A stretch of DNA of 64,000 nucleotides from Selaginella moellendorffii (lineage: Eukaryota; Plantae; Lycopodiophyta): assembly GCF_000143415.4 (NCBI RefSeq), contig NW_003314334.1, positions 261,816-325,815 on the forward strand. Reading direction: 5' to 3'. Shown here one piece after another: positions 1 to 64,000 of this stretch. The first letter of the stretch is position 1, and the number at the start of each line of letters is the position of its first letter. The notes below the pieces were generated by a model. It was not told the origin of the DNA. It saw nothing but the letters and a program-made list of their open reading frames with translations, and made no database searches. The position numbers were made by a program, and so were the translations under genes.

Positions 1-849
1 TCTTGTTAGTGTTTTGGCTTCACATTAGATCTTGAAGGTCGTTGAAGAAGAGTGTTAGTGCAATGTGGATATCCAAAGATGTGGTCTTCGTGATCAAGCC
101 TTGGATGTTCATTTTGCACTTTGCGGAAGTTCGATGTTGGTTAAATGGGCAAAGATGTTCGATGCTTAAGCATGCTATATGGGTCATGAGAATTGGTGTT
201 GAGGTGAACCTGTGTGAAGTTGTTAGTAGGAGGAAGTTGGTTGAGTCTTGAAAGTTTGCATTCCTGGACTAAGAGTCATTCTTTCTCTAGGATGGAAATT
301 TTCCACAAATTTTCTTAGACTTTTCCAATGGCTGATCTGTCGGTCACTTTGCTCGAAAACCAGTCCATTTTCGTAAACCAGTATAAACTAGTGAAGAGGT
401 TGGAGTTGACTTTGGTTGGCTTGAACCTTAGTAAATAGTTTGTATGATGCGGCCTGAAAGGGATGCTAACTTTTGGGGCTAAGGCAATTGAGTTGGATAG
501 AGTCTAGAGTTGATATAAAAAAGTGGCCGTTGCACTTTTCTCAGAAAGGTGACCCTTGTACCTTTCTTTTGTAGCGTGGTGCTTGGTGGTAGATTGCACC
601 TTGCATTACGTTAGACTCTATGAGAGTAGTGAGCTCTCAGTGATCTTGACTTAGTCTTGGTAGCCCTGCACCTTGGCTGAGGATGGTGATGTCCAACTTA
701 GTTGTTTGAGGTTGAGATGTTAGTACCCGTACTATAGCTTTGTCTATGAGGAGGTTGTGTACCGATATGAGTTCATCTCATGGTCTTCACTTTCGTTTCG
801 GCTGAGTGTTGATCATGCATAGCTAGCCTCTTCAAGCGGTGGCCCGATC

Positions 850-949
850 NNNNNNNNNNNNNNNNNNNNNNNNNNNNNNNNNNNNNNNNNNNNNNNNNNN
901 NNNNNNNNNNNNNNNNNNNNNNNNNNNNNNNNNNNNNNNNNNNNNNNNN
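850..949. other. Assembly gap (100 N)
   Basis: Run of N. Confidence 1.
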
Positions 950-979
950 AGCTGGTACTACACTTAGATGAACTGCATC

Positions 980-1990
980 AGAGGATACCAACAAAGTCAC
1001 GCTAGGAGTAATATAATTGTTGATAATCTTGGAAGAAACCTCATAAAAATGTTAAACCATCAAAAGATAAATGTGCACTTGGATTATCACATAGTGTACC
1101 ATTTTGTGTTCCGCATCCACATAATATTGGATTGTTGCAATGGAAATCATCTCCTGGTGCACTGCAACAAGCCACTTTATAAGTTTTAAATCCATATTGA
1201 TCCATATTTCATAAGCTCAGTGCGTGCAGAGAACCAATCAAAATAGTATAGTTCAATATCATCGTTCTGATTTTTAATATCATTCACGATATCCAAAATA
1301 GCTTAATAATATTTGTAAGCTCAATAACATATTGCATACCCCCAATATCAACAAATTCTTGTAAATAGCCACGAGAACAATCTTGACGAGGAAGATTCAT
1401 CACCAGAAAATGTTTGGCACCAGAATTATATAAATCCATAATACTAGATTTAATGCCAGCCACCACAGATGGAATTGATATTTTCCATATTGCATACCAT
1501 AATTAGGATTATTACCAATATAATAAAGTGCTTTATCTTTATGAAGTTGTAATATTGTTTATGTCATAGAAAACCTGAAACTTGCGTAGATAAAACATGA
1601 GAACAGAAGTATTATAATACTAGTTGGACGAACAGTCACTCCAAATTCAGGCCCATAAAATAAGTTCCATTGTAAGTCAAGCTAGGACGCTCAAAATCTC
1701 CAAGCTTGAGAGAACAAGCTAAATAATCAATACAAATATATCCATCCCCTGTCGTTTTTTTCCAAGTGTCACTCAATATGGCAAATTTCCAGAGAGACTA
1801 AAAGCGCCAGCAGCAATTGCTTCAAGGTTGCGGTTGCCAGTATCAGAGAGTGAATCAGTAAAGCTAAAGATTGCTGAGGAACACAAGTGCCATTGAATTT
1901 TTTAGCATTATCACCACCTTTGAATCAAGGAGAATTGAAAAGAATGAACGGAAAGCCATGGAAAAAACAAAAAAGACTTGATGAAAACAA
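980..1990 (-). pseudogene. GDSL esterase/lipase pseudogene (module Y1)
   Basis: Reverse complement of 45651-46620. Encodes AIFSFTDSLSDTGN (block I, GDSL-like) and SSIMDLYNSGAKHFLVMNLP. Contains stops and frameshifts; AT-rich. Confidence 0.8.
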
Positions 1991-2199
1991 TGACCTTATA
2001 TACGCAAGAGTGTGGTGTCATTTTTATCTGAAATGTTGATATTTTTGTGGGAATAATCTTTAAAATATATTTTTCTTTCTATACTAGTAACATAGGATTA
2101 ATTCTCTTGTTTTTCCCATGTCAGCCTTTCTACATTCCAAATGCTACAAAATGACCACTATCCGCTAGCTAGAAAAGTTACTTGTACGATGATGATCAT

Positions 2200-3624
2200 G
2201 TCAGTGTTACCGGTTCATAAGTGTGGATAACAATACATATGCTCCTCCCTGCTCTGGATTCATCCTGAATACCATTTTTGCAGCACGGCCCCCGTTCTGT
2301 AAGACTCTATGGCTGGCCCAAGCAAGCTAGTCCACTCCAAAACATCTGGAAAATATGGCAGGTTTGCAATGGCCTCATTGAGATGCCCTGACCGGCCCAA
2401 CAGATCCACAAAGCATCGATTGGCTCCATTCCATAGTCTGCTACCACTGAAGCAAAGGCACTACCTTCCTCGCCTCACATTTCCAGTATGGCTGCAAGCC
2501 ACCAGACCCAAAACAAAGCACGTCAAGTCCGGGAGGTGTGTCTTTAGAGAACCAAACAGTTCCAATGCCTCAAATGAGCTAGGGCTACCAGCATCCCGGC
2601 ATATGAAACCATGTCAGGCACGGGAATCAGGGCCAGCAGCTTCAAATCTCTGCCCAGATGCCCATTACCGGCATATGCTGTCAGCACAGTATTCCACGTG
2701 GCAGATTCGTGTTGGGGGAGACTTACAAACATTCTTATGGCCTTGGCCAGATGCCCATGCTGAGAATATGCCGAGAGCATTGTGTTGAAGGATAGGAGGC
2801 CTTGCTCTGGCACGGGGTTGAAGTGGTGCTGTATCTCCTCGATTCTGTACGCCACACTCTTGCTTTTCAAGAGCAGCATTGTGGTCCATGACACAAGATC
2901 CCTCTGTGGCATTTTCTCAAACACGCACGTTGACTGCTCTATGCAACTGTTGGCTGGCATATGCCGCAAGCATTGACAATGTCCCTAAAAACATGGTTGT
3001 TGTGCTTCTCTCTTCTAGGAAGTTTGTAGATTCCTCTACACGACCGGCACGGGCATACGCTGCCAGCATGCCATTCCACGTCGCCACATTCCGCAAAGGA
3101 ATACTGCCAAACAGCTGCTGGGAGAGATCCAGCCGTCCATTCTCGGAGCAGCCATGTCTCTCTCCGGCATTTGCTCAAAGACCCCAACCGCAGCCTCTAC
3201 CTCTCCACACTGGGCAGTGGGCATACACACTGATCTGATCATTGTTGTGTCGCTCACCTCGTTTCTAGCGGGCATTTCCTCGAACATCTTCACTCACTCT
3301 TGCATATGCCCAGTCCGGGCATATCCCGCCAAGAGCACATTCCAAGGCATGACGCTCTTGTGGGGCAAAGATTCTCTGGGCTTCCTCCAAAACCCCGTTC
3401 AGTACGTAGGCATTGAGCAGGAGACCCCAGGAGAAGGAATCTTTTCTGGGGAGCGAGTCAAACACGCGGCGGGCATTAGAGACAGTAGAGCACCTCCCGT
3501 ACATCTGGATGAGCTTGTTGCAAAGGAAGATATCGCCGCTAGTGATGGATTGGATCCTGGAGTGAGCTTGGAGAGCTTGAGATGGAGTTGCACAGCATTG
3601 GATGAGCTCCAAGCACCCAGTCAT
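2200..3624 (-). pseudogene. PLS-class pentatricopeptide repeat (PPR) pseudogene (Y1)
   Basis: DIFLCNKLIQMYGRC..ARRVFDSLPRKDSFSW, VFEKMPQRDLVSWTTML and SFNTMLSAYSQHGH motifs lie in several frames, so the gene is frameshifted. Confidence 0.85.
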
Positions 3625-3642
3625 TCTTTCATTCTTTGTGAG

Positions 3643-3653
3643 TTTAGGGTTTT
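3643..3653. promoter_or_regulatory. Telo-box (AAACCCTAA) in the 40-nt spacer between the divergent PPR and PRMT7 starts
   Basis: tttagggtttt lies between ATG 3624(-) and ATG 3665(+); it is also present in the other two Y copies. Confidence 0.4.
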
Positions 3654-3664
3654 AGAAGGAAGCA

Positions 3665-5991
3665 ATGCTCCAGCAGCGGGTGAATGCGCTCACGGGGGAG
3701 AGCGAATGGATTCTCGTTGGCGATGGAGGCGACGGCGGCGATGCGAGCGATCCCCTGGCAGAGAGCTCGTATCTTGACATGCTGAATGATCGCGCCAGGA
3801 ACAGGGCATTCTCTTCAGCAATCGCGAAGGTCGGCCGCCATGGCCATGTCCTGGACATTGGGTGAGGCTAGAGAGATCCTTCTTTCGTTTCCTGAGCTCG
3901 TTCTTGACAGTGCTGGCACTGGGCTCTTGTCGCTCATGGCTTGGCGGGCAATGGAAGAGCAGTGCCAGGTGACTGCTTGCGAATCTTTTCTTCCAATGTA
4001 CAAGCTGGCTCGCAAAGTTTGCCGAGACAATGGGACGATGGGAGCGATCAAGCTGCTCCATATGGGCTCGGATGAGATCAAAGTCGGGGTGGACATCTCT
4101 AGCAAAGCCGATGCATTGGTACGCTAAGTCTGTACACATTCTTCTTCTTCGTTTCCTCTGGACTCTTTGTCTCTCCAGGTGTGTGAGATTTTAGACTCGG
4201 AGTTGCTTGGAGAAGGGATCATTCCAAGTCTAAGGAACGCTCATGAGCATTTACTCCGGCCTAATGCTGCCACAGTGCCATATCGAGCTACTGTGTATGC
4301 CCAGGTATATAGCAAAGTCTTTTTTCTTAGCTCAGTGTTGAGTTTACTTCTTTCTCTTAGCTAGTCGAGAGCGACTTTCTCTGGAGATTGCACGACCTTC
4401 AAGGGGTAGAAGACCAGCTGCAGGACGGATTGGCTTTCGCTCCCAATGATTTCTACTCTTACTTCAAGCACAGACAGCATGCGTTTCACGTTGATGAAAT
4501 CCCCGGTATGAAGCTGGTAATTTAGTAGAGTTCTCTTACAAGTTACCAAAACCCGTGGCGCTGCAGCTTTCCGAGCCGTTTGAGGCCTTCGTTCTTGACT
4601 TCTATAGAGCTCCAGATGTGCGTGGAGAATTTAATCAAGCCGTGCATGTCAACTTCTCTGGGACTGCTCACGCAATAGTTTCATGGTACGAAACTTGCTC
4701 GGATTCGCTACTTCTTGGTTCGCTTTCTTCTCTGCTTGAACTTGACAAGGTGGGTGCTGCAGCTTGACAAAGATGGCCTGGTTTGCTACTCAACTGCTCC
4801 TCGTTGGATCAGAGGTTTGTTTTCCTGTTCGATTCTTTGAGTAACTCCGCAGATTTGTGTTCTCAGGGGCAAGCGAGTGGTGTGACCATTGGAAACAATG
4901 TGTGTGGTTTCTTCCTGGACAAGGTGTTTCGGTGGAGGAGCAGTCGGAGCTTCGCGTCGTAGTCAGCCATGATGAAGCGTCAGTGCGGTATGACATCAAT
5001 GGTGGTGTATGCTGTAATAGTTCAGCGTCTGGTTTCGAGCTGAGCCTACAAAGGTGTCGCATGCTTGGTGACGGTAGCAGGCGTTCTATCATACAGTCTG
5101 CCATTCAGAAAGCTGTAAGTGTGTTTTGAATCTGTGAGTACGATTGTTTCTTTTTCTTTCTGTCCAGCTTGGAGAACGAGAACTTGGAAACTGTCTCATT
5201 CGGGATGACGGCCTGATGAGCGCCGTGTGTGCTCTATCTACAGCGCATGGATCCTGCCATGTGGCTGGCTTGTTTCCAGGCTGTAGAAGAGATGGCTTGA
5301 AGTACTTGGAGAGCGTCGCGAGCAAGCTGTCTATTATACACAAAGACGGCAAGCATCTCACTGGGGACGATTTCAAGGGGCATAAAGTATACAGTCTTGC
5401 AACTCCATTGGATATGGACGGGTTTCTTTCTTTTCGCGACAGGTGGATGTTCTTCTAGGGGAGCCTTATTACGCCACGTACGAGCATGCGTTGCCGTGGA
5501 AGCAGCTTCGGTTTTGGTTCGTTTTCGTTTCGTTTTCTAAAGAGTTGGAAGTTGTTTTAAAGCAGTGAGAATCCAGGTACGAGAGAACGACGCTAAGTCC
5601 GTTGCTATCAGAGAACCCTATTATAGTTCCCTGCTTTGGAATTCTCTATGGGATGGCTTGTCATCTTCCTGTAAGTTGATTATTTTCTCTGCAGTGACTT
5701 TGGTTTCATGTTGGCTAAATCAGGATTTGTGGCAAAGCCGCTGTCGCCTTGAAGAAGTCGATGGCTTTGATCACAGGTCATTGACAAAACCGTTTTCGCT
5801 GCTCGAGTTCAACATGCGTCAGGAAGAGTCTAAGTGGATTTGCAAAGGTTATTCAATTCTGTCCTCTTTGGTACCACTTAATGTTTTCTGCTACTTTTGC
5901 ACAGGTTAGCGTTGTAAAGACTGGGCTCTGCCATGGAGTTGTCCTGTGGATGGACTGGGTGATGGATCCCGAGAACAAGGATTTGGTACTT
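3665..5991 (+). pseudogene. PRMT7: Protein arginine N-methyltransferase 7, copy 1 (3'-truncated)
   Basis: Multi-exon with short GT-AG introns. Motifs: NALTGESEW, SYLDMLND..RN, VLDIG|AGTGLLSLMA (motif I), CEILDSELLGEG, WCDHWKQCVWF. A 5-nt deletion near 5820 relative to copy 2; the gene breaks at 5991, where it joins module X. Confidence 0.85.
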
Positions 5992-6206
5992 AGCAATCCA
6001 ACACACCTCAAATTGGGAACAAGCAAAGCTTTTGATTGCAAGGTATGCATACAATGCCTCTCTATAGTGGAGTCTCTGAAGTTTCTAGATCTATAGTAGA
6101 TTTGAGAGCCTAGGATTGTTTACTTCAGTCTTGAGAACAATGGATTATAGCAAGCAGCCTTATTCATTCATAATAGTAATGCCCATAACTAGTTTCAGCA
6201 ACTAGA

Positions 6207-7045
6207 CTAGACAGGCAGAGCGATACCCCCTGCAGCGCAGAGATCAGCTCCGGTGTTGCGATCGTAGAGACTGCAGCCCTCTTTCATGTCCTCGCAGCTG
6301 CGGCGTGCATTCCTGCAAGACTGCAGGGTGGTGCCCTGAAAAGTTACAGACTTGGCACAAATGGACACTCTGGGCAGGCAAACGAGGGCGCAAACCCCCA
6401 TGGGGTCTTCAGTAGGCAGGCAGGTGCTGTTTGCGGATGGATTCTCCAAGTAGATGCAACCGGATTTCCCGAAGCAGCAACCACAGTTATCTTTGGAGAC
6501 CTCGGCATTGCAGACCTCCACAATCGAATCAAGCTTACACTTCCTTCCTGCCATGAGCTCTATCGGAGAGGGCTGAGCTTCCTGAACATAATGAACAAGG
6601 CGGTTACCTTGATCTGTGCCCTGCTGCTCCAGCCGCGGGATGGGGTCACCGTTAACGATGTTGTAGTAACCGCATCCAGGTTGTCGGGGTGGGAGTTTTC
6701 CCTTGAGCACCTTGATGCCTGATGTTGGGAATCCTGATGAAGGCAATGGGCATACGGCCAACTTCGGACCTTGGCACTCCCGGGTACAAGCCCTTGAATC
6801 ACCGCCAATGCAAGTGACTTGTCCTGAACCAGGTTGCAGATAGACACAACCTTTCTTCAGACTACAGCAGTTGCTGCAATCGGTATAGGTGAGGTCACCA
6901 TTGCAAACCTCGACGACACCACCTTGAGCAGCTGCAAGAACAGGAGTCCGAGTTAGAATCGAACATACAAGTGGAGATCTCTCTCACAGGATAACGAGGC
7001 CAACAGAAGAAGAACGAGCACGGGGAGATTGCCGCTTCCAGCCAT
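6207..7045 (-). CDS. Secreted multi-domain Pin-II (potato type II, I20)-like protease inhibitor, copy 1 (260 aa, 2 exons)
   Basis: Signal peptide MAGSGNLPVLVLLLLASLS, a 56-nt phase-1 intron, then CSNCC-x4-GC...ACTREC..VCP, CGCC-x4-GC...CALVC..IC and a third partial Cys repeat. Reading frame intact. Confidence 0.75.
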
Positions 7046-7152
7046 ACTTCTCTATTGCAGATCTGATGGGCTTTTGAAGTCCAGCATTGGTGCTTTAGAA
7101 ATGTTCAAAACGTGTGTCCTTGACACAATGGATATCTTAATGCAGTAAGATA

Positions 7153-7262
7153 AGCCCTCTCACCACGGATGTGACGGGCGAGCTGAATGTCCTTTGGCAA
7201 TGCCAAAGGACATCTAATGCCAAATTGGCATTAGATAGTGGCTTGCTTTGCGAAGATTCACC
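7153..7262 (-). pseudogene. Histone H3 C-terminal relic carrying a palindromic insertion
   Basis: Encodes PKDIQLARHIRGERA. The cleaner copy is at 48944-49020. Confidence 0.7.
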
Positions 7263-7699
7263 GGTAAAATGCGGGAACAATGCCCAGTCTCAGCACAAAA
7301 ACAAATATCAGCTCCAGTGTTGCAAACGTAGAGATTGCAGCCCTTGATAGAATGAGCGGACCGAAGCTGGAGAGCCTAGGCCTGAAAAACGATCAGGCAC
7401 GGTTGCAAGGGTGCAGGGTAACAAGTTGCATACGGTGGCAATTTATTTTGGAAAAATGCTCGTCTCGACCATTTTGATTTTTTATATTCATTTTCTGTTG
7501 TCACATATATTGTCTGTATTGAAAACATATATGCCACTAGCAACCCTTGTACCAGGGGTGCTACCCCGATCGATTTTTTGCTCTTAGGTAGGGAAAGCTG
7601 GATTACTCCTGTGTTGAGAGCTCATAAAATAGAGTAAATGGCAGCATCTGTTAGAACTAAGCTGAACATGCACACAACCAAGGCAGGTAGCTCACTGGT

Positions 7700-8260
7700 A
7701 GAGCACCTGGCACCGGTGTAGGAGGTCCTGCCTGTCCAGCCATTTTCCAACGGCATCCATCCCTCCAGCTGGCTGAAAGTTTGGATCCCAGGACCATTTT
7801 GCACTAACAATGCAAACTTTAATTGAACCAGGCCATGGGGAAGAGTCAACCATTGAACCCAAGCATGATCAATAACAAGGACTCGACGCAAAGAGTTTCT
7901 TCAATTCTCATATTGGTGTTGGTACAGTGGTTCACATTGAGTTGGTAGCTTCCCAGACAACTTGTTTGGTTGCTGCTAAAGTTCCTTGATGGAACACTGC
8001 CTTCAAACCTGTTGTTGGTCGCATTGGAGCTGAAATTTTTGGAAGGCTCACCCGAGAAGATGGCCTCCCAGTTTGTTGGAGTTTAACAGAAGTATGCTCG
8101 GAAAGCTGAGAGGAATGCTGCCTTGTAGGTGACTAATATCTGCCGAATCTCAGGAGAGCTGAACAAGCTAGAAGCAGTTAGAGAGTTCCTAATCCCTGCA
8201 AGCTGGAATAGTTGGTTTATGAATATCTATCAAATCCATCAAATCCAATGCACCTTCACT
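7700..8260 (-). pseudogene. Degenerate leucine-rich-repeat (LRR-RLK/RLP-like) relic (X1)
   Basis: Fragments LSNC..LVQL, LQGSIPLSF, LLLNSNKLGG and NNRFEGSVP, with many stops. Confidence 0.45.
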
Positions 8261-8477
8261 GAAAATGTCAACACAGTGAGCCATTTCCTCCAAACACAGT
8301 AGGTGTAATGGGACCAATGTCGTACTTGGCACTGTCCATAAACCATGGCTACAACAAAATAGCAATCGTTGGCATTGCTTTGGCTTGTACATGTGATCTG
8401 AAATATGTCCTGCCAGCCCACGAGAGAACGAGCTTTTTAAATGCTTGAAAACGTTTACTGTTTGGAACGTACATAGG

Positions 8478-9130
8478 ATGAAGTTATCGCCTCTGACGGT
8501 GAATCCAAAGCCCTCTCTCCAGATTGTCGCGAGTTTTACAAGTTCCCAGCAAGACACAACCTCACTGGCTGGACGAATCCAGAGCATGGCCCGTGGTGAT
8601 TCGGCCTCTTTTGTTTTGCGTGGTTTACTCCCAAAGCCGGAGATCAACTTTCATGCTGGGATGCTGGCCGGTGTAACCTTGGGGACGGTGTCTGGTGACG
8701 AGTTATTGCAGGGGCCGAGCCTGACCGAATCAACTGGTAAGCTAGAAGTTTTTTTCGTATTTACGTATTCGCTGACTGATACTTTATTCCAGCGGCTTCG
8801 ACATGGTCCGTAGCCAACGCCACGGCATTTGGACAGTGGATACAGAGCAGAGGCTCCATCTCTCCCGTTGCATCCGGCTACGTCATCTCCGGCCCGACCA
8901 CAGCTCTACGAGCCGAGGTTGTTCATGTTTCCATGGAGGAGGAATGGCCGAGGACGCTCCAGAACGGTCTCGTAGCACACTTCGGCTCCTCCAAGGCTCG
9001 AGACAGGAGATGCAAGGGATGCGTCTGGGTGGGAATGGCTTGTGTGACAACGCCGGTAGTAGCAGCAGTGTGGGCACAGGAAAGCCAGGGAGCAGCAGCG
9101 GCATCAAGCTGCAAATCCGCTACGTTCTAG
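8478..9130 (+). CDS. Unknown two-exon protein (~198 aa), X1
   Basis: Removing the 56-nt GT-AG intron 8737-8792 (GCTGAC branch point) joins ORF 8445-8813 in frame to ORF 8933-9130. No family recognised; may be a relic of a longer gene. Confidence 0.4.
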
Positions 9131-9671
9131 AGCAACTTGGAGCGGAATTTTATGGCCTCTCGTGGCTGACCATCAGTCCCATGTATCTCCACCGGCATCC
9201 AGTGCTGCCTTACCACTGCGGCGTAGTGCTGCGGCTGGAGAAGCTACTGGATTACCCGGAGGCACCACCACCGCCGCCGCCGCCGCCGCCGTTATGATTA
9301 TGTACATACGATGTTTAAAACGACAGTATAAATATACGTATTCTTATTAAGCAAAGGGAAGATTAAAAAAAAAAGAGTTTAGCCTTTGTTCATTAACCAT
9401 CTCTTCTTTGTTGAGCATACAATGGCGGACTCAAGGGGCTCTTTTCCAGACGTATCACGCTAAACCGGTTAAAGACCGATCGATGCTTAACCTCACAACA
9501 ATGCACAGCCATATTTCTTGCTGATATCGGTTCTAAGCCAAGGCGCATTGGCCAATGTCGCATTGCTGGATTCCTACCACTTTCGATGAAACTGCATTCT
9601 CTCTCGATCAGCCAAAACACCAAGCTATCTTTTAAAATAAAATAATAGAAATTATAAGAACTAAATTTCAG

Positions 9672-10020
9672 AGGATACCCAACAAAGTCACGCTAGGAGT
9701 AATATAATTGTTGATAATCTTGGAAGAAACCTCATAAAAATGTTAAACCATCAAAAGATAAATGTGCACTTGGATTATCACATAGTGTACCATTTTGTGT
9801 TCCGCATCCACATAATATTGGATTGTTGCAATGGAAATCATCTCCTGGTGCACTGCAACAAGCCACTTTATAAGTTTTAAATCCATATTGATCCATATTT
9901 CATAAGCTCAGTGCGTGCAGAGAACCAATCAAAATAGTATAGTTCAATATCATCGTTCTGATTTTTAATATCATTCACGATATCCAAAATAGCTTAATAA
10001 TATTTGTAAGCTCAATAACA
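9672..10020 (-). pseudogene. GDSL lipase 3' fragment (Y2)
   Basis: Near-identical to 980-1330; a deletion fuses it directly to the PPR remnant. Confidence 0.7.
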
Positions 10021-11120
10021 TAGTCTGCTACCACTGAAGCAAAGGCACTACCTTCCTCGCCTCACATTTCCAGTATGGCTGCAAGCCACCAGACCCAAAA
10101 CAAAGCACGTCAAGTCCGGGAGGTGGAGTGTCTTTAGAGAACCAAACAGTTCCAATGCCTCAAATGAGCTAGGGCTACCAGCATCCCGGCATATGAAACC
10201 ATGTCAGGCACGGGAATCAGGGCCAGCAGCTTCAAATCTCTGCCCAGATGCCCATTACCGGCATATGCTGTCAGCACAGTATTCCACGTGGCAGATTCGT
10301 GTTGGGGGAGACTTACAAACATTCTTATGGCCTTGGTCAGATGCCCATGCTGAGAATATGCCGAGAGCATTGTGTTGAAGGATAGGAGGCCTTGCTCTGG
10401 CACGGGGTTGAAGTTGTGCTGTATCTCCTCGATTCCGTACGCCACACTTGCTTTTCAAGAGCAGCATTGTGGTCCATGACACAAGATCCCTCTGTGGCAT
10501 TTTCTCAAACACGCACGTTGACTGCTCTATGCAACTGTGACTGGCATATGCCGCAAACATTGAGTTCCAGGAGACAATGTCCCTAAAAACATGGTTGTTG
10601 TGCATGAAACCAGGCTTCTTTCTGGCATCTCTTCTAGGAAGTTTGTAGATTCCTCTACACGACCGGCACGGGCATACGCTGCCAGCATGCCATTCCACGT
10701 CGCCACATCAAAGGAATACTGCCAAACAGCTGCTGGGAGAGATCCAGCCGTCCATTCTCGGAGCATGCCGCAGACTCGAACATCTTGACGCACTCTTGCA
10801 TATGCCCAGTCCGGGCATATCCCGCCAAGGGCACATTCCAAGGCATGACGCTCTTGTGGGGCAAAGATTCTCTGGGCTTCCTCCAAAACCCCGTTCAGTA
10901 CGTAGGCATTGAGCAGGAGATCCCAGGAGAAGGAATCTTTTCTGGGGAGCGAGTCAAACACGCGGCGGGCATTAGAGACAGTAGAGCACCTCCCGTACAT
11001 CTGGATGAGCTTGTTGCAAAGGAAGATATCGCCGCTAGTGATGGATTGGATCCTGGAGTGAGCTTGGAGAGCTTGAGATGGAGTTGCACAGCATTGGATG
11101 AGCTCCAAGCACCCAGTCAT
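10021..11120 (-). pseudogene. PLS-class PPR pseudogene (Y2)
   Basis: Paralogue of 2200-3624 with different indels; frameshifted. Confidence 0.85.
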
Positions 11121-11160
11121 TCTTTCATTCTTTGTGAGTTTAGGGTTTTAGAAGGAAGCA

Positions 11161-13661
11161 ATGCTCCAGCAGCGGGTGAATGCGCTCACGGGGGAGAGCG
11201 AATGGATTCTCGTTGGCGATGGAGGCGACGGCGGCGATGCGAGCGATCCCCTGGCAGAGAGCTCGTATCTTGACATGCTGAATGATCGCGCCAGGAACAG
11301 GGCATTCTCTTCAGCAATCGCGAAGGTCGGCCGCCATGGCCATGTCCTGGACATTGGGTGAGGCTAGAGAGATCCTTCTTTCGTTTCCTGAGCTCGTTCT
11401 TGACAGTGCTCATGGCTTGGCGGGCAATGGAAGAGCAGTGCCAGGTGACTGCTTGCGAATCTTTTCTTCCAATGTACAAGCTGGCTCGCAAAGTTTGCCG
11501 AGACAATGGGACGATGGGAGCGATCAAGCTGCTCCATATGCGCTCGGATGAGATCAAAGTCGGGGTGGACATCTCTAGCAAAGCCGATGCATTGGTACGC
11601 TAAGTCTGTACACATTCTTCTTCTTCGTTTCCTCTGGACTCTTTGTCTCTCCAGGTGTGTGAGATTTTAGACTCGGAGTTGCTTGGAGAAGGGATCATTC
11701 CAAGTCCAAGGCACGCTCATGAGCATTTACTCCGGCCTAATGCTGCCACAGTGCCATATCGAGCTACTGTGTATGCCCAGGTATATAGCAAAGTCTTTTT
11801 TCTTAGCTCAGTGTTGAGTTTACTTCTTTCTCTTAGCTAGTCGAGAGCGACTTTCTCTGGAGATTGCACGACCTTCAAGGGGTAGAAGACCAGCTGCAGG
11901 ACGGATTGGCTTTCGCTCCCAATGATTTCTACTCTTACTTCAAGCACAGACAGCATGCGTTTCACGTTGATGAAATCCCCGGTATGAAGCTGGTAATTTA
12001 GTAGAGTTCTCTTACAAGTTACCAAAACCCGTGGCGCTGCAGCTTTCCGAGCCGTTTGAGGCCTTCGTTCTTGACTTCTATAGAGCTCCAGATGTGCGTG
12101 GAGAATTTAATCAAGCCGTGCATGTCAACTTCTCTGGGACTGCTCACGCAATAGTTTCATGGTACGAAACTTGCTCGGATTCGCTACTTCTTGGTTCGCT
12201 TTCTTCTCTGCTTGAACTTGACAAGGTGGGTGCTGCAGCTTGACAAAGATGGCCTGGTTTGCTACTCAACTGCTCCTCGTTGGATCAGAGGTTTGTTTTC
12301 CTGTTCGATTCTTTGAGTAACTCCGCAGATTTGTGTTCTCAGGGGCAAGCGAGTGGTGTGACCATTGGAAACAATGTGTGTGGTTTCTTCCTGGACAAGG
12401 TGTTTCGGTGGAGGAGCAGTCGGAGCTTCGCGTCGTAGTCAGCCATGATGAAGCGTCAGTGCGGTATGACATCAATGGTGGTGTATGCTGTAATAGTTCA
12501 GCGTCTGGTTTCGAGCTGAGCCTACAAAGGTGTCGCATGCTTGGTGACGGTAGCAGGCGTTCTATCATACAGTCTGCCATTCAGAAAGCTGTAAGTGTGT
12601 TTTGAATCTGTGAGTACGATTGTTTCTTTTTCTTTCTGTCCAGCTTGGAGAACGAGAATTTGGAAACTGTCTCATTCGGGATGACGGCCTGATGAGCGCC
12701 GTGTGTGCTCTATCTACAGCGCATGGATCCTGCCATGTGGCTGGCTTGTTTCCAGGCTGTAGAAGAGATGGCTTGAAGTACTTGGAGAGCGTCGCGAGCA
12801 AGCTGTCTATTATACACAAAGACGTCAAGCATCTCACTGGGGACGATTTCAAGGGGCATAAAGTATACAGTCTTGCAACTCCATTGGATATTGACGGGTT
12901 TCTTTCTTTTCGCGACAGGTGGATGTTCTTCTAGGGGACCCTTATTACGCCACGTACGAGCATGCGTTGCCGTGGAAGCAGCTTCGGTTTTGGTTCGTTT
13001 TCGTTTCGTTTTCTAAAGAGTTGGAAGTTGTTTTAAAGCAGTGAGAATCCAGGTACGAGAGAACGACGCTAAGTCCGTTGCTATCAGAGAACCCTATTAT
13101 AGTTCCCTGCTTTGGAATTCTCTATGGGATGGCTTGTCATCTTCCTGTAAGTTGATTATTTTCTCTGCAGTGACTTTGGTTTCATGTTGGCTAAATCAGG
13201 ATTTGTGGCAAAGCCGCTGTCGCCTTGAAGAAGTCGATGGCTTTGATCACAGGTCATTGACAAAACCGTTTTCGCTGCTCGAGTTCAACATGCGTGAGGA
13301 ATTCAAGAGTCTAAGTGGATTTGCAAAGGTTATTCAATTCTGTCCTCTTTGGTACCACTTAATGTTTTCTGCTACTTTTGCACAGGTTAGCGTTGTAAAG
13401 ACTGGGCTCTGCCATGGAGTTGTCCTGTGGATGGACTGGGTGATGGATCCCGAGAACAAGGATTTGGTACTTTCAACGGGACTTTTAAATCCAAGTGAGT
13501 AAGATTCTCTCCATCTCATCTCAAGGAGTTTCGTTTTACGTCTAGGCTGGAAGCAGGGCGTCAAGCTTTTCCGAAAGCCACTGCAAGCCACGGAGACTTT
13601 AGAGCTCAACGCGTCCTTCGATTCACAGACTGGAGAGATCAGCATCACTCGCGTGGTCTGA
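11161..13661 (+). pseudogene. PRMT7: PRMT7 copy 2 (full length, motif I deleted)
   Basis: The only copy with the last exon (GWKQGVKLFRKP...FDSQTGEISITRVV*). A 20-nt deletion at ~11410 removes most of GTGLLS in SAM-binding motif I and shifts the frame. Confidence 0.85.
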
Positions 13662-13746
13662 AGCCACAAACTCTTCTTTGCATTTAGGAAAACTTTTAAA
13701 CCAACATCAGGTAAATTCCAAACATATAGTTCCTATCTCTTGTGCT

Positions 13747-14470
13747 TCAAGTTCTTTGTTTGTTCGTCCTTGAAGTGTTGTTGAGCCTGAAGTAACCAGC
13801 GTCATACCGGATGCTCTTGATGTACGGTAACTTCCGCCACCTCGCAGTTGCTGAATTATACACCACCAAAATCTTGTTCTCTTCCTGTTGCTTTTCATCA
13901 AGTCCTTCCTCGTTTGGCATTTTCTCTCCTCTTGCTCCGGAGCCATGCTCTTCTCTCCAGGCTGGTCTTCCTCCCACTCCTCTTCGTCTTCCTCGTCATC
14001 GTCATCGTCATAAGGCAGAGCTCCAGCACCACCACTCGATCCACAACATTACACGCCCGGAATCCATATCCGCTCCCATCGCCCAAAAACTTCTTGGGCA
14101 CATCCACGATCCAGCACTTTGTCGGCCCGAGAATGGCTGCGCTGCGATCAAAGTGCCAGAAGTCGAGAATCTTGCGCCGCACAGCACAAACTGGTGGTGG
14201 TCACTGTCGTCAACCAGAGGCCACTCGATCCCTTTCTGGGAGAAGAAGGAGCCGGCATCCACTTGCCCGACTCCCAGACGCCGCGCAGCGCGTCGTGATC
14301 CCGGCACGACTCGACGACGCTCACGTCCGACTCCTTCCATGCGCTGTTAGCTCCGCGAGTCGAAAGCTTGGACCTGGACGATGCTCTGGAGGAGATTTTG
14401 CTGCTGCATGGCGGACACCATGTGACCGTAGCGGAGATAATCACTCGATTGCTGGCCTAAGTTCATGGAG
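13747..14470 (-). pseudogene. Degenerate gene, possibly F-box-associated/kelch type
   Basis: GC-rich coding-like sequence with an acidic tract and the motif ILVVYNSATARWRKLP; no continuous frame. Confidence 0.25.
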
Positions 14471-14674
14471 TAGCGAACGATCTTGAAGTCCCCACTCGAA
14501 GAACACGCAGCGCCAGCAGTAGCCGTTTCACCACGTGCCACGTGTTGGTTACCCCAGCGAACCAGGCCCTTTTGAGCGGCGCGACATTGTCAACCGGAAA
14601 GGTGGCGGCCCAAGAGTTATGGCACGATGACTTTATCTTAGAAAAGGTAGATTTAGATATGGAATGTTCTAAAC

Positions 14675-16914
14675 TCAAACTTGTGTTTTTTTTAGGCTCT
14701 GCCTCTTTTTGGGCTGCCGCCCATCGCCGCTACATTTGCTGCCGCTGAGGTTGTGCTGCGCCTTCGTCATCTCGATTTCATCGCTGCTGCATTTGTTGCC
14801 GCTCTCGATAGCCGTCTTGGGGTCCTCGTGCTGCGCCCTCTCCATGGCCTTCTTGAGGTCCTCGTGCTGCGCCCTCGTCATCTCGATTGCGCGCAGGTCG
14901 TCGCCCGCTTCGTCGCCGGGTAACTCCAACTTGTGCGCTCTCCCCTTCTGCAGCAGCTCCTGGATCTCGAACACCTGCATGCAGCGGCGGACGGTGATCA
15001 GTGCCACGATTGGCAGCAGCGCTGCGATGGAAATCCACGCCAGGAGGAGGGATTTGGACTTGTAGGTGGATTCTCCCTGAATAACCGCGAGCACCTGGAG
15101 ACCACGCTGCGTGATCTGGACTTGGTCGGCGTGGAGTCCCCAGGTCACGAACTTCGCCTGCCTCTGCATTTCTGTGCCCATCATGGCGATGACAGCCGAG
15201 TAGGAGACGATGGCCAGCAGCAAGTTGGCGATCAACAGCAGTGCGGTCTTGAGGTAGCGGGTTTTCCTTCTCAAGTTTTTTGAACGAAGGCGACTTAGCT
15301 GTGAATTTGTGAGTGGCTTTGTAGTAGCCACCACGGCGATGAAAGTGCTGGGAAGAGCGATGGCTGCCACCCAGAAATCCGTGGCGGCTCCTTGTTCCAG
15401 GTTGAGAGCCGAGCTGTGAGCTTGGATGTACAGGTTCTTGAGCTTCAAGGATACCGACCTCGGAATCTATGGTATCATTGAAAGATGGGATGAAATCGGT
15501 GCCTGCCAGGCACATATCTCTCGCTGCTGGCACCACACAGTCGGTAAGGCCTTGGACATTGTTTATTTCTGAAAAGTTTGTGTCGTTCCTCCAGGATGCC
15601 GGAGGTGGATATAATCGGTGGAACAGCGATAGCACGTCTGTTCGGTTCCCATTGCCTTGGACACACAGGTAGCCTTCGCCATCGGCGCTAGAGTTTGAGC
15701 ATGCAACAAAGTTTCCCGTCGAGCCAGACGCTAAAACAGGTGTGTGTACTTGTTGCTCGCATTTGCTGATATTGTCTTCCTCTCCTAGAAAATTTAGTGG
15801 CTGCTCCATTCCCAAAACCCGGCAGTATTGCTTGCTACTTGTGCTGTTGAATTTGTCGTCCATTTGATAGCGCGTCAGAAGCTTTCTTCACGACAGCTTT
15901 TATGCCCAGTATTGTCTCGGCCTGCACCCTCTGGGCCTGCACCCTCCAGGCCTGCCCCGCGGTTGAAAAATCTCTGGACGCCATCTGTTTATCTCCGACA
16001 CTTCCCGTCGCATCTATCATCTGTTTCGTTCCGGAACTTCCCACCAGCGTTTTATGTCTGGAACTTCCCGTCTCATCTATCACCGATTTAACTCCGGAAC
16101 TTCCCGTCGCATCTTCATCTTCATCTCCGTACATTAAATTACGTCTAGCGCTGGTTTTACTGTCAGTCCTCGTCTTGTTTGAGCAGGAGATAAGTGTGCC
16201 ATCTTGAAAGCTTTTGATTTTCACATCCGAGCTGTTGAGCAACTTGACTTGGCGGCTGTTGCTGGAGAGCTCGAGAATTCTTGCTGTTAAAGAGTTGCTA
16301 ACTGTCTGGCTAAACTTATCTTCTCCATTCTCTTTAGAGGTTCCTATGGACTCGGAGACCTCCCAGACTGTTCTAAACGCTGGCTTCTCCCCGATCGTAG
16401 TGAGTATGACTGGAGCCACACTGTCGCAAGCCTTACTGTCATCTTTGTTGCTGTCGCCAACACACAAGTAAGCCAGGATCCATACTGTGACACGCATCGT
16501 TCCCAGGCTCTTGATGTGGTCGACGGACTGGTACTCTGCAATGGCTGCTCCCCTCGTGCCTAACAGACCCTTCTTCTGCCTGATCTCCGATTTAGCCCGA
16601 TCCGTCAGATTTTGGTCTTCGTGCCCAAAATCGCAGCGTGACTGGTTGTGTACAGCGCCAACCATGTACCGGAGAAAGGCCTCGGGACGCCTGTCCTGGA
16701 GGGGGAGGAACTGCCACCATACCTGTTTGTGGAGGGAGTCGCCGCTCATTCTCAGGATCGCCGTGGAGCTGTCCACCTCCGACAGATCGCCTTGCTGCAC
16801 AGAAATCAGTGCGTGTCCATGGCACGAGAAGAGAACAAGAATGCAGGCCGAGAACACAAGCAACTTCATCTGCGGTGTAAGGCTACGCAGAGAACCCATG
16901 GCTCGGTGTCTCAA
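14675..16914 (-). pseudogene. Putative secretory-pathway membrane protein split over three overlapping frames
   Basis: ORF 15835-16914 has a signal peptide (MKLLVFSACILVLFSCHGHA). ORF 14778-15863 has a Cys-containing N-terminal part. ORF 14675-15448 has 3 hydrophobic helices and C-terminal (M)xRAQHEDxK repeats. Confidence 0.45.
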
Positions 16915-16974
16915 TTATAAAAGCAAAGTTACAAAGAACTTTGAATATTTTAAGTGGTTTGTGGGGGATATGGA

Positions 16975-17335
16975 ATGAGAAGATGCTTTCACACTGAGAT
17001 TGAGACTGCAAATGCTTTCACACTGTTCCCAGGGATGGACGTGGTTAAGTTCCTGGCATTATAGAAATCTCATGAAAACAAAGTTAAAACAACTTTGAAT
17101 GTTTTCATTCATCATAAATTGTTTATATGGTTTACTAGTGCCCGCCACGAAGCATGAGATGAGACTACAGATGCTTTCACGGATGGACGTGGTTAAGTTC
17201 CTGGCATATGAAAATCTTATAAAAGAAAAGTTACAAACAACTTTGAATATTTTCAGTGGGCATACGGAAAGACAAGATGCTTTCACCCTGTTCCCAGGCT
17301 GCTTGAAGGGATGGACGTGGTTAAGTTCCTGACGC
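16975..17335. repeat. Degenerate tandem repeat, ~130-150-bp unit, three copies
   Basis: gatggacgtggttaagttcctg at ~17033, 17182 and 17310, each preceded by a (g/a)atgctttcac motif. Confidence 0.7.
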
Positions 17336-18230
17336 ATTGTTCTTGTTCTAGAAAAAATGTATTCGACTCTTTTGTACTATGGCTGATTGATTGGACCATA
17401 ATTCAATACAAGACAGCCTATTGTCATTCACACTTTAATGTTTTGACAAACACATGGACTTGGGTGATTTGTAAATTTTTGCAGTGGGTGAAGTTGGGTG
17501 AACTTGATCCACTAGAAGTTGGGTGAAGTGAATTTGGGTGGTGAAGTTCACCATTGCACTTACAAGCATCAAGTCTCAAGGTTCTCTTTCACGCTGGTGT
17601 TGTTCTTCCACAGGAAGTATAGGTTCTTCGACACTAGCAAATTCTAGCCCACATCTTCTCCAACACAATCCTCTACTCCAATTATGTCAGGAGGAGCCAG
17701 AGGAAGTGGACTTCCACAATGATGAAGTATTTTATGCTTAACAGGTTTAGTGATCCAGATGCACACTTGCAAACTTTCTTTATTTCTAAGATAAATAATG
17801 AGAATTCAGATGTGGAGCGGTTGTGGTTACAACAGAGGATGGAGCAGCCGAGTGGCTAGGCATAGTAGAACAAAACACCATTCACAGATTGACCAACCCT
17901 AAGAGTGGCTTTTCTCAATCGCCAGCTCCTCTAGTCATATTAAGTATTATTGTCAAGGATTGCCATTAGAGATAGAATCTCACATGAAAATTCAGAATCC
18001 AGCGCCTTTGGAGGAAGCAATCCAACACACCTCAAATTGGGAACAAGCAAAGCTTTTGATTGCAAGGTATGCATACAATGCCTCTCTATAGTGGAGTCTC
18101 TGAAGTTTCTAGATCTATAGTAGATTTGAGAGCCTAGGATTGTTTACTTCAGTCTTGAGAACAATGGATTATAGCAAGCAGCCTTATTCATTCATAATAG
18201 TAATGCCCATAACTAGTTTCAGCAACTAGA

Positions 18231-19069
18231 CTAGACAGGCAGAGCGATACCCCCTGCAGCGCAGAGATCAGCTCCGGTGTTGCGATCGTAGAGACTGCAG
18301 CCCTCTTTCATGTCCTCGCAGCTGCGGCGTGCATTCCTGCAAGACTGCAGGGTGGTGCCCTGAAAAGTTACAGACTTGGCACAAATGGACACTCTGGGCA
18401 GGCAAACGAGGGCGCAAACCCCCATGGGGTCTTCAGTAGGCAGGCAGGTGCTGTTTGCGGATGGATTCTCCAAGTAGATGCAACCGGATTTCCCGAAGCA
18501 GCAACCACAGTTATCTTTGGAGACCTCGGCATTGCAGACCTCCACAATCGAATCAAGCTTACACTTCCTTCCTGCCATGAGCTCTATCGGAGAGGGCTGA
18601 GCTTCCTGAACATAATGAACAAGGCGGTTACCTTGATCTGTGCCCTGCTGCTCCAGCCGCGGGATGGGGTCACCGTTAACGATGTTGTAGTAACCGCATC
18701 CAGGTTGTCGGGGTGGGAGTTTTCCCTTGAGCACCTTGATGCCTGATGTTGGGAATCCTGATGAAGGCAATGGGCATACGGCCAACTTCGGACCTTGGCA
18801 CTCCCGGGTACAAGCCCTTGAATCACCGCCAATGCAAGTGACTTGTCCTGAACCAGGTTGCAGATAGACACAACCTTTCTTCAGACTACAGCAGTTGCTG
18901 CAATCGGTATAGGTGAGGTCACCATTGCAAACCTCGACGACACCACCTTGAGCAGCTGCAAGAACAGGAGTCCGAGTTAGAATCGAACATACAAGTGGAG
19001 ATCTCTCTCACAGGATAACGAGGCCAACAGAAGAAGAACGAGCACGGGGAGATTGCCGCTTCCAGCCAT
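18231..19069 (-). CDS. Pin-II-like protease inhibitor, copy 2 (260 aa)
   Basis: Matches copy 1 (CTREC/CALVC loops). Confidence 0.75.
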
Positions 19070-19237
19070 ACTTCTCTATTGCAGATCTGATGGGCTTTTG
19101 AAGTCCAGCATTGGTGCTTTAGAAATGTTCAAAACGTGTGTCCTTGACACAATGGATATCTTAATGCAGTAAGATAAGCCCTCTCACCACGGATGTGACG
19201 GGCGAGCTGAATGTCCTTTGGCAATGCCAAAGGACAT

Positions 19238-20133
19238 CTAATGCCAAATTGGCATTAGATAGTGGCTTGCTTTGCGAAGATTCACCGGTAAAATGCGGGA
19301 ACAATGCCCAGTCTCAGCACAAAAACAAATATCAGCTCCAGTGTTGCAAACGTAGAGATTGCAGCCCTCTTTCATGTCCTCGCAGCTGCGGCGTGCATTC
19401 CTGCAAGACTGCAGGGTGGTGCCCTGAAAAGTTACAGACTTGGCACAAATGGACACTCTGGGCAGGCAAACGAGGGCGCAAACCCCCATGGGGTCTTCAG
19501 TAGGCAGGCAGGTGCTGTTTGCGGATGGATTCTCCAAGTAGATGCAACCGGATTTCCCGAAGCAGCAACCACAGTTATCTTTGGAGACCTCGGCATTGCA
19601 GACCTCCACAATCGAATCAAGCTTACACTTCCTTCCTGCCATGAGCTCTATCGGAGAGGGCTGAGCTTCCTGAACATAATGAACAAGGCGGTTACCTTGA
19701 TCTGTGCCCTGCTGCTCCAGCCGCGGGATGGGGTCACCGTTAACGATGTTGTAGTAACCGCATCCAGGTTGTCGGGGTGGGAGTTTTCCCTTGAGCACCT
19801 TGATGCCTGATGTTGGGAATCCTGATGAAGGCAATGGGCATACGGCCAACTTCGGACCTTGGCACTCCCGGGTACAAGCCCTTGAATCACCGCCAATGCA
19901 AGTGACTTGTCCTGAACCAGGTTGCAGATAGACACAACCTTTCTTCAGACTACAGCAGTTGCTGCAATCGGTATAGGTGAGGTCACCATTGCAAACCTCG
20001 ACGACACCACCTTGAGCAGCTGCAAGAACAGGAGTCCGAGTTAGAATCGAACATACAAGTGGAGATCTCTCTCACAGGATAACGAGGCCAACAGAAGAAG
20101 AACGAGCACGGGGAGATTGCCGCTTCCAGCCAT
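19238..20133 (-). CDS. Pin-II-like protease inhibitor, copy 3, chimeric C-terminus (279 aa)
   Basis: 1064-bp tandem duplicate of copy 2. After EDMKEGC it reads NLYVCNTGADICFCAETGHCSRILPVNLRKASHYLMPIWH*. Confidence 0.65.
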
Positions 20134-20789
20134 ACTTCTCTATTGCAGATCTGATGGGCTTTTGAAGTCCAGCATTGGTGCTTTAGAAATGTTCAAAACG
20201 TGTGTCCTTGACACAATGGATATCTTAATGCAGTAAGATAAGCCCTCTCACCACGGATGTGACGGGCGAGCTGAATGTCCTTTGGCAATGCCAAAGGACA
20301 TCTAATGCCAAATTGGCATTAGATAGTGGCTTGCTTTGCGAAGATTCACCGGTAAAATGCGGGAACAATGCCCAGTCTCAGCACAAAAACAAATATCAGC
20401 TCCAGTGTTGCAAACGTAGAGATTGCAGCCCTTGATAGAATGAGCGGACCGAAGCTGGAGAGCCTAGGCCTGAAAAACGATCAGGCACGGTTGCAAGGGT
20501 GCAGGGTAACAAGTTGCATACGGTGGCAATTTATTTTGGAAAAATGCTCGTCTCGACCATTTTGATTTTTTATATTCATTTTCTGTTGTCACATATATTG
20601 TCTGTATTGAAAACATATATGCCACTAGCAACCCTTGTACCAGGGGTGCTACCCCGATCGATTTTTTGCTCTTAGGTAGGGAAAGCTGGATTACTCCTGT
20701 GTTGAGAGCTCATAAAATAGAGTAAATGGCAGCATCTGTTAGAACTAAGCTGAACATGCACACAACCAAGGCAGGTAGCTCACTGGTAG

Positions 20790-21350
20790 AGCACCTGGCA
20801 CCGGTGTAGGAGGTCCTGCCTGTCCAGCCATTTTCCAACGGCATCCATCCCTCCAGCTGGCTGAAAGTTTGGATCCCAGGACCATTTTGCACTAACAATG
20901 CAAACTTTAATTGAACCAGGCCATGGGGAAGAGTCAACCATTGAACCCAATCATGATCAATAACAAGGACTCGACGCAAAGAGTTTCTTCAATTCTCATA
21001 TTGGTGTTGGTATAGTGGTTCACATTGAGTTGGTAGCTTCCCAGACAACTTGTTTGGTTGCTGCTAAAGTTCCTTGATGGAACACTGCCTTCAAACCTGT
21101 TGTTGGTCGCATTGGAGCTGAAATTTTTGGAAGGCTCACCCGAGAAGATGGCCTCCCAGTTTGTTGGAGTTTAACAGAAGTATGCTCGGAAAGCTGAGAG
21201 GAATGCTGCCTTGTAGGTGACTAATATCTGTCGAATCTCAGGAGAGCTGAACAAGCTAGAAGCAGTTAGAGAGTTCCTAATCCCTGCAAGCTGGAATAGT
21301 TGGTTTATGAATATCTATCAAATCCATCAAATCCAATGCACCTTCACTGA
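20790..21350 (-). pseudogene. LRR relic (X2)
   Basis: Copy of 7700-8260. Confidence 0.45.
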
Positions 21351-21565
21351 AAATGTCAACACAGTGAGCCATTTCCTCCAAACACAGTAGGTGTAATGGG
21401 ACCAATGTCGTACTTGGCACTGTCCATAAACCATGGCTACAACAAAATAGCAATCGTTGGCATTGCTTTGGCTTGTACATGTGATCTGAAATATGTCCTG
21501 CCAGCCCACGAGAGAACGAGCTTTTTAAATGCTTGAAAACGTTTACTGTTTGGAACGTACATAGG

Positions 21566-22218
21566 ATGAAGTTATCGCCTCTGACGGTGAATCCAAAGCC
21601 CTCTCTCCAGATTGTCGCGAGTTTTACAAGTTCCCAGCAAGACACAACCTCACTGGCTGGACGAATCCAGAGCATGGCCCGTGGTGATTCGGCCTCTTTT
21701 GTTTTGCGTGGTTTACTCCCAAAGCCGGAGATCAACTTTCATGCTGGGATGCTGGCCGGTGTAACCTTGGGGACGGTGTCTGGTGACGAGTTATTGCAGG
21801 GGCCGAGCCTGACCGAATCAACTGGTAAGCTAGAAGTTTTTTTCGTATTTACGTATTCGCTGACTGATACTTTATTCCAGCGGCTTCGACATGGTCCGTA
21901 GCCAACGCCACGGCATTTGGACAGTGGATACAGAGCAGAGGCTCCATCTCTCCCGTTGCATCCGGCTACGTCATCTCCGGCCCGACCACAGCTCTACGAG
22001 CCGAGGTTGTTCATGTTTCCATGGAGGAGGAATGGCCGAGGACGCTCCAGAACGGTCTCGTAGCACACTTCGGCTCCTCCAAGGCTCGAGACAGGAGATG
22101 CAAGGGATGCGTCTGGGTGGGAATGGCTTGTGTGACAACGCCGGTAGTAGCAGCAGTGTGGGCACAGGGAAGCCAGGGAGCAGCAGCGGCATCAAGCTGC
22201 AAATCCGCTACGTTCTAG
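21566..22218 (+). CDS. Unknown two-exon protein, X2
   Basis: Copy of 8478-9130. Confidence 0.4.
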
Positions 22219-22597
22219 AGCAACTTGGAGCGGAATTTTATGGCCTCTCGTGGCTGACCATCAGTCCCATGTATCTCCACCGGCATCCAGTGCTGCCTTA
22301 CCACTGCGGCGTAGTGCTGCGGCTGGAGAAGCTACTGTATTACCCGAAGGCACCACCGCCGCCGCCGCCGCCGCCGCCGTTATGATTATGTACATACGAT
22401 GTTTAAAACGACAGTATAAATATACGTATTCTTATTAAGCAAAGGGAAGATTAAAAAAAAAGAGTTTAGCCTTTGTTCGTTAACCATCTCTTCTTTGTTG
22501 AGCATACAATTGCGGACTCAAGGGGCTCTTTTCCAGACGTATCACGCTAAACCAGTTAAAGACCGATTGATGCTTAACCTCACAGCAATGCACAGCC

Positions 22598-23943
22598 GGG
22601 ACACAGGGTGGAGTGCCCAAGACGATGGGCTTACTCAAAAGGAAGTACCATTGGCCAGATATGGTTAAGGACGTCCAAGACTATGTAAAGACATGTCCAA
22701 CATGTCAGCAGGTAAAAGCCGTGACTAAGGCTAGTGGGGGCTTGTTGCAAAGCATCCGAATTCCAGATCGCCCGTGGAAATGTCTTACGATGGACTTCAT
22801 CACGGGACTCCCCCCAAGCGAGGGGTTTGATGCGATATTTGTGGTGGTGGATCGATTTTCGAAAATGGCACACTTCATACCCACCACAACGGAGGTGGAT
22901 GCGGAAGGTGTGGCAAAGCTGTTCTTCGAACAAGTGGTTCGAGTGCGGGGAAGACCGGAAGAGATCATCTCAGATCGAGATAAGATCTTCACCAGTAGGT
23001 TCTGGAAGACTCTCCTAGAACAGTATCACACCAAGTTGAAATTTAGCACAGCCTATCACCCACAGACAGGTATGGGGTATTGAGTCAAGTTGTTGGCACT
23101 AACACTTCTTGACAGACGGACAAACGGAAAGGGTGAATAGGCAACTGGAGGATTATTTGCGATGCTATGTCTCGGGAGACCAGACTGATTGGGTAAGTCA
23201 TTTGGGACTTGCAGAAATGTGTTATAACAACTCACCACATTCGAGTATCGGGGTGAGTCCATGGGAAGTCATCAATGGGCGAGCTATTGAAGGTCCTGTG
23301 GAACTCGGCGTGGCCGAGTATCATGGAGAGTTGCCCGCAGTGGAGGCATTCACGGCGGAAAGACTCCGCATTTGGAATCTAGTGAGGGATTCCTTGGAAC
23401 GGGCTCAACAAAGGCAAACCAAATACGCGAACCAGAAGCGTCGGGATGTAGAGTTCCAAGCTGGGGAGAAGGTGTGGCTGAACACCAAGAACCTCAGACT
23501 ACCAAGTGGGATCAGCCGAAAGTTGACCCAAAGGTAAAGATGCATGTATTCCTGTAAATGAATTGATCTTGAGTTCCTTAAGCAGGTTCGCGGGGCTTTA
23601 CGAGATTGAGGCACGAATCGGTAAAGTGGCTTACCGACTCCGACTTCCTCGAGAGATGGGGAAGATGCACCCAGTGTTCCACGTGAACTTACTCAAGCCG
23701 TACTTTGAGGATCCGCTTCGCAAGGACCAAGTGAGACCTTTACCTGAGGTTATCCAAGGGGAAGAGGAATACGAAGTCGAGGCCATCCTCAATGCGCGCA
23801 AGAGCAAGTAACAAGGACGCGAGGTGAGAGAGTTCCATGTGAAGTGGAAAGGATTTCCACACTGCGAAGCAACATGGGAACCGGAGATCTAGTGGAGGAA
23901 TTTCTGCAAGGCAGAACTCTATGTACTTATGCAAAATTCAATT
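22598..23943 (+). pseudogene. Gypsy integrase + chromodomain, copy 1, with introns 23070-23115 and 23534-23585
   Basis: CPTCQ, MDFITGLP, VVDRFSKMAHF, ISDRD, HPQT|DGQTERVN, KLTQR|FAGLY, HPVFHV, YEVEAIL..VKWKGF..ATWEP. Confidence 0.9.
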
Positions 23944-24429
23944 AAAAATATCAATTTGCAAAGTTGAGCAAGTGGCATATGTTGGGACCCGAAGGCGCGC
24001 CAAAGGTAAGCTAATTAGCATAGGTTGGATAGGTCGACCAGGCGTAGGGCACTACGCCCGACTCCCCGCGGGGATGTCGAATTCGTAGACGTATTCTACG
24101 GAGGTTGGGTTTGAGTCCCAACCCCCTAGTAAAGCAAGGCTGGGTTCAAGTCCCGACCCCATACTAGGGCGTGGTGAGGTGAGGAGTATAGGGACACCTA
24201 TATTCCGTTGTCATGGGCTTTTGGCCGGGGAGGCTAACTTAGGCACACCGCTAAGTGGGGGGATGCCCCCGGAGACATGGTCAACAAGTCGTAGGATAAA
24301 ACGAGACGTTCGATGTGGGCATCGAACTTCTTCTATGGGTGGTGGAGTTGTAAGGAACCGACTCCCCGAGATGTCGTAGGCTAAAGGATCCCCAAAAGCT
24401 TGACCGAAATGACAAAGAGTTCATCGAAT

Positions 24430-24705
24430 GGGACCAAGTCGAGGATCGAGTCCAAGACCGACTCTAGGACCGAGTTCGAGATAGAGTCCGGAATCGAGTC
24501 CGAGACCGACTCGGGGACCGAGTTCGAGACCGAGTTCGAGACCGAGTTCGAGACGGAGTCCGAGATCCGAAATCAGGTCCGAGACCGAGTCCGAGGTCGA
24601 GTCCGAGGTCGGGTCCGAGATCGGGTCCGAGATCGAGTCCGAGATCGAGTTCGAGACCGAATCCGAAGTCGGATCCGAAATCGGGTCTGAGATCGAGCCA
24701 GAGAC
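24430..24705. repeat. Degenerate CpG-rich hexamer array (CCGAGT/TCGAGA/CCGAGA) in the LTR; second copy 30395-30670
   Basis: Directly visible tandem hexamers. Confidence 0.9.
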
Positions 24706-24717
24706 TAAGTCCAAATA

Positions 24718-25274
24718 TGTAGCGCATGTGATCATGGGATGAGATTTGGATATACTGTCACCGTGGATCCTTGGAACCTTGGGAGATAAATGGGGATAAA
24801 ATAGCCACTAAGGGCTCTCTCATCAAGCAATTGCCCCTTTTCCAGTTGGCTTAAGGGGAGAGAGATAAGGTGCGCTACAGTTGGTATCGGAGCAAATGGC
24901 ACGGGTTCGATTCCCATTGATTAGTGGCTACTTAAAAAGTATAATATACCCTTGAGCAAGGTATATTCCTACCCCTAAAATTTGAAATCGAACGTATTGG
25001 GCTTCCATGCGTACGTCCTTCCTCTTGTGTGGAGTATCCACGGACGAAGGTATCCACCGTGGGACTGCGGTACGGGTGGATGACTAGTTGCCTCACATGG
25101 AATCATTAGTCTACAAAATGGAAGGATTGGTAGATTGAGTGCGGAAATGGAGGTGTTGGTTCCCCTTGGCTCAGTAGGGGTTGTTAGTCAATAGTCAATG
25201 AGGACATTGACATCTCTAAAGGGGGGGTGAGTGTAGCGCATGTGATCATGGGATAAGTTTTGGATATACTGTGA
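24718..25274 (+). mobile_element. TRIM (miniature LTR element) nested in the Gypsy LTR
   Basis: 162-bp LTR 24718-24879 (TGTAGCGCA...TGCGCTACA), PBS tggtatcggagc 24882-24893, PPT aaagggggggtgag 25218-25231, truncated 3' LTR from 25232. Confidence 0.85.
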
Positions 25275-25604
25275 TAGGCTTGGTGTGCTTGGCTGCTTGT
25301 GCTTGCGGGGAGTGTAGCCGAACCTTAAGTCCCGTCTAACCCGGGGAGGGGGATTGGGAGAGATTTGGGAATCCGTAGATGGATGGCTAACACTCCGTTG
25401 CTCGTGTAGTGAGTAGCTGAAACCAAGTAGGACCAAGTACCATAGGCGAGAACCTTGGCGAGGGAACTTAGCACAAGCCAAGGCAGAGTTGGTCGGATAG
25501 CCGAGGTAAGCTGGCAAATTGGAAAGGAAAAATTTGTGGCTTACAATTTGGTATCGGAGCCTCTTCCTCAGTTCTAGCGAAGGATAGAGGCGGATTGCTG
25601 GGAG

Positions 25605-26480
25605 ATGGCAAGGGCAGGACGTAAGCGAACCCAGGCGGAGACGGAACCTCCTCCAGAGCTGGAGCCTCCGGTCGAACAGGAGGCTATGGATGAGGAATCG
25701 TTGCATGAGGAGGACTCCAGTGAGGCAACTTCCAAACAGGAGTCCGGTGGTGAGGTTCGATCGTCCAAGGCTCGATTGGACGTTCTAGAAGGACAATTGG
25801 CACAGACCAATGCCCTGCTAGAGACTCTCGTACGCAAGCTAAAGCGTGATGAGAAGCGGAAGAAAAAGTGAAAGACTGCGGATGCTGGCAGCGCAGAAGG
25901 TGCGGACCCTTCGGCAGGGATTGAGGCAAAAACAGACAAGGTCGAACAGACCGAAGTGGAATCAGTCCCTCAGGCAGTTCCCAAGTACAAACCGAAGCCC
26001 CCACCGGTCTTCAAGGGAGTGAACGACTATAAGGTGGTGGAGGATTGGTTTTACGATATGGAGGACTACTTCTGAGCGTTGCGATTACCGAGCTCGGAGA
26101 AGGTCCCATATGCTAAACCATACTTGGCAGATAATGCCAAGTCTTGGTGGAGAACAACGGAGGCCAACGAAGGACCGGTGGCCACTTGGGAAATGATGAA
26201 GGCGAGGATCCGCGCAACTTACGTTCCTCCGAATGCTACTCTGCACCTAAGGGACGAGCTGAGTAGGCTGAAGCAGACCGGAACCATTCAGGAGTATGTG
26301 AATGGGTTTATGGCAAAGAGGATACTTGTCACGGACATGGGGGATATGGATGCGTTACATGCCTTCATATCAGGTTTGCAAACCTGGGCTCGCGGCGAAG
26401 TAATGCGATGGAACCTGACCAACTATAAGGAAGCGTTGGATGCGGCCATCAAGGTGCATTTCAACAATAACCTCGGATAA
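25605..26480 (+). pseudogene. Gypsy gag with two in-frame TGA stops
   Basis: KPKPPPVFKG..VEDWFYDMEDYF, AKSWW..TWEMMK, LKQTGTIQEY, FISGL. Confidence 0.85.
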
Positions 26481-29400
26481 TTTTGTGGCTGCAGACATAG
26501 TCCGGCAAGCCGGACTAACGGTGCAGCGGCTAGGCAAACCAAGGACTATAGAGTTTGTTCAAGGTAGCCAAAGCACCGATGAGGTACTTCGACAAGCGAG
26601 AGTCGAAGTGGGGACTTGGAAGGTGGACATGGATTTCACCGTGTTGGACATGGTGGGATTTGACGTGATCTTCAGAATGGACTGGTTCAATCGATTCGTG
26701 GTAGCCCTGCATGGACAAGGTAGAAACCTTGTGGTACTGGCGAATGCCCAAGGAAGAAGATCTAGGGTGGAGGCCCAAGATCTAAAGGTAGGGCAAAGCA
26801 AGGCCAAAGATTCCTGCTTAAACTTGGTGTCCACGAGAGGACAACTCACTAAAGGAACTAAGGCGGCCTTTTTGTGCTTACTCTCGGTGAAGAGTGACAA
26901 AAAGACAGGAATGGAAGAAGTACCTTTAGTGATCCAGCGGGTGTTGGACTAATTCCAGGATACCATGCCGGAGGAGCTACCGGCGGGGCTACCCCTAGCA
27001 CGACCGATAGAACATAAGATTGAGCTGGTCGAGGGTGCTGAGGCAGTGGTTCGTCCCCCTTATCGTTTGAACGAAAAGGAACTCAAGGAGCTCAAGTGCC
27101 AACTAGAGGAGTTGGTGGACAAAGGGTATGTTAGGTTGAGCAAGTCGCCGTATGGGGCGCCGGTGTTATTTGTGAAAAAAAAAGATGGATCTATGCGCAT
27201 GTGCATAGACTACCGGTTGCTCAACAAGTATACAAAGAAGAACAAGTACCCTTTGCCAAGGATTGAGGACCTGTTCGATAGGTTGGGAAAGGCAAAATAC
27301 TTCTCGAGGATTAACCTAAGGTCAGGATACTACCAGATCAAGGTAGCCGAGGAAGATGTCGAGAAGACAACCTGTCGAACGAGGTATGGGAGCTTTGAGT
27401 TTCTGGTAATGCCCTTCGGGCTATGTAATGCGCCGGCAACGTTTTCGGCGCTAATGAACCACATCTTTGTACCCTATCTGGATCACTTCGTGGTCGTCTA
27501 TATCGACGACATCCTGATCTATAGCGAGACGCTAGAGGAGCATGTCGAACACTTGGCGAAGGTGTTTGAGAAACTAAGGGAACACAAGCTGTATGCTAAA
27601 GAGAGCAAATGTGACTTTGCTCAACAAGAGGTAAAGTTTCTCGGGCATGTGGTGGGCCAGGACGGGCTCAAGGTGGACCTGGAGAAGGTCCAAGCGATCC
27701 AGGAATGGGAGCGACCATCCAATGTACACGAGTTGAGGGCATTCCTGGGGCTATGCAACTACTATCAAAAGTTTATCAGACACTATTCGAGAGTAGCCCT
27801 GCCCTTAATGGACCAAACAGGAAAAGGGAAGATGGTGTGGACAGCGGAATGCGAGGCGGCATTCGTCCACCTCAAGGGGAAGTTGAGGAAGGCTCCCGTA
27901 TTGGCATTACCAGACTTTGGTAAGGACTTTGAGGTAGAAATGAATGCTTTGGACTTTACGTTGGGTGCAGTTTTGAAGCAAGACAACCATCCGGTAGCGT
28001 TCTTCTCGAAGAAGCTGGACAAGGCTCAACGGAAGTGGCCTGCCCACGAGAAGGAATTGTTTGCAGTGGTCAAGGCGCTCAAGGAGTGGCGACACTACCT
28101 TGGGAGACACTTCAAGGTTTACACGGACAATGTGGCAACGAAACACTTCTTGTCACAGCCCGACCTAAGAGGGAAACAAGGTCGGTGGGCCAATGCCTTG
28201 GCCGAGTTTGATTGCGAAATTCTGTACAAGCCTGGGAAGAGCAACATCGTGGCGGATGCGCTAAGTCGAAAAGCAAGCTTGAGGTTGGCAATATCCAGCG
28301 CAACAGCAACCTTCTGGGACGATGTGCGGATAGCATATGAGAACGATGGTCTAGCACAGGAAGTGTTGCTGAGGAATCTAGAGGCGCGGGAAGCTCACCA
28401 GAGAGGTGAGCTGCCAACGGAAGAGAAATCGGGCTATGCGGAACGCAACAGACTCATTTATTACAAGCAAATGAGGGTGTATATTCCAGAAGGGGAACTA
28501 AGGAAGGTGGCCTTAGAAGAGTGTCATGACAGACCTCTTGCGGGACACGGTGGAGTGCCCAAGACGATGGGCTTACTCAAAAGGAAGTACCATTGGCCAG
28601 ATATGGTTAAGGACGTCCAAGACTATGTAAAGACATGTCCAACATGTCAGCAGGTAAAAGCCGTGACTAAGGCTAGTGGGGGCTTGTTGCAAAGCATCTG
28701 AATTCCAGATCGCCCGTGGAAATGTCTTACGATGGACTTCATCACGGGACTCCCCCCAAGCGAGGGGTTTGATGCGATATTTGTGGTGGTGGACCGATTT
28801 TCGAAAATGGCACACTTCATACCCACCACAACGGAGGTGGATGCGGAAGGTGTGGCAAAGCTGTTCTTCGAACAAGTGGTTCGAGTGCGGGGAAGACCGG
28901 AAGAGATCATCTCAGATCGAGATAAGATCTTCACTAGTAGGTTCTGGAGGACTCTCCTAGAACAGTATCGCACCAAGTTGAAATTCAGCACAGCCTATCA
29001 CCCACAGACAGGTATGGGGTATTGAGTCAAGTTGTTGGCACTAACACTTCTTGACAGACGGACAAACGGAAAGGGTGAATAGGCAGCTGGAGGATTATTT
29101 GCGATGCTATGTCTCGGGAGACCAGACCGATTGTGTAAGTCATTTGGGACTTGCAGAAATGTGTTATAACAACTCACCACATTCGAGTATCGGGGTGAGT
29201 CTATGGGAAGTCATCAATGGGCGAGCTATTGAAGGTCCTGTGGAACTCGGCGTGGCCGAGTATCATGGAGAGTTGCCCGCAGTGGAGGCATTCACGGCGG
29301 AAAGACTCAGCATTTGGAATCTAGTGAGGGATTCTTTGGAATGGGCTCAACAAAGGCAAACCAAATACGCGAACCAGAAGCGTCGGGATGTAGAGTTCCA

Positions 29401-29907
29401 AGCTGGGGAGAAGGTGTGGCTGAACACCAAGAACCTCAGACTACCAAGTGGGATCAGCCGAAAGTTGACCCAAAGGTAAAGATGCATGTATTCCTGTAAA
29501 TGAATTGATCTTGAGTTCCTTAAGCAGGTTCACGGGGCTTTACGAGATTGAGGCACGAATCGGTAAAGTGGCTTACCGACTCCAACTTCCTCGAGAGATG
29601 GGGAAGATGCACCCAGTGTTCCACGTGAACTTACTCAAGCCGTACTTTGAGGATCCGCTTCGCAAGGACCAAGTGAGACCTTTACCTGAGGTTATCCAAG
29701 GGGAAGAAGAATACGAAGTCGAGGCCATCCTCAATGCGCGCAAGAGCAAGTAACAAGGACACGAGATGAGAGAGTTCCATGTGAAGTGGAAAGGATTTCC
29801 ACACTGCGAAGCAACATGGGAACCGGAGGAGAACCTAGCGAACGCGCGAGATCTAGTGGAGGAATTTCTGCAAGGCAGAACTCTATGTACTTATGCAAAA
29901 TTCAATT
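26470..29907 (+). pseudogene. Gypsy pol (protease remnant, RT, RNase H, integrase, chromodomain), with introns 29012-29057 and 29476-29527
   Basis: [60 protein letters not shown]. Stops at ~26950, 28699 (CGA>TGA relative to copy 1) and 29751. The protease catalytic DSG is missing. Confidence 0.92.
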
Positions 29908-30980
29908 AAAAATATCAATTTGCAAAGTTGAGCAAGTGGCATATGTTGGGACCCGAAGGCGCGCCAAAGGTAAGCTAATTAGCATGGGTTGGATAGGTCG
30001 ACTAGGCGTAGGGCACTACGCCCGACTCCCCGTGGGGATGTCGAATCCGTAGACATATTCTACGGAGGTTGGGTTTGAGTCCCAACCCCCTAGTAAAGCA
30101 AGGCTAGGTTCAAGTCCCGACCCCATACTAGGGCGTGGTGAGGTGAGGAGTATAGGGACACCTATATTCCGTTGTCATGGGCTCTTGGCCGGGGAGGCTA
30201 ACTTAGGCACACCGCTAAGTGGGGGGATGCCCCCGGAGACATGGTCAACAAGTCGTAGGATAAAACGAGATGTTTGATGTGGGCATCGAACTTCTTCTAT
30301 GGGTGGTGGAGTTGTAAGGAACCGACTCCCCGAGATGTCATAGGCTAAAGGATCCCCAAAAGCTTGACCGAAATGACAAAGAGTTCATCGAATGGGACCA
30401 AGTCGAGGATCGAGTCCAAGACTGACTTTAGGACCGAGTTCGAGATAGAGTCCGGAATCGAGTCCGAGACCGACTCGGGGACCGAGTTCGAGTCCGAGTT
30501 CGAGACCGAGTTCGAGACGGAGTCCGAGATCCGAAATCGGGTCCGAGACCGAGTCTGAGGTCGAGTCCGAGGTCGGGTCCGAGATCAGGTCCGAGATCGA
30601 GTCCGAGATCGAGTTCGAGACCGAATCCGAAGTCGGATCCGAAATCGGGTCTAAGATCGAGCCAGAGACTAAGTCCAAATAGCCCCTTGAGTCCGCGATT
30701 GTATGCTCAACAAAGAAGAGATGGTTAACGAACAAAGGTTAAACTCTTTTTTTTTAATCTTCCCTTTGCTTAATAAGAATACGTATATTTATACTGTCGT
30801 TTTAAACATCGTATGTACATAATCATAACGGCGGCAGCGGCGGTGGTGCCTTCGGGTAATACAGTAGCTTCTCCAGCCGCAGCACTACGCCGCAGTGGTA
30901 AGGCAGCACTGGATGCCGGTGGAGATACATGGGACTGATGGTCAGCCACGAGAGGCCATAAAATTCCGCTCCAAGTTGCT

Positions 30981-31633
30981 CTAGAACGTAGCGGATTTGC
31001 AGCTTGATGCCGCTGCTGCTCCCTGGCTTCCCTGTGCCCACACTGCTGCTACTACCGGCGTTGTCACACAAGCCATTCCCACCCAGACGCATCCCTTGCA
31101 TCTCCTGTCTCGAGCCTTGGAGGAGCCGAAGTGTGCTACGAGACCGTTCTGGAGTGTCCTCGGCCATTCCTCCTCCATGGAAACATGAACAACCTCGGCT
31201 CGTAGAGCTGTGGTCGGGCCGGAGATGACGTAGCCGGATGCAATGGGAGAGATGGAGCCTCTGCTCTGTATCCACTGTCCAAATGCCGTGGCGTTGGCTA
31301 CGGACCATGTCGAAGCCGCTGGAATAAAGTATCAGTCAGCGAATACGTAAATACGAAAAAAACTTCTAGCTTACCAGTTGATTCGGTCAGGCTCGGCCCC
31401 TGCAATAACTCGTCACCAGACACCGTCCCCAAGGTTACACCGGCCAGCATCCCAGCATGAAAGTTGATCTCCGGCTTTGGGAGTAAACCACGCAAAACAA
31501 AAGAGGCCGAATCACCACGGGCCATGCTCTGGATTCGTCCAGCCAGTGAGGTTGTGTCTTGCTGGGAACTTGTAAAACTCGCGACAATCTGGAGAGAGGG
31601 CTTTGGATTCACCGTCAGAGGCGATAACTTCAT
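30981..31633 (-). CDS. Unknown two-exon protein, X3 (inverted)
   Basis: Reverse complement of 21566-22218. Confidence 0.4.
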
Positions 31634-31849
31634 CCTATGTACGTTCCAAACAGTAAACGTTTTCAAGCATTTAAAAAGCTCGTTCTCTCGTGGGCTGGCA
31701 GGACATATTTCAGATCACATGTACAAGCCAAAGCAATGCCAACGATTGCTATTTTGTTGTAGCCATGGTTTATGGACAGTGCCAAGTACGACATTGGTCC
31801 CATTACACCTACTGTGTTTGGAGGAAATGGCTCACTGTGTTGACATTTT

Positions 31850-32410
31850 CAGTGAAGGTGCATTGGATTTGATGGATTTGATAGATATTCATAAACCAAC
31901 TATTCCAGCTTGCAGGGATTAGGAACTCTCTAACTGCTTCTAGCTTGTTCAGCTCTCCTGAGATTCGGCAGATATTAGTCACCTACAAGGCAGCATTCCT
32001 CTCAGCTTTCCGAGCATACTTCTGTTAAACTCCAACAAACTGGGAGGCCATCTTCTCGGGTGAGCCTTCCAAAAATTTCAGCTCCAATGCGACCAACAAC
32101 AGGTTTGAAGGCAGTGTTCCATCAAGGAACTTTAGCAGCAACCAAACAAGTTGTCTGGGAAGCTACCAACTCAATGTGAACCACTGTACCAACACCAATA
32201 TGAGAATTGAAGAAACTCTTTGCGTCGAGTCCTTGTTATTGATCATGCTTGGGTTCAATGGTTGACTCTTCCCCATGGCCTGGTTCAATTAAAGTTTGCA
32301 TTGTTAGTGCAAAATGGTCCTGGGATCCAAACTTTCAGCCAGCTGGAGGGATGGATGCTGTTGGAAAATGGCTGGACAGGCAGGACCTCCTACACCGGTG
32401 CCAGGTGCTC
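31850..32410 (+). pseudogene. LRR relic (X3)
   Basis: Reverse complement of 7700-8260. Confidence 0.45.
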
Positions 32411-32897
32411 TACCAGTGAGCTACCTGCCTTGGTTGTGTGCATATTCAGCTTCGTTCTAACAGATGCTGCCATTTACTCTATTTTATGAGCTCTCAACAC
32501 AGGAGTAATCCAGCTTTCCCTACCTAAGAGCAAAAAATCGATCGGGGTAGCACCCCTGGTACAAGGGTTGCTAGTGGCATATATGTTTTCAATACAGACA
32601 ATATATGTGACAACAGAAAATGAATATAAAAAATCAAAATGGTCGAGACGAGCATTTTTCCAAAATAAATTGCCACCGTATGCAACTTGTTACCCTGCAC
32701 CCTTGCAACCGTGCCTGATCGTTTTTCAGGCCTAGGCTCTCCAGCTTCGGTCCGCTCATTCTATCAAGGGCTGCAATCTCTACGTTTGCTGAACGTGTAT
32801 GTACATTCCCCATGTCCCAATGGGACTAATACAAAAAATGGGCGTGCCGCCCTCTCCATGAGCTACTCTACGTGATCCTCATATGCCGCAGCTAGAC

Positions 32898-35800
32898 CTA
32901 GTCCTGGAGTAGAAGTGGACGTGGTCGTCTCGAGCGAATCATGTCGATGTCCAAGTCTCCCCCACGAGCTGACCTTAGAACAGAGTCTGGGGGGCGCCAT
33001 TGCCAGCGAATCTCGCCACCTCCCAATTTGCCGAAGCATGGGAGCCACCTGGATCTCCACTCCTCGAGCTGCCTCGGTTTCGCCCGCTCTTTCAGGATGG
33101 TGTAGTGAAGACGCACCGCTGCAAGAGTGAGTCTCCACCATGATGCCACCACTGCCGATATTCTCGCTTGTTGCCCATCAAAGCGACAGTGGTTCCGCGC
33201 CTCCCAAAGTGCCTGCAGTCCTGTTGCCCTCCAAATGGACCAGCGCTCTTGGCCCAACGCCTCCCAGATGGACATCCCAACTTCAGCCCCTGTCACGTCC
33301 CACCGGACTCGCATGTTCCATCGGTGCCGTCCGTAGCAGCGAATACGCCTCCAAGCTGGACCAATGGCTGGGCCTCTGGCTCCCTCAAACCAGTGGAGGA
33401 TATCCCCACTCCGAGCCTCGAACTCTGGAATGTCTCCGAGTTCCTGCGTCGCCTTGAAGATCTGTCGCCAAACTTCTCTCGCCACGTCGCATTCCCATAG
33501 GACATGTTGCGCTGTCTCCAACTCGCCACACTCCTTGCACCGTCGGCATGCTTCTTCCTGGAACCGCTGTCCTACCGGCAGCCCGTTATTTGCCACCAAC
33601 CAAGAGGTGGCCTTGACTTTCTCCTGTACCGGTAGTTTCCAGAACGCAAGCGTGTTGCCCACCACCTGATTTGCTTCAACTCCTTGCTTGATCCATTTCT
33701 TCCAGAGCTTGGGGATCTCCCCTCGGGCCTCCTCCCTGCTGGTCAAGAGACCATCCCTTGCTTCCTTGACGCCGAAGGAGAAGAAGCTCCTCGCTCCTCG
33801 TTTCCATGCTGCGGGGTCCCAATCCAGATCCTCGATGAGCTGCTGTCGCCACCATCTAAGAATGCCTTCCCCTTCTAGTGCAGCCAACGATTGAACCACC
33901 ACCGATTGTTTCGGAGCCTGTCGTATTACTCGAATCCTACCCTTGACCTCGTCATCCGTCACCATCGGCATGACCTGTTCGTCCCCTGCTGGCAACAGCA
34001 TGTCGCCTCTCAAGACTCGAAAAGGACGCCCAACATTTTGGTCTGGAGACACAACGAACCATACCTCCACATCCCTGTCCTCCCAAGCTGGTGTTGGGGC
34101 CGTAAACGCCCGTGTCCAGGCCCCCAAGCTAACTCGTTCCCTGTCTGACTCCACGTCCCGTTGCAGAGCCACAAAGTCTCCAGATTTGAGACAACGCCTA
34201 GGCCAGAGCTGCCCCTGCTTCGCCTCACTCACTGCTCTGATAATGCGAAGAAGATCAAGGTGGACTTTCCTCCACCGTCCCGGGTTAAAGACCTGCATAT
34301 GTCTCGTAGTCTTCCTCCTGTCCTTGTCCAGAACCCGCACCAGCTGCTTGAGAGTTCGGAAGCCTGCGCTATGTAGCTTTCTCCAGATTGTGTAGTGGTC
34401 CTCCCTGCCCAGTGTCCTATCGTCCAGTTTGAAGAGGTCGTTGAAGAACAGGGGCTGGTTCAGCCAGTCCTCCGCTCGCCCTGGCAATTCCCTACTGACT
34501 GGAAACGCGCTCCATAACCGGAGAAGCCCCTGGACTAGAGTGCCGCCCTTGACTACTTGCTTCGGCCCCTCGGCAAAGAGCCAACGTGGATCTTCTTCCC
34601 ACGGTCTTGCAGTGTTGTGCTTGGGCCGGATTGCCAACAAGTTCTGCCTAAACATGAGTCTCCAAGGTTGATTACCTGGTTGAAGGCCCATGAGGAGGAT
34701 TTTGTACCGTAGCGCCTTCGCCATGTCACTCGGATCGATTACTCCAAGTCCTCCCAAGACTCGCGGACGTGCTGTAGATTGCCACGCGACCTTGGCCATG
34801 CTCCTCCCTGTGACCAGAGCGCCCCGCCACAAATACTGACGGACCATCGTGCGTACCTTTCTAAGAGTGCGTTCTGGAACAGGCCAGATGGAGAGGTGGT
34901 ACCAGATGCCAGGCAGAATGATGCTCCTAGCGACTACCACTCTCGCTGGCAAGCCGAGTTTCCGGGGAGCCCACTTCTGGATTGACGTTCGTACCCGTCG
35001 GAGCAAGGTGTCATCCTGAAGTGCTGCACTGAACCGAGTACCAACCTGGATCCCCAGGTACCTAGCGTCTTCTCCTGGTTTGAGCCACTGGAAGCCAATG
35101 TCCTGCCCCCAAGATTCGATGCCTGGTCGCCCCCAATTTATGCCCACTGATTTGTTCCAGTTAATTGCTGCACCAGCCGCGAGGTTGAACGTCTCCAGCG
35201 CCTTCTTAGCTGCATCCATGTTCTCCTTAGTCGCAAGTAGGAACAAGGCAGTGTCGTCCGCAAAAGCACCATCAAGGAGTTCCCGAGACACCCTTGTGGT
35301 TCCCGGAAGTTGCTGTCTCGCAGCCGGCAGTGTGAGTCCTTTAATGCGTCCGCCTTCCGCTAGAAACGTACCCAGGGCCTCAGCCACAATCAGAAAAAGA
35401 TAGGGTGCTAGTGGACACCCTTGGCGTACTGAACGTCCCAGCTGGAAACTCGGTCCCGTCTCGCCATTGATTGTGACTCTGCTTGTGGCTCCTCGGTATA
35501 GTAACGAGATCCTAGTGACCATCTCTCTCGGGATGCCGATCGTGTTCATGCACTCCTCTAGGAACCTCCAGTCCACCCGATCGTAGGCCTTCTCGAAGTC
35601 CAAAAGCCATGCTGCAGTTTGTTGGTTAGAGATCTCTGCCCATCTCTGAGCCAGCAGGTACGTCCAGATGTTTTCTGCGATTTGCCGCCCTGGAACAAAC
35701 CCTGTCTGCTGCTCCCGGATGATCAGCGGCATGACAGCTTGGAGCTTGAGGGTCATTGCTTTGGCATAGACCTTGTAGGACGTGTTGAGCATGGTGATTG

Positions 35801-37418
35801 GCCTCCAATTCTTCAGCTCCTGCAGGTCCCCCCTCTTTGGAATAAGCGCAATCTGGCCCTCAAGGATCTCGCGAGGCAAGGTCCCATCACGTTGAGCATC
35901 CCACCATGCTTGTAGCAGCAGCGGGCCTATGGTCTCCCAGTGCTCCTCGAAGAAAATGGGCAAGAGGCCATCGATACCTGGCTGCTTGTCGTTGCTGAGC
36001 TTCCCGAGCGCTTCCCGAAGCTCCTCCAGTGTGAGGTCCGTCTTCAGTGAGTCGTGCCACTCATGGGGGACTCGCTGGGGAAGGGACGCAAGCACTTCCA
36101 CCGCCGCCCTTTCCCTCTCTGGAGTCCACTGCTGGGCCGTATATAGAAGTTGGTAAAACTCCTGGGCGAGCTGTTGCATCCCCTGTTGGTCCTCGATGAC
36201 TCGCCCGTCACTGTGCTTCAGTCCTAGAATGGGAGGAGAGTCCGTCACTGGCCTGATTCCCCTAAAGAAAGCCTTGTTGAGAAGGCGTTCATTCAGGGCC
36301 CATCCATCTTCCATGGCCCGGACGCCCTTGCTCCATGCAGCGTACTCCATGTCACGTAGCTCGGCTTCACGTTCATCCAGTATTGTTTGCCACTTGAGCT
36401 CATCTTGCGTGTTCAGCAACATCCTGTGTGCTGCTGCGACCTTCTTCCTGGCCAGTCTAAGGTCCTTCATCACCACCCCTTTGAGATCCTTCTGGCGCGC
36501 CCGGAGCTTCTGTGAGCAAGACAAGAGCACAGGGATCAGTCCCAGCTTGTTCTGCGCAAGGGCGTCATGTATAAGCCCAATTGCCACCGGGTCTCGCAGC
36601 GTGGCTCTAGTGATTGATCGCTGGACCGCTGTCCCTTTGTCCCTTTGGAGCTGGATCACGCATCTGAGGGGGTCGTGATCTGAGAAGGAGGCAAATCCCA
36701 GCCACGTTTTTAGGCTTCCCCCATCCTGCCGTATGCGAGACGAGGCGTAAATCCGGTCCAGTCTCGACTGGGAGGATACTGTCTGTCGCCTTGTAAAAGG
36801 GTGAGCATGAGGTGCGAATCCCGCAGCATGCTGGAGGTCCATGAGCCCCAGTATGTCCATGAGCTGACTCCACTGCTTCTGTTCACGTGGCTGAATTGTT
36901 TCCTGCATACCCCTGCGATCGCAGACGTCCTCGACCATGTTGAAATCTCCCAGGACCAGCCATTCATCTGCTTGCCCCTGTGCAGACTGTAACACACTCA
37001 GCCAGAATTCTGCACGTCTCCCTTTCTTCGTTGGTGCATAGACGTTGATTATCCCCACCCGTCCAAAGTGGAGGTGAAGGACAAGCAATTGAGCCTTTCC
37101 TGGGACGAGAACAAGGTGGTTTCGTACCTGAGCAGACCATTTGGTTGAGACTACCACTGCTGTGCCCCCTCCTGGTCTGGCCACTGCTTGCGTGGCCGGG
37201 TTCCACCAGAGCCGTCCCCTCATTCCAAAGGTGTAGTCTGGGGCCACAGTCATTTTGTGCTCTTGCAAGCATAGGATGTCGATATCTCCTTCTAAGCTGA
37301 TCTCTCGGATGTGGGACTTGAGCTGCGCCCTTTTGTTGAGTCGACTGCCGGTCCAGCTGAGTCCCCGGCAGTTCCAGGTGACGAGCGTGAGAGTTGTCAT
37401 GGAGCCACGTACTTCCAA
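32898..37418 (-). CDS. LINE ORF2: APE endonuclease, reverse transcriptase and C-terminal Zn finger (1506 aa)
   Basis: TWNCRGL, LCLQE, NVYAP, LGDFN, SRLDRIY, SDH; KNWRPITMLN, LDFEKAYDRV, RQGCPLAP, FADD; CKECGELETAQHVLWEC. Confidence 0.95.
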   Translation of the reverse strand: MEVRGSMTTLTLVTWNCRGLSWTGSRLNKRAQLKSHIREISLEGDIDILCLQEHKMTVAPDYTFGMRGRLWWNPATQAVARPGGGTAVVVSTKWSAQVRNHLVLVPGKAQLLVLHLHFGRVGIINVYAPTKKGRRAEFWLSVLQSAQGQADEWLVLGDFNMVEDVCDRRGMQETIQPREQKQWSQLMDILGLMDLQHAAGFAPHAHPFTRRQTVSSQSRLDRIYASSRIRQDGGSLKTWLGFASFSDHDPLRCVIQLQRDKGTAVQRSITRATLRDPVAIGLIHDALAQNKLGLIPVLLSCSQKLRARQKDLKGVVMKDLRLARKKVAAAHRMLLNTQDELKWQTILDEREAELRDMEYAAWSKGVRAMEDGWALNERLLNKAFFRGIRPVTDSPPILGLKHSDGRVIEDQQGMQQLAQEFYQLLYTAQQWTPERERAAVEVLASLPQRVPHEWHDSLKTDLTLEELREALGKLSNDKQPGIDGLLPIFFEEHWETIGPLLLQAWWDAQRDGTLPREILEGQIALIPKRGDLQELKNWRPITMLNTSYKVYAKAMTLKLQAVMPLIIREQQTGFVPGRQIAENIWTYLLAQRWAEISNQQTAAWLLDFEKAYDRVDWRFLEECMNTIGIPREMVTRISLLYRGATSRVTINGETGPSFQLGRSVRQGCPLAPYLFLIVAEALGTFLAEGGRIKGLTLPAARQQLPGTTRVSRELLDGAFADDTALFLLATKENMDAAKKALETFNLAAGAAINWNKSVGINWGRPGIESWGQDIGFQWLKPGEDARYLGIQVGTRFSAALQDDTLLRRVRTSIQKWAPRKLGLPARVVVARSIILPGIWYHLSIWPVPERTLRKVRTMVRQYLWRGALVTGRSMAKVAWQSTARPRVLGGLGVIDPSDMAKALRYKILLMGLQPGNQPWRLMFRQNLLAIRPKHNTARPWEEDPRWLFAEGPKQVVKGGTLVQGLLRLWSAFPVSRELPGRAEDWLNQPLFFNDLFKLDDRTLGREDHYTIWRKLHSAGFRTLKQLVRVLDKDRRKTTRHMQVFNPGRWRKVHLDLLRIIRAVSEAKQGQLWPRRCLKSGDFVALQRDVESDRERVSLGAWTRAFTAPTPAWEDRDVEVWFVVSPDQNVGRPFRVLRGDMLLPAGDEQVMPMVTDDEVKGRIRVIRQAPKQSVVVQSLAALEGEGILRWWRQQLIEDLDWDPAAWKRGARSFFSFGVKEARDGLLTSREEARGEIPKLWKKWIKQGVEANQVVGNTLAFWKLPVQEKVKATSWLVANNGLPVGQRFQEEACRRCKECGELETAQHVLWECDVAREVWRQIFKATQELGDIPEFEARSGDILHWFEGARGPAIGPAWRRIRCYGRHRWNMRVRWDVTGAEVGMSIWEALGQERWSIWRATGLQALWEARNHCRFDGQQARISAVVASWWRLTLAAVRLHYTILKERAKPRQLEEWRSRWLPCFGKLGGGEIRWQWRPPDSVLRSARGGDLDIDMIRSRRPRPLLLQD

Positions 37419-40400
37419 GAAAGTGAGGAGTTACGGGGTCTCGCCCTCCATTCTGTGGAGATGGTCCACACCGCAGTCATCTTCCCCCTGTGCTTCGTCC
37501 AGGAGAAGCCTCGGACAGTGTACTTCGCAAAGCCCGTCCACTCAGTGATAGCACTCTCCATGCGTGTGTGGTAGTCTCCAATAGTGACGACCTCTGGGAA
37601 GGCTGTGTTCCCGCGGCACATCAGCCAGTCTCCCGCCTCTGTGGGACTTAATTCCCGCTTAGGGGGAATCCACCTGACCGCCATTCCTACTGTTCGAGGG
37701 AGGACCGGCTGGAAGCCATCTCCTTCGACATCCGTAATAGGTCCCTCGAACAGTTTGGGCTGTGAGGATGAGCCCAAGAGTGGTGGGGCGACCGGGAAGC
37801 GAATGTGGGGAGCTTGGTCCGGAGGGCGTGCCTTCAAGATCCGCTCCTGCTCTGCAGGTAACTCAAACGGCTTCTGGGATGCCAACCTGTTCCGCTTGAC
37901 TGAGCAGGCCTCCTCCCGGTGTCCAGCGCGCTGGCAAAAGTTGCATCTAGGTTCTGAGTTCTCCGTTTGGATCCTGATATACTGGCCCAGCACTGCGATC
38001 TCTGTCGGGATTTCAGCCGGGGCTGACACGAAAACTTTGAGACGGATGGGACCTAGCACACCCTCTGCTTCTACAGTGTCGAGGCCGGCCGCTATCTGGC
38101 CAATACTTCCTTCAACCAGCTCCTGTATCACCGGTGTGATCCGCATTTCCATGGGAACGTCCCACAATGCAATGTTCACTGGAAAGCTCCCGCCCTTGAG
38201 ACGAGCCTGGTCCTCTGCGGTGAACCTTGGGATCCATGGGTGGAATGACACCGCCCAATTCTCGTCAATGAGGCCATGCATGGCCTCCGCCTGAGACCGT
38301 GCCTCCTCTGTCTCAAAGACAACTGTGTAGCAGCCCTTCCCATGCGGCAGCATCTTCTTCATGAGGATTCCCTGGCCCAGCGTTGCATTGATCCAATCGT
38401 TAGCCATGCGACCTGTTGGGAACTTCCCCCTGAAAACAGCAATCAGTGCCTTCTTGCGGAGTTCCTCTTCCTTCTCTGCTACTGCTCTTTGCAGAGTCTC
38501 AGCCAGCTTGACAGGGACGGCCTTTCCTCTCGTGTCGTCGTGGACCAAGTGACTTCCACCTTCCCCTACTGCTGCCACCTTGTGCTCTTCGGCCTGACCA
38601 TGTGTTCCCTCGTTCACTTTATGTGAGGTGTACTCCTTGTTAGCATCACTGTTCCCGTCCGAGGAGTGCAGCGCTTCTACCACCTTTCCGCAGCCCCGAG
38701 TCTTCCTCGCTCTCGACTGGGCTTTTGCCACTCGCTCCGGGGTGTCAACCTCCTGGTGCTGGTACGCCCGAGACTCTGTTCTCTTGTCTGGCAGGGCGTG
38801 CTCCTCCTCAAGGAAGGCTTCAACTGTGTTTGTCCAGGCTGGGTCCTCCTTGGCAAGTCTCAGAGTTTTAAGCTTCCGCCGCGTTGCTCGCTTCACTTTC
38901 TTCTTCTCACGCTTGGTCTTCCTCTTGTTGAAGGCATCGCGGTCCTGGAACTGAAGTGTACCATCTGACTGTTCCTCCAGTGAGCACTCCGTTTCTGGCT
39001 CTGTTTCTGGCTCTCCGAGTCCCACTTCAACTGTTGGTGTTGGCGTGGTAGCCACTTTGCCACCTTGTTCTTGCGCCCATGCATCGAAGAGGTCCGCTTG
39101 CTGTGTGGCCACTGCCTTCGTGATTATCCCTTGAGCTTCACGCAGTGCAGGGCCCAACACGAGGTCCTCTCCCAAAGGACTCAGATCCAGCTCTCTGATC
39201 GTGCACATCAGGGTTGACTGGAGTTCTTTGCGTACGGGAAGCGGAGAACTTTGGATCCTTTCCTCAAAGTGGTGGGGGTCCCAGACCAGCCTCCCTGCCT
39301 TGTCGAGTCGTGGGAGTGGAGAGGGAAGCGACTCCTTCTGCTCCTCGTGTGGTGTTGTGGGAGAGTCCGGATCTGATTTCCTCACTTGTTGTAAGTGCGC
39401 AGGGTCCACCTGGTGTGTTTCCTCCTGTACTCTTGCATGTACTAGATCAGGGATGAGCCCGGCCACGTCTGTAGGAGTTTCTGGGTGGGACAGGGGGTTC
39501 CCACCAGCTGGGCATGAACTTGACGCATTCCCGTAAGCAGGGAGTGTGCCAGCTGCGCAGTCCTTCCGAGTCTTAAGGTTCTCTGTTAGAATTGCGAGAG
39601 CTGCACGACGTGCATCCCACAGAGAGATGTTCCCCACGTCTTCCCCCTCATCCAGTTGGTGAGTTAGCTGCGAGACTTCATGCTGGATTCGCTGTGCTGA
39701 CTCTCGACACACCTGTTCCGTGAACTGCTCACTGTTCCAAAAGACTATACCACCGCTTGCAGGCTTCGGCAAGAACAAGTGCAGACAATCTGTGCTATCT
39801 CCACCCTGACTCAAGTCCATGCAGCGCCTCGTCACTGGAGGCTGTGGGCTGGATCGGGGCCTCACACTTGAGGAACGAGCTGGTGAAGATGGGAGTGAAG
39901 CTCTGGGCTTGTTTGTCAGGTCCGACAAGCATCTGTGGGCAAACTTCAGTGTCCGAAGAAGCGGCTCCTTGTTCTGTCCTAGGACCACGGCTGAACGGTC
40001 TGGCTCTCTAGAGATCTCCTGGCCTGGTTGTGCCTCTGAATGGGGGATTGTGAACTCACCTTCTAGTGAGGCCTCCATGTTGAGCCTGCAAGACAGAAGT
40101 GCATCGTCCTGTTCCCCTCTATTTTTGGACGTTCTGGGTGGGGCAGACTTGAGTTCTCCTGTCCCACGTCCTGGCTTGGCTGCTGCTGCACGTGCTGCTG
40201 CTCTGGTGGTGACCCCTGCCCTGACCCTGGTGTGCCGCTCCTGTACTTCTGTGAGACATCCAACCCTGTGAATCCCTTCAACGGCGAAAGTGTTTGGGAT
40301 AAATCCCCGCAAGCCTTCCTGACTTGTAACTGACCCGAGACCCTCACGAAGCTCCTGGACTCCAGCCAGTGCCCAAGCAAGTGGGTGAGGGGAGGTAGCT

Positions 40401-40429
40401 TCGTCCTCTCCACCACTCTCAGTGGGCAT
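37397..40429 (-). CDS. LINE ORF1 (~1010 aa from the first ATG) with CCHC knuckle
   Basis: RRM/DUF4283-like segment (GKGCYTVVFETEEAR..SFHPW) and CNFCQRAGHREEAC. Overlaps ORF2 by 22 nt; the frame is open up to the element boundary. Confidence 0.85.
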   Translation of the reverse strand: MPTESGGEDEATSPHPLAWALAGVQELREGLGSVTSQEGLRGFIPNTFAVEGIHRVGCLTEVQERHTRVRAGVTTRAAARAAAAKPGRGTGELKSAPPRTSKNRGEQDDALLSCRLNMEASLEGEFTIPHSEAQPGQEISREPDRSAVVLGQNKEPLLRTLKFAHRCLSDLTNKPRASLPSSPARSSSVRPRSSPQPPVTRRCMDLSQGGDSTDCLHLFLPKPASGGIVFWNSEQFTEQVCRESAQRIQHEVSQLTHQLDEGEDVGNISLWDARRAALAILTENLKTRKDCAAGTLPAYGNASSSCPAGGNPLSHPETPTDVAGLIPDLVHARVQEETHQVDPAHLQQVRKSDPDSPTTPHEEQKESLPSPLPRLDKAGRLVWDPHHFEERIQSSPLPVRKELQSTLMCTIRELDLSPLGEDLVLGPALREAQGIITKAVATQQADLFDAWAQEQGGKVATTPTPTVEVGLGEPETEPETECSLEEQSDGTLQFQDRDAFNKRKTKREKKKVKRATRRKLKTLRLAKEDPAWTNTVEAFLEEEHALPDKRTESRAYQHQEVDTPERVAKAQSRARKTRGCGKVVEALHSSDGNSDANKEYTSHKVNEGTHGQAEEHKVAAVGEGGSHLVHDDTRGKAVPVKLAETLQRAVAEKEEELRKKALIAVFRGKFPTGRMANDWINATLGQGILMKKMLPHGKGCYTVVFETEEARSQAEAMHGLIDENWAVSFHPWIPRFTAEDQARLKGGSFPVNIALWDVPMEMRITPVIQELVEGSIGQIAAGLDTVEAEGVLGPIRLKVFVSAPAEIPTEIAVLGQYIRIQTENSEPRCNFCQRAGHREEACSVKRNRLASQKPFELPAEQERILKARPPDQAPHIRFPVAPPLLGSSSQPKLFEGPITDVEGDGFQPVLPRTVGMAVRWIPPKRELSPTEAGDWLMCRGNTAFPEVVTIGDYHTRMESAITEWTGFAKYTVRGFSWTKHRGKMTAVWTISTEWRARPRNSSLSWKYVAP

Positions 40430-40806
40430 CTCGTCTCTGGCTTGGCTTTTACTTCCAGCTTGTTCCAGGACCTGTCCATCCCCCAGCCCTGAAACATCCA
40501 CCACTTCTATCCCGCAATCTCTACGTTTGCAACACTGGAGCTGATATTTGTTTTTGTGCTGAGACTGGGCATTGTTCCCGCATTTTACCGGTGAATCTTC
40601 GCAAAGCAAGCCACTATCTAATGCCAATTTGGCATTAGATGTCCTTTGGCATTGCCAAAGGACATTCAGCTCGCCCGTCACATCCGTGGTGAGAGGGCTT
40701 ATCTTACTGCATTAAGATATCCATTGTGTCAAGGACACACGTTTTGAACATTTCTAAAGCACCAATGCTGGACTTCAAAAGCCCATCAGATCTGCAATAG
40801 AGAAGT

Positions 40807-41645
40807 ATGGCTGGAAGCGGCAATCTCCCCGTGCTCGTTCTTCTTCTGTTGGCCTCGTTATCCTGTGAGAGAGATCTCCACTTGTATGTTCGATTCTAAC
40901 TCGGACTCCTGTTCTTGCAGCTGCTCAAGGTGGTGTCGTCGAGGTTTGCAATGGTGACCTCACCTATACCGATTGCAGCAACTGCTGTAGTCTGAAGAAA
41001 GGTTGTGTCTATCTGCAACCTGGTTCAGGACAAGTCACTTGCATTGGCGGTGATTCAAGGGCTTGTACCCGGGAGTGCCAAGGTCCGAAGTTGGCCGTAT
41101 GCCCATTGCCTTCATCAGGATTCCCAACATCAGGCATCAAGGTGCTCAAGGGAAAACTCCCACCCCGACAACCTGGATGCGGTTACTACAACATCGTTAA
41201 CGGTGACCCCATCCCGCGGCTGGAGCAGCAGGGCACAGATCAAGGTAACCGCCTTGTTCATTATGTTCAGGAAGCTCAGCCCTCTCCGATAGAGCTCATG
41301 GCAGGAAGGAAGTGTAAGCTTGATTCGATTGTGGAGGTCTGCAATGCCGAGGTCTCCAAAGATAACTGTGGTTGCTGCTTCGGGAAATCCGGTTGCATCT
41401 ACTTGGAGAATCCATCCGCAAACAGCACCTGCCTGCCTACTGAAGACCCCATGGGGGTTTGCGCCCTCGTTTGCCTGCCCAGAGTGTCCATTTGTGCCAA
41501 GTCTGTAACTTTTCAGGGCACCACCCTGCAGTCTTGCAGGAATGCACGCCGCAGCTGCGAGGACATGAAAGAGGGCTGCAGTCTCTACGATCGCAACACC
41601 GGAGCTGATCTCTGCGCTGCAGGGGGTATCGCTCTGCCTGTCTAG
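40807..41645 (+). CDS. Pin-II-like protease inhibitor, copy 4 (260 aa; intron 40865-40920)
   Basis: Exon 1 (58 nt) + exon 2 (725 nt) = 261 codons. P1 Arg codon CGG at 41070-41072. Confidence 0.78.
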
Positions 41646-41860
41646 TCTAGTTGCTGAAACTAGTTATGGGCATTACTATTATGAATGAATAAGGCTGCTT
41701 GCTATAATCCATTGTTCTCAAGACTGAAGTAAACAATCCTAGGCTCTCAAATCTACTATAGATCTAGAAACTTCAGAGACTCCACTATAGAGAGGCATTG
41801 TATGCATACCTTGCAATCAAAAGCTTTGCTTGTTCCCAATTTGAGGTGTGTTGGATTGCT

Positions 41861-44165
41861 AAGTACCAAATCCTTGTTCTCGGGATCCATCACCCAGTCC
41901 ATCCACAGGACAACTCCATGGCAGAGCCCAGTCTTTACAACGCTAACCTGTGCAAAAGTAGCAGAAAACATTAAGTGGTACCAAAGAGGACAGAATTGAA
42001 TAACCTTTGCAAATCCACTTAGACTCTTCCTGACGCATGTTGAACTCGAGCAGCGAAAACGGTTTTGTCAATGACCTGTGATCAAAGCCATCGACTTCTT
42101 CAAGGCGACAGCGGCTTTGCCACAAATCCTGATTTAGCCAACATGAAACCAAAGTCACTGCAGAGAAAATAATCAACTTACAGGAAGATGACAAGCCATC
42201 CCATAGAGAATTCCAAAGCAGGGAACTATAATAGGGTTCTCTGATAGCAACGGACTTAGCGTCGTTCTCTCGTACCTGGATTCTCACTGCTTTAAAACAA
42301 CTTCCAACTCTTTAGAAAACGAAACGAAAACGAACCAAAACCGAAGCTGCTTCCACGGCAACGCATGCTCGTACGTGGCGTAATAAGGCTCCCCTAGAAG
42401 AACATCCACCTGTCGCGAAAAGAAAGAAACCCGTCCATATCCAATGGAGTTGCAAGACTGTATACTTTATGCCCCTTGAAATCGTCCCCAGTGAGATGCT
42501 TGCCGTCTTTGTGTATAATAGACAGCTTGCTCGCGACGCTCTCCAAGTACTTCAAGCCATCTCTTCTACAGCCTGGAAACAAGCCAGCCACATGGCAGGA
42601 TCCATGCGCTGTAGATAGAGCACACACGGCGCTCATCAGGCCGTCATCCCGAATGAGACAGTTTCCAAGTTCTCGTTCTCCAAGCTGGACAGAAAGAAAA
42701 AGAAACAATCGTACTCACAGATTCAAAACACACTTACAGCTTTCTGAATGGCAGACTGTATGATAGAACGCCTGCTACCGTCACCAAGCATGCGACACCT
42801 TTGTAGGCTCAGCTCGAAACCAGACGCTGAACTATTACAGCGTACACCATTGATGTCATACCGCACTGACGCTTCATCATGGCTGACTACGACGCGAAGC
42901 TCCGACTGCTCCTCCACCGAAACACCTTGTCCAGGAAGAAACCACACACATTGTTTCCAATGGTCACACCACTCGCTTGCCCCTGAGAACACAAATCTGC
43001 GGAGTTACTCAAAGAATCGAACAGGAAAACAAACCTCTGATCCAACGAGGAGCAGTTGAGTAGCAAACCAGGCCATCTTTGTCAAGCTGCAGCACCCACC
43101 TTGTCAAGTTCAAGCAGAGAAGAAAGCGAACCAAGAAGTAGCGAATCCGAGCAAGTTTCGTACCATGAAACTATTGCGTGAGCAGTCCCAGAGAAGTTGA
43201 CATGCACGGCTTGATTAAATTCTCCACGCACATCTGGAGCTCTATAGAAGTCAAGAACGAAGGCCTCAAACGGCTCGGAAAGCTGCAGCGCCACGGGTTT
43301 TGGTAACTTGTAAGAGAACTCTACTAAATTACCAGCTTCATACCGGGGATTTCATCAACGTGAAACGCATGCTGTCTGTGCTTGAAGTAAGAGTAGAAAT
43401 CATTGGGAGCGAAAGCCAATCCGTCCTGCAGCTGGTCTTCTACCCCTTGAAGGTCGTGCAATCTCCAGAGAAAGTCGCTCTCGACTAGCTAAGAGAAAGA
43501 AGTAAACTCAACACTGAGCTAAGAAAAAAGACTTTGCTATATACCTGGGCATACACAGTAGCTCGATATGGCACTGTGGCAGCATTAGGCCGGAGTAAAT
43601 GCTCATGAGCGTTCCTTAGACTTGGAATGATCCCTTCTCCAAGCAACTCCGAGTCTAAAATCTCACACACCTGGAGAGACAAAGAGTCCAGAGGAAACGA
43701 AGAAGAAGAATGTGTACAGACTTAGCGTACCAATGCATCGGCTTTGCTAGAGATGTCCACCCCGACTTTGATCTCATCCGAGCCCATATGGAGCAGCTTG
43801 ATCGCTCCCATCGTCCCATTGTCTCGGCAAACTTTGCGAGCCAGCTTGTACATTGGAAGAAAAGATTCGCAAGCAGTCACCTGGCACTGCTCTTCCATTG
43901 CCCGCCAAGCCATGAGCGACAAGAGCCCAGTGCCAGCACTGTCAAGAACGAGCTCAGGAAACGAAAGAAGGATCTCTCTAGCCTCACCCAATGTCCAGGA
44001 CATGGCCATGGCGGCCGACCTTCGCGATTGCTGAAGAGAATGCCCTGTTCCTGGCGCGATCATTCAGCATGTCAAGATACGAGCTCTCTGCCAGGGGATC
44101 GCTCGCATCGCCGCCGTCGCCTCCATCGCCAACGAGAATCCATTCGCTCTCCCCCGTGAGCGCAT
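41861..44165 (-). pseudogene. PRMT7: PRMT7 copy 3 (frameshift at start, 3'-truncated)
   Basis: Mirror of copy 1 with the same 3' break, plus a 19-nt deletion between two aatgc repeats at the start codon. Confidence 0.85.
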
Positions 44166-44205
44166 TGCTTCCTTCTAAAACCCTAAACTCACAAAGAATG
44201 AAAGA

Positions 44206-45580
44206 ATGACTGGGTGCTTGGAGCTCATCCATTGCTGTGCAACTCCATCTCAAGCTCTCCAAGCTCACTCCAGGATCCAATCCATCACTAGCGGCGACAT
44301 CTTCCTTTGCAACAAGCTCATCCAGATGTACGGGAGGTGCTCTACTGTCTCTAATGCCCGCCGCGTGTTTGACTCGCTCCCCAGAAAAGATTCCTTCTCC
44401 TGGGATCTCCTGCTCAATGCCTACGTACTGAACGGGGTTTTGGAGGAAGCCCAGAGAATCTTTGCCCCACAAGAGCGTCATGCCTTGGAATGTGCCCTTG
44501 GCGGGATATGCCCGGACTGGGCATATGCAAGAGTGCGTCAAGATGTTCGAGTCTGCGGCATGCTCCGAGAATGGACGGCTGGATCTCTCCCAGCAGCTGT
44601 TTGGCAGTATTCCTTTGATGTGGCGACGTGGAATGGCATGCTGGCAGCGTATGCCCGTGCCGGTCGTGTAGAGGAATCTACAAACTTCCTAGAAGAGATG
44701 CCAGAAAGAAGCCTGGTTTCATGCACAACAACCATGTTTTTAGGGACATTGTCTCCTGGAACTCAATGTTTGCGGCATATGCCAGTCACAGTTGCATAGA
44801 GCAGTCAACGTGCGTGTTTGAGAAAATGCCACAGAGGGATCTTGTGTCATGGACCACAATGCTGCTCTTGAAAAGCAAGTGTGGCGTACGGAATCGAGGA
44901 GATACAGCACAACTTCAACCCCGTGCCAGAGCAAGGCCTCCTATCCTTCAACACAATGCTCTCGGCATATTCTCAGCATGGGCATCTGACCAAGGCCATA
45001 AGAATGTTTGTAAGTCTCCCCCAACACGAATCTGCCACGTGGAATACTGTGCTGACAGCATATGCCGGTAATGGGCATCTGGGCAGAGATTTGAAGCTGC
45101 TGGCCCTGATTCCCGTGCCTGACATGGTTTCATATGCCGGGATGCTGGTAGCCCTAGCTCATTTGAGGCATTGGAACTGTTTGGTTCTCTAAAGACACTC
45201 CACCTCCCGGACTTGACGTGCTTTGTTTTGGGTCTGGTGGCTTGCAGCCATACTGGAAATGTGAGGCGAGGAAGGTAGTGCCTTTGCTTCAGTGGTAGCA
45301 GACTATGGAATGGAGCCAACCAAGCAACACTATCGATGCTTTGTGTGGGCCGGTCAGGGCATCTTAATGAGGCCATTGCAAACCTGCCATATTTTGGAGT
45401 GGACTAGCTTGCTTGGGCCAGCCATAGAGTCTTACAGAACGGGGGCCGTGCTGCAAACATGGTATTCAGGATGAATCCAGAGCAGGGAGGAGCGTATGCA
45501 TTGTTATCCACACTTATGAACCAGTAACACTGTCGTTATAAACACATGATCATCATCGTACAAATAACTTTTCTAGCTAG
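44206..45580 (+). pseudogene. PLS-class PPR pseudogene (Y3)
   Basis: Inverted copy; includes MVADYGMEPTKQHYRC; frameshifted. Confidence 0.85.
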
Positions 45581-45650
45581 CGGATAGTGGTCATATTGTA
45601 GCATTTGGATTGGCAGCCTTTAGAAAGGCTGACATGGGAAAATTAATCCT

Positions 45651-46620
45651 ATGTTACTAAGGTCATTGTTTTCATCAAGTCTTTCTTGTTTTTTCCATGG
45701 CTTTCCGTTCATTCTTTTCAATTCTCCTTGGGTTGCTATTCAAGGTGGTGATAGTGCCAAAAAATTCAATGGCACTTGTGTTCCTCCGGCAATCTTTAGC
45801 TTTACTGATTCACTCTCTGATACTGGCAACCGCAACCTTGAAGCAATTGCTGCTGGCGCTTTTAGTCTCTCTGGAAATTTGCCATATTGAGTGACACTTG
45901 GAAAAGCCACAGGGGATGGATACATTTGTATTGATTATTTAGCTTGTTCTCTCAAGCTTGGAGATTTTGAGCGTCCTAGCTTGACTTACAATGGAACTTA
46001 TTTTATGGGCTTGAATTTGGAGTGACTGTTCGTCCAACTAGTATTATAATACTTCTTTCTCATGTTTTATCTACGCAAGTTTCAGGTTTTCTATGACATA
46101 AACAATATTACAACTTCATAAAGATAAAGCACTTTATTATATTGGTAATAATCCTAATTATGGTATGCAATATGGAAAATATCAATTCCATCTGTGATGG
46201 CTGGCATTAAATCTAGTATTATGGATTTATATAATTCTGGTGCCAAACATTTTCTGGTGATGAATCTTCCTCGTCAAGATTGTTCTCGTGGCTATTTACA
46301 AGAGTTTGTTGATATTGGGGGTATGCAATATGTTATTGAGCTTACAAATATTATTAAGCTATTTTGGATATCGTGAATGATATTAAAAATCAGAACGATG
46401 ATATTGAACTATACTATCTTGATTGAGCTTATGAAATATGGATCAATATGGATTTAAAACTTATAAAGTGGCTTGTTGCAGTGCACCAGGAGATGATTTT
46501 CCATTGCAATAATCCAATATTATGTGGATGCGGAACACAAAATGGTACACTATGTGATAATCCAGGTGCACATTTATCTTTTGATGGTTACTCAACATTT
46601 TATGAGGTTTCTTGACTTTG
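45651..46620 (+). pseudogene. GDSL esterase/lipase pseudogene (Y3)
   Basis: CVPPAIFSFTDSLSDTGN...NLPY* and DLYNSGAKHFLVMNLP; stops and frameshifts. Confidence 0.8.
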
Positions 46621-47164
46621 TTGAGTATCCTCTGAAATTTAATTCTTATAATTTCTATTATTTTATTTTAATAAGATAGCTTGGTGTTTTGGCTGATCGA
46701 GAGAGAATGCAGTTTCATCGAAAGTGGTAGGAATCCAGCAATGCGACATTGGCCGATGCGCCTTGGCTTAGAACCGATATGAGCAAGAAATATGGCTGTG
46801 CATTGTTGTGAGGTTAAGCATCGATCGGTCTTTAACCGGTTTAGCGTGATACGTCTGGAAAAGAGCCCCTTGCGTCATGTTCAACAAAGAAGAGATGGTT
46901 AACGAACAAAGGCTAAACTCTTTTTTTTAATCTTCCCTTTGCTTAATAAGAATACGTATTTTTATACTGTCATTTTAAACATCGTATGTACATAATCATA
47001 AGGCGGCGGCGGCGGTGGTGGTGGTGGTGGTGCCTCCGGGTAATCCAGTAGCTTCTCCAGCCGTAGCACTACGTCGCAGTGGTAAGGCAGCACTGGATGC
47101 CAGTGGAGATACATGGGACTGATGGTCAGCCACGAGAGGCCATAAAACTCCGCTCCAAGTTGCT

Positions 47165-47830
47165 CTAGAACGTAGCGGATTTGCAGCTTGATGCCGCTGC
47201 TGCTCCCTGGCTTCCCTGTGCCCACACTGCTGCTGCTAGTGTTGCTGCTACTACCGGCGTTGTCACACAAGCCATTCCCACCCAGACGCATCCCTTGCAT
47301 CTCCTGTCTCGAGCCTTGGAGGAGCCGAAGTGTGCTACGAGACCGTTCTGGAGCGTCCTCGGCCATTCCTCCTCCATGGAAACATGAACAACCTCGGCTC
47401 GTAGAGCTGTGGTCGGGCCGGAGATGACGTAGCCGGATGCAACGGGAGAGATGGAGCCTCTGCTCTGTATCCACTGTCCAAATGCCGTGGCGTTGGCTAC
47501 GGACCATGTCGAAGCCGCTGGAATAAAGTATCAGTCAGCGAATACTTAAATACGAAAAAAACTTCTAGCTTACCAGTTGATTCGGTCAGGCTCAGCCCCT
47601 GCAATAACTCGTCACCAGACACCGTCGCCAAGGTTACACCGGCCAGCTTCCCAGCATGAAAGTTGATCTCCGGCTTTGGGAGTAAACCACGCAAAACAAA
47701 AGAGGACGAGGAACGAATCACCATGGGCCATGCTCTGAATTCGTCCAGCCAGTGAGGTTGTGTCTTGCTGGGAACTTGTAAAACTCGCGACGATCTGGAG
47801 AGAGGGCTTTGGATTCACCGTCAGAGGCGA
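47165..47830 (-). pseudogene. Unknown two-exon gene, X4 (diverged, indels)
   Basis: Paralogue of 8478-9130 with indels near 47700 and 47235. Confidence 0.4.
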
Positions 47831-48049
47831 TGTAACGTTCCAAACACTAAACGTTTGCAAACATTTAAAAAGCTCGTTCTCTCGTGGCTGGCAGGACATA
47901 TTTCAGATCACATGTACAGGCCAAAGCAATGCCAACGACAATTGCTATTTTGTTGTAGCCATGGTTTATGGACAGTGCCAAGTACGACATTGGTCCCATT
48001 ACAGCTACTGTGTTTGGAGGAAATGGCTCACTGTGTTGACATTTTCAGT

Positions 48050-48560
48050 GAAGGTGCATATGGATTTGGATTTGATAGATATTCACAAACCAACTATTCC
48101 AGCTTGCAGGGATTAGGAACTCTCTAACTGCTTCCAGCTTGTTCAGCTCTCCTGAGATTCGGCAGATATTAGTCACCTACAAGGCAGCATTCCTCAGCTT
48201 TCCGAGCATACTTCTGTTAAACTCCAACAGACTGGGAGGCCATCTTCTCGGGTGAGCCTTCCAAAAAATTTCAGCTCCAATGCGACCAACAACAGGTTTG
48301 AAGGCAGTGTTTCATCAAGGAACTTTAGCAGCAACCAGACAAGTTGTCTGGGAAGCTACCAACTCAATGTGAACCACTGTACCAACACCAATAAGAGAAT
48401 TGAAGAAACTCTTTGCGTCGAATCCTTGTTATTGATCATGATTGGGTTCAATGGTTGACTCTTCCCGGGCATATATCACCTCCATGGCCTGGTTCAATTA
48501 AAGTTTGCATTGTTAGTGCAAAATGGTCCCGGGATCCAAACTTTCAGCCAGCTGGAGGGA
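48050..48560 (+). pseudogene. LRR relic (X4)
   Basis: SLPKNFSSNATNNRFEGSV; paralogue of the X1-X3 relic. Confidence 0.45.
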
Positions 48561-48943
48561 TGGATGCTGCCATTTACTCTATTTTATGAGCTCTCAACAC
48601 AGGAGTGATCCAGCTTTCCCTTTACCTAAGAGCAAAAAATCGATCGGGGTAGCACACCTGGTACAAGGGTTGCAAGTGGCATATATGTTTTCAATACAGA
48701 CAATATATGTGACACAGAAAATGAATAAAAAATCAAAATGGTCGAGACGAGCATTTTTCCAAAATAAATTTATGCAACTTGTTACCCTGCACCCTTGCAA
48801 CCGTGCCTTATCGTTTTTTAGGCCTAGGCTCTCCAGCTTCGGTCCGCTCATTCTATCAAGGGCTGCAGTCTCTACGTTTGCAACACTGGAGCTGATATTT
48901 GTTTTTGTGCTGAGACTGGGCATTGTTCCCGCATTTTACCGGT

Positions 48944-49020
48944 GAATCTTCGCAAAGCAAGCCACTATCTAATGCCAAAGGACATTCAGCTCGCCCGTCG
49001 CATCCGTGGTGAGAGGGCTT
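48944..49020 (+). pseudogene. Histone H3 C-terminal fragment
   Basis: atgccaaaggacattcagctcgcccgtcgcatccgtggtgagagggct encodes MPKDIQLARRIRGERA, the exact H3 C-terminus. It is preceded by degenerate AKQATI (H3: AKRVTI). Confidence 0.85.
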
Positions 49021-49142
49021 ATCTTATCGCATTGAGATATCCATTGTGTGGTGGCGAACTGCTAACAAGTACACACGTTTTGAACATTTCTAAAGCACCA
49101 ATGCTGGACTTCGAAAGCCCATCAGATCTGCAATAGAGAAGT

Positions 49143-49986
49143 ATGGCTGGAAGCGGCAATCTCCCCGTGCTCGTTCTTCTTCTGTTGGCCTCGTTATCCT
49201 GTGAGAGAGATCTCCACTTATATGTTACAGTCGATTCTAACTCGGACTCCTGTTCTTGCAGCTGCTCAAGGTGGCGTCGTCGAGGTTTGCTATGGTGACC
49301 TCACCTATACCGATTGCAGCAACTGCTGTAGTCTGAAGAAAGGTTGTGTCTACCTGCAACCTGGTTCAGGACAAGTCACTTGCATTGGCGGTGATTCAAG
49401 GGCTTGTACCCTGGAGTGCCAAGGTCCGAAGTTGGCCGTATGCCCATTGCCTTCATCAGGATTCCCAACATCAGGCATCAAGGTGCTCAAGGGAAAACTC
49501 CCACCCCGACAACCTGGATGCAGTTACTACAACATCGTTAACGGTGACCCCATCCCGCGGCTGGAGCAGCAGGGCACAGATCAAGGTAACCGCCTTGTTC
49601 ATTATGTTCAGGAAGCTCAGGCCTCTCCGATAGAACTCATGGCAGGAAGGAAGTGTAAGCTTGATTCGATTGTGGAGGTCTGCAATGCCGAGGTCTCCAA
49701 AGATAATTGTGGTTGCTGCTTCGGGAAATCCGGTTGCATCTACTTGGAGAATCCATCCGCAAACAGCACCTGCCTGCCTACTGAAGACCCCATGGGGGTT
49801 TGCCCCCTCGTTTGCGTGCCCACAGTGTCCATTTGTACCAAGTCTGTAACTTTTCAGGGCACCACCCTGCAGTCTTGCAGGAATGCACGCCGCAGCTGCG
49901 AGGACATGAAAGAGGGCTGCAGTCTCTACGATCGCAACACTGGAGCTGATCTCTGCGCTGCAGGGGGTATCGCACTGCCTGTCTAG
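49143..49986 (+). CDS. Pin-II-like protease inhibitor, copy 5, diverged (260 aa; intron 49201-49261)
   Basis: Loops CTLEC (CTG at 49411-49413) and CPLVC; reading frame intact. Confidence 0.78.
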
Positions 49987-51172
49987 TCTAGTTGCTGAAA
50001 CTAGTTATGGGCATTACTATTATGAATGAATAAGAAATGTCCCTCCTTGGAGGGGCCGGTGCCAATGTCCGAAGTTACTCGCCATGCAATTTGTGATGGA
50101 GTGTAGGAGAAATATTGTATCTTCCTCTGGATCGATAGGAAAGTAGAGCAGGTCCTTGAAGAAGCCGATTCCTTGAGGCTTGGGCTGGAAAAGTATCTTG
50201 GTCGCCAGCATCGACGTCAAATAGAGGCGCAAGAACGAGCAGATCTTTTGTGAATTTAGAAGTACAATGGGAACACAACATGAATCAGAATAAAGTAAGA
50301 AAGCAAGAAAGAAATTCTGGCTTAGACTCCAGTTATAATTTAACAAAGATTAAGCAAAGAGAAGGCTGCGCTATGTCTGACACTGGCTGTGGACAATACA
50401 AGGAGATTGAAGCGATTGGATTCTGAAATTGTCCCCCGTGTCAATGTTAAGTTAACAGTGGTACTATGGAGGAGAAATGTTGAAGAGGTGTGGCAAGAAA
50501 CCATGCGGACAGTAATATTCAGGAGTCTGCTTGCTAGTGATTTTTGCCGGGTTTGTGGACGATTTCGAAGTTGTATTCTTGTAGTAAAAGGAACTATCTT
50601 GATATTTGACTAGATAATCGGCTTGTTGATGGCTGGAGCTTGAATCCATTGTCCTTGAGCCAGGTGGTTGTGTCATTGCTGGGAAGCCTAGGAATATGGT
50701 GTATGACGTATCTGAGGTGCCGGGGTGGATGAGCTGGCATCTTTCTCTTCATTTTCTGTGATCGAAGTGCTCACCCCAGTCTTGAGACCCATAACTGTTG
50801 GTTGGCTGATCGTGTGGCGCTTGATTGCTGGTGATGAACAGTAGAGATTTGTTAACCGAATTGATCTCGTTTGACTTGGCTTGATTGAAGATCAATGGTG
50901 GAAAGTTAACTCAAGTTCAACTGTTGATATCTGCTGAGGTGGCATTGATCCAACGGTAGTTTGACTCTTACAGATTTTTGCTGGAAGTTGGTGGATGAGT
51001 TCGTGTTGAATCAAGTTGAGTTGTGTCTAACTGAGTTGAGTTAAAGTTTGTCTGCTGGTGATTGTCAATTGTTGGTTTCGGGGTGTTTGTTGGTTCTGGT
51101 CAGAAATTTGCTGAGGTGCTGATGCTGAACGTGTCGATGTGATATGGTCAAAGCTTGTTGAGGTTGACGATC

Positions 51173-51880
51173 TCAGTGAAGTCTTCGGCAAGCTGACTTT
51201 GGCAGTGCCGTTGGGGTAGAGTGCAATGATTTTGAAAGGTCCTTGCCAGTTGGTGTGGAGTTTTTGGCCGAGTTTGCCGATGGGTCCCTGGTACCAGAGA
51301 ACATGATTGTTGACGCTGTATTTCGGAATGTTGTGCCGGGATGCTTGTTGATCGTGCTGAGCTTTTTGCTGTTTTTGGATGGTGTGAAGTGTCCAGAGGG
51401 TGTTGAGTCGAAGCTCGTCAAGATGTTCAAGTTGCTGAAGCCTTTCTTGAATTGTGTGTTGAGATTATATTTGACGGTGACTCGCATGCTCGGGATGATG
51501 AATTCAATTGCAGTGATGGCTTCTGTTCCAAAGGCAAGTTTGAATGGCATCATGTTGGTGGTGACTTTATATGCAATTCAATAGGCCCAAAGTACGTCAA
51601 GAAGTTTTTTGTCCTAGTCTTTGCCAGAATCATTGATGACTTTTTTGAGGATGGTCTTCAATGTTTTGTTTGTTGCTTCTACTTGACTGTTTCCTTGAGG
51701 ATAGTATGGTGTTGACATTTTGTGTCAGATTTTGGCGAGATGTTCGATCGTTTCATTAATGAAGTGGGTGCCTCTATTGATGATGAGTTCAAGTGGTGTT
51801 CTAAAACAAGTGATGATATTTTTGTAGATGAAGGTTGGAATCTATGGCTCCGATGCAGCCTTGGGTTCAAGGTCAAAGTC
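51173..51880 (-). mobile_element. Degenerate Ty3/Gypsy integrase fragment (non-chromovirus type)
   Basis: AYKVTTNMMPFKLAFGTEA resembles the WAYRTAYK..TPF.L.YG.EA motif; RGTHFINE is also present. Confidence 0.7.
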
Positions 51881-52114
51881 CCATGAGCCTGAGTTTTTGG
51901 TTGATACAAATGTATACATTAATTTGGGCATATGCTGTAAAGAGGATTGTTCTTGATATTAGATCTGGAAAGGGCATCACATAGAACAATCCTTCCACCT
52001 CATCAATATGACCATGCCTTAAGAATGGTTATTGAGCTAAAAAGATGAAAAAGAAAAGAAAAGTGAGTTACCTCTTGAGCAGCTTCCATACTTAATTGAT
52101 GCAAATCTGCATCA

Positions 52115-52177
52115 GTTCCAAGGGGAGTATAGTCACAAGGCTGAAACTTAAAGGAATTGACGAAAGGGCACCACCAA

Positions 52178-52209
<32 letters not shown>

Positions 52210-52250
52210 TGGGAAAACTTACCAAGTCTAGACATAGTAAAGCTGACTGA
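52115..52250 (+). pseudogene. 18S rRNA gene fragment
   Basis: aaggctgaaacttaaaggaattgacg..gggcaccacca.gagtggagcct.cggcttaatttgactcaaca matches the conserved eukaryotic SSU rRNA core, with transitions. Confidence 0.92.
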
Positions 52251-52268
52251 AATGTGGTTTTTTTCAGG

Positions 52269-52620
52269 TGTATGATGCCAAGAGCCAAATCATTCGAGCT
52301 ACTGGTGAGGATCACAAGAAAGCCGGTGAGGACTTCAAGTGGGCTCTCATGAAGTTGATGAAGAGCTCGACACCATCACTCCAGGCAAGTCTTCAGTGGT
52401 GATGCTATGAACTTTGTGGATGTTGCACTGGCTCTGTTCATCTGCTGGTTCAAAGGGTACCAGAAGGTGGGAGGATTTGAGCTTCCAGGCCAGGAAGAGT
52501 GGCCTAATCTCTACAAGTGGATTGATGCTGTGAATTCCATGGATATGATCAAGAAATCCACTCCAAGCGCAGACAAGGTTTGTGAATTTGTCAAGTACTA
52601 CAGTTTGAGAACTACCAGAA
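52269..52620 (+). pseudogene. Glutathione S-transferase (tau-like) exon 2 remnant
   Basis: Acceptor ttttcag, then VYDAKSQIIRATGEDHKKA... and, after a frameshift, NFVDVAL..FICWF..EWPNLYKW..IKKSTPSADKVCEFVK. Exon 1 not seen. Confidence 0.75.
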
Positions 52621-53570
52621 GGACACTCCAATCCTCACAAGTCTCCATATCCAGACCATTATACCACTGCAAAGCTGTCCCCTGCAGATCTTGCTTGTAT
52701 TCCTCCAACTCCTTCTCCTACAGTTATTGCTGGTGAATCAGAGTTTGAGGTTGCTGCTATACTTGATTCATATCTTATTTTCTATATTATATTTTGATTA
52801 ACCTTGAGAGACGCATTTGCAAGCAAGTCAGCAGTGAGCCTCATCTTCATACCTCAAATAAACTTATAAGCACTAAAAGTGTAGAGTAGAGTGCTATATG
52901 GATAACATAATCATAAGAAAATTAATTAAGAAACCAAATCAAAGAATTGTCTTATAAATTTCATGAAGCTCATCAATGGACGCTTCCAGGACTTCATAGG
53001 GCAGCCAAATGCAAAGAATGGGACCTGAGAAGAGCTAAGTAAACATCCTTCTTTAGCTGTTAAGATTTTGTGGGCCAGCTCTAGCAGACCGTCATAGCTC
53101 TCTTCTCTTATGAAGATGTCAGCGTGCAGTCCACCAGAGCGGCCCTATTTTGATTACAAGGGGATCCATACGGCTAAGAGAGCAGTCGCCCCTCAAGCAA
53201 AGCCTCCTCTTTAGCAAATCCCCTGGTCCCCTAAGTTAATCCTACAGTTAATACCGATTATATACAAAATCATGGCCTAATCATGAGATGCCCAAGAACT
53301 TGGCTGCGGTGGCAGCACGAGACCTCCTTCCTTTGCTGGCTAGTAAAGGTGTAGAGATCCAAGATTCATGTGGAGTTCCTTGATGTCAGCAGCTGGCCGC
53401 TGGCAATTCTGTAAGTTGGAATAAAGAGGAGGATGCATAGTTTCACAATAACCGAGAGCCTGGCCATTGCATTGCTCAAGCAACGTTGTCTTCTAACCAC
53501 ATTTTTAACCTCTAGATGCCCACACTTGGTACTTGTGTTGAGCATGGCAGTGAAGGTCACAACAACATCA

Positions 53571-54031
53571 TCGAGTAGCTGGTATTTCCATTTCCCCATC
53601 GTCCCCTTGGGACCACCACGTGAAGCAAAAGTACAAGATAGACCCCTCACATAACCCAAACGGTGTCGGTGAGGGGCAGTCGAGAGTGCACTCTCTAGGA
53701 ACTCTAGCAAAACTCACATGTGAAACTCACTCGAGCACGATAATCCGGTGCTGCTTGTGGACCACTCGCCTCGCCTCTTGGGTGACTCCACTGTGAAACT
53801 AAACCCACCCACTATAGGAGTCACCTAGGAGGTGAGTGATCCATGAGTGGCACCAGATCCTTGTGCTTGAGTGAGTTTCGCGTGAGAGTTTCGCTAGAGT
53901 TTCACTAGAGAGTGCGCTCTCGACTTCCCCTCACCGACACCGTTTGGGTTAAGTGCGGGGTCTATGATGTACTTTGCTTCAAAAGGTGGTCCCTATGGGA
54001 CGATGGGGAATAAAATATCCAAGTTACTCGA
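53571..54031 (+). ncRNA. ~460-nt imperfect foldback; candidate MIRNA/hairpin-RNA precursor
   Basis: The arms pair almost end to end (e.g. aacccaaacggtgtcggtgagggg / cccctcaccgacaccgtttgggtt) around a ~25-nt loop, with many G:U pairs on the + strand. Confidence 0.55.
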
Positions 54032-54353
54032 CCTGGGGACCTCTGTGGCAGCACATCCCTGCCACTAGTTCCAAAAATGCACCTGTCATCCCTTCCATGT
54101 CCATCCACTGTGGAAACTTCGCTGTGCCGAGACATCGTCCCGGGCTGTGATGGATGGATGAGTTGGTTCGCTCGCGGAGGGGATCCCACATGGTTCTCGC
54201 TCCATGGCTAGTTCTTGAGGAGGTTCGCAGAGGGTCACTAGTCTTGTGTTGTCACTATGGCAACCCAGTGGCTAGTATATCATTGAAGGGGGCCAGTGCA
54301 CTTGTCTTAAAATCTTCACTAGTGCACTGCCAAGTGCTTTGATTTACACTGGT

Positions 54354-54494
54354 TAGAAAAGCAGTTTTCACATCAAGTTGATGGAGCTCCAGGTTGAGCT
54401 CAGCTACAAGGCTCATCAAAACACAAATTATTGTCAGCTTTACAATAGGGCTATAAGTTTCAGAGTAATCAACTCTTGGGATCTGAGAGAAACC
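54354..54494 (-). mobile_element. Ty1/Copia reverse transcriptase fragment
   Basis: GFSQIPRVDYSETYSPIVKL..LNLELHQLDVKTAFL. Confidence 0.85.
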
Positions 54495-55814
54495 ACGTTT
54501 TTTTTTTCTTTTCTCTTTGCCTTTTTTCTCTTTGAAGGACTAATAAAGATGGATCCCTACCCAGCCCAGTACCACCTCATCACTCTCCTCCCAATTCCCT
54601 CACTCTGCCACATTCTCTCCCTCTCAAAGGATTGGCACACACTAATCCTCCAGCATCTGCCACTGGGGCAGCAGTGGTACATGGTATGTTAGAGGCATTA
54701 CTTGAATACACAATGATTTGAAGAGAAGATCACAGAAAACAAAAAAATAAATCTGAAGAAAAGATCACAGAAAACAAAAAAATAATTGACGCAATAATAC
54801 AATTAATATCTGAATTCCTTTAAACATTCTCTTACCTGCATTTTCTGTTTTAACTCATATATTCGTTTTTCTTTTTCACCAATAGTTTCATCTCTCTCAA
54901 TAATATCTTTTTTTAACCCACTGTAAAAGGGCATGAGCCAGACTGCTGTCCCACTGTGGCTGCTGGTCTTGACCTAAAGATCCTACCATGGCTAACAGTT
55001 TTTTCAGCAGAATGATACTTTAGCATGACTAAACACTTACTTTCCCAGTCAAGAAATATACAGGAATCATCTATTACCAAGAAGCTCAAATTCTCAAGGC
55101 ATACCTTGAATTCAAAACACTAATCGAAGTTGATCTCAACCAAATCATCTTGAAGAACACATAGTCCAATGAATGGGTCTATTCCAAATATGTACCCACT
55201 TCCTCACACTTCACATGAAGCTAGCAATGAGAATGGCTATTTGACTTGTATAAAGATTGGTGAGTACTACAATCGATTAGAGCTGATGGCAGCCAAGGTG
55301 GAGGAAGGAGGAAGGTGGCAGCAACACTGACCTTACTTCCAACAGGTCTACCAGGACTGATCTAATCCACCAAGGCAGATTAGATGTGGATGTCATGGTA
55401 TTGACAAGCCACTAAAGTTCATGCTGGAGAGCTTCTTGGGAAAGTCCTTGGATGGGACTATGCATTTGGGTGCTGTCTGGGACTCCAGACGGTGCAGTTC
55501 CTCACGTCTAGCTTGATTCACTGGAGAGGTGTTTCCTGTGAAAGAGCATGATAGTGCTAGGATTGTTATCTGGTCCGGTTTAGCGTTAAAGTTTTAACAT
55601 TCTTTTGATACAAGGTGAGAAGTCTTCTCCTTTTTTTTTTTTCCACTTGATCAAACATTGACTTTCTCTTTTGTTCTAATATAACATTATCATGTGACGA
55701 TATCACACTTTGGCAAGGTGCCAAATTGCTCTTCAAATCATCGGATTCGTTCTGTAACTAGATCAATTAAGTGGGCTAGGTATAATAACTTCATGGCTAT
55801 AGGTTTGCAATAGT

Positions 55815-55990
55815 GTGTATTGGCCATAGTTCTGGCCACAGCCCTAGCTATGGCACTATGGCCTTGGCCATAGCACCACTAGCCCCTAGATGGCATTGGT
55901 CATAGCCGTTGGCCACTAGATGGCATTGGTCATGGCTGCTGGCTGTTGGATGGCACTGGCTATGGCTATTGACCACTAGATGACGCTGTG
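55815..55990. repeat. Degenerate ~30-bp tandem repeat
   Basis: ccactagatggcattggtcat and variants, repeated several times. Confidence 0.6.
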
Positions 55991-56196
55991 AGATTCACTG
56001 TGGCTGTTTGACTGTGGCTGCTTAGTCATAGCTTGCCATTTTTCTTAGACATAATTATAAGTGATGAAAGCTATTCTGCATTCTGGATTGGATAGAATAT
56101 TGGCAACAGTCCTTGAGTTAGTTTGAGCTTTTGCCAATGTTAGGTTGAATGGTTTGTGCATTATTAAATTAAATAATAAGTTGTAATTATTTCCAG

Positions 56197-56420
56197 GGCT
56201 CGGCTTGACTGGAACAAAATTGGGATGTGGAGGAGGGTGTGGAGCGTGCATAGTGATGATTTCTTCATCACAATTGGAGAAGATAAAATCAAGTAAGCTT
56301 GTCTCTGTAGAGATGAGAAAGCTAGAAGTAAACTATTTTTTCTCTTATGTTCTTCCTTGTAGCCATCATGCGATTAACACTTGCTTCCATTCATTCTTGG
56401 GATGATGCATGTTGTTTGCG
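56197..56420 (+). pseudogene. Xanthine dehydrogenase/aldehyde oxidase N-terminal 2Fe-2S fragment (2 exons, intron retained)
   Basis: GLTGTKLGCGGGCGACIVMISS, a gtaagc...tgtag intron, then HHAINTC. Confidence 0.8.
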
Positions 56421-56624
56421 GGAGTTTCCTACATATTTGTAGGGCACAGCTTTGCAATGGTACAATGGTCTGGACATGAAGACTCATGAGGATTGGAGCA
56501 ATTCTTCTGGGAAACAAGGAATCATAGGAGTAGAGGAGGGCCCTCTAGTGACTAACATACCATCACCCAACACAGGCAAATCTCCTACCACCCCTTACAG
56601 CAGTCTCAAGGCATAAAAGATCAA

Positions 56625-56730
56625 ACCTGCATAGCTGTCACCAGTGATGTAGAGGTTGGAACTTTTAAACTCTGGAAACTTTTTGAACCACCCCAGCAAG
56701 AATAGGAGCATATCTTGAGCTGTAAAGCCA
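56625..56730 (-). pseudogene. Serine carboxypeptidase-like (S10) exon fragment
   Basis: [33 protein letters not shown] (catalytic Ser motif). Confidence 0.8.
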
Positions 56731-57149
56731 CAAATTCCCAGAGAGAAAAAAAAAAGGATTAGTGACACTCTAAACAATAAAAAGACTACATGCTCTTGTC
56801 GTTCCGACCAAAACAAGAGCCAATAGAGATGAAGATTAGGGCTCACTGAGGTAGTTCACTTGTGCTTCTTGTTTACTTAACCAGCCAGCCTTTGATCTTG
56901 GAGCTTGGCAAGATAGAATTTGATTCCCATTTCTTGGTTGGGGTCAAAAAATAATCAATTGGCATCTTTATTCCCGCTAAGTAGTTTCTTCACTTTTACA
57001 GTTTGCATTGTATTCAAGATTTCCTCATAAGGAGATGGAAACATTCCACTTTGACAGGCTTTATAGCTTTAGTGAGCTTGCGACTTGGATCACTTAGTCA
57101 AGCCTCAGCTCCTCGCAGCTCCACAATCTAGAGCACTTGACAGATGATT

Positions 57150-58229
57150 TACCATAGAATAACTATGAAGCGGAACCTAAACCCTCCATGTGCCATGTGT
57201 CACATGCCATGTGCCACATGCCATGTGTCCAAAGGACAGTAGTGTGAAACCCGAGTTTCAAGGCTTTGAGCCACTAAATAAAGGAACGGTGCCAAACTCT
57301 TAAGCATGGAACCAAAGAGTGATGGAACCAGACTATGGAGCAACTCTTGAGCATATAGCCCATGACTTAGAACAATTTTAGAGCAACTAACATCCCAATG
57401 CTAGGACCAGCATACAAAATGGAGCCAAATAGAGTTTAGTGTTATTTCAGCATACCAGTAGCCTAACGTGAGGATATGGGTATTCCACCAGCTAACATAG
57501 TATAGAATTTGGGCTTAGACCCAAATCAGATGCAAAATATGATAGACATGCAAGTGGGAGTTAGACTATACCTCAGGTTGGTCAGTCATGCCCAACCTAC
57601 CCACTATCCCTATTATACATTTGGAACCCCCTATAACCCCCGCCCCCCCTTTGAGGAACACATGCTTTGGGATTTCACCCTAAGCCTCCTTTAGTATCAG
57701 GAGTTAGTCTCTAGGACAAGTTCGAAACTTACTAAATATGGAATGTCCCTATATTGTGAATTTGGACACGGGACAAACACCATTGTGTTTAGAACAATTT
57801 TTACATTCCATAGATATGCCAAATGAGCAAATCTAGACACTTTTCATAAATAGTATTTAGAACTGAAATGAGACTAATACAAAAGGCATGATAGCAAGGG
57901 TGTTTAGTGGACATGGTAAGCTATCATCTAGCGAATATTGAGGGACCAATCTCAATATTGCAGGGGTTTTTGATACTAGCAAGTGCAAGTCAATGACACA
58001 AGTTTCTTAAACCAGGTTGAGTATGCTCAATAAGAAACACATAGGGTTCCTACCTTATGTTTATCCAATTTAAGTGCATGGTCATTGATCAATTTCTCAA
58101 TTAGCTCAAGTGAGAAACTGATAACGAGTTCAGCAATACCGACCTTCTACCATTGTGGCAGTAAAGAAAGAATATCTGAAAGGACTAACCGACAAGTAAC
58201 TTTTAATACCCGAACTCACATTCACGACA
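57150..58229 (-). mobile_element. LTR copy (probably solo) of a further LTR family
   Basis: Homologous to 59715-60533 and 61375-61800, which abut PPTs; ends ...cacgaca. Confidence 0.7.
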
Positions 58230-58348
58230 ATCACAATTGCTACTGAGGTTTTACGAGGCCAATAGCAATGAAAAAGACTTTGTGGCAAGGATCGAGGAGG
58301 AGTACACACACAAGCTCATTGTGAATCTCATCACTCGGAGAGAGCTGC

Positions 58349-58542
58349 TGTAAACTCTTGAGTTTGGACTTCCCGGGAGATCACCCAGCCTAGTACTATT
58401 CAAACCTAAGGACGCTTAACCCCAATTATCCCAAGACCCTTAACCAGTTAGAAAAGGGGGTGCACTCTTATTCATGAGCCCTTTCCCTCTATATTTGAAC
58501 CCCATGGATCATTTCTCAAGTCATTCTCTTTAGCTGCTTATA
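58349..58542 (-). mobile_element. Solo LTR of a Cassandra-like TRIM (contains 5S-like sequence)
   Basis: Diverged reverse complement of 58939-59132 (194 bp); flanks gctgc/gttgc resemble a 5-bp TSD with one mismatch. Confidence 0.8.
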
Positions 58543-58938
58543 GTTGCCCACTGAAATAGTGCTAGTGGTTTCTGGAGAGCAAGGCCATGAACTCAATCTG
58601 ATGCATGAGGAATGGCTTAGAAATTCATGAAAAAAACACTTTCTTTTTCTTCCAAAACTTATTGTGAAGCTAAGACGAATGAGCTGGTAATATTGAGCTA
58701 TGATCTGACTAGCACCTATTGTAGTAAGAAAGAGAGATGAGAAGAACAAGAACCAAACTTTTAAGAATAACAAGGAAAGATAGCAAACCCTTGGAAAAAT
58801 TGAGAGTGAAAGTTGGCTGGTCAGCTCTACGATAATTGATGTGAAGACAAGCTCTTCCAGGAGATCTTCCTTGCCTCTCCAAATAACCCAGCTAATCCCT
58901 ATTCCCACTAGGGATGCTCATCCAATCAAGGTTCCTAT

Positions 58939-59501
58939 TGTAAGCAACCAAAGGGAACGATTCGAGAGACGGTCCATAGGGTTCAAATATAAAGGGAAAG
59001 GGCCCATGAACAAGAGTGCACCCCCTTTTCCAATCGGTTAAGGGTCTTGGGATATTTGGGGTTAAGCGTCATTGGGTTTGAATAGTACTGGGCTGGGTGA
59101 CCTCCCGGGAAGTCCAAACTTAAGAGCTTACATTTGGTATCGGAGTGGTCTCGGGTCCGACTCTGTTGGTTGGCTAAGGGAATCGCACCACATGTTGATT
59201 GACATCTGGCTGGTCCAGTTTGCTCCCGCTGGGCTCGACCCAAGGGGTAGGGTGTCAAGAGAGCGGGGCTCTCAGGAGAGCTGCGGCTCTCAGCTTCCAT
59301 TCACGAGGGCGTGAACTTGCAGGGAAGCATGGTGGATTGTAAGCAACCAAAGGGAACGACTCGAGAGACGGTCCATAGGGTTCAAATATAGAAGGAAAGG
59401 GCCCATGAACAAGAGTGCACCCCCTTTTCCAATCAGTTAAGGGCCTTGGGATATTTAGGGTTAAGCGTCCTTGGGTTTGAATAATACTGGGCTGGGTGAT
59501 C
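58939..59501 (+). mobile_element. Cassandra-like TRIM with a 5S rRNA internal-promoter segment in its LTRs
   Basis: LTR 58939-59132 (TGTAAGC...GCTTACA); 5S-like gttaagcg...tagtactgggctgggtgacctcccgggaagtcc at 59061-59115; PBS tggtatcggag; second LTR 59338-59501 truncated. Confidence 0.88.
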
Positions 59502-59505
59502 ACCT

Positions 59506-59703
59506 ATGAAAATCAAGATCCTACAAGTCAATGTGAAGGATATGCTGAAGAAGAGAGTTATCCCTAAGTTTCAGAGTCCTTGGGTTTGTGAACTTTATCT
59601 TGTGACAAAGCCTAATGGGAGCATTAGATTTTATATTAATTATCATATGTTTAATAATGTGATTGTTCATAATGTATACCCACTTCCTTGCACAGTGGAT
59701 TTA
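59506..59703 (+). mobile_element. Ty3/Gypsy RT fragment
   Basis: SPWVCELYLVTKPNGSIRFYINY..N..IVHNVYPLP. Confidence 0.8.
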
Positions 59704-59714
59704 AATGTAGCATA

Positions 59715-60640
59715 TGTGGTTTTTACCCTTTATCCTATAGTGATTACCATAGGATAACCATGAAGCGGAACCTAACCCTCTTTGTGCCACGTGACAGATG
59801 CCACATGTCACATGCCACGTGTCCAAAGGATAGTGGTGTGGAACCTGAGTTTCAGGGCTTTGGGCCACTAAACGAAGAAACGGAGCCAAACTCTTAAGCA
59901 TAGAGCCAAAGAGTGTCGGAACCGGACCACAGAGCAACTCTTGAGCATACAGCCCAATGAGTGAAGGGACAGGAGCATGGAGCAACTTGAAACAATCCTA
60001 GAATATTCAGCATTTCTGGAACAAACTTGAAACTTATTAAATATGGAATAATGCTAGAATGCGAATTTGGACATGGGACAAACACCATTGTGTTCAAAAC
60101 AATCTCTACATTCCGTAGATATGCCAAATGAGCAAATCTAGACACTTTCCATAAATAGTATTTAGAACTGAAATGAGACTAATACAAAAGGCATGATAGC
60201 AAGGGTGTTTAGCGGACATGGTAAGCTATCATCTAGCGAATATTGAGGGACCAATCTCAATATTGCGGGGGTTCTTGACACTAGCAAGTGCAAGTCAATG
60301 ACACAAGTTTCTTAAACCAGGTTGAGTATGCTCAGCAAGAAACACATAGGGTTCCTACCTTATGTTCATCCGATTTAAGTGCACAGTCAATGATCAGTTT
60401 CTCAACTAGCTCAAGTGGGAATTAATAACGGGTCCAGCAATACCGACCTCTTACCGTCATGGTAGTAAGGAAAGAGTGTCTATAAGGACTGGCTGACAGA
60501 TAACTTTCAATACCCAAAGTCACATTTGCGACACTCTCCCCCCCTTAGGGAAAATTGACGTCCTCATCGATACATACTCTAGTTTAGAATACCACTAAGG
60601 AAATAACTCCAGAAAAAGTTTATAGTATTCACACTTTGTA
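59715..60640 (-). mobile_element. LTR + PPT + short internal 3' end
   Basis: LTR boundary at 60533, followed by ctctcccccccctt (PPT on the - strand); homologous to 57150-58229. Confidence 0.7.
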
Positions 60641-60649
60641 GCGCACGCC

Positions 60650-61158
60650 CATATCCTCACATTAGGCCACCAATATGTTGAAATAGCGCCAAACTCCGTT
60701 TGGCTCCATTTTGCGTGCTAGTCCTGGCATTGGGATGCTAGTTACTCTAGGACTGTACCAAGTCGCTCCATGCCCCTATCCCTTCGCTCCTTGGGCTATA
60801 TGCTTGGGAGTTGCTCCATGGTCCGGTTCCATCACTCCTTGGCTCCATGCTTGGGGGTTTGGCACCGTTCCTTCGTTTAGTGGCCCAAGGCCCTGAACCT
60901 CGGGTTCCACACTACTGTCCTATGAACACGTGGCATGTGACACGTGGCATCTATCACGTGGCACAAAGAGGGTTTAGGTTCCGCTTCATGGTGTTATCCT
61001 ATGGTAAATCACCATAGGATAAAGGGTCAAAACCATACTTCACCAGCTAGTATGGTGTGGAGCTTGGGCTTAAACCTAAGTTGGACGCAGAACAGGGACA
61101 AACATGCAAGTTGGAGCTAGACTATGCTTTAGGTTGGTCGGCCATGCCTGACCTACCC
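60650..61158 (+). repeat. Inverted partial copy of the same LTR
   Basis: Contains reverse-complement matches to 57150-57480 and 59715-59990. Confidence 0.65.
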
Positions 61159-61373
61159 ACTATCCCTACTATCCACAANNNNNNNNNNNNNNNNNNNNNN
61201 NNNNNNNNNNNNNNNNNNNNNNNNNNNNNNNNNNNNNNNNNNNNNNNNNNNNNNNNNNNNNNNNNNNNNNNNNNNNNNNNNNNNNNNNNNNNNNNNNNNN
61301 NNNNNNNNNNNNNNNNNNNNNNNNNNNNNNNNNNNNNNNNNNNNNNNNNNNNNNNNNNNNNNNNNNNNNNNNN
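61159..61373. other. Assembly gap (N run)
   Basis: Run of N. Confidence 1.
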
Positions 61374-61374
61374 C

Positions 61375-63900
61375 ATCTCTACATTCCGTAGATATGCCAA
61401 ATGAGCAAATCTAAACACTTTCCATAAATAGCATTTGGGACTGAAATGAGACTAACACAAAGGGCATGATAACAAGGGTGTTTGGCAGACATGGTAAGTT
61501 ATCATCTAGCGATATTGAGGGACTAATCTCAATACACGAGGGTTCTTGTCACTAGCTAGTGCAAGACAAAACGAGACGGGAACTCCTTACCGGGCTAAGT
61601 ATGCTTAACCAATAGGAATTCCATCCTTATGCTCGTCCGGTCTAAGTACACTCGAAATGCCCAGTTAACTCCACTAGTACAAAAGGGGCTGATAAAGGGT
61701 CTAGCAATACCAACCTCCTGCCATCGTGGCAGTAAGGAAAGAGTGTTCGTAAGGACTAGTTGACAAGTAACTTTTGATACCTGAAGTCACATTCACAACA
61801 CTCTCCCCCCCTAGCGAAGATCGATGTCCTCGTTAATGCATACTCGAGTCTAGAATACTGCCAAGGAAACAACTCTAGAAAAAGTTCACGGTACTCACAC
61901 TATGTGAGAAACGCACCAACTTAAATGAGTTAGAAGGCAACCTCTTTGTCTAACGCGGATGCGCTACCAGCTCAGACACCTTCCGGCCGTCGCCAACAAG
62001 GAAATGACCAATGGAGTCAGCCACCCTTGCTACTCTGGGTGTCACCTAGCTACAAAAGTGTGATACGCCCCTGCCTGCAAGGACATAAAGAGAGGAGCCA
62101 GAGGCCCCAACCCTCATGAGTAAAGAAACCAAACCCGTCAATAAAGTTTAGATAGACTACTGTAAACAGGCAGTTAGAGTTGTTTACACGGTCACGCCCT
62201 TTTAACGGAATAAGGAATATCGACAGAGAGGTGGGTTATGTGACTAGTCAACAGTAGCTACCCCATGACTAGAGATTTCAACATGCACACGAAGTGCCGA
62301 AGCCAGTCTGCCTATACTGGCCCAAATTCAAAGATCAATAGATGGACAATATCAAAGTCATAGACAATGATATTTTAGAGATTTTAATTATCAATGAATA
62401 AATCTTAGATTAGAACACAAAAGTATTCCAAGTAAGTTATCATCCGATAAATTAGTATTATAGGATAGGAAACACCAAGATCATTATCTTTTGGAAAACA
62501 TAAGATTCACCATCCAACAAAATTCAATAGCAAGTATATCATCAAGTAAACTCAATGAGAAAACTTAACTATTGAAGATTGTAGACAGTATGCTAAACAA
62601 CTTACCAAAGATAACTCAAAGAACACAAAGTATCCTTAATTGACAAGCACAATGCTCGCGAATGTATCTCCTGAAGGAAATAACATCCTAATCTATCAGG
62701 ACTAACTCGAGCAACAATCAACAAAACAGAATGAATGTGGTAAAACCAACAAACACTTAGTCATGCCAACCATCACACAAGTCAATTTGAATAGATCCCA
62801 ATCAATAATACCAAGGAACCAGAGTTGTTTAAACAAGTGTCAGCAACATCCTATCGATATCTCAAACCCAAGAGACCAATCCAGAGTAAAACACAAAGAA
62901 CATGTGGTATTGCGAAATGCCATAAGCCATCAAAGAGAACAATTAACTATCATGAAAGATCATTAATTATCCCATCAATAGATAAATGCATAATCATCGT
63001 CAAAGAAGAAATCTACCATCCCGAAGAATAGCAAATCATTCTAGATCAACAATAATCAAGCAAAACCACTAACAAGGATAATTAACTATCTTAGATGATA
63101 GTCAATCATCATCAGTGATTGCCAAATGCAATACAAACTTCAATATTGAAGCTAAGGAGCCAAAATGCCTTCCCCAACAACTTCTAACAAATGGAACAAT
63201 GAGCACAAAAACTCAAGGAACCGATAACTCGAAGAAGCCTATAGCTAAGTCTTGCCTAACAATGATCACAAGTTTTGCATAAACTAACTTCAATGCTAAA
63301 GAGAACTCATGGTACAACCCACAATATCCCCTTTAACACATCCATAAGCTAAACTTCATAATACCAAAGCTAATGAAGAGCATATCTACATCAATCCAAA
63401 AACCAAGCATAATGAAGCTATGCTCAACAAGTGATTACTAAATGATCCTCCATGAATCCATCTATAGCAAGACGTAACTCACTTCATAACAAGCACAAAG
63501 AGAATCATCAATGATCGATATATCCTAACTCAAATCCAATAAAGATTCAAATATTCAATATCGATCACTAACTCATCCTTTTGTAAAGCTAGTATAGTTC
63601 ACAACTAAATCACTTTTCAAGGAAAAGCTAAAGCTCAACCCCTACTACACAATGTCGTTTAAACACAATTAACTCAACTTGCCACTTAGTTCATTTGAAC
63701 GTCAATACAGTTGCTAACTAGCAAATGCACGAATGTCAATAACACAAAGCCATAGCCAAATCATCAACACTATCTTCATCAAGACTAATGAAGCTCAATG
63801 TCAATCCTTCGGAGAGACATATCATTTCACTTGAATCTCAATATCAATATTATCAACAATAAGGCATCACTTCAGTGCCACTAACACCATAACAAAGCTA
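61375..63900 (-). mobile_element. LTR remnant, PPT and decayed A-rich internal region
   Basis: LTR boundary at 61800 followed by ctctccccccctag. No recognisable ORF beyond it, so the right limit is uncertain. Confidence 0.5.
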
Positions 63901-64000
63901 AAAGAAAGCACAAGTGAATCACCACTCAAACCAGGCAGGATGGTCTTTCTCTAACGAAGCTGGGCATGCCGTCTGCTGGGCTCCTGGCAGTGAGTTTTTT

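What the first reader, a model, noticed from the sequence alone, without database searches (positions are those of the whole stretch)
6207..7045. Multi-domain Pin-II-like inhibitor with unusual permuted architecture, amplified five times
Seen: a signal-peptide exon and phase-1 intron, then Cys blocks in the order L1(CSNCC..GC..C)-H1(CTREC..CP)-~70-aa linker-L2(CGCC..GC..C)-H2(CALVC..C)-L3(partial). Known: Pin-II genes have an intron near the end of the signal peptide; ancestral single-domain forms put the reactive-loop half first; multi-domain permuted precursors are best known from Solanaceae. Here the precursor begins and ends with an L half and has an extra EVC cysteine before each domain. 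Inference: an independent origin of a multi-domain Pin-II. It is the only recognisable host gene kept intact in every module copy, which suggests it drives the amplification.
Basis: partly seen in the sequence, partly recalled or inferred. Interest (0 to 1): 0.75.

Follow-up and report, generated by a model that had tools for sequence, protein, structure and literature searches.

The report
Spikemoss Pin-II protease inhibitor gene cluster
Five near-identical copies of a secreted, cysteine-rich gene in the spikemoss Selaginella moellendorffii are divergent members of the potato type II protease-inhibitor family; the family was already reported in this plant, but this branch is still labelled "uncharacterized".

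Summary
On the minus strand, 7045-6207 is a gene with a signal-peptide exon, a 56-nt phase-1 GT-AG intron and a 240-codon exon with 24 Cys in the stated block order. Five copies lie in the window. Three are identical, one differs by 8 residues, and one has a chimeric 3' end.

The organism is Selaginella moellendorffii, and the spliced product equals SELMODRAFT_446573. Kinship to Pin-II (MEROPS I20) is supported. Domain 1 matches solved Nicotiana and tomato inhibitors (E 3.6e-5, all 8 Cys aligned). A 46%-identical paralogue passes Pfam PF02428 (49 bits), while the window protein itself does not (16.1 against 22.3). Paralogues vary mostly at the C-x-P1-x-C reactive loops.

Two-domain Pin-II proteins of Selaginella were published in 2014, but those four gene models belong to the other subfamily.

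The architecture is less odd than claimed. The protein is a tandem duplication of a ~95-aa unit (E 1.4e-13). Part of the "linker" is a decayed half-domain, and the C-terminal tail is a true half-domain.

That the gene "drives the amplification" is untested. The scan noted a similar array elsewhere in this genome (s1-334556).

Verdict: a new member of a known kind, of modest interest.

The parts
6988..7045 (-). Copy A exon 1: Met plus a hydrophobic signal peptide (19 codons + 1 nt)
   Evidence: identical to the N-terminus of P0001
6932..6987 (-). Copy A intron 1: 56 nt, GT...AG, phase 1, split codon T|CT (Ser)
   Evidence: the position and phase match the conserved Pin-II gene structure described in PMC2259423
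6207..6931 (-). Copy A exon 2: the mature 240-aa protein with 24 Cys, stop at 6209-6207
   Evidence: 100% identical to P0001
6903..6917 (-). VVEVC (Cys 9): conserved extra cysteine before domain 1, proposed as the last Cys of a vestigial reactive-loop fragment
   Evidence: invariant in both subfamilies; predicted beta-strand; the reading as a vestige is inference
6810..6878 (-). Domain 1 H-fragment: CSNCC-x5-C-x11-C (5 Cys)
   Evidence: aligned to Pin-II structures 1fyb, 1tih and 1oyv; Pfam PF02428 profile positions 26-51
6750..6788 (-). Domain 1 L-fragment: reactive loop C-T-R-E-C (P1 Arg) -x7-C
   Evidence: aligned to the reactive loops of 1tih (CPRNC) and 1oyv (CTREC); variants in paralogues are CTLEC and CPRNC
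6636..6680 (-). PGCGYYNIVNGDPIP in the 'linker': a decayed copy of the tail H-fragment, with 1 Cys left
   Evidence: hhalign unit 1 against unit 2, E 1.4e-13, pairs it with EGCSLYDRNTGADL; repeat unit 2 against repeat unit 4, E 3.1e-5
6548..6607 (-). Optional in-frame intron 2 in the inter-unit linker: GT at 6607, AG ending at 6560 (48 nt) or 6548 (60 nt)
   Evidence: database isoforms of 244 and 240 aa lack exactly these 16 or 20 residues; GT...AG borders; pLDDT 24-33 here; the segment is absent from the sister subfamily
6510..6539 (-). C-KLDSIVEV-C (Cys 131, Cys 140): proposed vestigial reactive-loop fragment that lacks its first Cys
   Evidence: both Cys are invariant in both subfamilies; the C-x8-C spacing equals that of the canonical fragment; hhalign gave no support, so this is inference only
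6420..6485 (-). Domain 2 H-fragment: C-G-CC-x5-C-x11-C
   Evidence: homologous to the domain 1 H-fragment; weak match to 2jzm
6357..6392 (-). Domain 2 L-fragment: reactive loop C-A-L-V-C (P1 Leu) -x6-C
   Evidence: the most variable stretch among paralogues (CPLVC, CPRIC, CVQVC)
6237..6317 (-).
   Evidence: in paralogue P0004 the domain 2 L-fragment plus the tail match PF02428 profile positions 1-49; hhalign H1 against the tail, E 0.0036; aligned to angiosperm single-repeat inhibitors in PMC4189545
7301..7393 (-). Decayed relic of an inhibitor 3' end (contains a stop codon), about 250 bp upstream of copy A; similar relics at 20389-20481(-), 40516-40551(+) and 48840-48902(+)
   Evidence: tblastn; translation
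18231..19069 (-). Copy B, identical to A
19238..20133 (-). Copy C: made by a 1064-bp tandem duplication; chimeric C-terminus, exon 2 of 259 codons with 27 Cys
   Evidence: equals SELMODRAFT_425261 (P0015)
40807..41645 (+). Copy D, identical to A, in the inverted arm
49143..49986 (+). Copy E: 8 amino-acid changes, including CTREC to CTLEC and CALVC to CPLVC; intron 1 is 61 nt
   Evidence: equals LOC9649242 isoforms

Best explanation
[quoted passage not shown] They form a subfamily so divergent that Pfam's threshold misses it.

The mature protein is a tandem duplication of a ~95-residue unit. Each unit holds one complete 8-cysteine Pin-II domain in the permuted order: the body (H) fragment first, then the reactive-loop (L) fragment. 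This is the order of the processed Nicotiana domains and of tomato inhibitor-II domain II. After each complete domain comes a further H-fragment. In unit 1 it has decayed to one Cys. In unit 2 it keeps 4 Cys.

The two exposed loops, C-T-R-E-C (P1 Arg, trypsin-like targets) and C-A-L-V-C (P1 Leu, chymotrypsin- or elastase-like targets), would bind protease active sites in the standard substrate-like way.

What is shown here: the gene model, the copies, homology to Pin-II, the internal duplication, and variation concentrated at the loops.

What is inferred: inhibitory activity, the specificities, the disulfide map, and that the extra VEVC and KC cysteines are remains of L-fragments that clasp the tail as in tomato inhibitor-II.

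The copies most likely arose by recent unequal crossing-over and segmental (including inverted) duplication. Gene conversion may be keeping three of them identical. Any selective benefit from dosage or diversification is conjecture.
For: Homology to Pin-II:
- Domain 1 alone against solved structures gives 1fyb E 3.6e-5, 1oyv 0.0033 and 1tih 0.0037, with all 8 Cys in register.
- Family profiles give 1fyb at E 5.4e-5 and 3.8e-6. Every hit at E below 0.1, and all but one of the ten at E up to 1, is a Pin-II inhibitor.
- Paralogue P0004 scores 49 bits on PF02428 (cut-off 22.3). It is related to the window protein at E 5e-16 across 1.84 billion representatives.

Fold:
- The two best Foldseek hits of the AF2 model are tomato inhibitor-II.
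- VIA aligns model residues 12-63 to 1pju_C residues 17-76 at Z 5.0, rmsd 3.6 A, 35% identity.

Gene structure:
- A phase-1 GT-AG intron lies in the signal peptide, as in all Pin-II genes surveyed in PMC2259423.

Internal duplication:
- hhalign E 1.4e-13 over 90 columns.

Reactive loops:
- Domain 1 variants are CTREC, CTLEC and CPRNC. Domain 2 variants are CALVC, CPLVC, CPRIC and CVQVC. The sister subfamily varies at the same columns.
- Five of the 8 A-versus-E replacements fall in the 26 residues of the two loop fragments (P 6e-4, a post hoc test).
- Overall pN/pS is 0.41.

All 24 Cys are invariant across both subfamilies.
Against: - The window protein itself fails Pfam's gathering score (16.1 against 22.3 bits).
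- Domain 2 alone has no significant match to any solved inhibitor (best E 0.21).
- The AF2 models are of low confidence. The whole protein has pLDDT 49.5. Unit 2 alone has pLDDT 39 and is unusable.
- No coordinates were available, so no disulfide was mapped.
- No expression or activity data were seen. The only hint of transcription is the set of database isoforms.
- The sample for pN/pS is 14 substitutions.
- No relative outside S. moellendorffii was found, so conservation cannot be judged beyond one species.
Confidence: 0.8

Rival explanations
1. The proteins descend from Pin-II but no longer act as protease inhibitors. They could be, for example, antimicrobial or signalling cysteine-rich peptides released by processing.
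For: - The extra cysteines and decayed half-domains depart from the canonical inhibitors.
- Pfam scores the window protein below threshold.
- A variable, possibly spliced or cleaved inter-unit linker exists.
Against: - Both complete domains keep the 8-Cys frame and a C-x-P1-x-C loop with the classic P1 residues Arg and Leu.
- Paralogue loops (CPRNC, CTREC) are identical to those of proven Nicotiana and tomato inhibitors.
- Variation is concentrated at the loops, which is the signature of inhibitors in an arms race.
Confidence: 0.1
2. Some of the five copies are assembly artefacts. They could be two haplotypes, or collapsed repeats joined wrongly into direct and inverted copies, so the true copy number at this locus is lower.
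For: - A, B and D are 100% identical over at least 1 kb, and the arms are 98-100% identical.
- The arrangement is partly palindromic.
- An N gap (850-949) sits just before the first module.
- From my own knowledge, the published S. moellendorffii assembly holds both haplotypes.
Against: - No N run lies between the copies.
- The modules have separate histories. Only module 2 has the 4543-bp stretch at 13473-18015.
- Copy C has a distinct 1064-bp tandem junction. Copy E is 2-4% diverged.
- The same subfamily sits on at least three other scaffolds, so amplification is real at the genome level.
Confidence: 0.15
3. The resemblance to Pin-II is convergent: an unrelated cysteine-rich fold that happens to share cysteine spacing.
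For: Cys-rich sequences inflate similarity scores. Spurious haemagglutinin and other hits appear at E about 0.01-0.1.
Against: - Non-cysteine residues also match (N-CC, KGC-Y, G..C.G, AC.R.C, CP).
- P0004 passes the curated Pfam cut-off by 27 bits.
- The intron position and phase are the same as in the family.
- The top structural hits are Pin-II.
Confidence: 0.03

Closest known systems
SmPinII-1 to -4 of Selaginella moellendorffii (gene models 438273, 438274, 438284, 444521; Santamaria et al. 2014, PMC4189545)
   Same: Same species and same overall layout: a signal peptide, 24 Cys, two units, and a tail half-domain. They are about 40-46% identical to the window protein. Their reactive loops are hypervariable too.
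   Different: They form a separate subfamily that passes Pfam (49 bits for P0004). Their inter-unit linker is shorter and lacks the optional 48/60-nt intron segment. The window subfamily (446573, 417949, 447436 and others) was not in that study and carries no family annotation.
Tomato inhibitor-II (PDB 1PJU, 1OYV), a two-repeat 'clasped' Pin-II
   Same: It is the best structural match and has an identical reactive loop, CTREC. Its central H-L domain is flanked by an N-terminal L-fragment and a C-terminal H-fragment. I propose the same order for each Selaginella unit.
   Different: In tomato the outer fragments form a second working inhibitory domain with 4 disulfides. Here the outer fragments are decayed, with 1+1 Cys in unit 1 and 2+4 in unit 2. 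The whole unit is duplicated in tandem. The pairing of the outer fragments is not shown.
Nicotiana alata NaPI multi-domain precursor and its products T1, C1 and C2 (PDB 1FYB, 1TIH, 1QH2)
   Same: It is the best sequence match (E 3.6e-5 to 3.8e-6), with the 8-Cys frame in H-then-L order. The CPRNC loop of T1 recurs in paralogue P0002.
   Different: NaPI has six near-identical repeats joined by short EEKKN-type linkers that are cleaved (linker detail from my own knowledge), and no intron between repeats. Selaginella has two diverged units, a long variable linker and a possible intron in it.
Single-repeat L-H Pin-II genes of rice, Arabidopsis and other non-solanaceous angiosperms (engineered model aPI1, PDB 1CE3)
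   Same: They share the two-exon, phase-1 gene structure. The L2-plus-tail stretch of the Selaginella proteins aligns to them end to end. The C-x-CC spacing of domain 2 matches theirs.
   Different: They have one repeat and 8 Cys, and the split codon encodes Gly. Here the split codon encodes Ser, there are four half-repeat pairs, and there are 24 Cys.

Membership tests
Pin-II / potato type II inhibitor (MEROPS I20, Pfam PF02428) | Score at or above the Pfam gathering threshold (22.3 bits) | tested here: not met
   The window protein scores 16.1 bits, copy E 16.0, and domain 1 alone 17.9. Paralogue P0004 scores 49 bits and is linked to the window protein at E 5e-16. Membership therefore rests on transitive homology.
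Pin-II / potato type II inhibitor (MEROPS I20, Pfam PF02428) | Significant sequence similarity to experimentally characterised members | tested here: met
   Domain 1 gives 1fyb E 3.6e-5, 1oyv 0.0033 and 1tih 0.0037. The family profile gives 1fyb at E 3.8e-6. Domain 2 is linked only through domain 1 (hhalign E 1.4e-13).
Pin-II / potato type II inhibitor (MEROPS I20, Pfam PF02428) | Eight-cysteine frame: C-x(1,2)-CC-x5-C-x(9-11)-C plus C-x3-C-x(6-8)-C | tested here: met
   Domain 1 has all 8 Cys aligned to 1tih and 1fyb. Domain 2 has 8 Cys with C-x1-CC spacing, as in angiosperm single-repeat members. All are invariant in 10 family members.
Pin-II / potato type II inhibitor (MEROPS I20, Pfam PF02428) | Two exons, with a phase-1 GT-AG intron inside the signal-peptide coding region and the split codon encoding Gly | tested here: met
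   The phase-1 GT-AG intron falls after codon 19 of the signal peptide, as described in PMC2259423. One departure: the split codon is Ser (T|CT), not Gly.
Pin-II / potato type II inhibitor (MEROPS I20, Pfam PF02428) | Exposed reactive loop C-P2-P1-P1'-C that is hypervariable among paralogues | tested here: met
   Domain 1 variants are CTREC, CTLEC and CPRNC. Domain 2 variants are CALVC, CPLVC, CPRIC and CVQVC. The sister subfamily varies at the same columns. Exposure of the loop was not tested.
Pin-II / potato type II inhibitor (MEROPS I20, Pfam PF02428) | Pin-II fold (three-stranded sheet) with the four canonical disulfides | tested here: inconclusive
   In the AF2 model unit 1 has pLDDT 63-74 and the whole protein 49.5. 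The top Foldseek hits are 1pju and 1oyv (E 0.014 and 0.14). VIA gives Z 5.0 with 51 residues aligned. Unit 2 could not be modelled. No coordinates were available for disulfide distances.
Pin-II / potato type II inhibitor (MEROPS I20, Pfam PF02428) | Inhibition of serine proteases | not testable with these tools
   This needs recombinant protein and enzyme assays.
Circularly permuted ('bracelet' or clasped) multi-repeat Pin-II precursors, Solanaceae type | A series of L-H sequence repeats in which each H pairs with the next L, and the terminal L and H fragments clasp | tested here: inconclusive
   L1 plus the decayed H-fragment, and L2 plus the tail, are L-H repeats. H1-L1 models as a contiguous domain. 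The identity of the VEVC and KC-x8-C segments as L-fragments, and any clasping, rest only on Cys spacing and parity. hhalign gave no support.

The most novel reading that the evidence does not exclude
The Selaginella proteins may be a natural snapshot of circular permutation by duplication. An ancestral reactive-loop-first (L-H) Pin-II repeat doubled to L-H-L-H. The inner H-L pair became the working domain, and the outer L and H fragments are now decaying. In unit 1 they are nearly gone. In unit 2 they are half kept and may still clasp. The whole unit then doubled again, with an intron arising in or kept at the junction.

If so, lycophytes reached a permuted multi-domain inhibitor precursor independently of Solanaceae. 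They would preserve the intermediate stages that Solanaceae (bracelet) and Capsicum (clean H-L beads) show only as end points.
Probability: 0.4. Interest if true: 0.55.

Novelty: new member of a known kind. Interest (0 to 1): 0.3.

Why it matters
- It assigns a likely function to a set of 'uncharacterized' or 'hypothetical' Selaginella loci. There are five in this window and more on at least three other scaffolds. Pfam-based annotation and the 2014 survey of plant inhibitors both missed them.
- It corrects the published description of the Selaginella Pin-II proteins as lacking canonical cysteines. Read in the permuted order, each unit holds a complete 8-Cys domain.
- If the vestigial half-domains are confirmed, the family would be a useful natural example of how tandem duplication followed by terminal decay produces circular permutation.
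- Hypervariable reactive loops together with recent local amplification fit an arms race with herbivore or pathogen proteases in a lycophyte. This is not surprising for the family.

Tried and rejected
- Whole-protein and domain 2 searches of solved structures gave influenza haemagglutinin HA1 hits (E 0.007-0.2). I reject them as chance: the alignments are patchy, no cysteine frame is shared, and they vanish with the family profile.
- P0005 (328 aa, E 8e-4) is a cysteine-poor repetitive protein. It is not related.
- Two database searches with the window protein, one with the family profile and one with P0004 found nothing outside S. moellendorffii. The protein atlas gave no usable hit.
- AF2 of unit 2 alone failed (pLDDT 39), so the pairing of the tail could not be examined. 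MAFFT would not align unit 1 rows to unit 2 in a mixed alignment.
- hhalign gave no support for the idea that KC-x8-C or VEVC are L-fragments.
- I looked for a transposon that might carry the gene. Other ORFs of the module have no Pfam match, or are PPR and PRMT fragments. The 4543-bp stretch specific to module 2 has no target-site duplication or terminal repeats. Capture by a mobile element is neither shown nor excluded.
I therefore could not read paralogue loci, other lycophytes, or angiosperm sequences by reference, and I built no domain tree.
- A 'CHTCC' motif in the PDF-derived supplement of PMC4189545 is not in the database sequences, so I did not use it.

Full report
**What is there**

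The window is from Selaginella moellendorffii. The 240-codon exon at window:6210-6929:- is 100% identical to residues 21-260 of SELMODRAFT_446573 (P0001, 260 aa).

The gene lies on the minus strand:
- Exon 1 is 7045-6988. It encodes MAGSGNLPVLVLLLLASLS plus one base.
- The intron is 6987-6932 (56 nt, GTGAGA...TTGCAG, phase 1, split codon T|CT = Ser).
- Exon 2 is 6931-6207.

I searched the exons by reference and ran no search or fold on a joined model, because the database protein P0001 already is the spliced product. One disclosure: in the local script I put the first 20 residues of P0001 in front of copy E's exon-2 translation, only to keep the alignment rows level. Nothing was searched or folded with that row.

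**The copies**

tblastn and blastn find five copies:

| Copy | Coordinates | State |
|---|---|---|
| A | 7045-6207(-) | intact |
| B | 19069-18231(-) | identical to A |
| C | 20133-19238(-) | chimeric 3' end |
| D | 40807-41645(+) | identical to A |
| E | 49143-49986(+) | 8 amino-acid changes |

- A, B and D are identical over 1001 bp.
- E has 14 coding differences from A, 8 of them replacements (pN/pS 0.41).
- C sits 1064 bp from B. It arose by a tandem duplication whose junction lies between the true 3' end and a decayed relic of an inhibitor 3' end.
- Such a relic sits about 250 bp upstream of copies A, C, D and E (7301-7393 and its equivalents).
- C therefore ends in a foreign 40-residue tail and has 27 Cys.

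The copies sit in a module of about 8.7 kb. The module is repeated directly (978-9690, then 9668-22597 with extra sequence) and in inverted orientation (50034-40514). Around and between the copies lie:
- Gypsy pieces;
- a LINE (RVT_1, Exo_endo_phos and zf-RVT domains; 32898-37418);
- PPR pseudogene pieces;
- a PRMT_C fragment.

All five copies correspond to GenBank or RefSeq models named only 'hypothetical' or 'uncharacterized'. The same subfamily occurs on at least three other scaffolds.

**Is it Pin-II?**

Evidence for:
- Domain 1 alone matches solved Pin-II inhibitors. The hits are Nicotiana alata 1fyb (E 3.6e-5), tomato inhibitor-II 1oyv (0.0033) and N. alata T1 1tih (0.0037). All eight cysteines and several other residues are in register.
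- Family profiles raise 1fyb to 5.4e-5 and then 3.8e-6. Every hit at E below 0.1, and all but one of the ten at E up to 1, is Pin-II.
- A scan of 1.84 billion representatives found one diverged relative, P0004 (46% identity, E 5e-16). It is also from S. moellendorffii and scores 49 bits on PF02428.
- The phase-1 intron in the signal peptide is the gene structure that Kong & Ranganathan 2008 found in every Pin-II gene they surveyed. In their set the split codon was Gly; here it is Ser.

Evidence that is weaker or against:
- Pfam PF02428 scores the window protein at 16.1 bits, below its 22.3 cut-off.
- The AF2 model is weak overall (pLDDT 49.5; 63-74 over most of residues 1-100). Its two best Foldseek matches among 350,542 chains are tomato inhibitor-II. 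VIA aligns model 12-63 to 1pju_C 17-76 at Z 5.0, rmsd 3.6 A, 35% identity.

I conclude that the protein is a true but divergent family member.

**Architecture**

The published nomenclature calls the reactive-loop piece (C-x3-C-x8-C, 3 Cys) the L-fragment. It calls the CxxCC..GC..C piece (5 Cys) the H-fragment.

In published terms the order is: VEVC, H1, L1, [linker], KC-x8-C (ending in VEVC), H2, L2, tail.

- Residues 6-97 align with residues 137-230 at E 1.4e-13 (hhalign on the family alignment). The protein is therefore a tandem duplication of a ~95-residue unit.
- In that alignment the linker's PGCGYYNIVNGDPI pairs with the tail's EGCSLYDRNTGADL.
- The tail is a true H-fragment, on three grounds:
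  - In P0004, L2 plus the tail match Pfam profile positions 1-49 of 51.
  - H1 aligns to the tail at E 0.0036.
  - Santamaria et al. aligned this stretch end to end with angiosperm single-repeat inhibitors.
- So each unit is H-L-H. The downstream H has decayed to one Cys in unit 1 and keeps four Cys in unit 2.

The conserved extra cysteines (Cys 9; Cys 131 and 140, spaced C-x8-C as in an L-fragment) may be remains of upstream L-fragments. That would make each unit an L-H-L-H pair like tomato inhibitor-II.

If so, canonical pairing predicts disulfides 9-86, 131-205, 140-219 and 212-231. This rests only on spacing and parity. hhalign did not support it. A tandem L-H pairing is equally parity-consistent in unit 2. 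Unit 2 could not be modelled (pLDDT 39).

**Linker intron**

Database isoforms of 244 and 240 aa lack exactly 16 or 20 residues of the linker. The missing DNA in copy A starts with GT at 6607 and ends with AG at 6560 or 6548.
- The sister subfamily lacks this segment.
- AF2 gives it pLDDT 24-33.

The gene probably has an optional second intron between the two units, unlike solanaceous genes, which have none between repeats.

**Function**

- Loop sequences differ among paralogues: CTREC, CTLEC and CPRNC in domain 1, and CALVC, CPLVC, CPRIC and CVQVC in domain 2.
- The columns with three or more states in both subfamilies cluster at these loops.
- Five of the 8 A-versus-E replacements fall in the 26 residues of the two L-fragments (binomial P 6e-4, a post hoc test).
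- All 24 cysteines are invariant.

This is the pattern expected of canonical serine-protease inhibitors that are diversifying their P1 specificity. Activity itself is inferred.

**Prior knowledge**

- Santamaria et al. 2014 (PMC4189545) reported four I20 members in S. moellendorffii. Each has two Pin-II domains, with missing canonical and extra cysteines, on a branch separate from angiosperms.
- Their gene models (438273, 438274, 438284, 444521) are all of the P0004 subfamily.
- PINIR 2021 (PMC8188708) lists Selaginella among Pin-II sources.
- No paper in the library names 446573, 417949 or 447436.

The kind is therefore known. This subfamily, its local five-fold amplification and the H-L-H reading of the unit are additions.

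**Amplification claim**

Apart from the mobile elements around and between the copies, the inhibitor is the only gene in the module that is more than a fragment. It is intact in four of five copies. Nothing here tests whether it 'drives' the amplification. The upstream relics and the 1064-bp tandem junction point to repeated unequal crossing-over in an old inhibitor array.

An assembly contribution to the copy count cannot be excluded. The differing module histories argue against it: only module 2 has the 4543-bp stretch, copy C has its own junction, and copy E is diverged.

**Limits**

- No plant genome collection or model coordinates were available.
- No tree with angiosperm domains was built.

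Noticed in passing
window 32898-40681 (-): A LINE-type ORF of 1506 aa (Exo_endo_phos, RVT_1, zf-RVT) is preceded by an overlapping 1094-aa ORF (37397-40681) with no Pfam match. That is unusually long for a LINE ORF1. The pair sits between the direct and inverted arms of the inhibitor array.
   Followed up: partly
window 22597-30681: Gypsy-type pieces are present: an integrase ORF at 22613-23083 and an RT-RNaseH-integrase zinc-finger ORF at 26965-28701. A 2.1-kb direct repeat (22597-24717 against 28541-30681, 97% identity) interrupts module 2. Earlier notes of the scan describe introns in this integrase.
   Followed up: no
window 2544-3624 (-), 10255-11120 (-), 44206-45071 (+): PPR-repeat ORFs broken across frames lie in each module copy. 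They are probably pieces of a PPR pseudogene carried along with the inhibitor gene.
   Followed up: partly
window 13041-13502 (+) and 13473-18015: An ORF with an arginine-methyltransferase C-terminal (PRMT_C) match spans the left edge of a 4543-bp stretch found only in module 2. The stretch has no target-site duplication or terminal repeats. It carries two ~360-aa ORFs (14778-15863 and 15835-16914, minus strand) without Pfam matches, and short tandem repeats around 16900-17340.
   Followed up: partly
database names of paralogues: UniRef names SELMODRAFT_446575 (copy E) '4Fe-4S ferredoxin-type domain-containing protein'. It names SELMODRAFT_438274 'Bowman-Birk serine protease inhibitors family domain-containing protein'. 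Both look like cysteine-pattern false positives.
   Followed up: no
window 57724-58229, 60029-60639, 61375-61905: A separate AT-richer repeat family (79-89% identity) lies near the right end of the window, next to an N gap at 61179-61373.
   Followed up: no
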